Source: Macrostomum lignano
Lineage: Eukaryota
Length of the DNA stretch: 64,000 nt
Reading direction: 5' to 3'
Assembly (NCBI GenBank): GCA_002269645.1
Contig: NIVC01000124.1
Span: 259,443-323,442 of the forward strand
A program made the translations under genes and the position numbers. The notes beneath the pieces are model-generated. The model made no database searches and had not been told where the DNA came from. It worked only from the letters and a program-made list of their open reading frames with translations. Each line of letters opens with the position of its first letter. The stretch's first letter is position 1. Below are positions 1 to 64,000 of this stretch, piece by piece.

Positions 1-57
1 AGCCAGACTGACTGCCGCTAGAAGCAAACAGTTTAGCAGAAGAGATCTCCGCGTCAT
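1..57 (-). CDS. ACE: ACE-like peptidase M2 (ACE-A), 5' part of exon 1 (signal peptide); gene continues left of the window
   Basis: Reverse complement reads [19 protein letters not shown], nearly identical to exon 1 starts at 24718 and 42156. Confidence 0.85.
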   Translation of the reverse strand, partial: MTRRSLLLNCLLLAAVSLA

Positions 58-201
58 TACCTTCACTTTGAGAGGCAAATTTCACACACGAGTAAGAGAT
101 TTTCTGTTCCAACAACGCCATAATAGTTGGCTTTTAATTTCTGCGAATTTAGATAAACCTGGAAGGTTTTTGCTCGCAGCAGGCTATCTTGTACAATCAG
201 A

Positions 202-210
202 CCACGTGAC
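202..210. promoter_or_regulatory. E-box-like motif (CACGTG within CCACGTGAC) ~145 bp upstream of the ACE-A start
   Basis: Motif present at the same position in all three units; function not testable from sequence. Confidence 0.2.
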
Positions 211-274
211 TTGATTGCAGTGCGGCCTGAGGGTTACTGTGCAGCGTGCAGCCAAACTGCTAAGCCATTTGGAA

Positions 275-329
275 TCAGTCAGTCATTCAGTCAGTCAGTC
301 AGTCAGTCAGTCAGTCAGTCAGTCACTCA

Positions 330-365
<36 letters not shown>

Positions 366-1078
366 AGTCAGTCAGTCAGTCAGTCAGTCAGTCAGTCAGT
401 CAGTCAGTCAGTCAGTCAGTCAGTCAGTCAGTCAGTCAGTCAGTCAGTCAGTCAGTCACTCACTCACTCACTCACTCACTCACTCAAGTCAGTCGGTCAG
501 TCAGTCAGTCAGTCAGTCAGTCAGTCAGTCAGTCAGCCATTCAGTCAGTCAGTCAGTCAGTCAGTCAGTCAGTCAGTCAGTCAGTCAGTCAGTCAGTCAG
601 TCAGTCAGTCAGTCAGTCAGCCAGTCGGTCAGTCAGTCAGTCAGTCAGTCAGTCAGTCAGTCAGTCAGTCAGTCAGTCAGTCAGTCAGTCAGTCAGTCAG
701 TCAGACAGTCAGTCAGTCAGTCAGACAGTCAGTCAGACAGTCAGTCAGTCAGTCAGTCAGTCAGTCAGTCAGTCAGTCAGACAGTCAGTCAGTCAGTCAG
801 TCAGTCAGTCAGTCAGTCAGTCAGTCAGTCAGTCAGTCAGTCAGTCAGTCAGTCAGTCAGTCAGTCAGTCAGTCAGTCAGTCAGTCAGTCAGTCAGTCAG
901 TCAGTCAGCCAGTCAGCCAGTCAGTCAGTCAGACAAGTCAGTCAGTCAGTCAGTCAGACAGTCAGTCAGTCAGTCAGTCAGTCAGTCAGACAGTCAGTCA
1001 GACAGTCAGTCAGTCAGTCAGTCAGACAGTCAGTCAGTCAGTCAGACAGTCAGTCAGTCAGTCAGTCAGTCAGTCAGT
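275..1078. repeat. (CAGT)n tetranucleotide microsatellite between divergent ACE-A and ACE-B genes
   Basis: Direct reading; homologous arrays at ~24943-25163 and ~42374-42950. Confidence 0.97.
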
Positions 1079-1486
1079 TCATGAATCCATCAGAGAAATT
1101 CGGTGAAAGCTGATGCGGCACAAATATCCTCAATCCTATTTATTTACTTCATCATGGAGGCTGAACAGGCCATCAGGCTCCCGAATAGACCGCCAGTTTT
1201 CGGTCAGGAATGCATAACAGTTTTACAACTGCGCAAGTGAACTGCTGGGCCACTCCGAGCTGTTAGAGGCAGGTGTGAGTGGCGCATCAGGTTAATTGCT
1301 GCATGGGGGTTGGGGGCTGATTGCCAAACACATCTTCTTCAGCTCTTCATCTGGGAGGTGGTGTCCCAACTGCAAATGGAAAACGCAGAAAGCCCCCAAC
1401 AAAATGCCAAGAAGATAAAAAGGCAAAGTTTGAAAAATCAAGCAGAACAAGGGCTGTTTTGACCTGAATATCCCCTACACAAAAGC

Positions 1487-3067
1487 ATGCATTTTTTCAC
1501 TCCAATATGCCTGCTTTTGTTGGCTTCCACTGCTCTGTGCGGTCGCAGCAGAAATGAAACCGAAGCCAGAATTTGGCTGAAAGATTTCACTGAGATTTAC
1601 AGGAAATATCTGACAGCAATGCACGAAGCAGCTTGGACTGCTCAAGTAGGCTTGAGTCCTGGCAACCAGAGTGAGAAGGCCGAGAATTTGACGGATTACG
1701 GAGAATTCCGCCGCATGAAGCGATTAGAAATGGATAAGCTGTTTGATTGGCGCAATTTTCGGAATGAAACCTTGAGACGATTGTTCTCCAAGGCGGCCGA
1801 CATTGGCTTCTCTGTTCTGAACGATACGGAAAAACGAACGCTCGTGAGATCTCAGACTGTCATAAATCGTGTTGAAATTCCCGAGATTCCCTGCCCAAGA
1901 TTCCCCTCTTAAGATTCCCTTCCCGAGATTCAATACCAGAGATTCCCCTTCCCGAGATTCCCCTTCCTGAGATTCCCCTTCCCGAGATTCCCCTTCCCGA
2001 GATTCCCCTTCCCAAGATTCCCCTTCCCGAGATTCCCCTTCCCGAGATTCTCTTTCCCGAGATTCTCTTTCCCGAGATTTTCTTCCTGAGATTCTCTACC
2101 CAAGATTCCTCTCCCAAGATTCCTTACCAGAAATTCCCCTTTCTAAGATCCCTTAATGGAGATTCCCTACTCGAGATTCCCCTTCCCGAGATTCACCTTC
2201 CCGAGATTCCCCTTCTCGAGATTCTCCTTCCCAAGATTCCCCTTCCCGAGATTCCCCTTCCCGAGATTCTCTTTCCCGAGATTCTCTTTCCCGAGATTTT
2301 CTTCCTGAGATTCTCTACCCAAGATTCCTCTCCCAAGATTCCTTACCAGAAATTCCCCTTTCTAAGATCCCTTAATGGAGATTCCCTACTCGAGATTCCC
2401 CTTCCCGAGATTCACCTTCCCGAGATTCCCCTTCCCGAGATTCTCCTTCTTGAGATTCCCCTTTCCAAGATTCTCTTTCCCGAGATTCCCCTTCCCGAGA
2501 TTCACCTTCCCGAGATTCCCCTTCCCGAGATTCACCTTCCCGAGATTCCCCTTTCCAAGATTCTCTATCTCGAGATTCTTTTCCCAAGATTCTCTTCCCG
2601 AGGTTCCCTACCCAAGATTCCCCTCCAAGATTCTCTTCCCGAGAATTTCTTCCTTAGATTCCTTTCCTGAGATTCCCTACGCCAGATTCCCTACCCGAGA
2701 TTCCCTATTAGAAATTCCCCTTTCCGAAATTCCCTTAATGGAGATTCCCTAATTGAGATTCCCCTTCTCGAGATTCCCCTACTCGAGATTCCCCTTCCCG
2801 AGATTCCCCCTCCCGAGATTCCCCTTCCCGAGATTCCCCCTCCCGAGATTCACCTTCCCGAGATTTCCCCTCCCGAGATTCCCCTTCCCGAGATTCCCTC
2901 TCCCGAGATTCCCCTTCCCGAGATTCCTTTTCTTCCACCATTCCTATCAAAGCCGGTCAACCGCACGCATTTTCAGCGCAACAAGCTGATCTCCCAAATG
3001 TCAAATGTCTACCGATTGGCGACAGTTGAAGATCCAATCACGAAGCAAGAGATTCCTTATTCACCTA
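1487..3067 (+). pseudogene. ACE-B: exons 1-2 of a diverged ACE-like paralogue (exon 1 1487-1843, exon 2 2977-3067); no catalytic exons found downstream
   Basis: Signal peptide MHFFTPICLLLLASTALCG; FDWRNF..TLRRLFSKAADIG aligns with ACE-A exon 1; donor GTGAGA at 1844; 91-nt exon 2 ([30 protein letters not shown]) has the same length and phases (0 to 1) as ACE-A exon 2. Confidence 0.75.
1878..2935. repeat. ~15-bp minisatellite (CCCGAGATTCCCCTT family) filling ACE-B intron 1
   Basis: Direct reading; homologues ~25334-26023 and ~43764-45117. Confidence 0.95.
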
Positions 3068-3076
3068 GTAAGATAC

Positions 3077-3245
3077 TGTAAGATGGTTTGCTTAGTTGAT
3101 TGCGTGTGCGCACGTTCACTAGCTCTTATGTACATTTGCTCGCTGTACAATGATAATATATAAATGAATGCCTTGGCGCCCTGGGCAGCCAAGAGTCGGT
3201 CTACGCCTTAATTAAGCCAATTTCTCGTTTTCGCTTGTTCTTACA
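3077..3245 (+). repeat. 5' LTR (169 bp)
   Basis: Differs from the 3' LTR by one substitution and one 4-bp indel. Confidence 0.95.
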
Positions 3246-3246
3246 T

Positions 3247-3258
3247 TGGTGGCAGCGG
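3247..3258 (+). promoter_or_regulatory. Primer-binding site TGGTGGCAGCGG, probably tRNA-Leu
   Basis: 1 nt after the 5' LTR; complementary to the ..CCGCTGCCA-CCA 3' end I recall for animal tRNA-Leu(AAG/UAG). Confidence 0.7.
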
Positions 3259-3263
3259 CGGCT

Positions 3264-4106
3264 ATGACTGAAAATGAAGGCAGTGCAGAGAGCCCTACAG
3301 TGGCGGTGACTCAGCCCCAAGCTAGTTTTGTCAACATGTTTTTGCGGCCGCCTCAATACCAGCATGGACAAGACTTTGAACTTTGGCTGGCACGATTCAA
3401 CAATTTCGCATCATCTCTTCCTGTCGATCAGCGCAAGAATGCTCTGCTGTCATTCCTCGACGACAAATCATATCAAGCGGCCAACAATTTAGATGCTTCC
3501 CTGTCCTACGACGACTTTGAGAAGGCTCTGAAAAATCGATTTCGGCCATCAACATCCTCTGCTGAGCTGCAGGCGCAGTTCTTCAATCTGACTCAAAAGG
3601 ACGGTCAGTCGGTTGCAGACTATTCCGATGCCCTGATCGTTGCGGCAAAGCGTGCGTTCCCGAGTCTGATGGAGACGAAAGCAGGTGCCGAGCAGGAGAC
3701 GTCGGTGACAGCGAAGGACGAGCTTCTCAAAGGTCGGTTTCTATCCGGATTGAGGGACCCAGCTGTGCGAATGCAGACGCAGATGCAGGCAAAGGCGACA
3801 TTCGCTGATACAGTTGAAACAGCGCGATTCGTGGAATCGATACAGTCGCAAGGAGGCACTGCTACGGCTCTAGCTGCTGAGGTTCCCGAAGCCTTTGCAG
3901 TCGGAATTCAACGGTCCCTGAAGGAGCTGTCCAACAAGCTCAGCCGCTGGGAGTCAAAGGACCAGGATCATCGTCAGAGCGGCGACAGACGCAGAGTTGT
4001 GACATGCTGGAAGTGCGGTAAGCCGGGCCATGTTCAAAGATTTTGCACTCAGAAGTCGGGAAACTTCGATGGAGCGGCGACCGCCGGGGTGCCGTTCCGC
4101 AAGTGA
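3264..4106 (+). CDS. gag: Gag with CCHC zinc knuckle
   Basis: ATG at 3264; CWKCGKPGHVQRFC motif; open to TGA at 4106. Confidence 0.92.
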   Translation: MTENEGSAESPTVAVTQPQASFVNMFLRPPQYQHGQDFELWLARFNNFASSLPVDQRKNALLSFLDDKSYQAANNLDASLSYDDFEKALKNRFRPSTSSAELQAQFFNLTQKDGQSVADYSDALIVAAKRAFPSLMETKAGAEQETSVTAKDELLKGRFLSGLRDPAVRMQTQMQAKATFADTVETARFVESIQSQGGTATALAAEVPEAFAVGIQRSLKELSNKLSRWESKDQDHRQSGDRRRVVTCWKCGKPGHVQRFCTQKSGNFDGAATAGVPFRK

Positions 4107-7100
4107 GAATCCCGGCGCAACCAGTCGTAGAGGTGTCCTGCTCAGCCACTGGTGCCAACATGCTGGTAAACTGTCGCATCCTGCCAATGTGTGTCCCTGC
4201 CAGCTGTCTAGTTGACACTGGGTGTTCCCAGTCTTTGATGTCAAGTTCCCTGTTTCGCAAGCTGAATGAGAGGCTCCTGCCTTTGACGACTCCGGTGCAG
4301 TTGAAGCTGGCAGACGGTAACTATTTGGCTGCCTGTGGTTGGCAGGAAGTGCAGCTAAGTTTCGGTGTGGCAACGGTTCGACAAAGAGTTTTAGTTGTCG
4401 ACAATCTGGCCAAGGATTTTTTGCTGGGTGCAGATTTCCTGGCAAACTGTGGCTGCGTCATCGACTGCAATCGCCAAACGCTCACTGTGTGCGGTCAGCA
4501 AGTAAAAATGGAGTCATCGGCAGCAAGTAGCTGTGTATTCGCCGTTGAGGTAGCAGACAGGACAACCGTGCCCGCTGGTCACGAACTCGTCTTCCCAGCG
4601 AGATTGGCAAGTGAGTCAGATGCAGCTGTTGATGGTGAGTGCGGCATTTTTGAGCCTGATAATTCGAAGGACATCTCCACGGTCATGTGTGGAGCGCGCA
4701 GCCTCTCGGTGTTGCGAGGAGGACTCATCGCTGTTCACTATGTCAATACGGACACCAAGCCGCATACATTTTACCCCGGAACAAGACTGGGGACTTTTGA
4801 GCCGATGTCAGATGGTGCCGATGCAGAGTTGTCAATGCAAGTTGAGACAGTGAAAGGTCAAATCGCCGAGTATGTACCAAATGTGCACATTGATGAGAAA
4901 AATCTTACAGCCAATCAAGTTCAGTGTGTCAAAGATCTTCTGCATCAGTACCAGGATGTGTTCTCGAAAAGTCCAAACGACCTGGGCTGCACTTCACTCC
5001 TTGACCACAAAATTGACACCGGGTCGGCGAAACCTATCAGAGTGCCTCCTCGTAGATTGTCGCCGCCGAACCAGCGAGCTGTGTCAGAGATGGTCGAGCA
5101 GATGGTGAGAGACGACATCGTAGAGCCTTCGAATTCTCCGTGGTCGAGCCCGGTCATTCTGGTGAAGAAGAAGGACGGCAGTTTGCGCTTCGTGAACGAC
5201 TTCAGACTGCTCAACTCCGTGACCGTCAAAGACAGTCATCCACTGCCTCACACCAGCGATCTGATCGATGCTCTCGCAGGATCCACAATGTTCTCAACGC
5301 TCGATTTCACTAGCGGGTACACCCAGGTGATGCTGGACTCAGAGAGTCGCGCAAAAACAGCATTTCCTGCGCCACAAGGATTATTCCAGTACAAGAGACT
5401 ACCGCAAGGTGTGTGCAATGGTCCTGCCACGTTTTCAAGGCTGATGGAACTCGTTCTGAAGGGCCTCCGATGGGAAGTGTGCCTGTCATTTCTTGACGAC
5501 GTTGTCATCTTTTCGAAAGGATTCGAGGAGCATCTGCGGCGTCTTGAGCTTGTGTTGCAGAAATTCAGAACCGCTAACCTGAAGTTGAAGCCGACCAAGT
5601 GCCACTTGTGCTATCAGGAGATCTCATTTCTTGGCTTTCGAATCTCAAAAGATGGCGTGACCACTGACCCGGACAAGGTGAAAGCAGTGCAGGAGTGGCC
5701 AACGCCCGAAGATCGTTCAGAAGTGCGACAATTCCTGGGGTTATGTGGCTACTATCGTCATTTCGTTAAAAACTACAGTGAGATTGCTGAACCGCTGTAC
5801 AAGCTAACGCAAAAGGACGTGACCTTCAGCTGGACTCTCGAATGCTCAGCAGCATTTAATCGCCTAAAGCAGTGCCTTACTTCCAGCCCAGTCCTCATCA
5901 TGCCGACATTCGCAGAAGACGCTGAGTTCGTGCTGGATACCGATGCCTCTGGCGTGGCCATCTCCGGAGTTCTTCAAGAGCGCCGTGGTGGCAGGACGCA
6001 GGTGGTGGCGTACGGCAGTCGCATTCTGTCCAAAGCAGAGAGAAATTACTGCACAACGAGGCGTGAGCTGCTGGCAATTGTGCACTTCGTCGGTCACTAT
6101 CGCAGCTACTTGTTAGGAAAAAGATTCACACTACGTACTGATCACGCCTCGCTGATCCATCTTCTGTGCTTTCGAGATCCCGATGGTCAGCTGGCACGGT
6201 GGCTGGATAAGCTAAGCGAATTCGACTACCAGACGGAGTATCGCAAGGGCGAGAAACATGGAAATGCAGACGCACTTAGTCGGCGACCGTGTCGAAAAGG
6301 ACCTTGCCTGTGCAGTGGCTCTGCGCTCGCTGTCGAGTTCAATGACGACAGCGCGATTCGACGAGCACAGGCAGAGGATCGGTGCATGCAGAAGCTGGCG
6401 AACTGCTTGCGAGATGGGCAACCACCGGATAAGGCAGAGACGGACGGCTGGAGCAATCGGCAGCGGCAACTGCTGTCCGAGTTTAAGCGGCTGACACTGG
6501 TGAACGGACTGCTGTGCCGCCGATGGGAATCCGAAGATGGCAGCGCCTTTTGTCAGCAGCTGCTGGTGCCAGAGAGTCTACAGCGCGATGTTTTTGTCGA
6601 AGCTCATGCTGGAACGAGCGGCAGCCACTGCGGACCGCAGAAGACCATAGAAAAGATCAGGGCGCGACTCTACTGGCCTGGAATGACAGCAGATGTGACT
6701 GACTGGTGTGCTGCGTGCCTCGAATGCGCGACACTGAAAGATTCTGGCCAGCACAGGCGGGCACCTCTACAGAGCATGGCGGTCGGCAGCGTTGGCCAGC
6801 GACTGGAAATGGACTTCATGGTGGGCCTGCCGAGGACCGATCGTGGAAATTCAGTCATCCTGGTAGTCATCGACACCTTCAGCAAGTGGACTGAGGCCTT
6901 TCCACTGCCGTCTCAAGACGCTGAGACCACAGCCCGGACGTTTGTCAACGAGTGGGTGGCTCGCTTTGGAGTCCCGCAGTCGGTGCACACCGACCAGGGT
7001 CGGAACTGGGAGTCACAGCTGTTTCAAGAGACGATGCGGCTGCTGAAAATCGACAAGACTCGGACGACAGGCTACCACCCTGAAGGAGACGGCGGTTGCG

Positions 7101-8032
7101 AACGGATGAACCGGACACTGGTGCAGCTGCTGCGAGCATGGGTGAACGAGAATCAGCGAGACTGGGATCTTCATCTGCAGATTGCACTGATGGGCTACCG
7201 CACTTCAGTCCACAAGTCGACTGGTCAGACACCTTCGGCGATGCATTTCGGCCGGGAACTGCGACTACCACTGGACTTGGCATACGGAGGTCTGGCGCCG
7301 GATAGGCAACGTCCTTGTGAATAGGTGGCCGAGCTGCGGAGCCGGCTGCAGACATCGCACGAGAGGGCGCGACAAAACTTGGAGGCAGCGCAACTGCACC
7401 AGAAGGCAGCGTACGACAGGAGGTGCCACGGCGAGGCATTCAGCGAGAACGATCTGGTCTGGCTGCACAATCCGGCGCTGAAGCGAGGCGAGAGCCGAAA
7501 ATTTCATCGATGGTGGACTGGGCCATGGCGCGTTAAAAAGCAGATCTCAGACGTCACCTACCGCATTCAGCACGAGGCCAATGCACGACGGCGAAGGGTG
7601 GTGCATTTCAATCGCCTGAAGCCATGCAACACGGCCAGCTCAGCTGCAGCACCTCAATTGCAACCAGCGGCGCAACTGCACAATCCTGACGAGGACGACC
7701 TGAGATTTGACGGCATCCCAGCCGGCGCCCCATCCGGCGCCCCAGCCGGCGCCTCAGCCGGCGCCCCAGCCGGCGCCCCAGTCGGCGCCCCGGTCGGCGC
7801 CCCAGCCGGCGCCCCAGCCGGCGCCCAAGCCGGCGACCCAGCCGGCGCCCCAGCCGGCGACCCAGCCGGCGCCCCAGTCGGCGCCCCGGTCGGCGCCCCA
7901 GCCGGCACCCCAATCGGCGCCCCGGTCGGCGCCCCTGCTGATGTTCCAGAGCATCCAGAACAGCCTGTATTGCGCCGAAGTGAGAGGGCCCGTGCCCCGC
8001 CAGAATTTTTTGGTGAAGTGTATACTCATTGA
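4043..8032 (+). CDS. pol: Pol (aspartic protease, RT, RNase H, integrase) in the -1 frame relative to gag; one in-frame TAG at 7322-7324
   Basis: LVDTGCS (PR); LPQGVCNGPATF and FLDD (RT); DTDASG..RELLAIV..RTDH (RH); HHCC and D-D-E motifs plus WTGPW (IN). ORF 7325-8032 continues in the same frame. Confidence 0.93.
7717..7935 (+). repeat. 12-bp coding repeat (CCAGCCGGCGCC; GAPA tetrapeptide) in the Pol C-terminal tail
   Basis: Direct reading. Confidence 0.9.
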
Positions 8033-8212
8033 ATGCAGATTTTCTTAGATAGTTTTTTTTAAACATTGGCATTGCTTAAGTTCATTTTAATTTCCACTTT
8101 TATTTCCCTCAAATATTTATTCGTTCAAATATTCGATCAGAATTCGTCGAACTCATACTCGTAACTTTTTTTAACACAACGAAAAATGCAGAAAGTGAGT
8201 GGAACACTTTTT

Positions 8213-8225
8213 GAAAGAAGGAGAG
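8213..8225 (+). promoter_or_regulatory. Polypurine tract GAAAGAAGGAGAG
   Basis: 3 nt upstream of the 3' LTR. Confidence 0.8.
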
Positions 8226-8228
8226 CAT

Positions 8229-8393
8229 TGTAAGATGGTTTGCTTAGTTGATTGCGTGTGCGCACGTTCACTAGCTCTTATGTACATTTGCTCGCTGTAC
8301 AATGATAATATATAAGTGAATGCCTTGGCGCCCTGGGCAGCCAAGAGTCGGTCTACGCCTTAAGCCAATTTCTCGTTTTCGCTTGTTCTTACA
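8229..8393 (+). repeat. 3' LTR (165 bp)
   Basis: See 5' LTR. Confidence 0.95.
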
Positions 8394-8549
8394 ATACGAA
8401 TTCGTTAAGTAATAGAATATTTTTATATCTAATAATTAATGAATGCAGGTATTATGGACTCAGGTTAAGCATCGGAGGCTGCATAGGTACGAGTAGCCTA
8501 GAATTATTCTTAAAACACATAAGCCTTTACTAGCTTCAGAATTATCAAC

Positions 8550-10989
8550 GACTAGCTACTGAAGTATCAAGGATTAGCTACTGAAGTATCAAGGATTTGC
8601 TACTGAAGTATCAAGGACTAGCTACTGAAGTATCAAGGATTAGCTACTGAAGTATCAAGGATTTGCTACTGAAGTATCAAGGACTAGCTACTGAAGTATC
8701 AAGGACTAGCTACTGAAGTATCAAGGACTAGCTACTGAAGTATCAAGGACTAGCTACTGAAGTATCAAGGATTAGCTACTGAAGTATCAAGGACTAGCTA
8801 CTGAAGTATCAAGGATTAGCTACTGAAGTATCAAGGATTAGCTACTGAAGTATCAAGGATTAGCTACTGAAGTATCAAGGATTAGCTACTGAAGTATCAA
8901 GGACTAGCTACTGAAGTATCAAGGATTAGCTACTGAAGTATCAAGGATTTGCTACTGAAGTATCAAGGACTAGCTACTGAAGTATCAAGGATTTGCTACT
9001 AAAGTATCAAGGATTAGCTACTGAAGTATCAAGGATTAGCTACTGAAGTATCAAGGACTAGCTACTGAAGTATCAAGGACTAGCTACTGAAGTATCAAGG
9101 ACTAGCTACTGAAGTATCAAGGATTTGCTACTGAAGTATCAAGGACTAGCTACTGAAGTATCAAGGATTAGCTACTGAAGTATCAAGGACTAGCTACTGA
9201 AGTATCAAGGATTAGCTACTGAAGTATCAAGGACTAGCTACTGAAGTATCAAGGATTAGCTACTGAAGTATCAAAGATTAGCTACTGAAGTATCAAGGAC
9301 TAGCTACTGAAGTATCAAGGATTAGCTACTGAAGTATCAAGGACTAGCTACTGAAATATCAAGGATTAGCTATTAAAGTATCAAAGATTAGCTACTAAAG
9401 TATCAAGGATTAGCTACTGAAGTATCAAGGATTAGCTACTGAAGTATCAAGGACTAGCTACTGAAGTATCAAGGATTAGCTACTGAAGTATCAAGGATTA
9501 GCTACTGAAGTATCAAGGACTAGCTACTGAAGTATCAAGGATTAGCTACTGAAGTATCAAGGATTAGCTACTGAAGTATCAAGGACTAGCTACTGAAGTA
9601 TCAAGGATTAGCTACTGAAGTATCAAGGACTAGCTACTGAAGTATCAAGGACTAGCTACTGAAGTATCAAGGACTAGCTACTGAAGTATCAAGGATTTGC
9701 TACTGAAGTATCAAGGACTAGCTACTGAAGTATCAAGGATTAGCTACTGAAGTATCAAGGACTAGCTACTGAAGTATCAAGGACTAGCTACTGAAGTATC
9801 AAGGACTAGCTACTGAAGTATCAAGGATTTGCTACTGAAGTATCAAGGACTAGCTACTGAAGTATCAAGGATTAGCTACTGAAGTATCAAGGACTAGCTA
9901 CTGAAGTATCAAGGATTTGCTACTGAAGTATCAAGGACTAGCTACTGAAGTATCAAGGATTAGCTACTGAAGTATCAAGGATTAGCTACTGAAGTATCAA
10001 GGACTAGCTACTGAAGTATCAAGGACTAGCTACTGAAGTATCAAGGACTAGCTACTGAAGTATCAAGGACTAGCTACTGAAGTATCAAGGACTAGCTACT
10101 GAAGTATCAAGGATTAGCTACTGAAGTATCAAGAACTAGCTACTGAAGTATCAAGGATTAGCTACTGAAGTATCAAGGATTAGCTACTGAGGTATCAATG
10201 ATTAGCTACTGAAGTATCAAGAACTAGCTACTGAGGTATCAAGGATTAGCTACTGAAGTATCAAGAACTAGCTACTGAGGTATCAAGGATTAGCTACTGA
10301 AGTATCAAGGATTAGCTATTGAGGTATCAAAGATTAGCTACTGAAGTATCAAGGATTAGCTACTGAAGTATGAAGAACTAGCTACTGAAGTATCAAAGAT
10401 TAGCTACTGAAGTATCAAGGATTAGCTACTAAAGTATCAAGGATTAGCTACTGAAGTATCAAGAACTAGCTACTGAAGTATCAAGAACTAGCTACTGAAG
10501 TATCAAGGATTAGCTACTGAAGTATCAAGGATTAGCTACTAAGGTATCAAGGATTAGCTACTGAAGTATCAAGGATTAGCTACTGAAGTATCAAGGATTA
10601 GCTATTGAGGTATCAAAGATTAGCTACTGAAGTATCAAGGATTAGCTACTGAGGTATCAATGATTAGCTACTGAAGTATCAAGGATTAGCTACTGAAGTA
10701 TCAAGAACTAGCTACTTAAGTATCAAAGATTAGCTACTGAAGTATCAAGGATTAGCTACTGAAGTATCAAGGATTTGCTATTGAGGTATCAAAGATTAGC
10801 TACTGAAGTATCAAGGATTAGCTACTGAGGTATCAATGATTAGCTACTGAAGTATCAAGGATTAGCTACTGAAGTATCAAGAACTAGCTACTGAAGTATC
10901 AAGGATTAGCTACTGAAGTATCAAGGATTAGCTACTGAGGTATCAAGGATTAGCTACTGAAGTATCAAGGATTAGCTACTGAGGTATCA
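8550..10989. repeat. 22-bp minisatellite TAGCTACTGAAGTATCAAGGA(T/C), ~110 copies
   Basis: Direct reading; unit-2 homologue ~26319-27483 (~53 copies); absent from unit 3. Confidence 0.97.
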
Positions 10990-12660
10990 ATGGAGTGACT
11001 GTGACTGTGATGGAGTGACTGTGACTGTGATGAAGTGACTGCGAGTGTGATGGAGTGACTGTAACTGTGATGGAGTGACTGTGACTGTGAAGGAGTGACT
11101 GTAACTGTGATGGAGTGACTGTAACTGTGATGGGGTGACTGTAACTGTGATGAAGTGACTGTAACTGTTATGAAGTGACTGTGACTGTGATGAAGTGACT
11201 GTAACTGTGATGAAGCGACTGTAACTGTAATGGAGTGACTGCGAGTGTGATGGAGTGACTGCGAGTGTGATGGAGTGACAAGAGGTGAGACGGAGTGACA
11301 GTGAGCGTGAAAATGTGAAAGTGTGGGTCAGAGTGACAGCGAGTGTGAAAGTGTGACAGTGAGTGTGACAGAATGACAGTATGATGAGAAGAGTTTTGCA
11401 CTCTCCAGATTTCTTTTTCAAGATGTCCCTGGCGCGACCGTCAAGAGAGTGAGGGGTAAGAGGGATATTTTCCAGAGCAATGGGAGCACTTCCCAAATCA
11501 CAGGGGGCTGCCCAGCCAGCTGATTAAAATTAATTAGGTCCGTCCGAATGCAAATTAGTGGCCGCTGCGCCAGCTAGGGATGTGGGGGTGTCTTTCGCGG
11601 AATCTCTGAGTCCAGTCAGCAAGTATATGAGATCCTCAGGCCTTTATCAGAGTATAGCAAGTTTCCCTCACTCTGCGCTTTTGCCCGAGATTTCTGGCCA
11701 GCCGCTTTGAAGGATTTGAAAGACGAGGGAAAAAAACTTTTTTTCTCGGCTTCAAGAATGGCGGTCGGTCATGATTGCTGCTTTGAGAGAAAAAGAAAGT
11801 TCTTAACTTTTATTTTGTCTGGCTTCAGCGAGATTTCCAAGATAGGGTTTCCCTGTATAGGTTGCAAGTTTCTAGAAAATCTTCCTAATAGGGGTGCCAC
11901 AGAGTTAATATTAACTAGGGCTGTGAATGAGAACTGCGAATGAGACAGTCGTGAAAATGAGTGTGATGGAGTGACTGTGAATAGGATGTAGTGACTGTGA
12001 ATGTGATGGAGTGACTGTGAATGTGATGGAGTGACTGTGACTGTGATGAAGTGACTGTGAGTGTGATGGAGTGACTGTGAGTGTGATGGAGTGACTGTGA
12101 GTGTGATGGAGTGACTGTGAGTGTGATAGAGTGACTGTGAGTGTGATGGAGTGACAGTGAGTGTGATGGAGTGACTGTGAGTGTAATGGAGTGACAGTGA
12201 GTGTGATGGAGTGACAGTGAGTGTGATGGAGTGATTGTGAGTGTGATAGAGTCACTGTGAGTGTGATGGAGTGACAGTGAGTGTAATAGAGTGATTGTGA
12301 GTGTGATAGAGTGACTGTGAGTGTCATGGAGTGACTGTGTGTGTGATGGAGTGACAGTGAGTGTGATGGAGTGACTGTGAGTGTGATGGAGTGACTGTGA
12401 GTGTGATGGAGTGACTGTGAGTGTGATGGAGTGTCAGTGAGTGTGATGGAGTGACTGTGAGAGTGATGGAGTGACAATGAGTGTAATGGAGTGACAGTGA
12501 GAGTGATGGAGTGACAGTGAGTGTAATAGAGTGACTGTGAGTGTGATGGAGTGACTGTGAGTGTAATAGAGTGACAGTGAGAGTGATAGAGTCAGTGTAA
12601 GTATGAGAGACAGACAATGAGTCGTACAGAGTGACAGTGCTAGGGTGAGAGTTACAGTGA
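10990..12660. repeat. 20-bp GTGATGGAGTGACTGTGA(C/G)T-type minisatellite in two blocks (~10990-11380, ~11950-12660) around a unique 570-bp spacer
   Basis: Direct reading; homologues ~27484-29300 and ~45224-47480. Confidence 0.93.
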
Positions 12661-12898
12661 AATAGAGGGAGACTGACAGAATGAGACAATATTATGGTGA
12701 GGCAGTAAGAAATTAAATCAACACTACTTTTATTTGTATGGCAATTTTCAGTTCCAGATTTAATAACGTTATCCGACTAGAAAAATAATTCTTTAGTTGT
12801 ACTTTAAGTTTAACAGCAGACTGCGGTATGTAACTTGCGAGTGACAAATTACCAAGCCAGGCTCATTAACCTCCTAAGTCTATAAGGCGGCTTGTGGG

Positions 12899-13270
12899 GG
12901 CGTCTTCTGACTTATTCACTTAATTTGGCGCCTTCTGACTTATTCACTTAATTTGGCGCCTTCTGACTTATTCACTTAATTTGGCGCCTTCTGACTTATT
13001 CACTTAATTTGGCGCCTTCTGACTTATTTACCGAATTCGGCGCCTTCTGACTCATTAAACTAATTTGGCGCCTTCTGACTTATTCACTTTATTTGGCGCC
13101 TTCTGACTTATTCACTTAAAAAGGCGCCTTCTGACTCATTCACTTAATTTGGCGCCTTCTGACTTACTCACTTTATTTGGCGCCTTCTGACTTATTCACT
13201 TTATTTGGCGCCTTCTGACTTATTCACTTAAAAAAGCGCCTTCTGACTTATTCACTTATTTTGGCGCCTC
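12899..13270. repeat. 28-bp minisatellite GGCGCCTTCTGACTTATTCACTTAATTT
   Basis: Direct reading; homologues ~29547-30308 and ~47756-48520. Confidence 0.95.
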
Positions 13271-13363
13271 CATGGCGCCAACAATCTTGGCGCCTCCAGT
13301 CTAACGCTCGACTTTGTTGAGTTCCCAATTCGCTAGCCGCATCCACCCCCCAAGAATTCCTGA

Positions 13364-13426
13364 CCAATGGGAACTGTGCTAGCCAGTATTTTCTAAGGCT
13401 TAATACCCTCACAGTAGTGTATAAAA
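13364..13426 (+). promoter_or_regulatory. Candidate promoter: CCAAT (13364-13368) and TATAAAA (13420-13426)
   Basis: ~125-185 bp upstream of ATG 13550; both motifs conserved in all three units. Confidence 0.4.
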
Positions 13427-13549
13427 TATGCTGAAAAATTCCAATAGGAATTTTGTCCTCTTCGCCGCGTTATTTTCTCATTTGAAATGCTCAAATAAAC
13501 AAATAATTCACGCGAGGTTCGATTTTAAACGAAAACTACAGCTCAAACT

Positions 13550-14934
13550 ATGGAAGGTGTAAAATTAACCCGATCCAAGTCGCTGCCCGATTCGAGACTA
13601 TTCGAAGCTTTGGTTCGAAAATTTTCCAGGTGAGCCATGTTGCCCCCCCCCCCCTAATCTTACCTCATTAGCACCTGTTTAATGAATGTATCCTGAGCAG
13701 TAATGCTCAGTAATGATGCTTAATACAGAAATGTCGTCGAATCCAGACTTGGGAATACTTTGTCAACTGGGGATCTGGGAGGGCGGCCGCCCAGCAACTG
13801 GGGATCTGGGAGGGCGGCCGCCCAGCAACTGAGGATCTGAGAGGCTGGCCCAGCAACTGAGGATCTAGGAGGCTGGCTCAGCAACTGAGGATCTGGGAGG
13901 GCGGCCGCCCAGCAACTGAGGATCTGGGAGGCTGGCCCAGCAACTGAGGATCTGAGAGGCTGGCCCAGCAACTGAGGATCTGGGAGGCTGGCCCAGCAAC
14001 TGAGGATTTAGGAGGCTGGCTCAGCAACTGAGAATCTGGGAGGCTGGCCCAGCAACTGAGGATCTAGGAGGCTGGCTCAGCAACTGAGGATCTGGGAGGC
14101 TGGCCCAGCAACTGAGGATCTGAGAGGCTGGCCCAGCAACTGAGGATCTGAGAGGCTGGCCCAGCAACTGAGGATCTGAGAGGCTGGCCCAGCAACTGAG
14201 GATCTAGGAGGCTGGCTCAGCAACTGTGGATCTGAGAGGCTGGCCCAGCAACTGAGGATCTGAGAGGCTGGCCCAGCAACTGAGGATCTGTTAGGGCGGC
14301 CGCCCAGCAACTGAGGATCTGAGAGGCTGGCCCAGCAACTGAGGATCTGAGAGGCTGGCCCAGCAACTGAGGATCTGGGAGGGCGGCCGCCCAGCAACTG
14401 GGGATCTGGGAGGCTGGCCCAGCAACTGAGGATCTGAGAGGCTGGCCCAGCAACTGAGGATCTGGGAGGCTGGCCCAGCAACTGAGGATTTAGGAGGCTG
14501 GCTCAGCAACTGAGAATCTGGGAGGCTGGCTCAGCAACTGAGGATCTGGGAGGCTGGCCCAGCAACTGAGGATCTGGGAGGCTGGCCCAGCAACTGAGGA
14601 TCTGAGAGGCTGGCCCAGCAACTGAGGATCTGAGAGGCTGGCTCAGCAACTGAGGATCTGAGAGGCTGGCCCAGCAACTGAGGATCTGAGAGGCTGGCTC
14701 AGCAACTGAGGATCTGGGCAGTCCATTCCCAGTGGCTCCTCTGGACGCTTTGGCTTCGATATTACCAATCTATTAATATTTCTGGGTGTCAGGACTGGAT
14801 TAAGAGAGCTGGCCAGCTTCCAGCGCCCTCTCGGTCTGGGAATGTCTCGGCCCCGAACTGTGCAAATGATTTATGGTGCATGTTACAATACGCTGGGGAA
14901 AATAGGGATTTCAATGCATCTAATACATGTATAA
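13550..14934 (+). CDS. Putative small spliced gene of unknown function (exon A 13550-13629, exon B 14733-14934; 93 aa if it ends at the first stop)
   Basis: AG|GTGAGC donor and CCCAG| acceptor with matching phase 2; of 5 substitutions versus unit 2, 4 are synonymous; the in-register minus frame is closed. Confidence 0.5.
13765..14718. repeat. 28-bp minisatellite CAGCAACTGAGGATCTGGGAGGCTGGCC
   Basis: Direct reading; further arrays ~16800-17630, ~30803-31480, ~32910-34010, ~49024-49915, ~51410-52075. Confidence 0.95.
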
Positions 14935-15119
14935 AGATAGATATATATATATATATTTAGGTCTGCAAAACTGGGAGTTCAAGTCGTCAGACTATGTTTT
15001 ATAGGATTTCGGGTGCTCAACTGGTGGATATTTTGTTGCGTCTGATTTTTGATTGTGGTGTCTTTGTTGTCTTAGCAATTGAGGTTGTTGTTGAAATCGA
15101 AGTTTTCGTAGTTTTGAGG

Positions 15120-15311
15120 TTATTGTTGTTGTTGTTGCTGTTGTTGTTGTTGAAATTGTGGTTGTTGTTGTTGTTGTTGTTGTTGAAATTGAGGCTGTTG
15201 TTGTTGTTGTTGTTGTTGTTGTTGCTGCTGTTGTTGTTGAAATTGAGGTTGCTGTTGTTGTTGAAATTAAGGTTGTTGTTGTTGTTGTTGTTGTTGTTGT
15301 TGGAATTGAGG

Positions 15312-15367
<56 letters not shown>

Positions 15368-15384
15368 GTTGAAATTCAGGTTGT

Positions 15385-15418
<34 letters not shown>

Positions 15419-15530
15419 GAAATTCAGGTTGTTGCTGTTGTTTTTGTTGTTGTTGTTGTTGAAATTGAGGTTGTTGTTGTTGTTGAACTTGAGGTTGTTG
15501 TTGTTGTTGAACTTGAGGTTGTCATTGTTA
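15120..15530. repeat. Interrupted (TTG)n trinucleotide array
   Basis: Direct reading; homologues ~31880-32035 and ~50340-50655. Confidence 0.93.
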
Positions 15531-16229
15531 TTTTTATTGATTTAATTGAGGTTGTTGTTTTTGAAATTGAAGTCGCTGTCGGTGTTGTCGGTGTCGAAAT
15601 CGAAGTTATTGTTACTGTTGATGAAATTTTAAGTCCTTTGTTATTGTTATTGTTAAAATTGACGTTGCCATTGTTTTTTTCAATTTGAAGTTGTACTTTT
15701 ATTATTGTAAGGGTCATGTACGGCTGAACCCTTGGCTAACATCAGCGGGCCAAATACAATTTGTCATTAGCTAGTACTGTAAGTAACTGTAAGCGCCAGA
15801 AACGGCAGGGCAGGAGTAATGGGATCAAAAGCAAGGAAAGATGCACGTGGAGAAAATGGCATAGCGAAGGTGGACAGCTAGATCGGTTTCCGCATTATGC
15901 CTTATTTATTTTTATTAGATTGTCGTCCAGAGCTTAAAAGTTGTGTCCGCAGCAACAGTTGCCGCATAATTTCACCGAAATGCTTTCATATTTCTGCTCT
16001 GTCTGTCCTTCACCAGCTTTTAGAATGATTTGCCATCTTTCTTTGACGGGAGAAGCATCCTCATTGGCCATTCCATCTAGAAGAAAAAATGCAAAAGCAA
16101 TTAGCCGCAGATTCCTGCACTCCAACCGAAATTGCAATACGATTTATCTTTGCCTCGGCATCAACTGCTGGCTGCTGCCGCCGATACTGACGGGTCCTGT
16201 GGAGTTTCATCGCTCTTTTGAGTCAAGGA

Positions 16230-16810
16230 GGGTCTGGGAGCTGCGAGGGTGGCGGTAGCTCAGCAACTGAGGGTCTGGGAGCTGCGAGGGTGGCGGTAGC
16301 TCAGCAACTGAGGGTCTGGGAGCTGCGAGGGTGGCGGTAGCTCAGCAACTGAGAATCTGGGAGCTGCGAGGGTGGCGGTAGCTCAGCAACTGAGAATCTG
16401 GGAGCTGCGAGGGTGGCGGTAGCTCAGCAACTGAGAATCTGGGAGCTGCGAGGGTGGCGGTAGCTCAGCAACTGAGGGTCTGGGAGCTGCGAGGGTGGCG
16501 GTAGCTCAGCAACTGAGGGTCTGGGAGCTGCGAGGGTGGCGGTAGCTCAGCAACTGAGGGTCTGGGAGCTGCGAGGGTGGCGGTAGCTCAGCAACTGAGG
16601 GTCTGGGAGCTGCGAGGGTGGCGGTAGCTCAGCAACTGAGGGTCTGGGAGCTGCGAGGGTGGCGGTAGCTCAGCAACTGAGGGTCTGGGAGCTGCGAGGG
16701 TGGCGGTAGCTCAGCAACTGAGAATCTGGGAGCTGCGAGGGTGGCGGTAGCTCAGCAACTGAGAATCTGGGAGCTGCGAGGGTGGCGGTAGCTCAGCAAC
16801 TGAGAATCTG
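16230..16810. repeat. 41-bp minisatellite CAGCAACTGAG(G/A)(G/A)TCTGGGAGCTGCGAGGGTGGCGGTAGCT, ~14 copies
   Basis: Period 41 (16261 to 16302); ~4 copies in unit 2 and 1 copy in unit 3. Confidence 0.93.
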
Positions 16811-17700
16811 GGAGGCTGGCCCAGCAACTGTAGGAGGTGAAGGCTGGCCCAGCAACTGAGGATCTGGGAGGCTGGCCCAGCAACTGAGGATCTGGGAGGC
16901 TGGTCCAGCAACTGAGGATTTAGGAGGCTGGCCCAGCAGCTGAGGATCTGGGAGGCTGGTCCAGCAACTGAGGATTTAGGAGGCTGGCCCAGCAACTGAG
17001 GATCTGGGAGGCTGGCCCAGCAACTGAAGATTTTGGAGGCTGGCTCAGAAACTGAGGATTTAGGAGGCTGGCCCAGCAACTGAGGGTCTAAGAGCTGCGA
17101 GGGTGGCGGTAGCTCAGCAACTGAGGGTCTGGGAGCTGCGAGGGTGGCGGTAGCTCAGCAACTGAGAATCTGGGAGGCTGGCCCAGCAACTGTAGGAGGA
17201 GCTTGAAGGCTGGCCCAGCAACTGAGGATCTGGGAGGCTGGTCCAGCAACTGAGGATTTAGGAGGCTGGCCCAGCAACTGAGGATCTGGGAGGCTGGCCC
17301 AACAACTGAAGATTTTGGAGGCTGGCTCAGAAACTGAGGATTTAGGAGGCTGGCCCAGCAACTGAGGATCTGGCTAGCCCAGCAACCGAGAATCTGGGAG
17401 GCTGGCCCAACAACTGAGGATCTGGGAGGCTGGCCCAGCAACCGAGAATCTGAGAGGCTAACCCAGCAACTGAGGATCTGGGAGGCAGGCCCAGCAACCG
17501 AGGATTTGGGAGGCTGGCCCAGCAACTGAGGATCTGGGAGACTGGATCAGCAACTGAGGATCTGTGAGGCTGGATCAGCAACTGAGGATCTGGGAGGCTG
17601 GATCAGAAACGGAGGATCTGGGAGGCTGGTGGCCTAGATAGAAACTGAGAATAATCCAGCGCCCCATCACCGCCTCTCCAGCATCCCCAGCTCAGTCGGC

Positions 17701-18183
17701 ATGGCCGGCCGCAGCTGCAGCCTGCAGGACTCGCAGGCCCTCCGTGAGGCCTACTCAAGCAGCGAATGCGACTCAACATCTTCATCCTCATCGAGCTCTG
17801 AGAGCCTCTCCAGCTGCAGCAGCAGCGACTCGGAGGAATCCAACGATTGCTCAGCTTCCTCGAGTGCTTCATCAACGTCTTCATCCTCCTTCGAAGGATC
17901 GGTTCAGGTCGACAGCGTGTCGACAGATCGCCGCCCCGACTCCGATCAGTTGAGTTTCATCGATCTGCGAGGCGCCAGGAGGCGCCAAGATCGGCGCCAA
18001 GATCGGCGCCAAGATCGGCGCCCGCTGAGCGCGCTGTCAGAGGAGTCCACCGAGAGTGGCGACGGCAGCGCTTCGGCGTCAGCTGCTGCTGCATCGGCGG
18101 CAGCGGCAGCAGCTGGGCCTACAGCTGGGCCTAGGCCTGCCAGTTATATGATTTACTCAACATATCGGCGCTGGATTATCTAA
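17701..18183 (+). CDS. Ser-rich low-complexity ORF or exon with RRQD repeats (hypothetical)
   Basis: 160-aa ORF in unique GC-rich sequence; frame kept in units 2 (34077-34547) and 3 (52148-52594); several differences are synonymous. Confidence 0.4.
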   Translation: MAGRSCSLQDSQALREAYSSSECDSTSSSSSSSESLSSCSSSDSEESNDCSASSSASSTSSSSFEGSVQVDSVSTDRRPDSDQLSFIDLRGARRRQDRRQDRRQDRRPLSALSEESTESGDGSASASAAAASAAAAAAGPTAGPRPASYMIYSTYRRWII

Positions 18184-18384
18184 TTATATTGAGAATGGCT
18201 ATAAGCCTATTCAGTACCTTGTTTGTTTTTATGTGAGAAAGTCTATCTGCTCAGAGAAATGAGCTACTAAAAGAGCACAAAATGTACTGCACATTCTCTG
18301 TTGCTTGATGAGAACAATGCGTATGGCTGATAAAAAATCTGTAAAGTCTGAAGTGTGATGTCCAACACGAGGAAAAAAGGAGGA

Positions 18385-19400
18385 AGAATGATGTGTCAGA
18401 TTATGGAAAGAATGATGTGTCAGATTATGGAAATAATGATGTGTCAGATTATGGAAAGAATGATGTGTCAGATTAGGCATGAATGATGTGTCAGATTATG
18501 GAAAGAATGATGTGTCAGATTATGGAAAGAATGATGTGTAAGATTATGGAAAGAATGATGTGTCAGATTATAGAAAGAATGATGTGTCAGATTATAGAAA
18601 GAATGATGTGTAAGATTATGGAAAGAATGATGTGTCAGATTATAGAAAGAATGATGTGTCAGATTATAGAAAGAATGATGTGTCAGATTATGGAAAGAAT
18701 GATGTGTCAGATTATAGAAAGAATGATGTGTCAGATTATGGAAAGAATGATGTGTCAGATTATGGAAAGAATGATGTGTCAGATTATGGAAAGAATGATG
18801 TGTCAGATTAGGCATGAATGATGTGTCAGATTATGGAAAGAATGATGTGTCAGATTATGGAAAGAATGATGTGTCAGATTATGGAAAGAATGATGTGTCA
18901 GATTATGGAAAGAATGATGTGTCAGATTATGGAAAGAATGATGTGTCAGAATATGGAAAGAATGATGTGTCAGAATATGGAAAGAATGATGTGTCAGATT
19001 ATGAATAGAATGATGTGTCAGATTATGAGAAGATGATGTGTCAGATTATGGAAAGAATGATGTGTCAGATTATGGAAAGAATGATGTGTCAGATTATGGA
19101 AAGAATGATGTGTCAGATTATGGAAAGAATGATGTGTCAGATTATGGAAAGAATAATGTGTCAGATTAGTAAAGAATGATGTGTCAGATTATGAAAGAAT
19201 GATGTGTCAGATTATGAAAGAATGATGTGTCAGATTATGGAAAGAATGATGTGTCAGATTATGGAAAGAATGATGTGTCAGATTATGGAAAGAATGATGT
19301 GTCAGATTATGGAAAGAATGATGTGTCAGATTATGGGAAGAATGATGTGTCAGATTATGGGAAGAATGATGTGTCAGATTATGAAAGAGTGATGTGTCAA
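18385..19400. repeat. 24-bp minisatellite GAATGATGTGTCAGATTATGGAAA
   Basis: Direct reading; homologue ~34750-36137. Confidence 0.95.
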
Positions 19401-20245
19401 GCTAGTAGTGTCAGCAAATTAAGGGGTTCATCATGAATCAATGTACTTACAAACGGTCTATCCGAAAATTCTAAAGACCTTCTACATTTTTGAGGATCAG
19501 TCATTCGAGTAAAAATGTGTTTAGTACTATTCTAAACAGAAAGTTCTACAAGATCCCCCTGTAGTCAATCAATGCCTTAAGTCAGGCCAAAGCAGTGCTT
19601 AAGACCCTAAAAGTACTCTTGTGCTTGCTCAGCTCGCGTGAAAATTTCATAACGAGTTGGTTCTTCAACTCTCATTAGAGACACTCGGTTATATGAGTAG
19701 GATGCGATCAATAGGGCTCAATGCACTACTTTATTCAATGAGTAGTACAGAAGCTTTTACATCGTATTATATATTTGGGTTCTGATAACAATAGTGCGGT
19801 TGTGAAGTACGCGAAATATATCGGAATTCCGTTGGGAAGAGGTCCACATATTACAGTTTAGATTTTGATTAAACTAAGGGCGAACTAGATCTAGGGGTGT
19901 CGGGCAGGGACAGAAATGTCGTTGGTGTCAGAAGGCGCTCAAATTTAGTGTCAAATTTTGGCACTGATATCTGGGTTGATTGCGCGCCAAATGATGTGTC
20001 AATTGGGCGTCAGAAGGGCACTGAGTTTATTGCCAGGAGGGGGCGCCAAGTTTATTGTCAGGAGGGGCCTGTAAATTTGTGTCAGGATGGGCGCTAAAAT
20101 AAGTGTCAGGATGGCGCCAAATTTGGTGTTTGCAGGGCTTGTTCATACTCATTAAGGAATTTTATCCTTACACAACATTCACTCCTTTACTGATGAAATA
20201 ACACGAGTTTATAAGGTTAACTGGAAGGCGTCAGAAGTCCGTCGA

Positions 20246-22960
20246 TCAGTGCCTGATAAGTCTCACAGTGAAACAGGCAATGGCGGCCAGAACAAAGACC
20301 TGACAGGCTGACAAAGACCCCAGCTGACTGGCTGACTTGTACCAATCGTCTGGGGGGCAGTTATTGCCCCATCCGACACTGACTCCGTTCTCCTTGTTCT
20401 TGGCCGCAATGTAGGTCTGGAGCGGTGCGAAATAGTCAAGCAGGGGTTTGGCGCTGATCTGCCGTGTGCCGCTGATCTTGAACAGGGCCTCCTCCCAGTG
20501 CAGCGAGGTGCCGCTCTCCAGCAGGGCTCTGAAAGTTTGTTTGTTAATAATATAAACATAAAAAATATGAACTTAATCTCGTAATAACTTCACCTGTAGC
20601 TAATTGATGCTAATTACACATGTAGCTAGCTAATTGATGCTAATTACACCTGTACCTAATTGATGCTAATTACACCTGTACCTAATTGATGCTAATTACA
20701 CCTGTACCTAATTGATGCTAATTACACATGTAGCTAGCTAATTGATGCTAATTACACCTGTACCTAATTGATGCTAATTACACATGTAGCTAATTGATGC
20801 TAATTACACCTGTAGCTAGCTAATTGATGCTAATTATACATGTAGCTAATTGATGCTAATTACACCTTTAGCTAATTGATGGTAATTACACCTTTAGCTA
20901 ATTGATGCTAATTACACCTTTAGCTAATTGATGCTAATTACACCTTTAGCTAATTGATGCTGGATGCTGCTAGCGGATGTTAATTGCGACTATTTCGACT
21001 TTTGTGGTAAAAATTAAAAGTTCAAAAATAGACAGATTTTATTTGCAACTGAACATTTAATAACTGTTTTAAGGGGCATTCAAAAATTCGGTTTTTTTAC
21101 AAAAAGAGTTCGACCCGCACTCACTTGAGCTTTGCGCCGGCGGCAGAGTTGCCGTAGATGCTGCATTTGTGAAAATTTTCCGTTACACCTGCGGCCTGGC
21201 ACAGCGACTGGTGGAATTGAAACTGCAGCAGTAGGCTGAGAAAGTATCTGAAAATTATTCAAACTTTTTTCAGCCAAAAATTCAATTTAAGCCGATAAGA
21301 ATTTTGCTTTAGCGGTGTATTGGTTGGCTTGGCAACAAGTGAAGAAAACAAACATTTGACCGAGTGCTATACCCTAGTTAGGAGGTATTTCGAGTTGATA
21401 GAATTTGTTTAACATTTTCAAAATGACTTTTAACCGTCTTTTATCAAAGTTTTTTTCGTCTAATTTGAAAACTCTGCCTGCCGAAACCTGGCTATTTTAA
21501 TTACTCAATTCTTGCATGAACCAAGTTTCTAGCAGAATTATTCTCACAATTAACATCGAATATTATTAGTCTTTATTATGAGTCATGTAATGCGGCAAAA
21601 GGCCTAAAAACATATTTTTTTAAGTTGCACACGTAATTAACGCCAAATTTTGTGTTTCAAATTGACGTCAAATTTTGTGTTTCAAATTGGCGCCTAATTT
21701 ATTGTTTAAAGCCATAATAAAGCCACCTGAACTCGCCTCATGTACTCCACATTGGCAACCACGTGATAAATAGCGCCGGCATCAAAGTCCTCTTCCGATC
21801 GCAACACCGGACTGGAAACCCCCATCAGTTGGCAGCGCTGGTTCACCCATTCGCTGTTCCACAGATTCTTGGGCACCACGCCTTTGAACAGCTTGTACCT
21901 GTAGGTTTGTCGATGGTGTAAGTAGGCAGAGGTATACAAATTCTCCACAAGATTCTTCTTCTCGGGATTCCCTCCCCAAGACACCCATCGCCGAGATTCC
22001 CCTCCGGAACTTCCTTTCCTGAGTTTTCCCTTCCTGAAATTAAACCTTCCCGGGATTCGCCTTCCCGGGATTCCCCTGACCGAGATTCCCCTTCCCGGGA
22101 TTCCCCTTACCGGGATTCCCCTTACCGGGATTCCCCTTACCGGGATTCCCCTTACCGGGATTCCCCTTACCAGGATTCCCCTTACTGGGATTCCCCTTAC
22201 CGGGATTTCCCTTACCGGGATTCCCCTTACCGGGATTCCCCTTACCAGGATTCTCCTTACCGGGATTCCCATTCCCGTGATTCCCCCTGCTGAGTTTTCC
22301 CATCCCGAGATTCTCTTCTTGAAAATCTCTCTCCATAGCTTCTACCTGTAGTTGTCAATCAAATAACCAAAAGGCAGGTAGGCGGCCTTCTTCAAAGCCA
22401 TGAGGAACAGAGAGTTCAGGTAGAACTCATCGGATTCGCTGTCCGATTCAAGCAGGCCGAGTTTTCTCAGATGCCCCGGGGTCATGACTGACAGCTCGAT
22501 GGTGTCGCCGATAGCCTCGTGAAAACCGGGATTGGCGCCGTCTCGGAACACCACCGGCTGCTTCTCGTACTGTTGAAAGTATTGAATGTGGCCCATCTCG
22601 TGATGAGTCACCGCCAAATAGTGGCCGGTAATCTCCGTGCACTGCTTGATGCGGAAGTCGCCTTTATCAGTGTAGAAATCCCAAGCAGACGCGTGGCAGA
22701 CCATGTCAACTCCCGGCAGCTTCTCCAACACCGACTTCTCCCAGAAGGTGTCAGTCATGTTTCCCAAGCCGAGCGAGGCGAAGAAGTCTTGACTGGCTTC
22801 GAACATCTGTCTGACTGTCCAGTTCTGTTACGGGTTTCAAATGCAGACTCTTTATGCAAAATCTGACAGACAGACAGACAGACAGACAGACACTAAGGCA
22901 GACAGACAGAAAGACAGGCAGACAGACAGACAGACAGACAGACAGAAGGACAGACAGAAG

Positions 22961-23036
<76 letters not shown>

Positions 23037-23039
23037 CTA

Positions 23040-23076
<37 letters not shown>

Positions 23077-23079
23077 CTA

Positions 23080-23116
<37 letters not shown>

Positions 23117-23174
23117 CTAAGACAGACAGACAGACAGACAGACAGATAGACAGACAGACAGACAGACAGACAGG

Positions 23175-23216
<42 letters not shown>

Positions 23217-23251
23217 AACAGACAGACACTAAGACAGACAGACAGACACTA

Positions 23252-23283
<32 letters not shown>

Positions 23284-24027
23284 CGGCAGACAGACAGACA
23301 GACAGACAGACAGACACTAAGACAGATAGACAGACAGACAGACAGTCAGCCTCACCTTCTCCCTCATCACTTTGGTGACGTCGATCTGCGGCTCATTGGG
23401 AAACGGTTTCGTAAACGGCTCCAAATCGTCCCAGCGTCCGCCCCACATGTGTCCGAGAATGTGTCCGGGAATGTGACCGGTCGGCGGGAAGATGCTAGCC
23501 GGGTATTTCTGCATCAAAGCGTGCCTCACATAGCCGTGCAGCTCCTTGTACAGCGGCAGCAGGCCGTTGAACAACTCGGACATAACCTGCTCGAAATCCT
23601 GGCCCTCCTTGGGCTCGTACCAGCTCTGCCAGTACTTGGCGAAATTCGCGTAGCCAGCCTCCTTAATCATCTCGTTTGCCAGATCGACGTACTCCTCGTA
23701 CATCTGCTTCACCGGCCTGCCGCTGGCGTCCCTCCAGCGAGACCACAGAGCCTTCTTGACCGCTTCGCTGACGTCAGGGCTGGCCATCAGGCTGACGACT
23801 TTAATGAATTGTGAATGAAGTTATTTGATAGCAAAATGAGACAGACAAACTCTGAATGTACTTTTAGAAATTTGATGGCTAGAAATCTTTTCAAAAGCGC
23901 GCACCTCGTGACAGGGGAATTGGCTCCCCGGTGTCTGGATGCTCCACGGTGGCTGTGCTCTCAATTCGAATCATATCGCTCCTCAGCTGACCGAACTGCA
24001 GGGGGGGGGGGAAAGCTGCCGTTTGTC

Positions 24028-24075
<48 letters not shown>

Positions 24076-24081
24076 GTCTTA

Positions 24082-24119
<38 letters not shown>

Positions 24120-24125
24120 GTCTTA

Positions 24126-24175
<50 letters not shown>

Positions 24176-24178
24176 TAG

Positions 24179-24263
<85 letters not shown>

Positions 24264-24267
24264 GCCA

Positions 24268-24342
<75 letters not shown>

Positions 24343-24718
24343 CATCCAGCCTCACCCGAGTCTGCTTGGCCTCATCCGTCACAATCGATGTCCCAATATC
24401 GGCAGCCTTGGTGAACATTCGTTTAAGCCGCTCGTTGCCCAGGTTGGCCCAGTCGAACCGCTGGTCCATCTCCTGCCGCTTGCCGAGCATGAACTGGCTC
24501 AGCTGCAGTCTGGCTGCCAGTTCGGCCATCTTATTCTCCTGATTGATGTCCGTGTTGGACGCCCAGCTGGCTTCCACCACCTTGTTCAGGAGTATCCTGT
24601 GCTCCCCGCTGAACTGCTCAAACCATAACGTTGCCTCCGTTACATTCGTACTCTTGCTGCCAGCCAGACTGACTGCTGCTAGAAGCAAACAGCTTAGCAG
24701 AAGAGATCTCCGCGTCAT
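20246..24718 (-). CDS. ACE: Angiotensin-converting enzyme-like zinc peptidase (M2), single domain, 647 aa, 7 exons (ACE-A copy 1)
   Basis: Exons 24718-24356, 23995-23905, 23798-23356, 22824-22346, 21898-21737, 21247-21125, 20528-20246 splice into 1944 nt without stops. Signal peptide; HHEMGH zinc motif; [12 protein letters not shown]; [15 protein letters not shown]; hydrophobic C-terminus. Confidence 0.93.
20590..20955. repeat. 26-bp minisatellite GCTAATTGATGCTAATTACACCT(G/T)TA in ACE-A intron 6
   Basis: Direct reading; homologue ~37295-37780. Confidence 0.93.
21990..22320. repeat. 15-bp CCGGGATTCCCCTTA minisatellite in ACE-A intron 4
   Basis: Same family as the ACE-B intron-1 array; homologue ~38800-39290. 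Confidence 0.9.
22862..23345. repeat. (GACA)n array in ACE-A intron 3
   Basis: Direct reading; homologue ~39838-40742. Confidence 0.96.
24030..24340. repeat. (TGTC)n array in ACE-A intron 1 (reverse complement of the intron-3 array)
   Basis: Direct reading; homologue ~41421-41778. Confidence 0.96.
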
Positions 24719-25163
24719 TACCTTCACTTTGAGAGGCAAATTTCACACACGAGTTAGAAATTTTCTGTTGCAACAACGCCATAATAGTTGGCTTTTAATT
24801 TCTGCGAATTTAGATAAACCTGGAAGGTTTTTGCGCGCGGCGGGCTATCTTGTACAATCAGACCACGTGACTTGATTGCAGTGCGGCCTGAGGGTTACTG
24901 TGCAGCGTGCAGCCAAACTGCTACATGTAAGCCATTTGGAATCAGTCAGTCAGTCAGTCAGTCAGTCAGTCAGTCAGTCAGTCAGTCAGTCAGTCAGTCA
25001 GTCAGTCAGTCAGTCAGTCAGTCAGTCAGTCAGTCAGTCAGTCAGTCAGTCAGTCAGTCAGCCAGTCAGTCAGTCAGTCAGTCAGTCAGTCAGTCAGTCA
25101 GTCAGTCAGTCAGTCACCCACTCACTCAAGTCAGTCAGTCAGTCAGTCAGTCAGTCAGTCAGT

Positions 25164-26157
25164 CCGCCGCATGAAGCGATTAGAAATGGATCAGCTGTTT
25201 GATTGGCGCAATTTTCGGAATGAAACCTTGAGACGATTGTTCTCCAAGGCGGCCGACATTGGCTTCTCTGTTTTGAACGATACGGAAAAACGGACGCTCG
25301 TGAGATCTCAGACTGTCATAAATCGTGTTGAAATTCCCGAGATTCCCTGCCCAAGATTCCCCTCTTAAGATTCCCTTCCCGAGATTCCATACCAGAGATT
25401 CCCCTGCCCGAGATTCCCCTTCCCGAGATTCCCCTTCCCGAGATTCCCCTTCCCAAGATTCCCCTTCCCGAGATTCCCCTTCCCGAGATTTCTCTCCCAA
25501 GATTCCCTTCCCGAGATTCCCCTGCCCGAGATTCCCCTTTCCGAGATTCCCCTGCCCGAGATTCCCCTTCCCGAGATTCCCCTTCCCGAGATTTCTCTCC
25601 CAAGATTCCCTTCCCGAGATTCCCCTGCCCGAGATTCCCCTTCCCGAGATTCCCCTTCCCGAGATTCCCCTGCCCGAGATTCCCCTTCCCGAGATTCCCC
25701 TTCCCGAGATTTCTCTCCCAAGATTCCCTTCCCGAGATTCTCTTTCCCGAGACTCTCTTTCCCGAGATTTTCTTTCTGAGATTCTCTACCCAAGATTCCT
25801 CTCCCAAGATTCCCTTCCCGAGAATTTCTGCCTAAGATTCCCTTCCTGAGATTCCCTACGCCAGATTCCCTACCCAAGATTCCCTTCCTGAAGGGGGATT
25901 CCCTACGCCAGATTCCTTACCCAAGATTCCTTACCAGAAATTCCCCTTTCCAAGATCCCTTAATGGAGATTCCCTACTCGAGATTCCCCCTCCCGAGATT
26001 CCCCTTCCCGAGATTCCTTTTCTTCCATCATTCCTATCAAAGCCGGTCAACCCCACGCATTTTCAGCGCAACAAGCTGATCTCCCAAATGTCAAATGTCT
26101 ACCGATTGGCGACAGTTGAAGATCCAATCACGAAGCATGAGATTCCTTTTTCACCTA
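25164..26157 (+). pseudogene. ACE-B fragment, unit 2: 3' part of exon 1 (25164-25299) and exon 2 (26067-26157); promoter, ATG and signal peptide deleted
   Basis: (CAGT)n joins directly to CCGCCGCATG of mid-exon 1; ~630 bp missing relative to unit 1. Confidence 0.8.
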
Positions 26158-29100
26158 GTAAGATACGAATTCGTTAAGTAATAGAATAATTTTTTATCTA
26201 ATAATTAATGAATGCAGGTATTATGGACTCATGTTAAGCATCGGAGGCTGCATAGGTACGAGTAGCCAAGAATTATTCTTAAAACACATAAGCCTTTACT
26301 AGCTTCAGAATTTTCAACGACTAGCTACTGAAGTATCAAGGATTAGCTACTGAAGTATCAAGGACTAGCTACTGAAGTATCAAGGATTAGCTACTGAAGT
26401 ATCAAGGATTAGCTACTGAAGTATCAAGGATTAGCAACTGAAGTATCAAGAACTAGCTACTGAAGTATCAAGGATTAGCTACTGAAGTATCAATGATTAG
26501 CTACTGAAGTATCAAGGATTAGCTACTGAAGTATCAAGGATTAGCTACTGAAGTATCAAGGATTAGCTACTGAAGTATCAAGGATTAGCTACTGAAGTAT
26601 CAAGGATTAGCTACTGAAGTATCAAGGATTAGCTACTGAAGTATCAAGGATTAGCTACTGAAGTATCAAGGATTAGCTACTGAAGTATCAAGGATTAGCT
26701 ACTGAAGTATCAAGGATTAGCTACTGAAGTATCAAGAACTAGCTACTGAAGTATCAAGGACTAGCTACTGAAGTATCAAGGATTAGCTACTGAAGTATCA
26801 AGGATTAGCTACTGAAGTATCAAGGATTAGCTACTGAAGTATCAAGGATTAGCAACTGAAGTATCAAGAACTAGCTACTGAAGTATCAAGGATTAGCTAC
26901 TGAAGTATCAATGATTAGCTACTGAAGTATCAAGGATTAGCTACTGAAGTATCAAGGATTAGCTACTGAAGTATCAAGGATTAGCTACTGAAGTATCAAG
27001 GATTAGCTACTGAAGTATCAAGGATTAGCTACTGAAGTATCAAGGATTAGCTACTGAAGTATCAAGGATTAGCTACTGAAGTATCAAGGATTAGCTACTG
27101 AAGTATCAAGGATTAGCTACTGAAGTATCAAGGATTAGCTACTGAAGTATCAAGAACTAGCTACTGAAGTATCAAGGACTAGCTACTGAAGTATCAAGGA
27201 TTAGCTACTGAAGTATCAAGGATTAGCTACTGAAGTATCAAGGATTAGCTACTGAAGTATCAAGGATTAGCTACTGAAGTATCAAGGATTAGCTACTGAA
27301 GTATCAAGGATTAGCTACTGAAGTATCAAGGATTAGCTACTGAAGTATCAAGGATTAGCAACTGAAGTATCAAGAACTAGCTACTGAAGTATCAAGGATT
27401 AGCTACTGAAGTATCAAGGATTAGCTACTGAAGTATCAAGGATTAGCTACTGAAGTATCAAGGATTAGCTACTGAGGTATCAATGGAGTGACTGTGACAG
27501 TGATGGAGTGACTGTGACTGTGATGGAGTGACTGTGATGGAGTGACTGTAACTGTGATGGAGTGACTGTGACTGTGATGGAGTGACTGTGACTGTGATGG
27601 AGTGACTGTGACTGTGATGAAGTGACTGCGAGTGTGATGGAGTGACTGTGACTGTGATGGAGTGACTGTAACTGTGATGGAGTGACTGTAAATGTGATGG
27701 AGTGACTGTGACTGTGATGGAGTGACTGTGACTGTGATGGAGTGACTGTGACTGTGATGAAGTGACTGCGAGTGCGATGGAGTGACTGTGACTGTGATGG
27801 AGTGACTGTAACTGTGATGGAGTGACTGTAAATGTGATGGAGTGACTGTGACTGTGATGGAGTGACTGTGACTGTGATGAAGTGACTGTAACTGTGATGA
27901 AGCGACTGTGAGTGTGATGGAGTGACTGTGACTGTGATGAAGTGACTGCGAGTGTGATGGAGTGACTGTAAATGCGATGGAGTGACAGTGGGTGTAATAG
28001 AGTGACAGTGAGAGTAACAGAGTGACTGTGACTGTGATGGAGTTACTGTGAATGCGATGGAGTGACAAGAGGTGAGACGGAGTGACAGCGAGTGTGAAAG
28101 TGTGACAGTGAGTGTGACAGAATGACAGTATGATGAGAAGAGATTTGCACTCTCCAGATTTCTTTTTCAAGGTGTCCCTGGCGCGACCGTCAAGAGAGTG
28201 AGGGGTAAGGGGGATATTTTCTAGAGCAAGGGGAGCACTTCCCAAATCACAGGGGGCTGCCCGGCCAGCTGATTAAAATTAATTAGGTCCGTCCGAATGC
28301 AAATTAGTGGCCGCTGCGCCAGCTAGGGATGTGGGGGTGTCTTTCGCGGAATCTCTGAGTCCAGTCAGCAAGTATATGAGATCCTCAGGCCTTTATCAGA
28401 GTATAGCAAGTTTCCCTCACTCTGCGCTTTTGCCCGAGATTTCTGGCCAGCCGCTTTGAAGGATTTGAAAGACGAGGGAAAAAAACTTTTTTTCTCGGCT
28501 TCAAGAATGGCGGTCGGTCATGATTGCTGCTTTGAGAGAAAAAGAAAGTTCTTAACTTTTATTTTGTCTGGCTTCAGCGAGATTTCCAAGATAGGGTTTC
28601 CCTGTATAGGTTGGAAGTTTCTAGAAAATCTTCCTAATTGGGGTGCCACAGAGTTAATATTAACTAGGGCTGTGAATGAGAACTGTGAATGAGACAGGCG
28701 TGAAAATGAGTGTGATGGAGTGAGTGTGAATAGGATGTAGTGACTGTGAATGTGATAGAGTGACTGTGAGAGTGATGGAGTGACAGTGAGTGTGATGGAG
28801 TGACTGTGTGCGATGGAGTGACAGTGAGTGTAATAGAGTGATTGTGAGTGTGATAGAGTGACTGTGAGTGTGATGGAGTGACTGTGAGTGTTATGGAGTG
28901 ACTGTGAGTGTGATGGAGTGACAGTGAGTGTGATGGAGTGACAGTGAGTGTAATAGAGTGATTGTCAGTGTGATAGAGTGACTGTGAGTGTGATGGAGTG
29001 ACAGTGAGTGTGATGGAGTGACTGTGAGAGTGATGGAGTGACAATGAGTGTAATGGAGTGACAGTGAGAGTGATGGAGTGTCAGTGAGTGTGATGGAGTG

Positions 29101-30588
29101 ACTGTGAGAGTGATGGAGTGACAATGAGTGTAATGGAGTGACAGTGAGAGTGATGGAGTGACAGTGAGTGTGATGGAGTGACTGTGAGTGCGATGGAGTG
29201 ACTTGAGTGTAATAGAGTGACAGTGAGAGTGATAGAGTGAGTGTAAGTATGAGAGACAGACAATGAGTCGTACAGAGTGACAGTGCTAGGGTGAGAGTGA
29301 CAGTGAAATAGAGGGAGACTGACAAAATGAGACAATATTATGGTGAGGCAGTAAGAAATTAAATCAACACTACTTTTATTTGTATGGCAATTTTCAGTTC
29401 CAGGTTTAATAACTTTATTCGACTAGAAAAATAATTCTTTAGTTGTACTTTTAAGTTTAACAGCAGATTGCGGTATGTAACTTGCGAGTGACAAATTACC
29501 AAGCCAGGCTCATTAACCTCCTAAGTCTATAAGGCGGCTTGTGGGGGCGCCTTCTGACTTATTCACTTAATTTGGCGCCTTCTGACTTATTCACTTAATT
29601 TGGCGCCTTCTGACTTATTCACTTAATTTGGCGCTTTCTGACTTATTCACTTAATTTGGCGCCTTCTGACTTATTCACTTAATTTGGCGCCTTCTGACTT
29701 ATTTACCGAATTTGGCGCCTTCTGACTTATTCACTTAATTTGGCGCTTTCTGACTTATTCACTTAATTTGGCGCCTTCTGACTCATTCACTTAATTTGGC
29801 GCCTTCTGACTTATTCACTTAATTTGGCGCCTTCTGACTTATTCACTTAATTTGGCGCCTTCTGACTCATTCACTTAATTTGGCGCCTTCTGACTTATTC
29901 ACTTAATTTGGCGCCTTCTGACTTATTCACTTAATTTGGCGCCTTCTGACTCATTCACTTAATTTGGCGCCTTCTGACTTATTCACTTAATTTGGCGCCT
30001 TCTGACTTATTTACCGAATTTGGCGCCTTCTGACTCATTCACTTTATTTGGCGCCTTCTGACTTATTTACCGAATTTGGCGCCTTCTGACTTATTCACTT
30101 AATTTGGCGCCTTCTGACTTATTCACTTTATTTGGCGCCTTCTGACTTATTCACTTAAAAAGGCGCCTTCTGACTCATTCACTTAATTTGGCGCCTTCTG
30201 ACTTACTCACTTTATTTGGCGCCTTCTGACTTATTCACTTTATTTGGCGCCTTCTGACTCATTAAACTAATTTGGCGCCTTCTGACTTATTCACTTTATT
30301 TGGCGCCTCCATGGCGTCAACAATCTTGGCGCCTCCAGTCAAACGCTCGACTTTGTTGAGTTCCCAATTCGCTAGCCGCATCCACCCCCCAAGAATTCCT
30401 GACCAATGGGAACTGTGCTAGCCAGTATTTTCTAAGGCTTAATACCCTCACAGTAGTGTATAAAATATGCTGAAAAATTCCAATAGGAATTTTGTCCTCT
30501 TCGCCGCGTTATTTTCTCATTTGAAATGCTCAAATAAACAACTAATTCACGCGAGGTTCGATTTTAAACGAAAACTACAGTTCAAACT

Positions 30589-31696
30589 ATGGAAGGTGTA
30601 AAATTAACCCGATCCAAGTCGCTGCCCGATTCGAGACTATTCGAAGCTTTGGTTCGAAAATTTTCCAGGTGAGCCATGTTGCCCCCCCCCCCCTAATCTC
30701 ACCTCATTAGCACCTGTTTAATGAATGTATTCTGGGCAATAATGCTCAGTAATGATGCTTAATACCGAAATGTCGTCGAATCCAAACTTGGGAATTCTTT
30801 GTCAACTGGGGATCTGGGAGGGCGGCCGCCCAGCAACTGGGGATCTGGGAGGGCGGCCGCCCAGCAACTGGGGATCTGGGAGGGCGGCCGCCCAGCAACT
30901 GGGGATCTGGGAGGGCGGCCGCCCAGCAACTGGGGATCTGGGAGGGCGGCCGCCCAGCAACTGGGGATCTGGGAGGCTGGCCCAGCAACTGAGGATCTGG
31001 GAGGCTGGCCCAGCAACTGAGGATCTGGGAGGCTGGCTCAGCAACTGAGGATCTGGGAGGCTGGTCCAGCAACTGAGGATTTGAGAGGCTGGCCCAGCAA
31101 CTGAGGATCTGAGAGGCTGGCTCAGCAACTGAGGATCTGAGAGGCTGGCTCAGCAACTGAGGATCTGAGAGGCTGGCCCAGCAACTGAGGATCTGAGAGG
31201 CTGGCCAAGCAACTGAGGATCTGGGAGGGCAGCCGCCCAGCAACTGAGGATCTGGAAGGCTGTCTCAGCAACTGAGGATCTGAGAGGCTGGCTCAGCAAC
31301 TGAGGATCTGAGAGGCTGGCCCAGCAACTGAGGATTTAGGAGGCTGGCTCAGCAACTGAGAATCTGGGAGGCTGGCTCAGCAACTGAGGATCTGGGAGGC
31401 TGGTCCAGCAACTGAGGATTTGAGAGGCTGGCCCAGCAACTTAGGATCTGGGAGGCTGGTCCAGCAACTGAGAATCTGGGCAGTCCATTCCCAGCGGCTA
31501 CTCTGGACGCTTTGGCTTCGATATTACCAATCTATTAATATTTCTGGGTGTCAGGACTGGATTAAGAGAGCTGGCCAGCTTCCAGCGCCCTCTCGGTCTG
31601 GGAATGTCTCGGCCGCGAACTGTGCAGATGATTTATGGCGCATGTTACAATACGCTGGGGAAAATAGGGATTTCAATGCATCTAATACATGTATAA
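30589..31696 (+). CDS. Unit-2 copy of the putative small spliced gene (exons 30589-30668, 31495-31696)
   Basis: Homology to 13550-14934 with the frame intact. Confidence 0.48.
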
Positions 31697-31966
31697 AGAT
31701 ATATATATATATATATTTAGGTCTGCGAAACTGGGAGCTCAAGTCGTCAGATTATGCTTGATAGGATTTCGGGTGCTCAACTGGTGGATATTTTGTTGCG
31801 TCTTATTTTTGATTGTGGTGTCTTTGTTGTCTTAGCAATTGAGGTTGTTGTTGAAATCGAAGTTTTCGTAGTTTTGAGGTTATTGTTGTTGTTGTTGAAA
31901 TTGTGGTGGTTGTTGTTGTTGAAATTGAGGTTGTTGTTGTTGTTGTTGTTGTTGTTGAAATTCAGG

Positions 31967-32001
<35 letters not shown>

Positions 32002-34076
32002 GAAATTCAGGTTGTTGTTGTTGTTGAAATTGAGGTTGTCATTGTTATTTTTATTGATTTAATTGAGGTTGTTGTTTTTGAAATTGAAGTCGCTGTCGGT
32101 GTTGTCGGTGTTGAAATCGAAGTTATTGTTACTGTTGATAAAATTATAAGTTCTTTGTTATTGTTATTGTTAAAATTGACGTTGCCGTTGTTATTTTTCA
32201 ATTTGAAATTGTACTTTTATTAATGTAAGGGTCATGGACGGCTGAACCCTTGGCTAACATCAGCGGGCCAAATACAATTTGTCATTAGTACTGTAAGTAA
32301 CTGTAAGCGCCAGAAACGGCAGGGCAGGAGTAATGGGATCAAAAGCAAGGAAAGGTGCACGTGGAAAAAATGGCATAGCGAAGGTGGACAGCTCGATCGG
32401 TTTCCGCACTAATGCCTTATTTATTTTTATTAGATTGTCGTCCAGAGCTTAAAAGTTGTGTCCGCAGCAACAGTTGCCGCATAATTTCACCGAAATGCTT
32501 TCATATTTCTGCTCTGTCTGTCCTTCACCAGCTTTTAGAATGATTTGCCATCTTTCTCTGACGGAAGAAGCATCCTCATTGGCCATTCCATCTAGAAGAA
32601 AAAATGCAAAAGCAATTAGCCGCAGATTCCTGCACTCCAGCCGAAATTGCAATACGATTTATCTTTGCCTCGGCATCAACTGCTGGCTGCTGCCGCCGAG
32701 ACTGAAGGGGTCCTGTGGAGTTTCATCGCTCTTTTGAGTCAAGGAGGGTCTGGGAGCTGCGAGGGTACCGGTAGCTCAGCAACTGAGGGTCTGGGAGCTG
32801 CGAGGGTGGCGGTAGCTCAGCAACTGAGGGTCTGGGAGCTGCGAGGGTGGCGGTAGCTCAGCAACTGAGAATCTGGGAGCTGCGAGGGTGGCGGTAGCTC
32901 AGCAACTGAGAATCTGGGAGGCTGGTCCAGCAACTGAGGATTTAGGAGGCTGGCCCAGCAACTGAGGATCTGGGAGGCTGGCCCAGCAACTGAGGATCTG
33001 GGAGGCTGGTCCAGCAACTGAGGATTTAGGAGGCTGGCCCAGCAACTGAGGATCTGGGAGGCTGGCCCAGCAACTGAGGATCTGGGAGGCTGGTCCAGCA
33101 ACTGAGGATTTAGGAGGCTGGCCCAGCAACTGAGGATCTGGGAGGCTGGCCCAGCAACTGAGGATCTGGGAGGCTGGTCCAGCAACTGAGGATTTAGGAG
33201 GCTGGCCCAGCAACTGAGGATCTGGGAGGCTGGCCCAGCAACTGAAGATTTTGGAGGCTGGCTCAGAAACTGAGGATTTAGGAGGCTGGCCCAGCAACTG
33301 AGGATCTGGCTAGCCCAGCAACCGAGAATCTGGGAGGCTGGCCCAACAACTGAGGATCTGGGAGGCTGGCCCAGCAACCGAGAATCTGAGAGGCCAACCC
33401 AGCAACTGAGGATCTGGGAGGCTGGCCCAGCAACCGAGAATCTGAGAGGCTAACCCAGCAACTGAGGATCTGGGAGGCTGGCCCAGCAACCGAGGATTTG
33501 GGAGGCTGGCCCAGCAACTGAGGATCTGGGAGACTGGATCAGCAACTGAGGATCTGGGAGGCTGGATCAGCAACTGAGGATCTGGGAGGCTGGATCAGCA
33601 ACTGAGGATTTAGGAGGCTGGCCCAGCAACTGAGGATCTGGCTAGCCCAGCAACCGAGAATCTGGGAGGCTGGCCCAGCAACTGAGGATCTGGGAGGCTG
33701 GCCCAGCAACCGAGGATTTGGGAGGCTGGCCCAGCAACTGAGGATCTGGGAGGCTGGATCAGCAACTGAGGATCTGGGAGGCTGGCCCAGCAACTGATGA
33801 TCTGGGAGGCTGGCCCAGCAACCGAGGATTTGGGAGGCTGGCCCAGCAACTGAGGATCTGGGAGACTGGATCAGCAACTGAGGATCTGGGAGGCTGGATC
33901 AGCAACTGAGGATCTGGGAGGCTGGATCAGCAACTGAGGATTTAGGAGGCTGGCCCAGCAACTGAGGATCTGGGAGGCTAGCCCAGCAACTGAGGATCTG
34001 GGAGGCTGGTGGCCTAGAAACTGAGAATAATCCAGCGCCCCATCTCCGCCTCTCCAGCATCCCCAGCTCAGTCGGC

Positions 34077-34547
34077 ATGGCCGGCCGCAGCTGCAGCCGG
34101 CAGGACTCGCAGGCCCTCCGTGAGGCCTACTCAAGCAGCGAATGCGACTCAACATCTTCATCTTCATCAAGCTCTGAGAGCCTCTCCAGCTGCAGCAGCA
34201 GCGACTCGGAGGAATCCAACGATTGCTCAGCTTCCTCGAGTGCTTCATCAACGTCTTCATCCTCCTTCGAAGGATCGGTTCAGGTCGACAGCGTGTCGAC
34301 AGATCGCCGCCCCGACTCCGATCAGTTGAGTTTCATCGATTTGCGAGGCGCCAGGAGGCGCCAAGATCGGCGCCAAGATCGGCGCCAAGATCGGCGCCCG
34401 CTGAGCGCGCTGTCAGAGGAGTCCACCGAGAGTGGCGACGGCAGCGCTTCGGCGTCAGCTGCTGCTGCATCGGCGGCAGCGGCAGCAGCTGGGCCTAGGC
34501 CTGCCAGTTATATGATTTACTCAACATATCGGCGCTGGATTATCTAA
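34077..34547 (+). CDS. Unit-2 copy of the Ser-rich hypothetical ORF
   Basis: In-frame 12-bp deletion relative to unit 1. Confidence 0.38.
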   Translation: MAGRSCSRQDSQALREAYSSSECDSTSSSSSSSESLSSCSSSDSEESNDCSASSSASSTSSSSFEGSVQVDSVSTDRRPDSDQLSFIDLRGARRRQDRRQDRRQDRRPLSALSEESTESGDGSASASAAAASAAAAAAGPRPASYMIYSTYRRWII

Positions 34548-36948
34548 TTATATTGAGAATGGCTATAAGCCTATTCAGTACCTTGTTTGTTTTTATGTGA
34601 GAAAGTCTATCTGCTCAGAGAAATGAGCTACTAAAAGTGCACAAAATGTACTGCACATTCTCTGTTGCTTGATGAGAACAATGCGTATGGCTGATAAAAA
34701 ATCTGTAAAGTCTGAAGTGTGATGTCCAACACGAGGAAAAAAGGAGGAAGAGTGATGTGTCAGATTAGTGAAGAATGATGTGTCAGATTATGGAAAGAAT
34801 AATGTGTCAGATTAGTGAAGAATTATTTGTCAGATTATAGAAAGAATGATGTGTCAGATTAGGCATGAATGATGTGTCAGATTACGGAAAGAATGATGTG
34901 TCAGATTAGGCATGAATGATGTGTCAGATTATGGAAAGAATGATGTGTCAGATTATGGAAAGAATGATGTGTCAGATTATGGAAAGAATGATGTGTCAGA
35001 TTATGGAAAGAATGATGTGTCAGATTATGGAAAGAATGATGTGTCAGATTATGGAAAGAATGATGTGTCAGATTATGGAAAGAATGATGTGTCAGATTAT
35101 GGAAAGAATGATGTGTCAGATTATGGAAAGAATGATGTGTCAGATTAGTGAAGAATGATGTGTCAGATTATGAAAGGAATGATGCGTCAGATGATGGAAG
35201 GAATAATGTGTCAGATTAGGCATGAATGATGTGTCAGATTAGTGAATAATGATGTGTCAGATTATGGAAAGAATGATGTGTCAGATTATGGAAAGAATGA
35301 TGTGTCAGATTATGGAAAGAATGATGTGTCAGATTATGAAAAGAATGATGTGTCAGATTATGGAAAGAGTGATGTGTCAGATTATGAAAAGAATGATGTG
35401 TCAGATTATGAAAGAGTGATGTGTCAGATTATGGAAAGAATGATGTGTCAGATTAGTGAAGAATGATTTGTCAGATTATGAAAAGAATGATGTGTCAGAT
35501 TTTGGAAAGAATGATGTGTCAGATTATGAAAGAGTGATGTGTCAGATTATGAAAAGAATGATGTGTCAGATTATGAAAGAGTGATGCGTCAGATTATGAG
35601 AAGAATAATGTGTCAGATTATGGAAAGAATGATGTGTCAGATTATGAAAAGAATGATGCGTCAGATTATGGAAAGAATGATGTGTCAGATTATGGAAAGA
35701 ATGATGTGTCAGATTATGGAAATAATGATGTGTCAGATTATGAATAGAATGATGTGTCAGATTATGAGAAGATGATGTGTCAGATTATGGAAAGAATGAT
35801 GTGTCAGATTATGAATAGAATGATGTGTCAGATTATGGAAAGATTGATGTGTCAGATTATGGAAAGAGTGATGTGTCAGATTATGAAAGAGTGATGTGTC
35901 AGATTATGAAAAGAATGATGTGTCAGATTATGAAAGAGTGATGTGTCAGATTATGAATAGAATGATGTGTCAGATTATGGAAAGAGTGATGTGTCAGATT
36001 ATGAAAAGAATGATGTGTCAGATTATGGAAAGAGTGATGTGCCAGATTATGAAAAGAATAATGCGTCAGATTATGAAAGAGTGATGTGTCAGATTATGAA
36101 AGAGTGATGTGTCAGATTATGAAAGAGTGATGTGTCAAGCTAGTAAAGTGTCAGCAAATTGAGGGGTTCATCATGAATCAATGTACTTACAAACGGTCTA
36201 TCCGAAAATTCTAAAGACCTTCTACATTTTTGAGGATCAGTCATTCGAGTAAAAATGTGTTTAGTACTATTCTAAACAGAAAGTTCTACAAGATCCCCCT
36301 GTAGTCAATCAATGCCTTAAGTCAGGCCAAAGCAGTGCTTAAGACCCTAAAAGTTCTCTTGTGCTTGCTCAGCTCGCGTGAAAATTTCATAACGAGTTGG
36401 TTCTTCAACTCTCATTAGAGACACTCGGTTATATGAGTAGGATGCGATCAATAGGGCTCAATGCACTACTTTATTCAATGAGTAGTACAGAAGCTTTTAC
36501 ATCGTATTATATATTTGGTTTCTGATTACAATAGTGCGGTTGTGAAGTACGCGAAATATATCGGAATTCCGTTGTGAAGAGGTCCGCATATTACAGTTTA
36601 GATTTTGATTAAACTAAGGGCGAACTAGATCAAGAGGTGTCGGGCAGGGACAGAAATGTCGTTGGTGTCAGAAGGCGCTGAAATTTAGTGTCAAATTTTG
36701 GCACTGATATCTGGGTTGATTGCGCGCCAAATGATGTGTCAATTGGGCGTCAGAAGGGCACTGAGTTTATTGCCAGGACGGGCGCTAAGTTTATTGCCAG
36801 GAGGGGCCTGTAAATTTGTGTCAGGATGGGCGCTAAAATAAGTGTCAGGATGGCGCCAAATTTGATGTTTGCAGGGCTTGTTCATACTCATTAAGGAATT
36901 TTATCCTTACACTGGAAGGTTAACTGGAAGGCGTCAGAAGTCCGTCGA

Positions 36949-42156
<5,208 letters not shown>

Positions 42157-42408
42157 TACCTTCACTTTGAGAGGCAAATTTCACACACGAGTAAGAGATT
42201 TTCTGTTGCAACAACGCCATAATAGTTGGCTTTTAATTCCTGCGAATTTAGATAAACCTGGAAGGTTTTTGCGCGCAGCAGGCTATCTTGTACAATCAGA
42301 CCACGTGACTTGATTGCAGTGCGGCCTGAGGGTTACTGTGCAGCGTGCAGCCAAACTGCTAAGCCATTTGGAATCAGTCAGTCAGTCAGTCAGTCAGTCA
42401 GTCACTCA

Positions 42409-42444
<36 letters not shown>

Positions 42445-43372
42445 ATTCAGTCAGTCAGTCACTCAAGTCAGTCAGTCAGTCAGTCAGTCAGTCAGTCAGT
42501 CAGTCAGTCAGTCAGTCAGTCAGTCAGTCAGTCAGTCAGTCAGTCAGTCAGTCAGTCAGTCAGTCAGTCAGTCAGTCAGTCAGTCAGTCAGTCAGTCAGT
42601 CAGTCAGTCAGTCAGTCAGTCAGTCAGTCAGTCAGTCAGTCAGTCAGTCAGTCAGTCAGTCAGTCAGTCAGTCAGTCAGTCAGTCAGTCAGTCAGTCAGT
42701 CAGTCAGTCAGTCAGTCAGACAGTCAGTCAGTCAGTCAGTCAGTCAGTCAGTCAGTCAGACAGTCAGTCAGACAGTCAGTCAGTCAGTCAGTCAGTCAGT
42801 CAGTCAGTCAGTCAGTCAGTCAGTCAGTCAGTCAGTCAGTCAGTCAGTCAGTCAGTCAGTCAGTCAGTCAGTCAGTCAGTCAGTCAGTCAGACAGTCAGT
42901 CAGTCAGTCAGTCAGTCAGTCAGTCAGTCAGCCAGTTAGTCAGTCAGACAGTTCCCATTAAGCATCATGAATCCATCAGAGAAATTCGGTGAAAGCTGAT
43001 GCGGCACAAATATCCTCAATCCTATTTATTTACTTCATCATGGAGGCTGAACAGGCCATCAGGCTCCCAAATAGACCGCCAGTTTTCGGTCAGGAATGCA
43101 GAACAGTTTTACAACTGCGCAAGTGAACTGCTGGGCCACTCCGAGCTTTTAGAGGCAGGTGTGAGTGGCGCATCAGGTTAATTGCTGCATGGGGGTTGGG
43201 GGCTGATTGCCAAACACATCTTCTTCAGCTCTTCATCTGGGGGGTGGTGTCCCAACTGCAAATGGAAAACACAGAAAGCCCCCAACAAAATGCCAAGAAG
43301 ATAAAAAGGCAAAGTTTGAAAAATCAAGCAGAACAAGGGCTGTTTTGACCTGAATATCCCCTGCACAAAAGC

Positions 43373-45223
43373 ATGCATTTCTTCACCCCAATATGCCTGC
43401 TTTTGTTGGCTTCCACTGCTCTGTGCGGTCGCAGCAGAAATGAAACCGAAGCCAGAATTTGGCTGAAAGATTTCACTGAGATGTACAGAAAATATCTGAC
43501 AGCAATGCACGAAGCAGCTTGGACTGCTCAAGTAGGCTTGAGTCCTGGCAACCAGAGTGAGAAGGCCGAGAATTTGACGGATTACGGAGAATTCCGCCGC
43601 ATGAAGCGATTAGAAATGGATCAGCTGTTTGATTGGCGCAATTTTCGGAATGAAACCTTGAGACGATTGTTCTCCAAGGCGGCCGACATTGGCTTCTCTG
43701 TTCTGAACGATACGGAAAAACGAACGCTCGTGAGATCTCAGACTGTCATAAATCGTGTTGAAATTGCCGAGATTCCCTGCCCAAGATTCCCCTCTTAAGA
43801 TTCCCTTCCCGAGATTCAATACCAGAGATTCCCCTTCCCGAGATTCCCCTTCCTGAGATTCCCCTTCCCGAGATTCCCCTTCCCGAGATTCCCCTGCTCG
43901 AGATTCCCCTTCCTGAGATTCCCCTTCCCGAGATTCCCCTTCTCAAGATTCCCCTTCCCGAGATTCCCCTTCCCGAGATACCCCTTCCCGAGATTCCCCT
44001 TCCCGAGATACCCCTTCCCGAGATTCCCCTGCTCGAGATTCCCCTTCCTGAGATTCCCCTTCCCGAGATTCCCCTGCTCGAGATTCCTCTTCCCGAGATT
44101 CCCGTTCCCGAGATTCCCCTTTCCAAGATTCTCTTTCCCGAGATTTTCTTCCTGAGATTCCCTACCCAAGATTTCTCTCCCAAGATTCCCTTGCCGAGAA
44201 TTTCTGCCTAAGATTCCCTTCCTGAGATTCCCTACGCCAGATTCCCTACCCGAGATTCCCTATTAGAAATTCCCCTTCCCGAGATTCCCCTCTCCAAGAT
44301 TCTCTTTCCCGAGATATTCTTCCTGAGATTCCCTGCCCAAGATTCCCCTCTTAAGATTCCCTTCCCGAGATTCCATACCAGAGATTCCCCTGCCCGAGAT
44401 TCCCCTTCCCGAGATTCCCCTTCCCGAGATTCCCCTGCCCGAGATTTCACTTCCCGAGATTCCCCTTCCCGAGATTCCCCTTCCCGAGATTCCCCTCTCC
44501 AAGATTCTCTTTCCCGAGATTTTTTTCCTGAGATTTTCTACCCAAGATTCCTCTTCCAAGATTCCCTTTCCGAGAATTTCTGCCTAAGTTTCCCTTCCTG
44601 AGATTCCCTACGCTAGATTCCCTACCCGAGATTCCTTAACAGAAATTCCCCTTTCCAAGATTCCCTTAATGGAGATTCCCTACTTGAGATTCCCCTTCCC
44701 GAGATTCACCTTCCCGAGATTCCCCTTCCCGAGATTCACCTTCCCGAGATTTCCCTTCCCGAGATTCACCTTCCCGAGATTCCCCTTTCCAAGATTCTCT
44801 ATCCCGAGATTCTTTTTCCAAGATTCTCTTCCCGAGGTTCCCTACCCAAGATTCGCCTCCAAGATTCCCTTCCCGAGAATTTCTTCCTTAGATTCCCTTC
44901 CTGAGATTCCTTACGCCAGATTCCCTACCCGAGATTCCCTATTAGAAATTCCCCTTTCCGAAATTCCCTTAATGGAGATTCCCTAATTGAGATTCCCCTT
45001 CTCGAGATTCCCCTTCTCGAGATTCCCCTTCCCGAGATTCCCCCTCCCGAGATCCCCCCTCCCGAGATTCCCCTTCCCGAGATTCCCCCTCCCGAGATTC
45101 CCCTTCCTGAGATTCCTTTTCTTCCATCATTCCTATCAAAGCCGGTCAACCGCACGCATTTTCAGCGCAACAAGCTGATCTCCCAAATGTCAAATGTCTA
45201 CCGATTGGCGACAGTTGAAGATC
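43373..45223 (+). pseudogene. ACE-B fragment, unit 3: exon 1 (43373-43729) and truncated exon 2 (45166 to ~45223)
   Basis: Exon 2 breaks after ..VED and joins the 20-bp GTGA satellite; its donor site is lost. Confidence 0.8.
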
Positions 45224-48200
45224 AGTGATGGAGGGACTGTGACTGTGATGGAGTGACTGTGACTGTGATGGAGTGACTGTGACTGTGATGGAGTGACTGT
45301 GACTGTGATGGAGTGACTGTGACTGTGATGAAGTGACTGTAACTGTGATGAAGTGACTGTAACTATGATGAAGCGACTGTGAGTGTGATGGAGTGACTGT
45401 GACTGTGATGAAGTGACTGCGAGTGTGATGGAGTGACTGTGAATGCGATGGAGTGACAGTTGGTGTAATAGAGTGACAGTGAGAGTAACAGAGTGACTGT
45501 GACTGTGATGGAGTTACTGTGAATGCGATGGAGTGACAAGAGGTGAGACGGAGTGACAGCGAGTGTGAAAGTGTGACAGTGAGTGTGACAGAATGACAGT
45601 ATGATGAGAAGAGATTTGCACTCTCCAGATTTCTTTTTCAAGGTGTCCCTGGCGCGACCGTCAAGAGAGTGAGGGGTAAGGGGGATATTTTCCAGAGCTA
45701 GGGGAGCACTTCCCAAATCACAGGGGGCTGCCCGGCCAGCTGATTAAAATTAATTAGGTCCGTCCGAATGCAAATTAGTGGCCGCTGCGCCAGCTAGGGG
45801 TGTGGGGGTGTCTTTCGCGGAATCTCTGAGTCCAGTCAGCAAGTATATGAGATCCTCAGGCCTTTATCAGAGTATAGCAAGTTTCCCTCACTCTGCGCTT
45901 TTGCCCGAGATTTCTGGCCAGCCGCTTTGAAGGATTTGAAAGACGAGGGAAAAAAACTTTTTTTCACGGCTTCAAGAATGGCGGTCGGTCATGATTGCTG
46001 CTTTGAGAGAAAAATAAAGTTCTTAACTTTTATTTTGTCTGGCTTCAGCGAGATTTCCAAGATAGGGTTTCCCTGTATTGGAAGTTTCTAGAAAATCTTC
46101 CTAATTGGGGTGCCACAGAATTAATATTAACTAGGGCTGTGAATGAGCACTGCGAATGAGACAGGCGTGAAAATGAGTGTGATGAAGTGACTGTGTGTGC
46201 GATGGAGTGACTGTGAGAGTGATGGAGTGACAATGAGTGAGATGGAGTGACAATGAGTGTGATGGAGTGACAGTGAGTGTGATGGAGTGACAATGAGTGT
46301 GATGGAGTGACAGTGAGTGTGATGAAGTGACAGTGAGTGTAATGGAGTGACAGTGAGTGTGATGGAGTGACTGTGAGTGCGATGGAGTGACAGTGAGTGT
46401 GATGGAGTGACAATGAGTGTGATGAAGTGACTGTGTGTGCGATGGAGTGACTGTGAGAGTGATGGAGTGACAATGAGTGTGATGGAGTGACTGTGAGTGC
46501 GATGGAGTGACTGTGAGAGTGATGGAGTGACAATGAGTGTGATGGAGTGACAATGAGTGTGATGGAGTGACAATGAGTGTGATGAAGTGACTGTGTGTGC
46601 GATGGAGTGACTGTGAGAGTGATGGAGTGACAATGAGTGAGATGGAGTGACAATGAGTGTGATGGAGTGACAGTGAGTGTGATGGAGTGACAATGAGTGT
46701 GATGGAGTGACAGTGAGTGTAATGGAGTGACAGTGAGTGTAATGGAGTGACAGTGAGTGTGATGGAGTGACTGTGAGTGCGATGGAGTGACTGTGAGAGT
46801 GATGGAGTGACAATGAGTGTGATGGAGTGACAGTGAGTGTGATGGAGTGACAATGAGTGTGATGAAGTGACTGTGAGTGCGATGGAGTGACTGTGAGAGT
46901 GATGGAGTGACAATGAGTGTGATGGAGTGACAATGAGTGTGATGGAGTGACAGTGAGTGTAATGGAGTGACAGTGAGTGTAATGGAGTGACAGTGAGTGT
47001 GATGGAGTGACTGTGAGTGTGATGGAGTGACTGTGTGTGCGATGGAGTGACTGTGAGAGTGATGGAGTGACAATGAGTGTGATGGAGTGACAGTGAGTGT
47101 GATGAAGTGACAGTGAGTGTAATGGAGTGACAGTGAGTGTGATGGAGTGACAGTGAATGTGATGGAGTGACAGTGAGTGTGATGGAGTGACAATGAGTGT
47201 GATGGAGTGACAGTGAGTGTGATGGAGTGACAGTGAGTGTAATAGAGTGATTGTGAGTGTGATATAGTGACTGTGAGTGTGATGGAGTGACAGTGAGTGT
47301 GATGGAGTGACAGTGAGTGTAATAGAGTGATTGTGAGTGTGATAGAGTGACTGTGAGTGTGATAGAGTGACTGTGAGTGTGATGGTGTGACTGTGAGTGT
47401 GATGGAGTGACAGTGAGTGTAATAGAGTGACAGTGAGAGTGATAGAGTCAGTGTAAGTATGAGAGACAGACAATGAGTCGTACAGAGTGACAGTGCTAGG
47501 GTGAGAGTGACAGTGAAATAGAGGGAGACTGACAAAATGAGACAATATTATGGTGAGGCAGTAAGAAATTAAATCAACACTACTTTTATTTGTATGGCAA
47601 TTTTCAGTTCCAGATTTAATAACTTTATTCGACTAGAAAAATAATTCTTTAGTTGTACTTTTAAGTTTAACAGCAGACTGCGGTATGTAACTTGCGAGTG
47701 ACAAATTACCAAGCCAGTCTCATTAACCTCCTAATTCTATAAGGCGGCTTGTGGGGGCGCCTTCTGACTTATTCACTTAAATTGGCGCCTTCTGACTCAT
47801 TCACTTAATTTGGCCCCCTTTGACTAATTCACTTTATTTGGCGCCTTCTGACTTATTCACTTAATTTAGCGCCTTCTGACCTATTCACCTAATTTGGCGC
47901 CTTCTGACTTATTCACTTAATTTGGCGCCTTCTGACTCATTCACTTAATTTGGCGCCTTCTGACTCATTCACTTAATTTGGCGCCTTCTGACTTATTCAC
48001 TTAATTTGGCGCCTTCTGACTTATTCACTTAATTTGGCGCCTTTTGACTCATTCACTTTATTTGGTGCCTTCTGACTTATTTACTTTATTTGGCGCCTTC
48101 TGACGCATTCACCTAATTTGGCGCCTCCTGACTTATTCACTTTATTTGGCGCCTTCTGACTTATTCACTTAATTTGGTGCCTTCTGACTTATTTACCGAA

Positions 48201-48813
48201 TTCGGCGCCTTCTGACTCATTCACTTTATTTGGCGCCTTCTGACTTATTTACCGAATTCGGCGCCTTCTGACTCATTAAACTAATTTTGTGCCTTCTGAC
48301 TTATTCACTTTATTGGCGCCTTCTGACTTATTCACTTAATTTGGCGCCTTCTGACTCATTCACCTAATTTGGCGCCTTCTGACTTATTCACTTAATTTGG
48401 CGCCTTCTGATTTATTCACTTTATTTGGCGCCTTCTGACTTATTCACTTAATTTGGCGCCTTCTGACTTATTCACTTAATTTGGCGCCTTGTGACTCATT
48501 CACCTAATTTGGCGCCTTGTGATGCAACCATGTCGCCTCCTGACACCAATCTTGGCGCCTCCAGTCAAACGCTCGACTTTGTTGAGTTCCCAATTCGCTA
48601 GCCGCATCAACCCCCAAGAATTCCTGACCAATGGGAACTGTGCTAGCCAGTATTTTCTAAGGCTTAATACCCTCACAGTAGTGTATAAAATATGCTGAAA
48701 AATTCCAATAGGAATTTTGTCATCTTCGCCGCGTTCTTTTCTCATTTAAAATGCTCAAATAAACAAATAATTCACGCGAGGTTCGATTTTAAACGAAAAC
48801 TACAGCTCAAACT

Positions 48814-50003
48814 ATGGAAGGTGTAAAATTAACCCAATCCAAGTCGCTGCCCGATTCGAGACTATTCGAAGCTTTGGTTCGAAAATTTTCCAGGTGAGCC
48901 ATGTTGCCCCCCCCTAATCTCACCTCATTAGCACCTGTTTAATGAATGTATCCTGAGCAGTGATGCTCAGTAATGATGCTTAGTACAGAAATGTCGTCGA
49001 ATCCAAACTTGGGAATACTTTGTCAACTGGGGATCTGGGAGAGCGGCCGCCCAGCAACTGAGGATCTGGGAGGCTGGCCCAGCAACTGAGGATCTGGGAG
49101 GCTGGCCCAGCAACTGAGGATCTGGGAGGCTGACCCAGCAACTGAGGATCTGGGAGGCTGGCCCAGCAACTGAGGATCTGGGAGGCTGGCCCAGCAACTG
49201 AGGATCTGGGAGGGCGGCCGTCCAGCAACTTAGGATCTGGGAGGCTGGTCCAGCAACTGAGGATCTGGGAGGCTGGCCCAGCAACTGAGGATCTGGGAGG
49301 CTGGCCCAGCAACTGAGGATCTGGGAGGCTGGCCCAGCAACTGAGGATCTGGGAAGCTTGCTCAGCAACTGACACTCTGGGAGGCTGGCCCAGCAACTGA
49401 GGATCTGGGAGGCTGGCCCAGCAACTGAGGATCTGGGAGGCTGGCCCAGCAACTGAGGATCTGGGAGGCTGGCCCAGCAACTGAGGATCTGGGAGGCTGG
49501 CCCAGCAACTGAGGATCTGGGAGGCTGGCCCAGCAACTGAGGATCTGGGAAGCTTGCTCAGCAACTGAGGATCTGGGAGGCTGGCCCAGCAACTGAGGAT
49601 CTGGGAGGCTGGCCCAGCAACTGAGGATCTGGGAGGCTGGCCCAGCAACTGAGGATCTGGGAGGCTGGCCCAGCAACTGAGGATCTGGGAGGCTGGCTCA
49701 GCAACTGAGGATCTGGGAGGCTGGCCCAGCAACTGAGGATCTGGGAGGCTGGCCCAGCAACTGAGGATCTGGGAGGCTGGCCCAGCAACTGAGGATCTGG
49801 GAAGCTGGCCCAGCAACTGAGGATCTGGGAAGCTGGCCCAGCAACTGAGGATCTGAGAGGCTGGCCCAGCAACTGACACTCTGGGAGGCTGGCCCAGCAA
49901 CTGAGGATCTGGGCAGTCCATTCCCAGCGGCTACTCTGGACGCTTTGGCTTCGATATTACCAATCTATTAATATTTCTGGGTGCCAGGACTGGATTAAGA
50001 TAG
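48814..50003 (+). pseudogene. Unit-3 copy of the putative small gene with a premature TAG (50001-50003)
   Basis: GAG to TAG at exon-B codon 25, plus V>A, L>P, P>S changes. Confidence 0.45.
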
Positions 50004-50129
50004 CTGGCCAGCTTCCAGCGCCCTCTCGGTCCGGGAATGTCTCGATCCCGAACTGTGCAGATGATTTATGGTGCATGTTACAATACGCTGGGGAAAATAG
50101 GGATTTCAATGCATCTAATACATGTATAA

Positions 50130-50176
<47 letters not shown>

Positions 50177-50378
50177 GGTCTGCGAAACTGGGTGTTCAAG
50201 TCGTCAGATTATGTTTGATAGGATTTCGGGTGCTCAACTGGTGGATTTTTTGTTGCGTCTGATTTTTGATTGTGGTGTCTTTGTTGTCTTAGCAATTGAG
50301 GTTGTTGTTGAAATCGAAGTTTTCGTAGTTTTGAGGTTATTGTTGTTGTTGTTGCTGTTGTTGTTGTTGAAATTGTGG

Positions 50379-50413
<35 letters not shown>

Positions 50414-50550
50414 GAAATTGAGGCTGTTGTTGTTGTTGTTGTTGTTGTTGTTGCTGCTGCTGTTGTTGTTGAAATTGAGGTTGCTGTTGTTGTTGAAATT
50501 GAGGTTGTTGTTGTTGTTGTTGTTGTTGTTGAAATTCAGGTTGTTGTTGT

Positions 50551-50584
<34 letters not shown>

Positions 50585-50594
50585 GAAATTCAGG

Positions 50595-50626
<32 letters not shown>

Positions 50627-52147
50627 GAAATTGAGGTTGTTGTTGTTGTTGAACTTGAGGTTGTCATTGTTATTTTTATTGATTTAATTGAGGCTGTTGT
50701 TTTTGAAATTGAAGTCGTTGTCGGTGTTGTCGGTGTTGAAATCGAAGTTATTGTTACTGTTGATGAAATTATAAGTTCTTTGTTATTGTTATTGTTAAAA
50801 TTGACGTTGCCGTTGTTTTTTTCAATTTGAAGTTGTACTTTTATTATTGTAGGGGTCATGTACGGCTGAACCCTTGGCTAACATCAGCGGGCCAAATACA
50901 ATTTGTCATTAGTACTGTAAGTAACTGTAAGCGCCAGAAACGGCAGGGCAGGAGTAATGGGATCAAAAGCAAGGAAAGGTGCACGTGGAAAAAATGGCAC
51001 AGCGAAGGTGGACAGCTCGATCGGTTTCCGCATTATGCCTTATTTATTTTTATTAGATTGTCGTCCAGAGCTTAAAAGTTGTTCCGCAGCAACAGTTGCC
51101 GCATAATTTCACCGAAATGCTTTCATATTTCTGCTAACTCTGTCTGTCCTTCACCAGCTTTTAGAATGATTTGCCATCTTTCTTTGACGGGAGAAGCATC
51201 CTCATTGGCCATTCCTTCTAGAAGAAAAAATGCAAAAGCAATTAGCTGCAGATTCCTGCACTCCAGCCGAAATTGCAATACGATTTATCTTTGCCTCGGC
51301 ATCAACTGCTGGCTGCTGCCGCCGATACTGACGGGTCCTGTGGAGTTTCATCGCTCTTTTGAGTCAAGGAGGGTCTGGGAGCTGCGAGGGTGGCGGTAGC
51401 TCAGCAACTGAGAATCTGGGAGGCTGGCCCAGCAACTGTAGGAGGATCTTGAAGGCTGGCCCAGCAACTGAGGATCTGGGAGGCTGGTCCAGCAACTGAG
51501 GATTTAGGAGGCTGGCCCAGCAACTGAGGATCTGGGAGGCTGGTCCAGCAACTGAGGATTTAGGAGGCTGGCCCAGCAACTGAGGATCTGGGAGGCTGGC
51601 CCAGCAACTGAGGATCTGGGAGGCTGGTCCAGCAACTGAGGATTTAGGAGGCTGGCCCAGCAACTGAGGATCTGGGAGGCTGGCCCAGCAACTGAAGATT
51701 TTGGAGGCTGGCTCAGAAACTGAGGATCTGGGAGGCTGGCCCAGCAACTGAGGATCTGGCTAGCCCAGCAACCGAGAATCTGGGAGGCTGGCCCAACAAC
51801 TGAGGATCTGGGAGGCTGGCCCAGCAACAGAGAATCTGAGAGGCTAACCCAGCAACTGAGGATCTGGGAGGCTGGCCCAGCAACTGAAGATTTAGGAGGC
51901 TGGAATGGATCAGCAACTGAGGATCTGGGAGGCTGGCCCAGCAACCGAGGATTTGGGAGGCTGGCCCAGCAACTGAGGATCTGGGAGACTGGATCAGCAA
52001 CTGAGGATCTGGGAGACTGGATCAGCAACTGAGGATCTGGGAGGCTGGATCAGAAACGGAGGATCTGGGAGGCTGGTGGCCTAGATAGAAACTGAGAATA
52101 ATCCAGCGCCCCATCACCGCCTCTCCAGCATCCCCAGCTCAGTCGGC

Positions 52148-52594
52148 ATGGCCGGCCGCAGCTGCAGCCTGCAGGACTCGCAGGCCCTCCGTGAGGCCTA
52201 CTCAAGCAGCGAATGCGACTCAACATCTTCATCCTCATCGAGCTCTGAGAGCCTCTCCAGCTGCAGCAGCAGCGACTCTGAGGGATCCGACGATTGCTCA
52301 GCTTCCTCGAGTGCTTCATCAACGTCTTCATCCTCCTTCGAAGGATCGGTTCAGGTCGACAGCGTGTCGACAGATCGCCGCCCCGACTCCGATCAGTTGA
52401 GTTTCATCGATTTGCGAGGCGCCAGGAGGCGCCAAGATCGGCGCCAAGATCGGCGCCAAGATCGGCGCCCGCTGAGCGCGCTGTCAGAGGAGTCCACCGA
52501 GAGTGGCGACGGCAGCGCTTCGGCGTCAGCTGCTGCTGCATCGGCAGCAGCGGCAGCAGCTGGGCCTACAGCTATCGCACTGCCAGTTATATGA
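52148..52594 (+). CDS. Unit-3 copy of the Ser-rich hypothetical ORF (altered C-terminus)
   Basis: Homology to 17701-18183. Confidence 0.33.
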   Translation: MAGRSCSLQDSQALREAYSSSECDSTSSSSSSSESLSSCSSSDSEGSDDCSASSSASSTSSSSFEGSVQVDSVSTDRRPDSDQLSFIDLRGARRRQDRRQDRRQDRRPLSALSEESTESGDGSASASAAAASAAAAAAGPTAIALPVI

Positions 52595-52810
52595 TTTACT
52601 CAACATATCGGCGCTGGATTATCAAATAATATTGAGAATGGCTATAAGCCTATTCAGTACCTTGTTTGTTTTTATGTGAGCAAGTCTATCTGCTCAGAGA
52701 AATTAGCTGCTAAAAGTGCACAAAATGTACTGCACATTCTCTGTTGCTTGATGAGAACAATGCGTATGGCAGTAGAAGGCATGAGGGGGCTTCTGGGACA
52801 AAATTTTTCA

Positions 52811-53030
52811 CGTCCTCCATAATCCACCTAAATCCATCCATATTATCCCTGACAGAATCAGAAAAAAAGGGGGGTCGCACTCGCTCACAAAACGTCCTCC
52901 ATAATCCACCTAAATCCATCCATATTATCCCCGACAGAATCAGAAAAAAGGGGGGTCGCACTCGCTCACAAAACGTCCTCCATAATCCCATTAAATCCAT
53001 CCATATTATCCCTGACAGAATCAGAGCAGG
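52811..53030. repeat. 81-82-bp subterminal tandem repeat (~2.7 copies) in the presumed left TIR
   Basis: CGTCCTCCATAATCC.. starts at 52811, 52893 and 52974. Confidence 0.88.
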
Positions 53031-53215
53031 TGTCCACTGATACCTGTTATGCTCACTGACACCGACATCCACCCATAGCATGTTCGAAACAATCAGAAAA
53101 TAATCTGCATTCTTCTCCCCACATTCAATCCGCAACGTGCTACCACATCCCAAAGACTTTAAATCATCAGCGCAGGGTCCTTACCCTTTGAAAAAAAATT
53201 AAATTCTCAATAAAA

Positions 53216-53458
53216 ATGTTTCCAGTTGTCTCTCCGGGTTCTTATTACAAAGCGGACGAGCCTAATTACAAGAGCAAGTACCGATGCAAACTAGAATGCA
53301 GCGAGTACATGAGAAAATATTGGCCCGGCATTGAAATCAATGTCCCTAATATTAATCTAGCTCTCCAAAGACACTGGTTTCATAAGTATGGAGTAACCTA
53401 CGTAAAAGATTACGACAGCTACTATAACTTTGCAGAAATCATTAAGCAATTGCGTTAA
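53216..53458 (+). CDS. 80-aa ORF with possible remote similarity to RNase T2 (catalytic residues not conserved)
   Basis: YMRKYWPGI..RHWFHKYG..YY resembles the T2 pattern MxxYWP..HEWxKHG..YF; compared from memory only. Confidence 0.35.
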   Translation: MFPVVSPGSYYKADEPNYKSKYRCKLECSEYMRKYWPGIEINVPNINLALQRHWFHKYGVTYVKDYDSYYNFAEIIKQLR

Positions 53459-53761
53459 AAAACATACTGAGTTCATTTATTCGCAAGTATATTTACATAA
53501 AACAGGAGGAAATAAGGAGGAAAGAGCAGACACTGAGTGTGCAGGGCTATCCGGCTGAGAATTTTCTTCCGCGACGTGCAAGCTAGTTGCAAGGTTGGAA
53601 ATGAAACAATCCAAAATCGATATTCTTCGGATTCAGAATAATATTGATTTTCCTCCCGGTCATTTTGTGAACAGCACTTTCCTGTATTGTCAGGAATTGG
53701 CACGAGTTTAAAAAAAATCCTGGAGATCCAGGAAAGTGTTTAGAAGACTACTATGAGTAGC

Positions 53762-54000
53762 TTACATTAATAAAATCCCAGAAAAAAATTGTTGATAACT
53801 AAGAAGTGAATCTTCATCAGCAACAAATGATCGGCGAAGTTCGTCAAACACCATTTCGGTTCTCATGGCATAGTTGCGATCCTGGGTCTCCATGGCCGCT
53901 CTTGAACGAATTCGCTGGTTCTCAACTTTTTCATTGAAGAAATTGTGGAGAACTTCTTGAATTCGCTCTGATGCCTGCTCGTCGGCATCTAATCCTTCAA
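53762..54000 (-). CDS. Hypothetical Polinton ORF (start uncertain)
   Basis: Charged helical-looking reading frame in the ORF track; no recognised motif. Confidence 0.25.
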
Positions 54001-54407
54001 CAAGGCGACCGTCGTGGAGATTTTCTAGGTCGGTCGAGTAGAACGTAATTTTTTTGTGAACTAAAAACAAAGATTTAATTAAAATAAGAGAATTTTCAAT
54101 TCTTAACACAGGATAGAATTTCAGTAAGTAAAAAAAACGAATAAACTTACAACATAATGAAATCAGCAGCCACAACGGTGCAGTATTGCGTGACGAAGAA
54201 CGTGTGCGAGCAAACTGAGCTGAATTTTCTTGCTTGCTTTAACTAGCTTCCGAGCGATCGATTCCCTCCACCCGCTTCCTTCCCTCCGGTTGTCAAAGCG
54301 GAAAGGAATGCACGCGTGGAACTTTGCGCTCCCTCAGAAAATAGCAGTTACCCCCCCCCCTTTCAAAATGCAGCTGTTGCGCTTGGCTGCGAATAATCTT
54401 TCCCGAC

Positions 54408-54908
54408 TCAAGCGTCTCTCTCAACCCCCAGCTCTTTCAGCAGTCTTCCTAGTACCTCGTTTGGAGCGCACAAAATAAACCCCGCTCCCGAGCGTCCGCC
54501 CTCTCTCCCAGTGCACCCGCCCTCTCTCCCCAAACACCCACCCTCGGCGTCCATTCCCAACCCTAACTTTGTTTTACCAAAAATAACAGCTTTAACTAGC
54601 TTCCGAGCGATCGACTCACGAAATCCGCTTGAAGCCCCTATATTGTCGAGTCTCCTGAGCATTTCTTTGTCCCAACGATTCTTCTCCTCAGGAAAATCTC
54701 TATACTTAACGTCGTGCCACATGCAGACAGAGTCTAGCTCGTTCACAGGCTCATGCCCAGGATGTGGATTATTGTTTTTATCTAGCTGTATTTCAAGTGG
54801 ATTCAAAGGCCCGCAATATTTATAGCCGGGAAGTGTCCAGCCTTTGTTCGGATGAGGAAGCTTTTCTATCAGTCCATGTGAATCTAACTTACCACCAGAG
54901 CGCTGCAT
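54408..54908 (-). CDS. Parvovirus-VP1u-type phospholipase A2, 166 aa
   Basis: Ca-loop GYKYCGPLN and catalytic NELDSVCMWHDVKY; ATG at 54908. Confidence 0.82.
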   Translation of the reverse strand: MQRSGGKLDSHGLIEKLPHPNKGWTLPGYKYCGPLNPLEIQLDKNNNPHPGHEPVNELDSVCMWHDVKYRDFPEEKNRWDKEMLRRLDNIGASSGFRESIARKLVKAVIFGKTKLGLGMDAEGGCLGREGGCTGREGGRSGAGFILCAPNEVLGRLLKELGVERDA

Positions 54909-54938
54909 TATTTTATTTAAAATTTTCTTTTTAAATAA

Positions 54939-55976
54939 ATGACAGATCAGAAACTTAAAAAACTCTACTACAGCGACAAAGGTTTCTTTGTAGGCAAAAA
55001 TGCCGTTAGTAAACTCATGGAGCTGAGTAAGGAACCAAAAGCTAAAGTAGAAAAGTGGCTCTCTAAGCAAGCAGTCTACCAAGTCTATTTCCCACCAGTA
55101 AAATTTACAAGACCTCACTTTAGCATCTATAAACCTAATGAAGCGCACCAAGCAGATCTTTTGTTTCTCCCTAATGACTCAGGCTACAAGTATGCTCTCA
55201 CAGTAATAGACATTGCTTCCAGATATAAGGAAGCTCGCCCACTCAAGACGAAGAAGTCAGAGGTTGTTGCCAGCGCACTGCAAGATATTTATAAAAACTC
55301 TCCGCTCACATACCCCCAAATCTTTATGACCGACCCGGGTAAGGAATTCATGGGTGTAGTGAAATCCCTTATGGAAAAGAAAAACACAGAGATTCGCTAT
55401 GGCAGAACAAACTTGCACAGAGACCAGGCTTTTGTGGAAAGATTCAATCTAACTCTAGCCAAGAGACTATTCACTAAGCAGACAGCGCAAGAACTCAAAC
55501 TGAGTGCGGGGCAATACTATACCAAGTGGACAGAAAGACTCCCCATTGTTATAGAGCAACTGAACAATGAAGTCACACGTATGACTGGATTGAAACCGTC
55601 CCATGCAATTAAACAAGACACTGTCAAACTTAAGGCAACTCAAAGAACAGACAACAACACTACAACCCCACACAACACACACAACACAAAACACACCTCG
55701 AACTACCCTCAGCTTCCAGGAGTTGAATCACCATACATACTGACAAACTCTGAGTTTCTACGCTTTTTATATCTACCTGGAGAGCTAGAGAAAGACACCA
55801 AAAGAAGAGCTACAGATCCATACTTCAGCCTTGATGTACATAAAATAGACAGACATTTTACATCCGACTCTGGAGAGTATTACTTTTTATCTCAGGCCTT
55901 TAACCCTAAATCCCCCACGCGGTCATTCACTAGAGCTGAACTCCTAGTGATACCAGCTGACACAGAAATTAATTAA
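54939..55976 (+). CDS. int: Retroviral-like (rve) integrase of Polinton type, 345 aa
   Basis: HQADLLFL, LTVIDIASRY, MTDPGKEF, AFVERFN (DDE triad); frame intact. Confidence 0.93.
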   Translation: MTDQKLKKLYYSDKGFFVGKNAVSKLMELSKEPKAKVEKWLSKQAVYQVYFPPVKFTRPHFSIYKPNEAHQADLLFLPNDSGYKYALTVIDIASRYKEARPLKTKKSEVVASALQDIYKNSPLTYPQIFMTDPGKEFMGVVKSLMEKKNTEIRYGRTNLHRDQAFVERFNLTLAKRLFTKQTAQELKLSAGQYYTKWTERLPIVIEQLNNEVTRMTGLKPSHAIKQDTVKLKATQRTDNNTTTPHNTHNTKHTSNYPQLPGVESPYILTNSEFLRFLYLPGELEKDTKRRATDPYFSLDVHKIDRHFTSDSGEYYFLSQAFNPKSPTRSFTRAELLVIPADTEIN

Positions 55977-55993
55977 AATATTAAAATAAAAAA

Positions 55994-56440
55994 ATGACAA
56001 AGATTGAAACCAGAACCATCAATAAACTCAATAAAATCATTGAATCAAAGAGACCAGGTCTTATATCAATAAAAGGTGCCAAAGTAAAAGTCGATCCCGT
56101 GCAGCAAATAGTTCAGTGTAATGAGCAAAGACACAGCATCACAGATGAAAAGTTAGGAGGAATCCTACCATTAGCAGCTCTTATCCCGATTATTGCAGGC
56201 GCTGTAAGTGCCGCAGGTGGTGTAGCTGGAGGTGTAGCAACTGCTGTTAAAGCTGGGAATGATAGGGCCCACCAGCTTGAATTGCAAAAGATTGCAAGAG
56301 ACAAAGGTATAACAATTAAGGCAGGAGAGGGCTGCCCCGATCGTGATGATTGTGAGAATGAAAATTCTATAAGCAAGTCTGACATTGTCAAAGCAATCAT
56401 GACACTGCACAATGCTGGGTTTACAATAATGCGGATGTGA
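55994..56440 (+). CDS. Adenovirus core protein X (Mu precursor)-like protein, 148 aa
   Basis: GGILPLAALIPIIAGAVSAAGGVA resembles adenovirus pX GGILPLLIPLIAAAIGAVPGIA. Confidence 0.65.
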   Translation: MTKIETRTINKLNKIIESKRPGLISIKGAKVKVDPVQQIVQCNEQRHSITDEKLGGILPLAALIPIIAGAVSAAGGVAGGVATAVKAGNDRAHQLELQKIARDKGITIKAGEGCPDRDDCENENSISKSDIVKAIMTLHNAGFTIMRM

Positions 56441-56563
56441 TGAGGTTTAAAACCCCACTTTATCCAGCTTCATAAACCTAGCGCTACTTATAGGATGTAG
56501 AAACAGTTCAACTTTTCTATCAGGGTGGTCACCCTCAAAAATTTTTTTATTTTAGAGAAAAAA

Positions 56564-59500
56564 ATGCCAAAAGCTAATCCAGCAAAAGATTTAGTCAACA
56601 AACATTTTTCAAAAGGCGTCTCATTTCAAGACAAAAGTAATTTACTAAGAGAAGCATGTAAACAAAAGTTTAACACCGACCCTGGTCACCTGGGAAGCTA
56701 TGAAAAACAGTTGGAAATCATCAATCAATTAGAATCCAACCAATATGCGCCTATGCAAAATCCTGCAAAGGAACACCAAGAGAGGAGTCGCAACTTAGTT
56801 AACAAATATGAAACTCTTACTGGTGAAAAAGCAAAGTACCCACAAAATAAGCAGGAACAAGAGAAATTAGAGCAATTAATCCATTTAAAAGAGTCGGAGC
56901 TTGCCACTGAAGAGATTAATTTTGCACAGAGGAAGTTTACAGAACATTACATCGAGTACACAATCCCAATTAACGACACCAACGGTACCACCGCAAACAT
57001 CTACGACTATAAAGACAGCATCCAATCAGTTGTTGATCACACACTCAAAACACGCAAGACCTTTAAACTACAGATATCATTCAAGATTGCGTTTTATATG
57101 CCTGCAAAACCCACTGAGCATCTCGAGTATTACATGACAACAAAGGCAAAGCCATTCACCCCTACAGACACACTGATCCTTTCCTTCAAGATGTCACTAA
57201 GAAAATTGAAGCGTTTACATCCAGAGGTTCTGGATGGGTCGTGGGAGGGATTCAAAGAGCGACTGTCATGGTCATGAAATATGACCCACTTAAAGCCTCC
57301 TCTTATATAGAGCTCCCGCATAAGCTAGCCGGCAAAAAAGCTTGCATAAATGTTAAAAATAAAGACAATTGCTGTGCTCTATGGGCAGTTCTTTCTGCAC
57401 TTCTTTATGATAGTGTCCCTCACCACCCCGAAAGAACCTCAAATTATCAAAATTATTTCAACTACTATCTCATCGAATGCGAAAAGAAGGGAATCAGGTT
57501 TGACAAAGGAGGCTTGGCGATCTCTCAGATCCCAAAGCTAGAAGAAGTGTTTAATAACAAAATTAGAATCACAGTCTTTGAATGGAGTGAAAAAACTGAG
57601 AAAGTTCAACCGGTCAGATGTAGCAAAGACGTTTTAGATCCGAGGGGAAAAGGCGGACTGAAGTGGATCTTCTAGTGATTGGTAATTTACTAGAGGAGGC
57701 TCACTATGTTTGGATTAAAGATCTTTCAAGACTCATTCACAAGCAGTTGAATAATCATCACGAGGCTGTTGCCATCTGCCGCTTGTGCCTTAAGCATTAC
57801 AGTGGACCTGAGCGCTTTGAAAAACTAACAGAGCATGAATTATCATGCGAGGATCACCCAACAAACTGCTCTCTTCCTTCAGCTGAAGAGAAGTATCTCC
57901 GGTTTAAGAACTATCACAAGATGGAGAAGCTCCCATTTGTTGTATATGCTGATTTCGAATGCTCAATCATGCCAGGAACTCAAAAATTAACTCAAAAACA
58001 AACTCAACTCAAAAACAAACTCAAACTCAAAAACATGTCCCCAACTCAGTAGCATATGCCTTTATTACTACAAAAGGACTTGTTGAGTATAATTATTTCT
58101 TTGGAGAGCAGTGTGTGGAGCAGTTTATTGCCAGAATGTTAGAGTTGCAAAGAGTAATTAGCACCCTTCAACCTGTTCCAATAAGTATGTCTGAGGAGGA
58201 TGAAAGCAATTTCCTATCAGCAACTCATTGCCACATCTGCAGGAAACATTTAACTTGCACTAATATTAAAAACCCCACCGTTAGGGACCACTGCCACTTT
58301 ACTGGGAAATTTAGAGGTGCAGCGCATAACACCTGTAATCTAAAGCTAAAATCGAACATTCATGATCTAACGATATTTTGTCACAACGCAAAGAACTATG
58401 ACATGCATTTAATAGTTGAAAAAATCGGCATGATTCCAGACATACACCTTGATTGCATCGCAGAGAACAAGGAGAAGTTTAAGTGTGTTGATATTAAACA
58501 GGATAATTCGGGTACAGGTAAAATAAGACTGAAGGATTCATATCAATTTCTAGCTGCCAGTCTAGACGAACTAAGCAAGAATCTAAAAGATGAACAATGT
58601 ACATATACAAAGATGTTTGCAAGTAAAATTACAACAGTGATGAATCATTTAAACTCCTGAGAACCAAAGGCTTCTACCCTATGAAAATATTACTGGGTAT
58701 CACGTATTTGAAGAAGGTTTACCACCACAGGAGAAGTTCTTTTCAAAGCTAACAGACTCTGGAATCTCTGACAAAGACTATGAGCACGCGAAGCATGTCT
58801 ATAATTACTTTAATTGTCAAAACTTCTTCCAGTATCACCTGCTTTACCTCTACACAGATGTGTTTCTGCTGGCTGATGTGTTTGAAACCTTCAGATACAC
58901 CTGGTACACAGCATATGGCCTCGATCCAGCACATTATGTGTCTCTGCCTGCCACTAGCTGGGAATCTTTGCTTAAAATGAAATGGGATCAAGATCCAGAT
59001 TGGTACATTGAACTTCTTACAGACATTGACATGTACAATTTTGTCGAATCGTCAAAGCGAGGGGGATCTCAATTTGCGTTAACAGGTATGCAAAAGCAAA
59101 CAATCCCTACATTGAATCTTACAATAAGGAGCAGCCCTCAAACTACATTACTTACTTGGACGCTAATAATCTCTACGGGTGGCGATGAGTCAAGATCTTC
59201 CAGTTAGAGATTTTCGATGGCTACCCTCATCAGAATTCAAATGGGACTTTTCATTGGCTGCCATTTATGAGTTGATGTTTACATTCCACCAGAGCTTCAC
59301 GACTATTTCTCTGACTTTCCACCCTTCCCAGAGAACATCAAGTGCCCGAAAATAATCGAAACTCCCAATGATAATAATGGAACTTGGCACCTGTCAGGAA
59401 CAGAAAAAGAACATACAGAGAACTAACACAGAATCTAAACAACAAGACACGTTACAAAATCCATTACAAACTGCTTCAGTATTTTATCTCACTTGGTTGC

Positions 59501-60430
59501 AGGGTCACCAAAGTTCACCGGGCTCTTACATTTACAGAGGAAGCGTGGATGAAACCCTACATTGATAAGAACACCCAGTTTAGGACCAAAGCAACCAACG
59601 ACTTTGACAAGAACCTCTTTAAGTTGGCCAACAACTCTGTCTATGGCAAGACTCTTGAGAATGAGCGGAAAAGAACAAACCTGAAACTTGTTACCTCATC
59701 AGAGCCTGCTGTTATTCAGGCAAATATGTCAAAGCCAACATTCAAAGAACTCCATATCTTTAATAGCTACTTAGGTGTGATCATATTTTACAAAACCAAG
59801 GTGACGCTGCGCAAGCCGATCTATACAGGTGTCACTGTTCTCGACGAATCAAAACGTCTGATGTACCAGTTCTTCTATGGCATGAAGCAGCAGTACAAGG
59901 ATAAAATGAAACTCTTGTACACTGACACAGACAGTTTTATTATGGACATTCAAACAGAAGACATTTATCAGGACATGCTGCAGCAAAAAGATTTGTTTGA
60001 CTTGTCTGAGTATGATGAATCTTGCAGGACACAGAATGGCGATCAAGTGTTTGACGCTACTAACAAGAAAGTGATTGGGAAAATGAAGGACGAGATTGCT
60101 GGTGACATAATCACTGAATTCATTGGGTTGAGAGCAAAGTCCTATTTTGTAAAATGTGAGTCGTCAGACCCAATTAAAAAATCAAAGGGAATTCCGAAAC
60201 GTGTGGTTAGGAAGGAAATTAATGAAGCTGAATACAGAGACGCCTTGAATTGCAACAAAAAGACATCACATGAGTTCTCAAAGCTACAATCTAAAAACCA
60301 TATTATTCACACAATTCAGCAAAAGAAGATTGGTCTGTCAGGTGCAGATAACAAGAGATTCATTTTTGATGACAATATTAACAGTCTACCGTTCGGGCAT
60401 TGGAGATTAGGCTTAGGAGATTGGGTTTAG
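56564..60430 (+). pseudogene. polB: Protein-primed DNA polymerase B with endonuclease-VII-like insert, split by about ten single-base frameshifts
   Basis: SRGSGW; CHICRK..VRDHCHFTGKFRGAAHNTCN; CHNAKNYD; KGFYP(YE); YLDANNLYGW(AMS); KLANNSVYGKT; YTDTDS, reassembled across frames. Confidence 0.9.
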
Positions 60431-60503
60431 GAGGTTGAGGTTGGGTTTAGGAGATTAGGAGATTGGGTTTAGGTTTAAGAGAAAGTTTAATAAAACTCAA
60501 AAA

Positions 60504-60904
60504 ATGACGACAAATAACTTTCTGGAAGATTTGGCTAACGAACTGGAAATCCCAAACTTTAGAGGAATATTTATGAGGGACACTCTGCCTGATTTTCCTC
60601 TAAGAAAGGAATGCGGCATCATGAACTTTGACACCACCGATAAGCCAGGATCTCATTGGGTTTGCTGGGTGATTGATCCCGATCGCAAGCACAAGTGTTA
60701 TTACTTCGATAGCTATGGGACGGCAGTACCAGAAGAGCTAAGAAATTATATGAAGGGAAAAAAAATAAAAAAATTTATCGCTCAGACTTTATTCTCCAAG
60801 GTCTTAGCAGTGATATTTGCGGTGAGCTGTGCATGACTGTTTTGTATGCAATGACCAAAACACGAAAGACCTACAAGGAAATTATTCGTACCTGTGTTTC
60901 ATAG
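60504..60904 (+). CDS. pro: Adenain-like cysteine protease with one frameshift in the A-runs near 60757-60774
   Basis: GSHWVC, YYFDSYG; the shifted frame supplies LQGLSSDICGELC. Confidence 0.88.
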
Positions 60905-60907
60905 GGT

Positions 60908-61558
60908 TCATTGTGCATTTCTCGTTGTCCTTACCGAATTTCTCGTTGTCCTTCTTTCCGCATAATGTTGAAGAACTTTCTCGAGTTCATTTCTCAGCTG
61001 ACTCATGTCATCAGTACCGACCATGTTCAAGTTCATTCGAATTGATTGTTCATAAAGATCCTGAATGGTTTTGAACTCATCCTCTGAAATGAACTTATCC
61101 TCGATTGCCCTTGAAATGTACCCTATGATTGAAGTGTGCACCCCTTTCTCTTTTACTTGCTTCTCCTGTAGCTGCTTTAGTTTTTTTCGCCTGTTTCGCG
61201 CTAATGCTCCAGTAATTGCTGAAATAAGTCCACATGCAGCACCACAGAGCCGAGCGGGATTGCGATTGGGGCTGTGATGACTGGCAACACTGAGACAGCT
61301 GCAGCAGACCAGTAGAACACACACAGATCCTAGAATCATATTGCTGTAGTCGAAAAATTTACAGTGGCTGTCATAGCGCTTAATTTTCTTTGTGTTGTGG
61401 AAAATATTTTTTTCAAGATCATCTCGCATTTTTTGAATCTCCACTAGTCGAAACTGCTGAGAGTTACAAGTAATGACGGGGTAGAGTTTTTGTTGCTCAT
61501 ATTGAGGTGCATTCAGATTCGGTGCATTCAGGCTTTGTGTGTTCGAATTCGGTGCCAT
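60908..61558 (-). CDS. Polinton protein with coiled coil and Cys-rich double hydrophobic segment (unknown function)
   Basis: Intact 216-aa ATG-initiated ORF; two hydrophobic stretches (MILGSVCVLLVCCSCLSVA; LCGAACGLISAITGAL). Confidence 0.7.
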   Translation of the reverse strand: MAPNSNTQSLNAPNLNAPQYEQQKLYPVITCNSQQFRLVEIQKMRDDLEKNIFHNTKKIKRYDSHCKFFDYSNMILGSVCVLLVCCSCLSVASHHSPNRNPARLCGAACGLISAITGALARNRRKKLKQLQEKQVKEKGVHTSIIGYISRAIEDKFISEDEFKTIQDLYEQSIRMNLNMVGTDDMSQLRNELEKVLQHYAERRTTRNSVRTTRNAQ

Positions 61559-61799
61559 TGGTTTGGTGCTGTCGGTATTTTAGGTTCAACGTATTGAGAC
61601 TGATCGTATAGAGAATTTTGTTGGGCCATTTTTTTCTCTAGAAAAAATAAAAAAATTAAAAACTACCCGGTTGAAAGATCTGTTTTCTTTTTGATAATTC
61701 CATCTGCACCGCCGGTTGTCTAGGCGGCTCTCGTGACGCCGGAGGATCGCGAGTCCAGCAGGCAGCGGCTGGGCGGCTGACGTTTGAGAGCGTGCCGGA

Positions 61800-62380
61800 T
61801 TACTCCGGGGGGTCCAGAGCTCCTTCTACTCGATCTGTAGACATGACCGGACGAGCAGTAGATTCTGCTTCATCAATAGCAATATCACGAAGATTGAGTG
61901 TTCTCTCCAGACGATCAAGCCTCCTTAGTATTTTACCCCAAGAGCTATACATTCCGTTTAGATAGCTACTGTGTGATACATCCTTTCTCTTTAATGCTTC
62001 AAGTCTTTCTTTGATTCGATCATGCAACGATGTTGACTGAGTCATGAACTCTTCTAAATTCCTCACTTTACTGTGTTGGTTGCGACGTTTTCTTTAATTC
62101 TATCATGCAACGCTGTTGACTGGTTCATGAACTCTTCTAAATTATTCACTTTAGCTGTGTTTGTGAAAACTCCTCCTTCAAGAATACGCATCCGTCTATC
62201 AGTGGAATTTCCCAGAAGATTAACTGTGATCTTAAGCGTTGATTGCGAGACTATCGAAGTTATTTCTGACCTAAGTTCATTAGTTGCGTTTAACAACGGC
62301 ACATAAAGCTTATCACTTTCAAACTTCTGCCTAGCTACTTTAAGCCTGAGATCTTCCATGTTTATTTGCAACTGGTGCAT
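61800..62380 (-). CDS. Hypothetical coiled-coil protein with an internal 28-aa duplication; one 1-bp frameshift near 62066
   Basis: Adding one A (GTA AAA GTG) fuses ORFs 62063-62380 and 61800-62066 and puts both NLEEFMxQSTxLHDRIKE repeats in frame. Confidence 0.55.
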
Positions 62381-62548
62381 GGAGCGCTCAGGGCTTTCAG
62401 TCTGTTTTTATTCAGTTTGATCTCTGGGATCTTTTCGTCGCTGTTGATATATCGCCTGTCAAGGATGGATATTTGAGCTGATGTAAGAGCGCTGTTGCCA
62501 GAAATGGATTCACCTGCAAAGTTTATCGACATCTTTTAATAGCAAATT

Positions 62549-63348
62549 TTAAATTACAGTTCTTTTTTCTTTGCTGATAATCACAAACTGGTAAGGCTGA
62601 TTCCACTTGTCATAGCAAAGATTAACGAATTCCTCTTGTGAAATCTTTCTGCTTGAGTTTTTTGTTGGATTTATGAAATAGGCAGGCGCAATGACCTCAT
62701 TGTAAAATCTTTTTAGCCTGTCCTGTGGAATGGTTGGAAACAGGAGAATCAGATTGCAGTTCCCACGAATTGTTTTGTTCGGGAGCTCGAACCAATTCTG
62801 TGCAATGTAAATTACATTACAATTGTTATGTCGCCCTCTTGTAAAATAGTTTTCTATCTGCTTCTGTGGGCCTGTCATACAATCATCAAAGACGATCAAA
62901 TGCTTTCTCCCCTTTTCTAGCTCATCTGGTTGGGGTAGAAGTTTGGTCTTTGGATCAGCCTGTGGATCTCCATAGGTGAACACTTTAATGTTCTGCCATT
63001 TTTCATTGTCTTTGAGGTGCTTTGCATATTCAGGCAGCTACAATTTCAGGGTTACTGGGAAGGCATTTGTTGGTTATTAAAACATGCAATAATGTCCTCT
63101 TTGTTCAGCTTGTTTTGAATCCAGAAATCAGCATTTTATACTCATCTTGATACAGTGTGGGAGAGTAGATGTGCAGAGTGTCATAGTCGATAAAGCCAGG
63201 TCTAAGAAGCATGTTAAAGACTCTGAATGTTTTACCTGAACCTGATGAACCAACAACAATGCATCTGAAGTGACTCGGATTGACTCGTGATGAGAAAACT
63301 TAATCTGATTACGCGTCCAGTGAGGATTGAAGTCGTTTGAAAGTCCAT
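62549..63348 (-). CDS. atp: DNA-packaging ATPase (A32/FtsK-like), frameshifted
   Basis: Walker A GSSGSGKT (63228-63251); Walker B LIVFDDC; RGRH and AQNWF motifs. Confidence 0.88.
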
Positions 63349-63392
63349 TTTTTCTATGATGAAAAAAAAATTAAATAATAAATAATTTAGAG

Positions 63393-63490
63393 TGTGTCAT
63401 TTCGGGACTTGATGTGTCATTTTGGGACTTAGATGTGTCATTTTGGGACTTAGATGTGTCATTTTGGGACTTAGATGTGTCATTTCAGAC
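63393..63490. repeat. 21-bp tandem repeat GATGTGTCATTTTGGGACTTA (~4.5 copies), intergenic in the Polinton
   Basis: Direct reading. Confidence 0.9.
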
Positions 63491-63582
63491 TAGTCTTATT
63501 ATCTTACTATGTCTTGTACCCTGAAAGTACCCTTTAGTCAAATTTGAAACCGCTTCCCTTTTTAATGCTAGCTCTCATCTTC

Positions 63583-64000
63583 TCATAGACTGCAGGGTCC
63601 ACATGTCTGGATTTGGGGCCAGCGGGCCAGCTTGAATCTCTGTTTAGGTGTTACAGTATCCTTTATCTTTTTGGCTGCTGTGGCTACACTGCCAGCCGCT
63701 TCGGCAACGTTCTTGATGTTCTCTTTGTTCTCTCCAATGACCTTAAAAATCTTGGCCCCTGAGCGATCAAATCGGCAACCGTTCCCTGAGCGTTCTTTTC
63801 TTGGATAGTGGCCTGCAGGGAAAAGTCCAGATCCGCGTTTAATGAGATTAAGTTCCTCTTTGTCATAGTATTTGTCAATGTCTTTTCGAAAATAAATGGC
63901 ATTTTTACTTGAAATAAATTATTTTTTGTTGAACCGTGAAAGCAGAAGCTCTCTCGCCTCTTATCGATGTATTTTCTCTCAAGCATTTTATTGAGGATGT
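63583..64000 (-). CDS. 3' part of a basic hypothetical Polinton ORF, probably frameshifted
   Basis: ORF-track frame 63684-63986; an adjacent frame gives NVAEAAGSVATAAKKIKD. Confidence 0.3.

Follow-up and report, generated by a model that had tools for sequence, protein, structure and literature searches.

The 64-kb stretch of DNA analyzed here (the window) carries a tandem array of host ACE genes that gives way, in its third unit, to a block of virus-like genes reaching the window's end, which raises the question of whether a mobile element entered an array that was already duplicated, and if so of what kind and how recently. An initial annotation had proposed a Polinton/adintovirus insertion mapped at 52765, with an exactly mappable left end and two empty paralogous sites, that postdates the ACE duplication and belongs to a recently active family.

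The host array and the left junction

The units of the array lie head to tail, are ~17 kb each with minus-strand ACE genes inside (Pfam Peptidase_M2), and diverge from one another by 1.9-2.2%; the array extends off the left edge of the window, 44% of which is tandem repeat. The flanking ACE genes are spliced and match metazoan ACEs at 50-63% (among the 120 best hits), which points to an animal host, as for adintoviruses. The array also contains a Gypsy element for which the logic of an insertion set against an empty paralogue is seen complete, a 4-bp target-site duplication (TSD) included.

Three copies of GCGTATGGC lie in the window, with their last bases at 18327, 34691 and 52770 (0.12 occurrences expected by chance; three copies reached in 0 of 100 shuffles), and the flanks of the three units align at ~2% differences as far as the base equivalent to 52770. 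Past it, units 1 and 2 continue in host DNA as TGATAAAAA, the insertion-site equivalent lying 1.9-2.3 kb past the ACE stop codon, whereas unit 3 reads AGTAGAAGG, switching at 52771 to AGTAGA. No letter is common to both sides of the unit-3 junction, which is thus placed to a single base; the paralogs alone fix it, without use of an end motif, and AGTAG is then read there (chance ~0.001). The left end AGTAGA shares five of six letters with (AGT)2 and is a terminal motif of the (AGT)2 or (AG)3 type; the available text of PMC8097293 gives (AGT)2 as the Polinton end motif and a TSD of 5-8 bp, usually 6 bp. The exactly mappable end and both empty sites of the annotation are borne out by this alignment, and no part of its interpretation was contradicted, but the first base of the element is 52771 rather than 52765, the hexamer at 52765-52770 being host DNA. 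Neither a second TIR, nor a second TATGGC junction, nor resumed unit sequence occurs between 52771 and 64000, the end of the window, as is expected if the element exceeds the 11.2 kb in view.

Gene content of the element

In the 11.2 kb between 52771 and 64000, a PLA2-like gene is followed by an rve integrase that is intact, a protein-X-like gene, a PolB that is divergent (Beta-like) and carries an endonuclease-VII insert, and genes for an adenain protease and an A32 ATPase (Table 1). They include the genes that mark Polintons/Mavericks (protein-primed-type PolB, rve integrase, A32/FtsK ATPase and adenain protease) and, with the PLA2-like and pX-like genes and the AGT-type end, they uphold the Polinton/adintovirus identity first proposed.

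Table 1. Features of the window and the evidence for them (positions are those of the window).
Feature	Position	Strand	Evidence or remark
Empty paralogous site, unit 1	18322..18336	+	sequence occurrence and flank alignment
Host ACE (peptidase M2) gene, copy 1	20246..24740	-	5' limit approximate
Empty paralogous site, unit 2	34686..34700	+	sequence occurrence and flank alignment
Host ACE (peptidase M2) gene, copy 2	36949..42180	-	peptidase M2 match
Host hexamer TATGGC	52765..52770	+	adjoins junction on left; predicted left copy of 6-bp TSD, right copy beyond window
Element left end, presumed TIR	52771..53600		starts AGTAGA; inner limit inferred, ~53335 to 53690
79-aa ORF	53219..53458	+	family not assigned
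Segment poorly shared with other family copies	53688..54481	-	candidate cargo, ~0.8 kb
Parvovirus-type phospholipase A2-like gene	54408..54908	-	PF08398 E=2.9e-13
Retrovirus-like (rve) integrase, 345 aa, unbroken	54939..55976	+	PF00665 E=2.6e-8, above cut-off
148-aa protein with adenovirus protein-X-like segment	55994..56440	+	PF05829 E=7.9e-7
Protein-primed-type family B DNA polymerase, endonuclease VII/HNH-like insert	56564..60430	+	ten frame pieces in this assembly
Adenain-like maturation protease, two frames	60504..60904	+	PF00770 E=0.0039, under cut-off; tblastn E=4.7e-23 with L012 protease; motifs
216-aa protein, hydrophobic middle	60908..61558	-	homologous to conserved gene of related Polintons
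Coiled-coil-like ORF pieces, 83-bp internal repeat	61800..62407	-	family not assigned
A32/FtsK-like packaging ATPase, at least two frames	62549..63350	-	PF04665 E=0.0013, under cut-off; tblastn E=2.8e-22 with L012 ATPase; Walker motifs
Small lysine/alanine-rich ORF pieces	63583..63903	-	family not established

The presumed left TIR contains about three 81-bp direct repeats (52781-53024), and bins over the first ~0.6-0.9 kb of the element show raised depth in all four sequencing runs, an at most indirect sign of a repeated end. Homologues of the integrase number 548 at E<=1e-30, and relatives of the PLA2-like gene occur in 10 of 112 related loci; the 79-aa ORF has no Pfam match and no match in the 112 loci. 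The 216-aa protein matches a 177-aa ORF of L012 (blastp E=2e-8) and a 209-aa ORF of L038 (E=0.001); in the ESM Atlas it gave only leads under 0.9, and a 137-aa ORF gave none. Searched against the PDB, the ATPase piece reached a best E of 0.17, nothing usable. No gasdermin match was found by Pfam in the element's ORFs. The lysine/alanine-rich pieces have no Pfam match, and a protein of L001 is matched at no better than E=0.031; this last small ORF may resemble the 'cupiennin-like' genes of adintoviruses.

Neither a major nor a minor capsid match was found in the visible 11.2 kb (tblastn; profiles of 14 and 11 sequences), a result that, like the many frame breaks, would suit a capsid-less or truncated relic, either transpoviron-like or a deleted copy, without a right half. 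However, the ATPase, protease, pX-like and PLA2-like genes are kept, and these accompany capsids in most related loci: among 12 loci of at least 9 kb sharing ATPase and protease with the window, a major capsid homologue is present in 8 and a minor one in 9, and PF21738 matches occur on L001 and L012. Family depth also stays high through the last bin before 64000, and 11.2 kb falls short of the range of 13-25 kb given in the available text of 10.1101/2023.08.22.554363. We consider a relic highly unlikely; in a longer Polinton, the two capsid genes would lie to the right of 64000.

PolB and the frame breaks

Motifs Exo I-III and Pol A-C are present across the PolB pieces, all ten of which span the profile of homologues (521 at E<=1e-20, best 47-49%), and the endonuclease VII-like insert (PF02945) recurs in 7 of 10 homologues. 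PF03175 matches weakly or not at all, both in the window's PolB pieces and among 10 full-length homologues close to it (6 of the 10 have no match, and the best E is 2.7e-19), which fits a Beta-like PolB as judged by domain matches, the tree holding no labelled Alpha/Beta reference. In that quick tree of 53 rows, which left out loci <5 kb and loci with short or stop-bearing matches, the window sits on a long branch and joins no group with strong support. Pfam gave no match to an OTU domain on the N-terminal PolB pieces or the 10 homologues (the Starrett paper used HHpred), and the PolB alignment had 0 hits in the PDB. Viral contigs scanned with a single-sequence PolB and with the integrase alignment yielded no relative, and the element's first 20 bases had 0 matches in viral contigs.

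The nine frameshifts of PolB all run in the same direction, and the protease and ATPase are also broken. The neighboring Gypsy pol is without a frameshift and the host paralogues show just 13 one-base gaps in 13,030 columns, so that assembly error spread evenly over the sequence would not account for the breaks in the element. It is somewhat more likely that the breaks are mostly sequence-consensus errors in a young copy, which the one-directional shifts of PolB resemble more than decay, than that they reflect decay after insertion.

Family copies and the timing of insertion

Contigs of four public runs reveal a multicopy, near-identical element family. Unbranched element contigs of 236-354 nt in run X5 have depths of 1025-1431 against 54-83 in flank contigs (15-23-fold), and the corresponding ratio in run X6, possibly an RNA run, is 28-62-fold, ratios that do not equal copy number. 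No pile-up of ends appears among the listed contigs, a kind of data that does not display extrachromosomal ends. Across 7 studies, 20 of 24 listed runs contain 53-67% of the sampled element words, equivalent to 1.3-2.0% difference if differences are evenly spread. In runs X1, X5 and X6, the match of the flank contigs ends exactly at 52770 and other letters follow; in the X6 flank contig two letters are those of unit 3, which is what a sister allele from before the insertion would show (9 unshown letters in one contig of depth 5). The near-identical copies and the flank contigs leaving at 52770 lend separate support, from the four runs, to the claim that the family was recently active.

No junction-spanning piece is found among the 32 listed of ~20,600 pieces, and six unit-3 flank letters are shown in none of the four runs (listed pieces); the filled site is thus seen in this assembly alone. 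This would suit an assembly chimera in which an ACE unit was joined to a Polinton copy from elsewhere, as would the tandem-repeat content of the window and the one-sided frameshifts, which suggest low consensus quality of the element. Yet chimeras require shared repeats and would not select a terminus, and the switch is base-exact, lies outside any minisatellite, has no sequence common to its two sides and falls precisely on the Polinton end motif, all of which makes a chimera very improbable.

The order of events was also considered in reverse, with a Polinton older than the array whose left end served as the duplication breakpoint, in which case the 'empty sites' would be unit-to-unit junctions and unit 3 the last unit. 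The array leaves the window on the left with its other boundary outside view, unit sequence does not resume within the window, and near the junction unit 3 is more divergent from the others (15 substitutions in 694 columns) than unit 1 from unit 2 (6 in 733). A fixed boundary would, however, be expected in other samples, where the listed flank contigs instead pass 52770 into other sequence; among the contigs listed none crosses from flank into element, and the one with two unit-3 letters looks empty. The present copy, moreover, differs from family copies elsewhere by no more than the units differ from each other. We regard an older Polinton as improbable and less likely than insertion after duplication; the annotation's order of events, which the empty sites of units 1 and 2 favor, is likely.

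Our preferred reading, which we hold as likely, is that 52771-64000 is the leftmost 11.2 kb of a Polinton/Maverick of adintovirus type integrated here, and that its own integrase likely placed it in a single unit of an ACE array duplicated beforehand. By established Polinton biology, the rve integrase would join the TIR ends to host DNA via a staggered cut, giving TATGGC on both sides, and PolB would replicate the linear genome after excision, with protein priming at the TIRs, while the ATPase, protease, protein-X-like and PLA2-like products may serve particle packaging, maturation and entry. Polinton particles and transposition are rarely caught in animals, and a family that is young and multicopy, and whose filled site can be set against empty sites of matching sequence, offers a clean marker with which insertions can be dated and watched. 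For this species, on which seven studies provide public data, such a marker is useful, not surprising.

A candidate cargo segment

In the interval from the left TIR to the integrase lies a segment whose depth is ~4- to 24-fold lower in three of the four runs and under ~2-fold lower in X6. A low-conservation region in this position is one mark of Maverick cargo; however, according to the available text of 10.1101/2022.07.12.499685, nematode Mavericks carry cargo of 2-5 kb, with high GC as a further mark, whereas GC here is 34-41% over the coding stretch and 52-58% only at 54171-54570, and no host gene family was identified and no fusogen seen. Maverick cargo is further marked by a host-derived gene with an intron. 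Part of the segment here (53765-54060) is a coding stretch for which a single unnamed homologue was found, and next to it is a 90-nt GT..AG stretch (54150-54061) that is intron-like by its letters. P0377, a bacterial Ig-repeat protein, was discarded as an artefact of summed repeats.

It is conceivable, though we think it doubtful, that a module-mixed Polinton family, with an integrase of one lineage and packaging/entry genes of another, is still inserting while its copies swap a cargo slot beside the left TIR, this copy holding a spliced orphan gene that would extend Maverick cargo beyond nematodes. Candidate cargo and mixed gene modules are both known Polinton themes, and the slot would gain in importance should its gene turn out to be spliced, to derive from the host and to vary from copy to copy.

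Comparison with known elements

Polintons/Mavericks (Polintoviricetes) share with the window a PolB and rve integrase, A32 ATPase, adenain, an AGT-type end and multiple copies in an animal genome; the window copy differs in being seen as its left 11.2 kb only and in having genes broken in this assembly. The available part of PMC8097293 describes, from many animals, Mavericks that are intact and recent and have 6-bp TSDs. Beta-type adintoviruses, as far as the accessible text of PMC8502044 goes, likewise combine an animal host, a divergent PolB, and PLA2-like and pX-like genes. In the same text (Starrett et al.), PLA2X is linked with the virion modules of the Alpha class and GasderminX/cupiennin with those of Beta, whereas the window has its PLA2-like gene together with a PolB that is Beta-like by features rather than by comparison with a labelled reference; PLA2X is there a PLA2 with a C-terminal pX, whereas the window's PLA2 and pX matches are on two separate ORFs. 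The endonuclease VII-like insert of the window PolB makes the nematode/oomycete pPolB2-HNH clade (Jeong 2023), part of Group 2, at most a candidate placement.

Three IMG/VR contigs (L001, L012, L019) and a metagenome contig (L086) carry a PolB of the same type (39-43% over its C-terminal part), along with the ATPase, the protease, a pX-like gene and double jelly-roll capsids; a PLA2-like gene is present in L001, L012 and L086. Their gene order differs from that of the window, and for L001 and L012 the integrase match is partial (~33% over 120-170 aa). Elements of the L035/L038/L039 type have an integrase 37-47% identical to the window's over 200-340 aa, in 9 of 38 integrase-hit loci, and are the nearest PolB rows by path in the quick tree, although strong support for this is lacking. 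Neither their ATPase nor their capsid matches the window, and none of the nine loci, only four of which are at least 9 kb, has a window-type ATPase, protease or PLA2 match. Set beside these systems, the element is an ordinary representative of a well-known and common kind of virus-like mobile element.

Junction with the host array

Self-comparison of the window after tandem-repeat masking (44% of the window masked) revealed a head-to-tail array of ~17 kb that exceeds the left edge and ends at 52770. Its paralogous segments diverge by 1.4-2.2% according to pair class, with 254 substitutions and 13 one-base gaps over 13,030 columns in 24 segment pairs, which are not independent of one another. 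The ACE genes of the units are multi-exon and lie on the minus strand; their exons were mapped, 6 of 11 ORFs tested match Peptidase_M2, and identity to animal ACEs is 50-63% among the best 120 of 1354 matches. Another ACE-like first exon lies in divergent orientation; it has a paralogue near 1487-1912 and is mostly deleted in the unit at 24942-25333, and no additional plus-strand ACE exons were found in the window. The host units (1-52770) carry abundant minisatellites varying in length among copies otherwise 98% identical, and the element is almost devoid of them (634 of 11,230 bases masked).

GCGTATGGC matches the window three times, with last bases at 18327, 34691 and 52770 (chance expectation 0.12), and the flanks of units 1-3 can be aligned as far as the junction base. 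Past it, units 1 and 2 run on with TGATAAAAA, whereas unit 3 switches to AGTAGAAGG, bearing out the two empty paralogous sites proposed in the initial annotation. The exact left end proposed there stands in that the junction can be mapped to the base, but the first element base is 52771, not 52765. The first five element bases agree with the (AGT)2 end motif (chance about 0.001) known from vertebrate Mavericks (PMC8097293). The target site, with the predicted target hexamer just left of the junction, is 1.9 kb away from the end of the ACE coding sequence in unit 1 and 2.3 kb in unit 2, beyond the stop codon in both. Immediately to its left is a GC-rich stretch with long open frames, serine-rich (plus) and acidic (minus); a Pfam search with the plus frame gave no match. 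No partner terminal inverted repeat (TIR) was found within the window, and unit sequence is not resumed before its end.

The Gypsy element of unit 1 has LTRs ~97% alike; its 4-bp target-site duplication (ATAC, at both ends) and its empty paralogue at 26163-26166 indicate that insertions did follow duplication in the ACE array. Its pol has no frameshift and a single in-frame stop (7322-7324), ahead of the integrase C-terminal domain.

Features located in the window
Feature	Position	Strand	Remark
Gypsy-type LTR retrotransposon	3077-8393		unit 1 only
Second ACE-like first exon, divergent	43349-43795	+	Peptidase_M2 E=3.6e-9
GC-rich stretches by target site	17630-18183, 34015-34547, 52077-52594
GT..AG intron-like stretch	53720-53765	minus	from sequence only
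GT..AG intron-like stretch	54061-54150	minus	90 nt, in frame within ORF; from sequence only
42-bp direct repeat (86%)	54236-54277, 54589-54630		copies end of PLA2-like gene

Copy number and age

The left end of the Polinton insertion is real and well defined, and the insertion is likely recent. The main alternative, in which the ACE array stops at a Polinton that predates it, explains the window just as well, and it is the run data alone that weaken it. Twenty of 24 listed runs (one organism code, seven studies) contain 53-67% of the sampled words, equivalent to 1.3-2.0% difference assuming even spread. Four runs were compared with the window, each as contigs, and in all four the element bins were far deeper than the flank bin. 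Long element contigs in run X5 had depths of 1025-1431, 15-23x that of flank contigs, with 0-7 differences over 236-354 nt; the ratio in X6 was 28-62x. We read these contig depths, which are no copy number, as a family of tens of near-identical copies. Bins 2 and 3 over the left end rank at or near the top in depth, which is consistent with a TIR.

In X1, X5 and X6, contigs of the flank match as far as 52770 exactly and carry other letters thereafter. Among the 32 pieces listed (of about 20,600 in the four runs) none crosses the junction, and six unit-3 flank letters are absent from the pieces listed for these runs. The flank contig of X6, in which two unit-3 letters occur, runs on past 52770 for 9 letters that do not match; this hints, weakly, at an empty sister allele. 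Together, the run data suggest that the family is young, and that the filled site, seen only in this assembly, is polymorphic or private.

Gene content and frame breaks

The Pfam order in the element is PLA2-like (phospholipase A2), rve integrase, adenovirus protein X, endonuclease VII, weak PolB, adenain and A32 ATPase, the PolB, protease and ATPase matches falling under curated cut-offs; exonuclease, polymerase, HNH-like, protease and Walker motifs were also found. These integrase, PolB, protease, ATPase, PLA2-like and protein X matches and the (AGT)2-type end support the Polinton/adintovirus identity first assigned, and by five tested features, judged on its left part in the window, the element is a Polinton. 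We infer the steps of its life cycle from Polinton biology (PMC8502044; 10.1101/2023.08.22.554363), the anatomy, junction, empty paralogues and multicopy family being observed: the integrase would insert the element into host DNA, giving a 6-bp duplication, its DNA would be replicated by protein priming from TIRs, and its genome would be packaged in a jelly-roll capsid. Neither major nor minor capsid genes were found in the window, which shows only the left part of the element.

Full-length PolB homologues (47-49% identity) span 56.7-60.4 kb, and the ten PolB pieces fall in order on a 60-homologue profile, separated by nine frame shifts, all in one direction, with no same-frame stop between neighbours. 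Of 12 listed length differences from other copies (77 in all), 10 go one way, and the majority coincide with a frame break or lie close to one, which means that other copies lack these breaks. One-sided shifts without nonsense codons point to long-read consensus error. The element's breaks are of this kind, which suggests such error, the origin towards which we lean somewhat; it has been noted for coral polintoviruses (PMC11131425). However, the pol of the Gypsy element, also within this window, is unshifted (chance 0.004 if breaks are uniform, assuming 13 per 11.2 kb), and the host paralogues show just one one-base gap per kb. A polishing failure in a high-copy repeat would square the broken element with both.

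In the interval from the left end to the PLA2 gene, coverage of 53688-54481 is 4- to 24-fold lower in three of the four runs, the drop in X6 being under about 2-fold. Two intron-like stretches flank a coding stretch of which 74 aa match (49%, E=2.6e-11) a single protein among 1.84 billion, the unnamed P0376; the 112 related loci gave no match. X1 and X5 contain a joint omitting the 353 bases between the 42-bp repeats.

Comparison with known systems

The poorly shared segment, a candidate cargo without identified host source, resembles the cargo region described for nematode Mavericks (10.1101/2022.07.12.499685), although it is smaller and mostly not GC-rich by comparison. The PolB looks Beta-like in sequence; a quick tree gave the window sequence no supported placement, and PF03175 matches are weak or lacking in it and in 10 homologues. 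Homing-endonuclease inserts have been noted in polinton PolBs (PMC11071308). The PLA2-like gene lies here beside a Beta-like PolB, whereas Starrett et al. tie PLA2 to Alpha virion modules (PMC8502044).

PolB-alignment scans recovered 32 viral and 80 metagenome loci (112 in total), among which window pieces matched as follows: ATPase 19, protease 22, integrase 38 and PLA2 10. Of the 38 loci at least 9 kb long, 12 share ATPase and protease with the window; among these 12, major capsid homologues occur in 8 and minor ones in 9. L001 and L012 have a gene set of the same kind as the element, with PF21738 capsids in addition. The six closest integrases overall, compared by sequence, are 58-68% identical. 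Among the 112 loci, the integrase is closest to elements of the L035/L038 type (9 loci, 37-47%), none of which shows a window-type ATPase, protease or PLA2; L035 and L038 themselves are Polinton-like contigs whose integrase resembles that of the window but whose ATPase and capsid are of other types, and neither gave a protease match. The ATPase, protease and PLA2 of the element instead match the L001/L012 type, and mosaicism of such kind has been described as common (10.64898/2026.10.13.758929).
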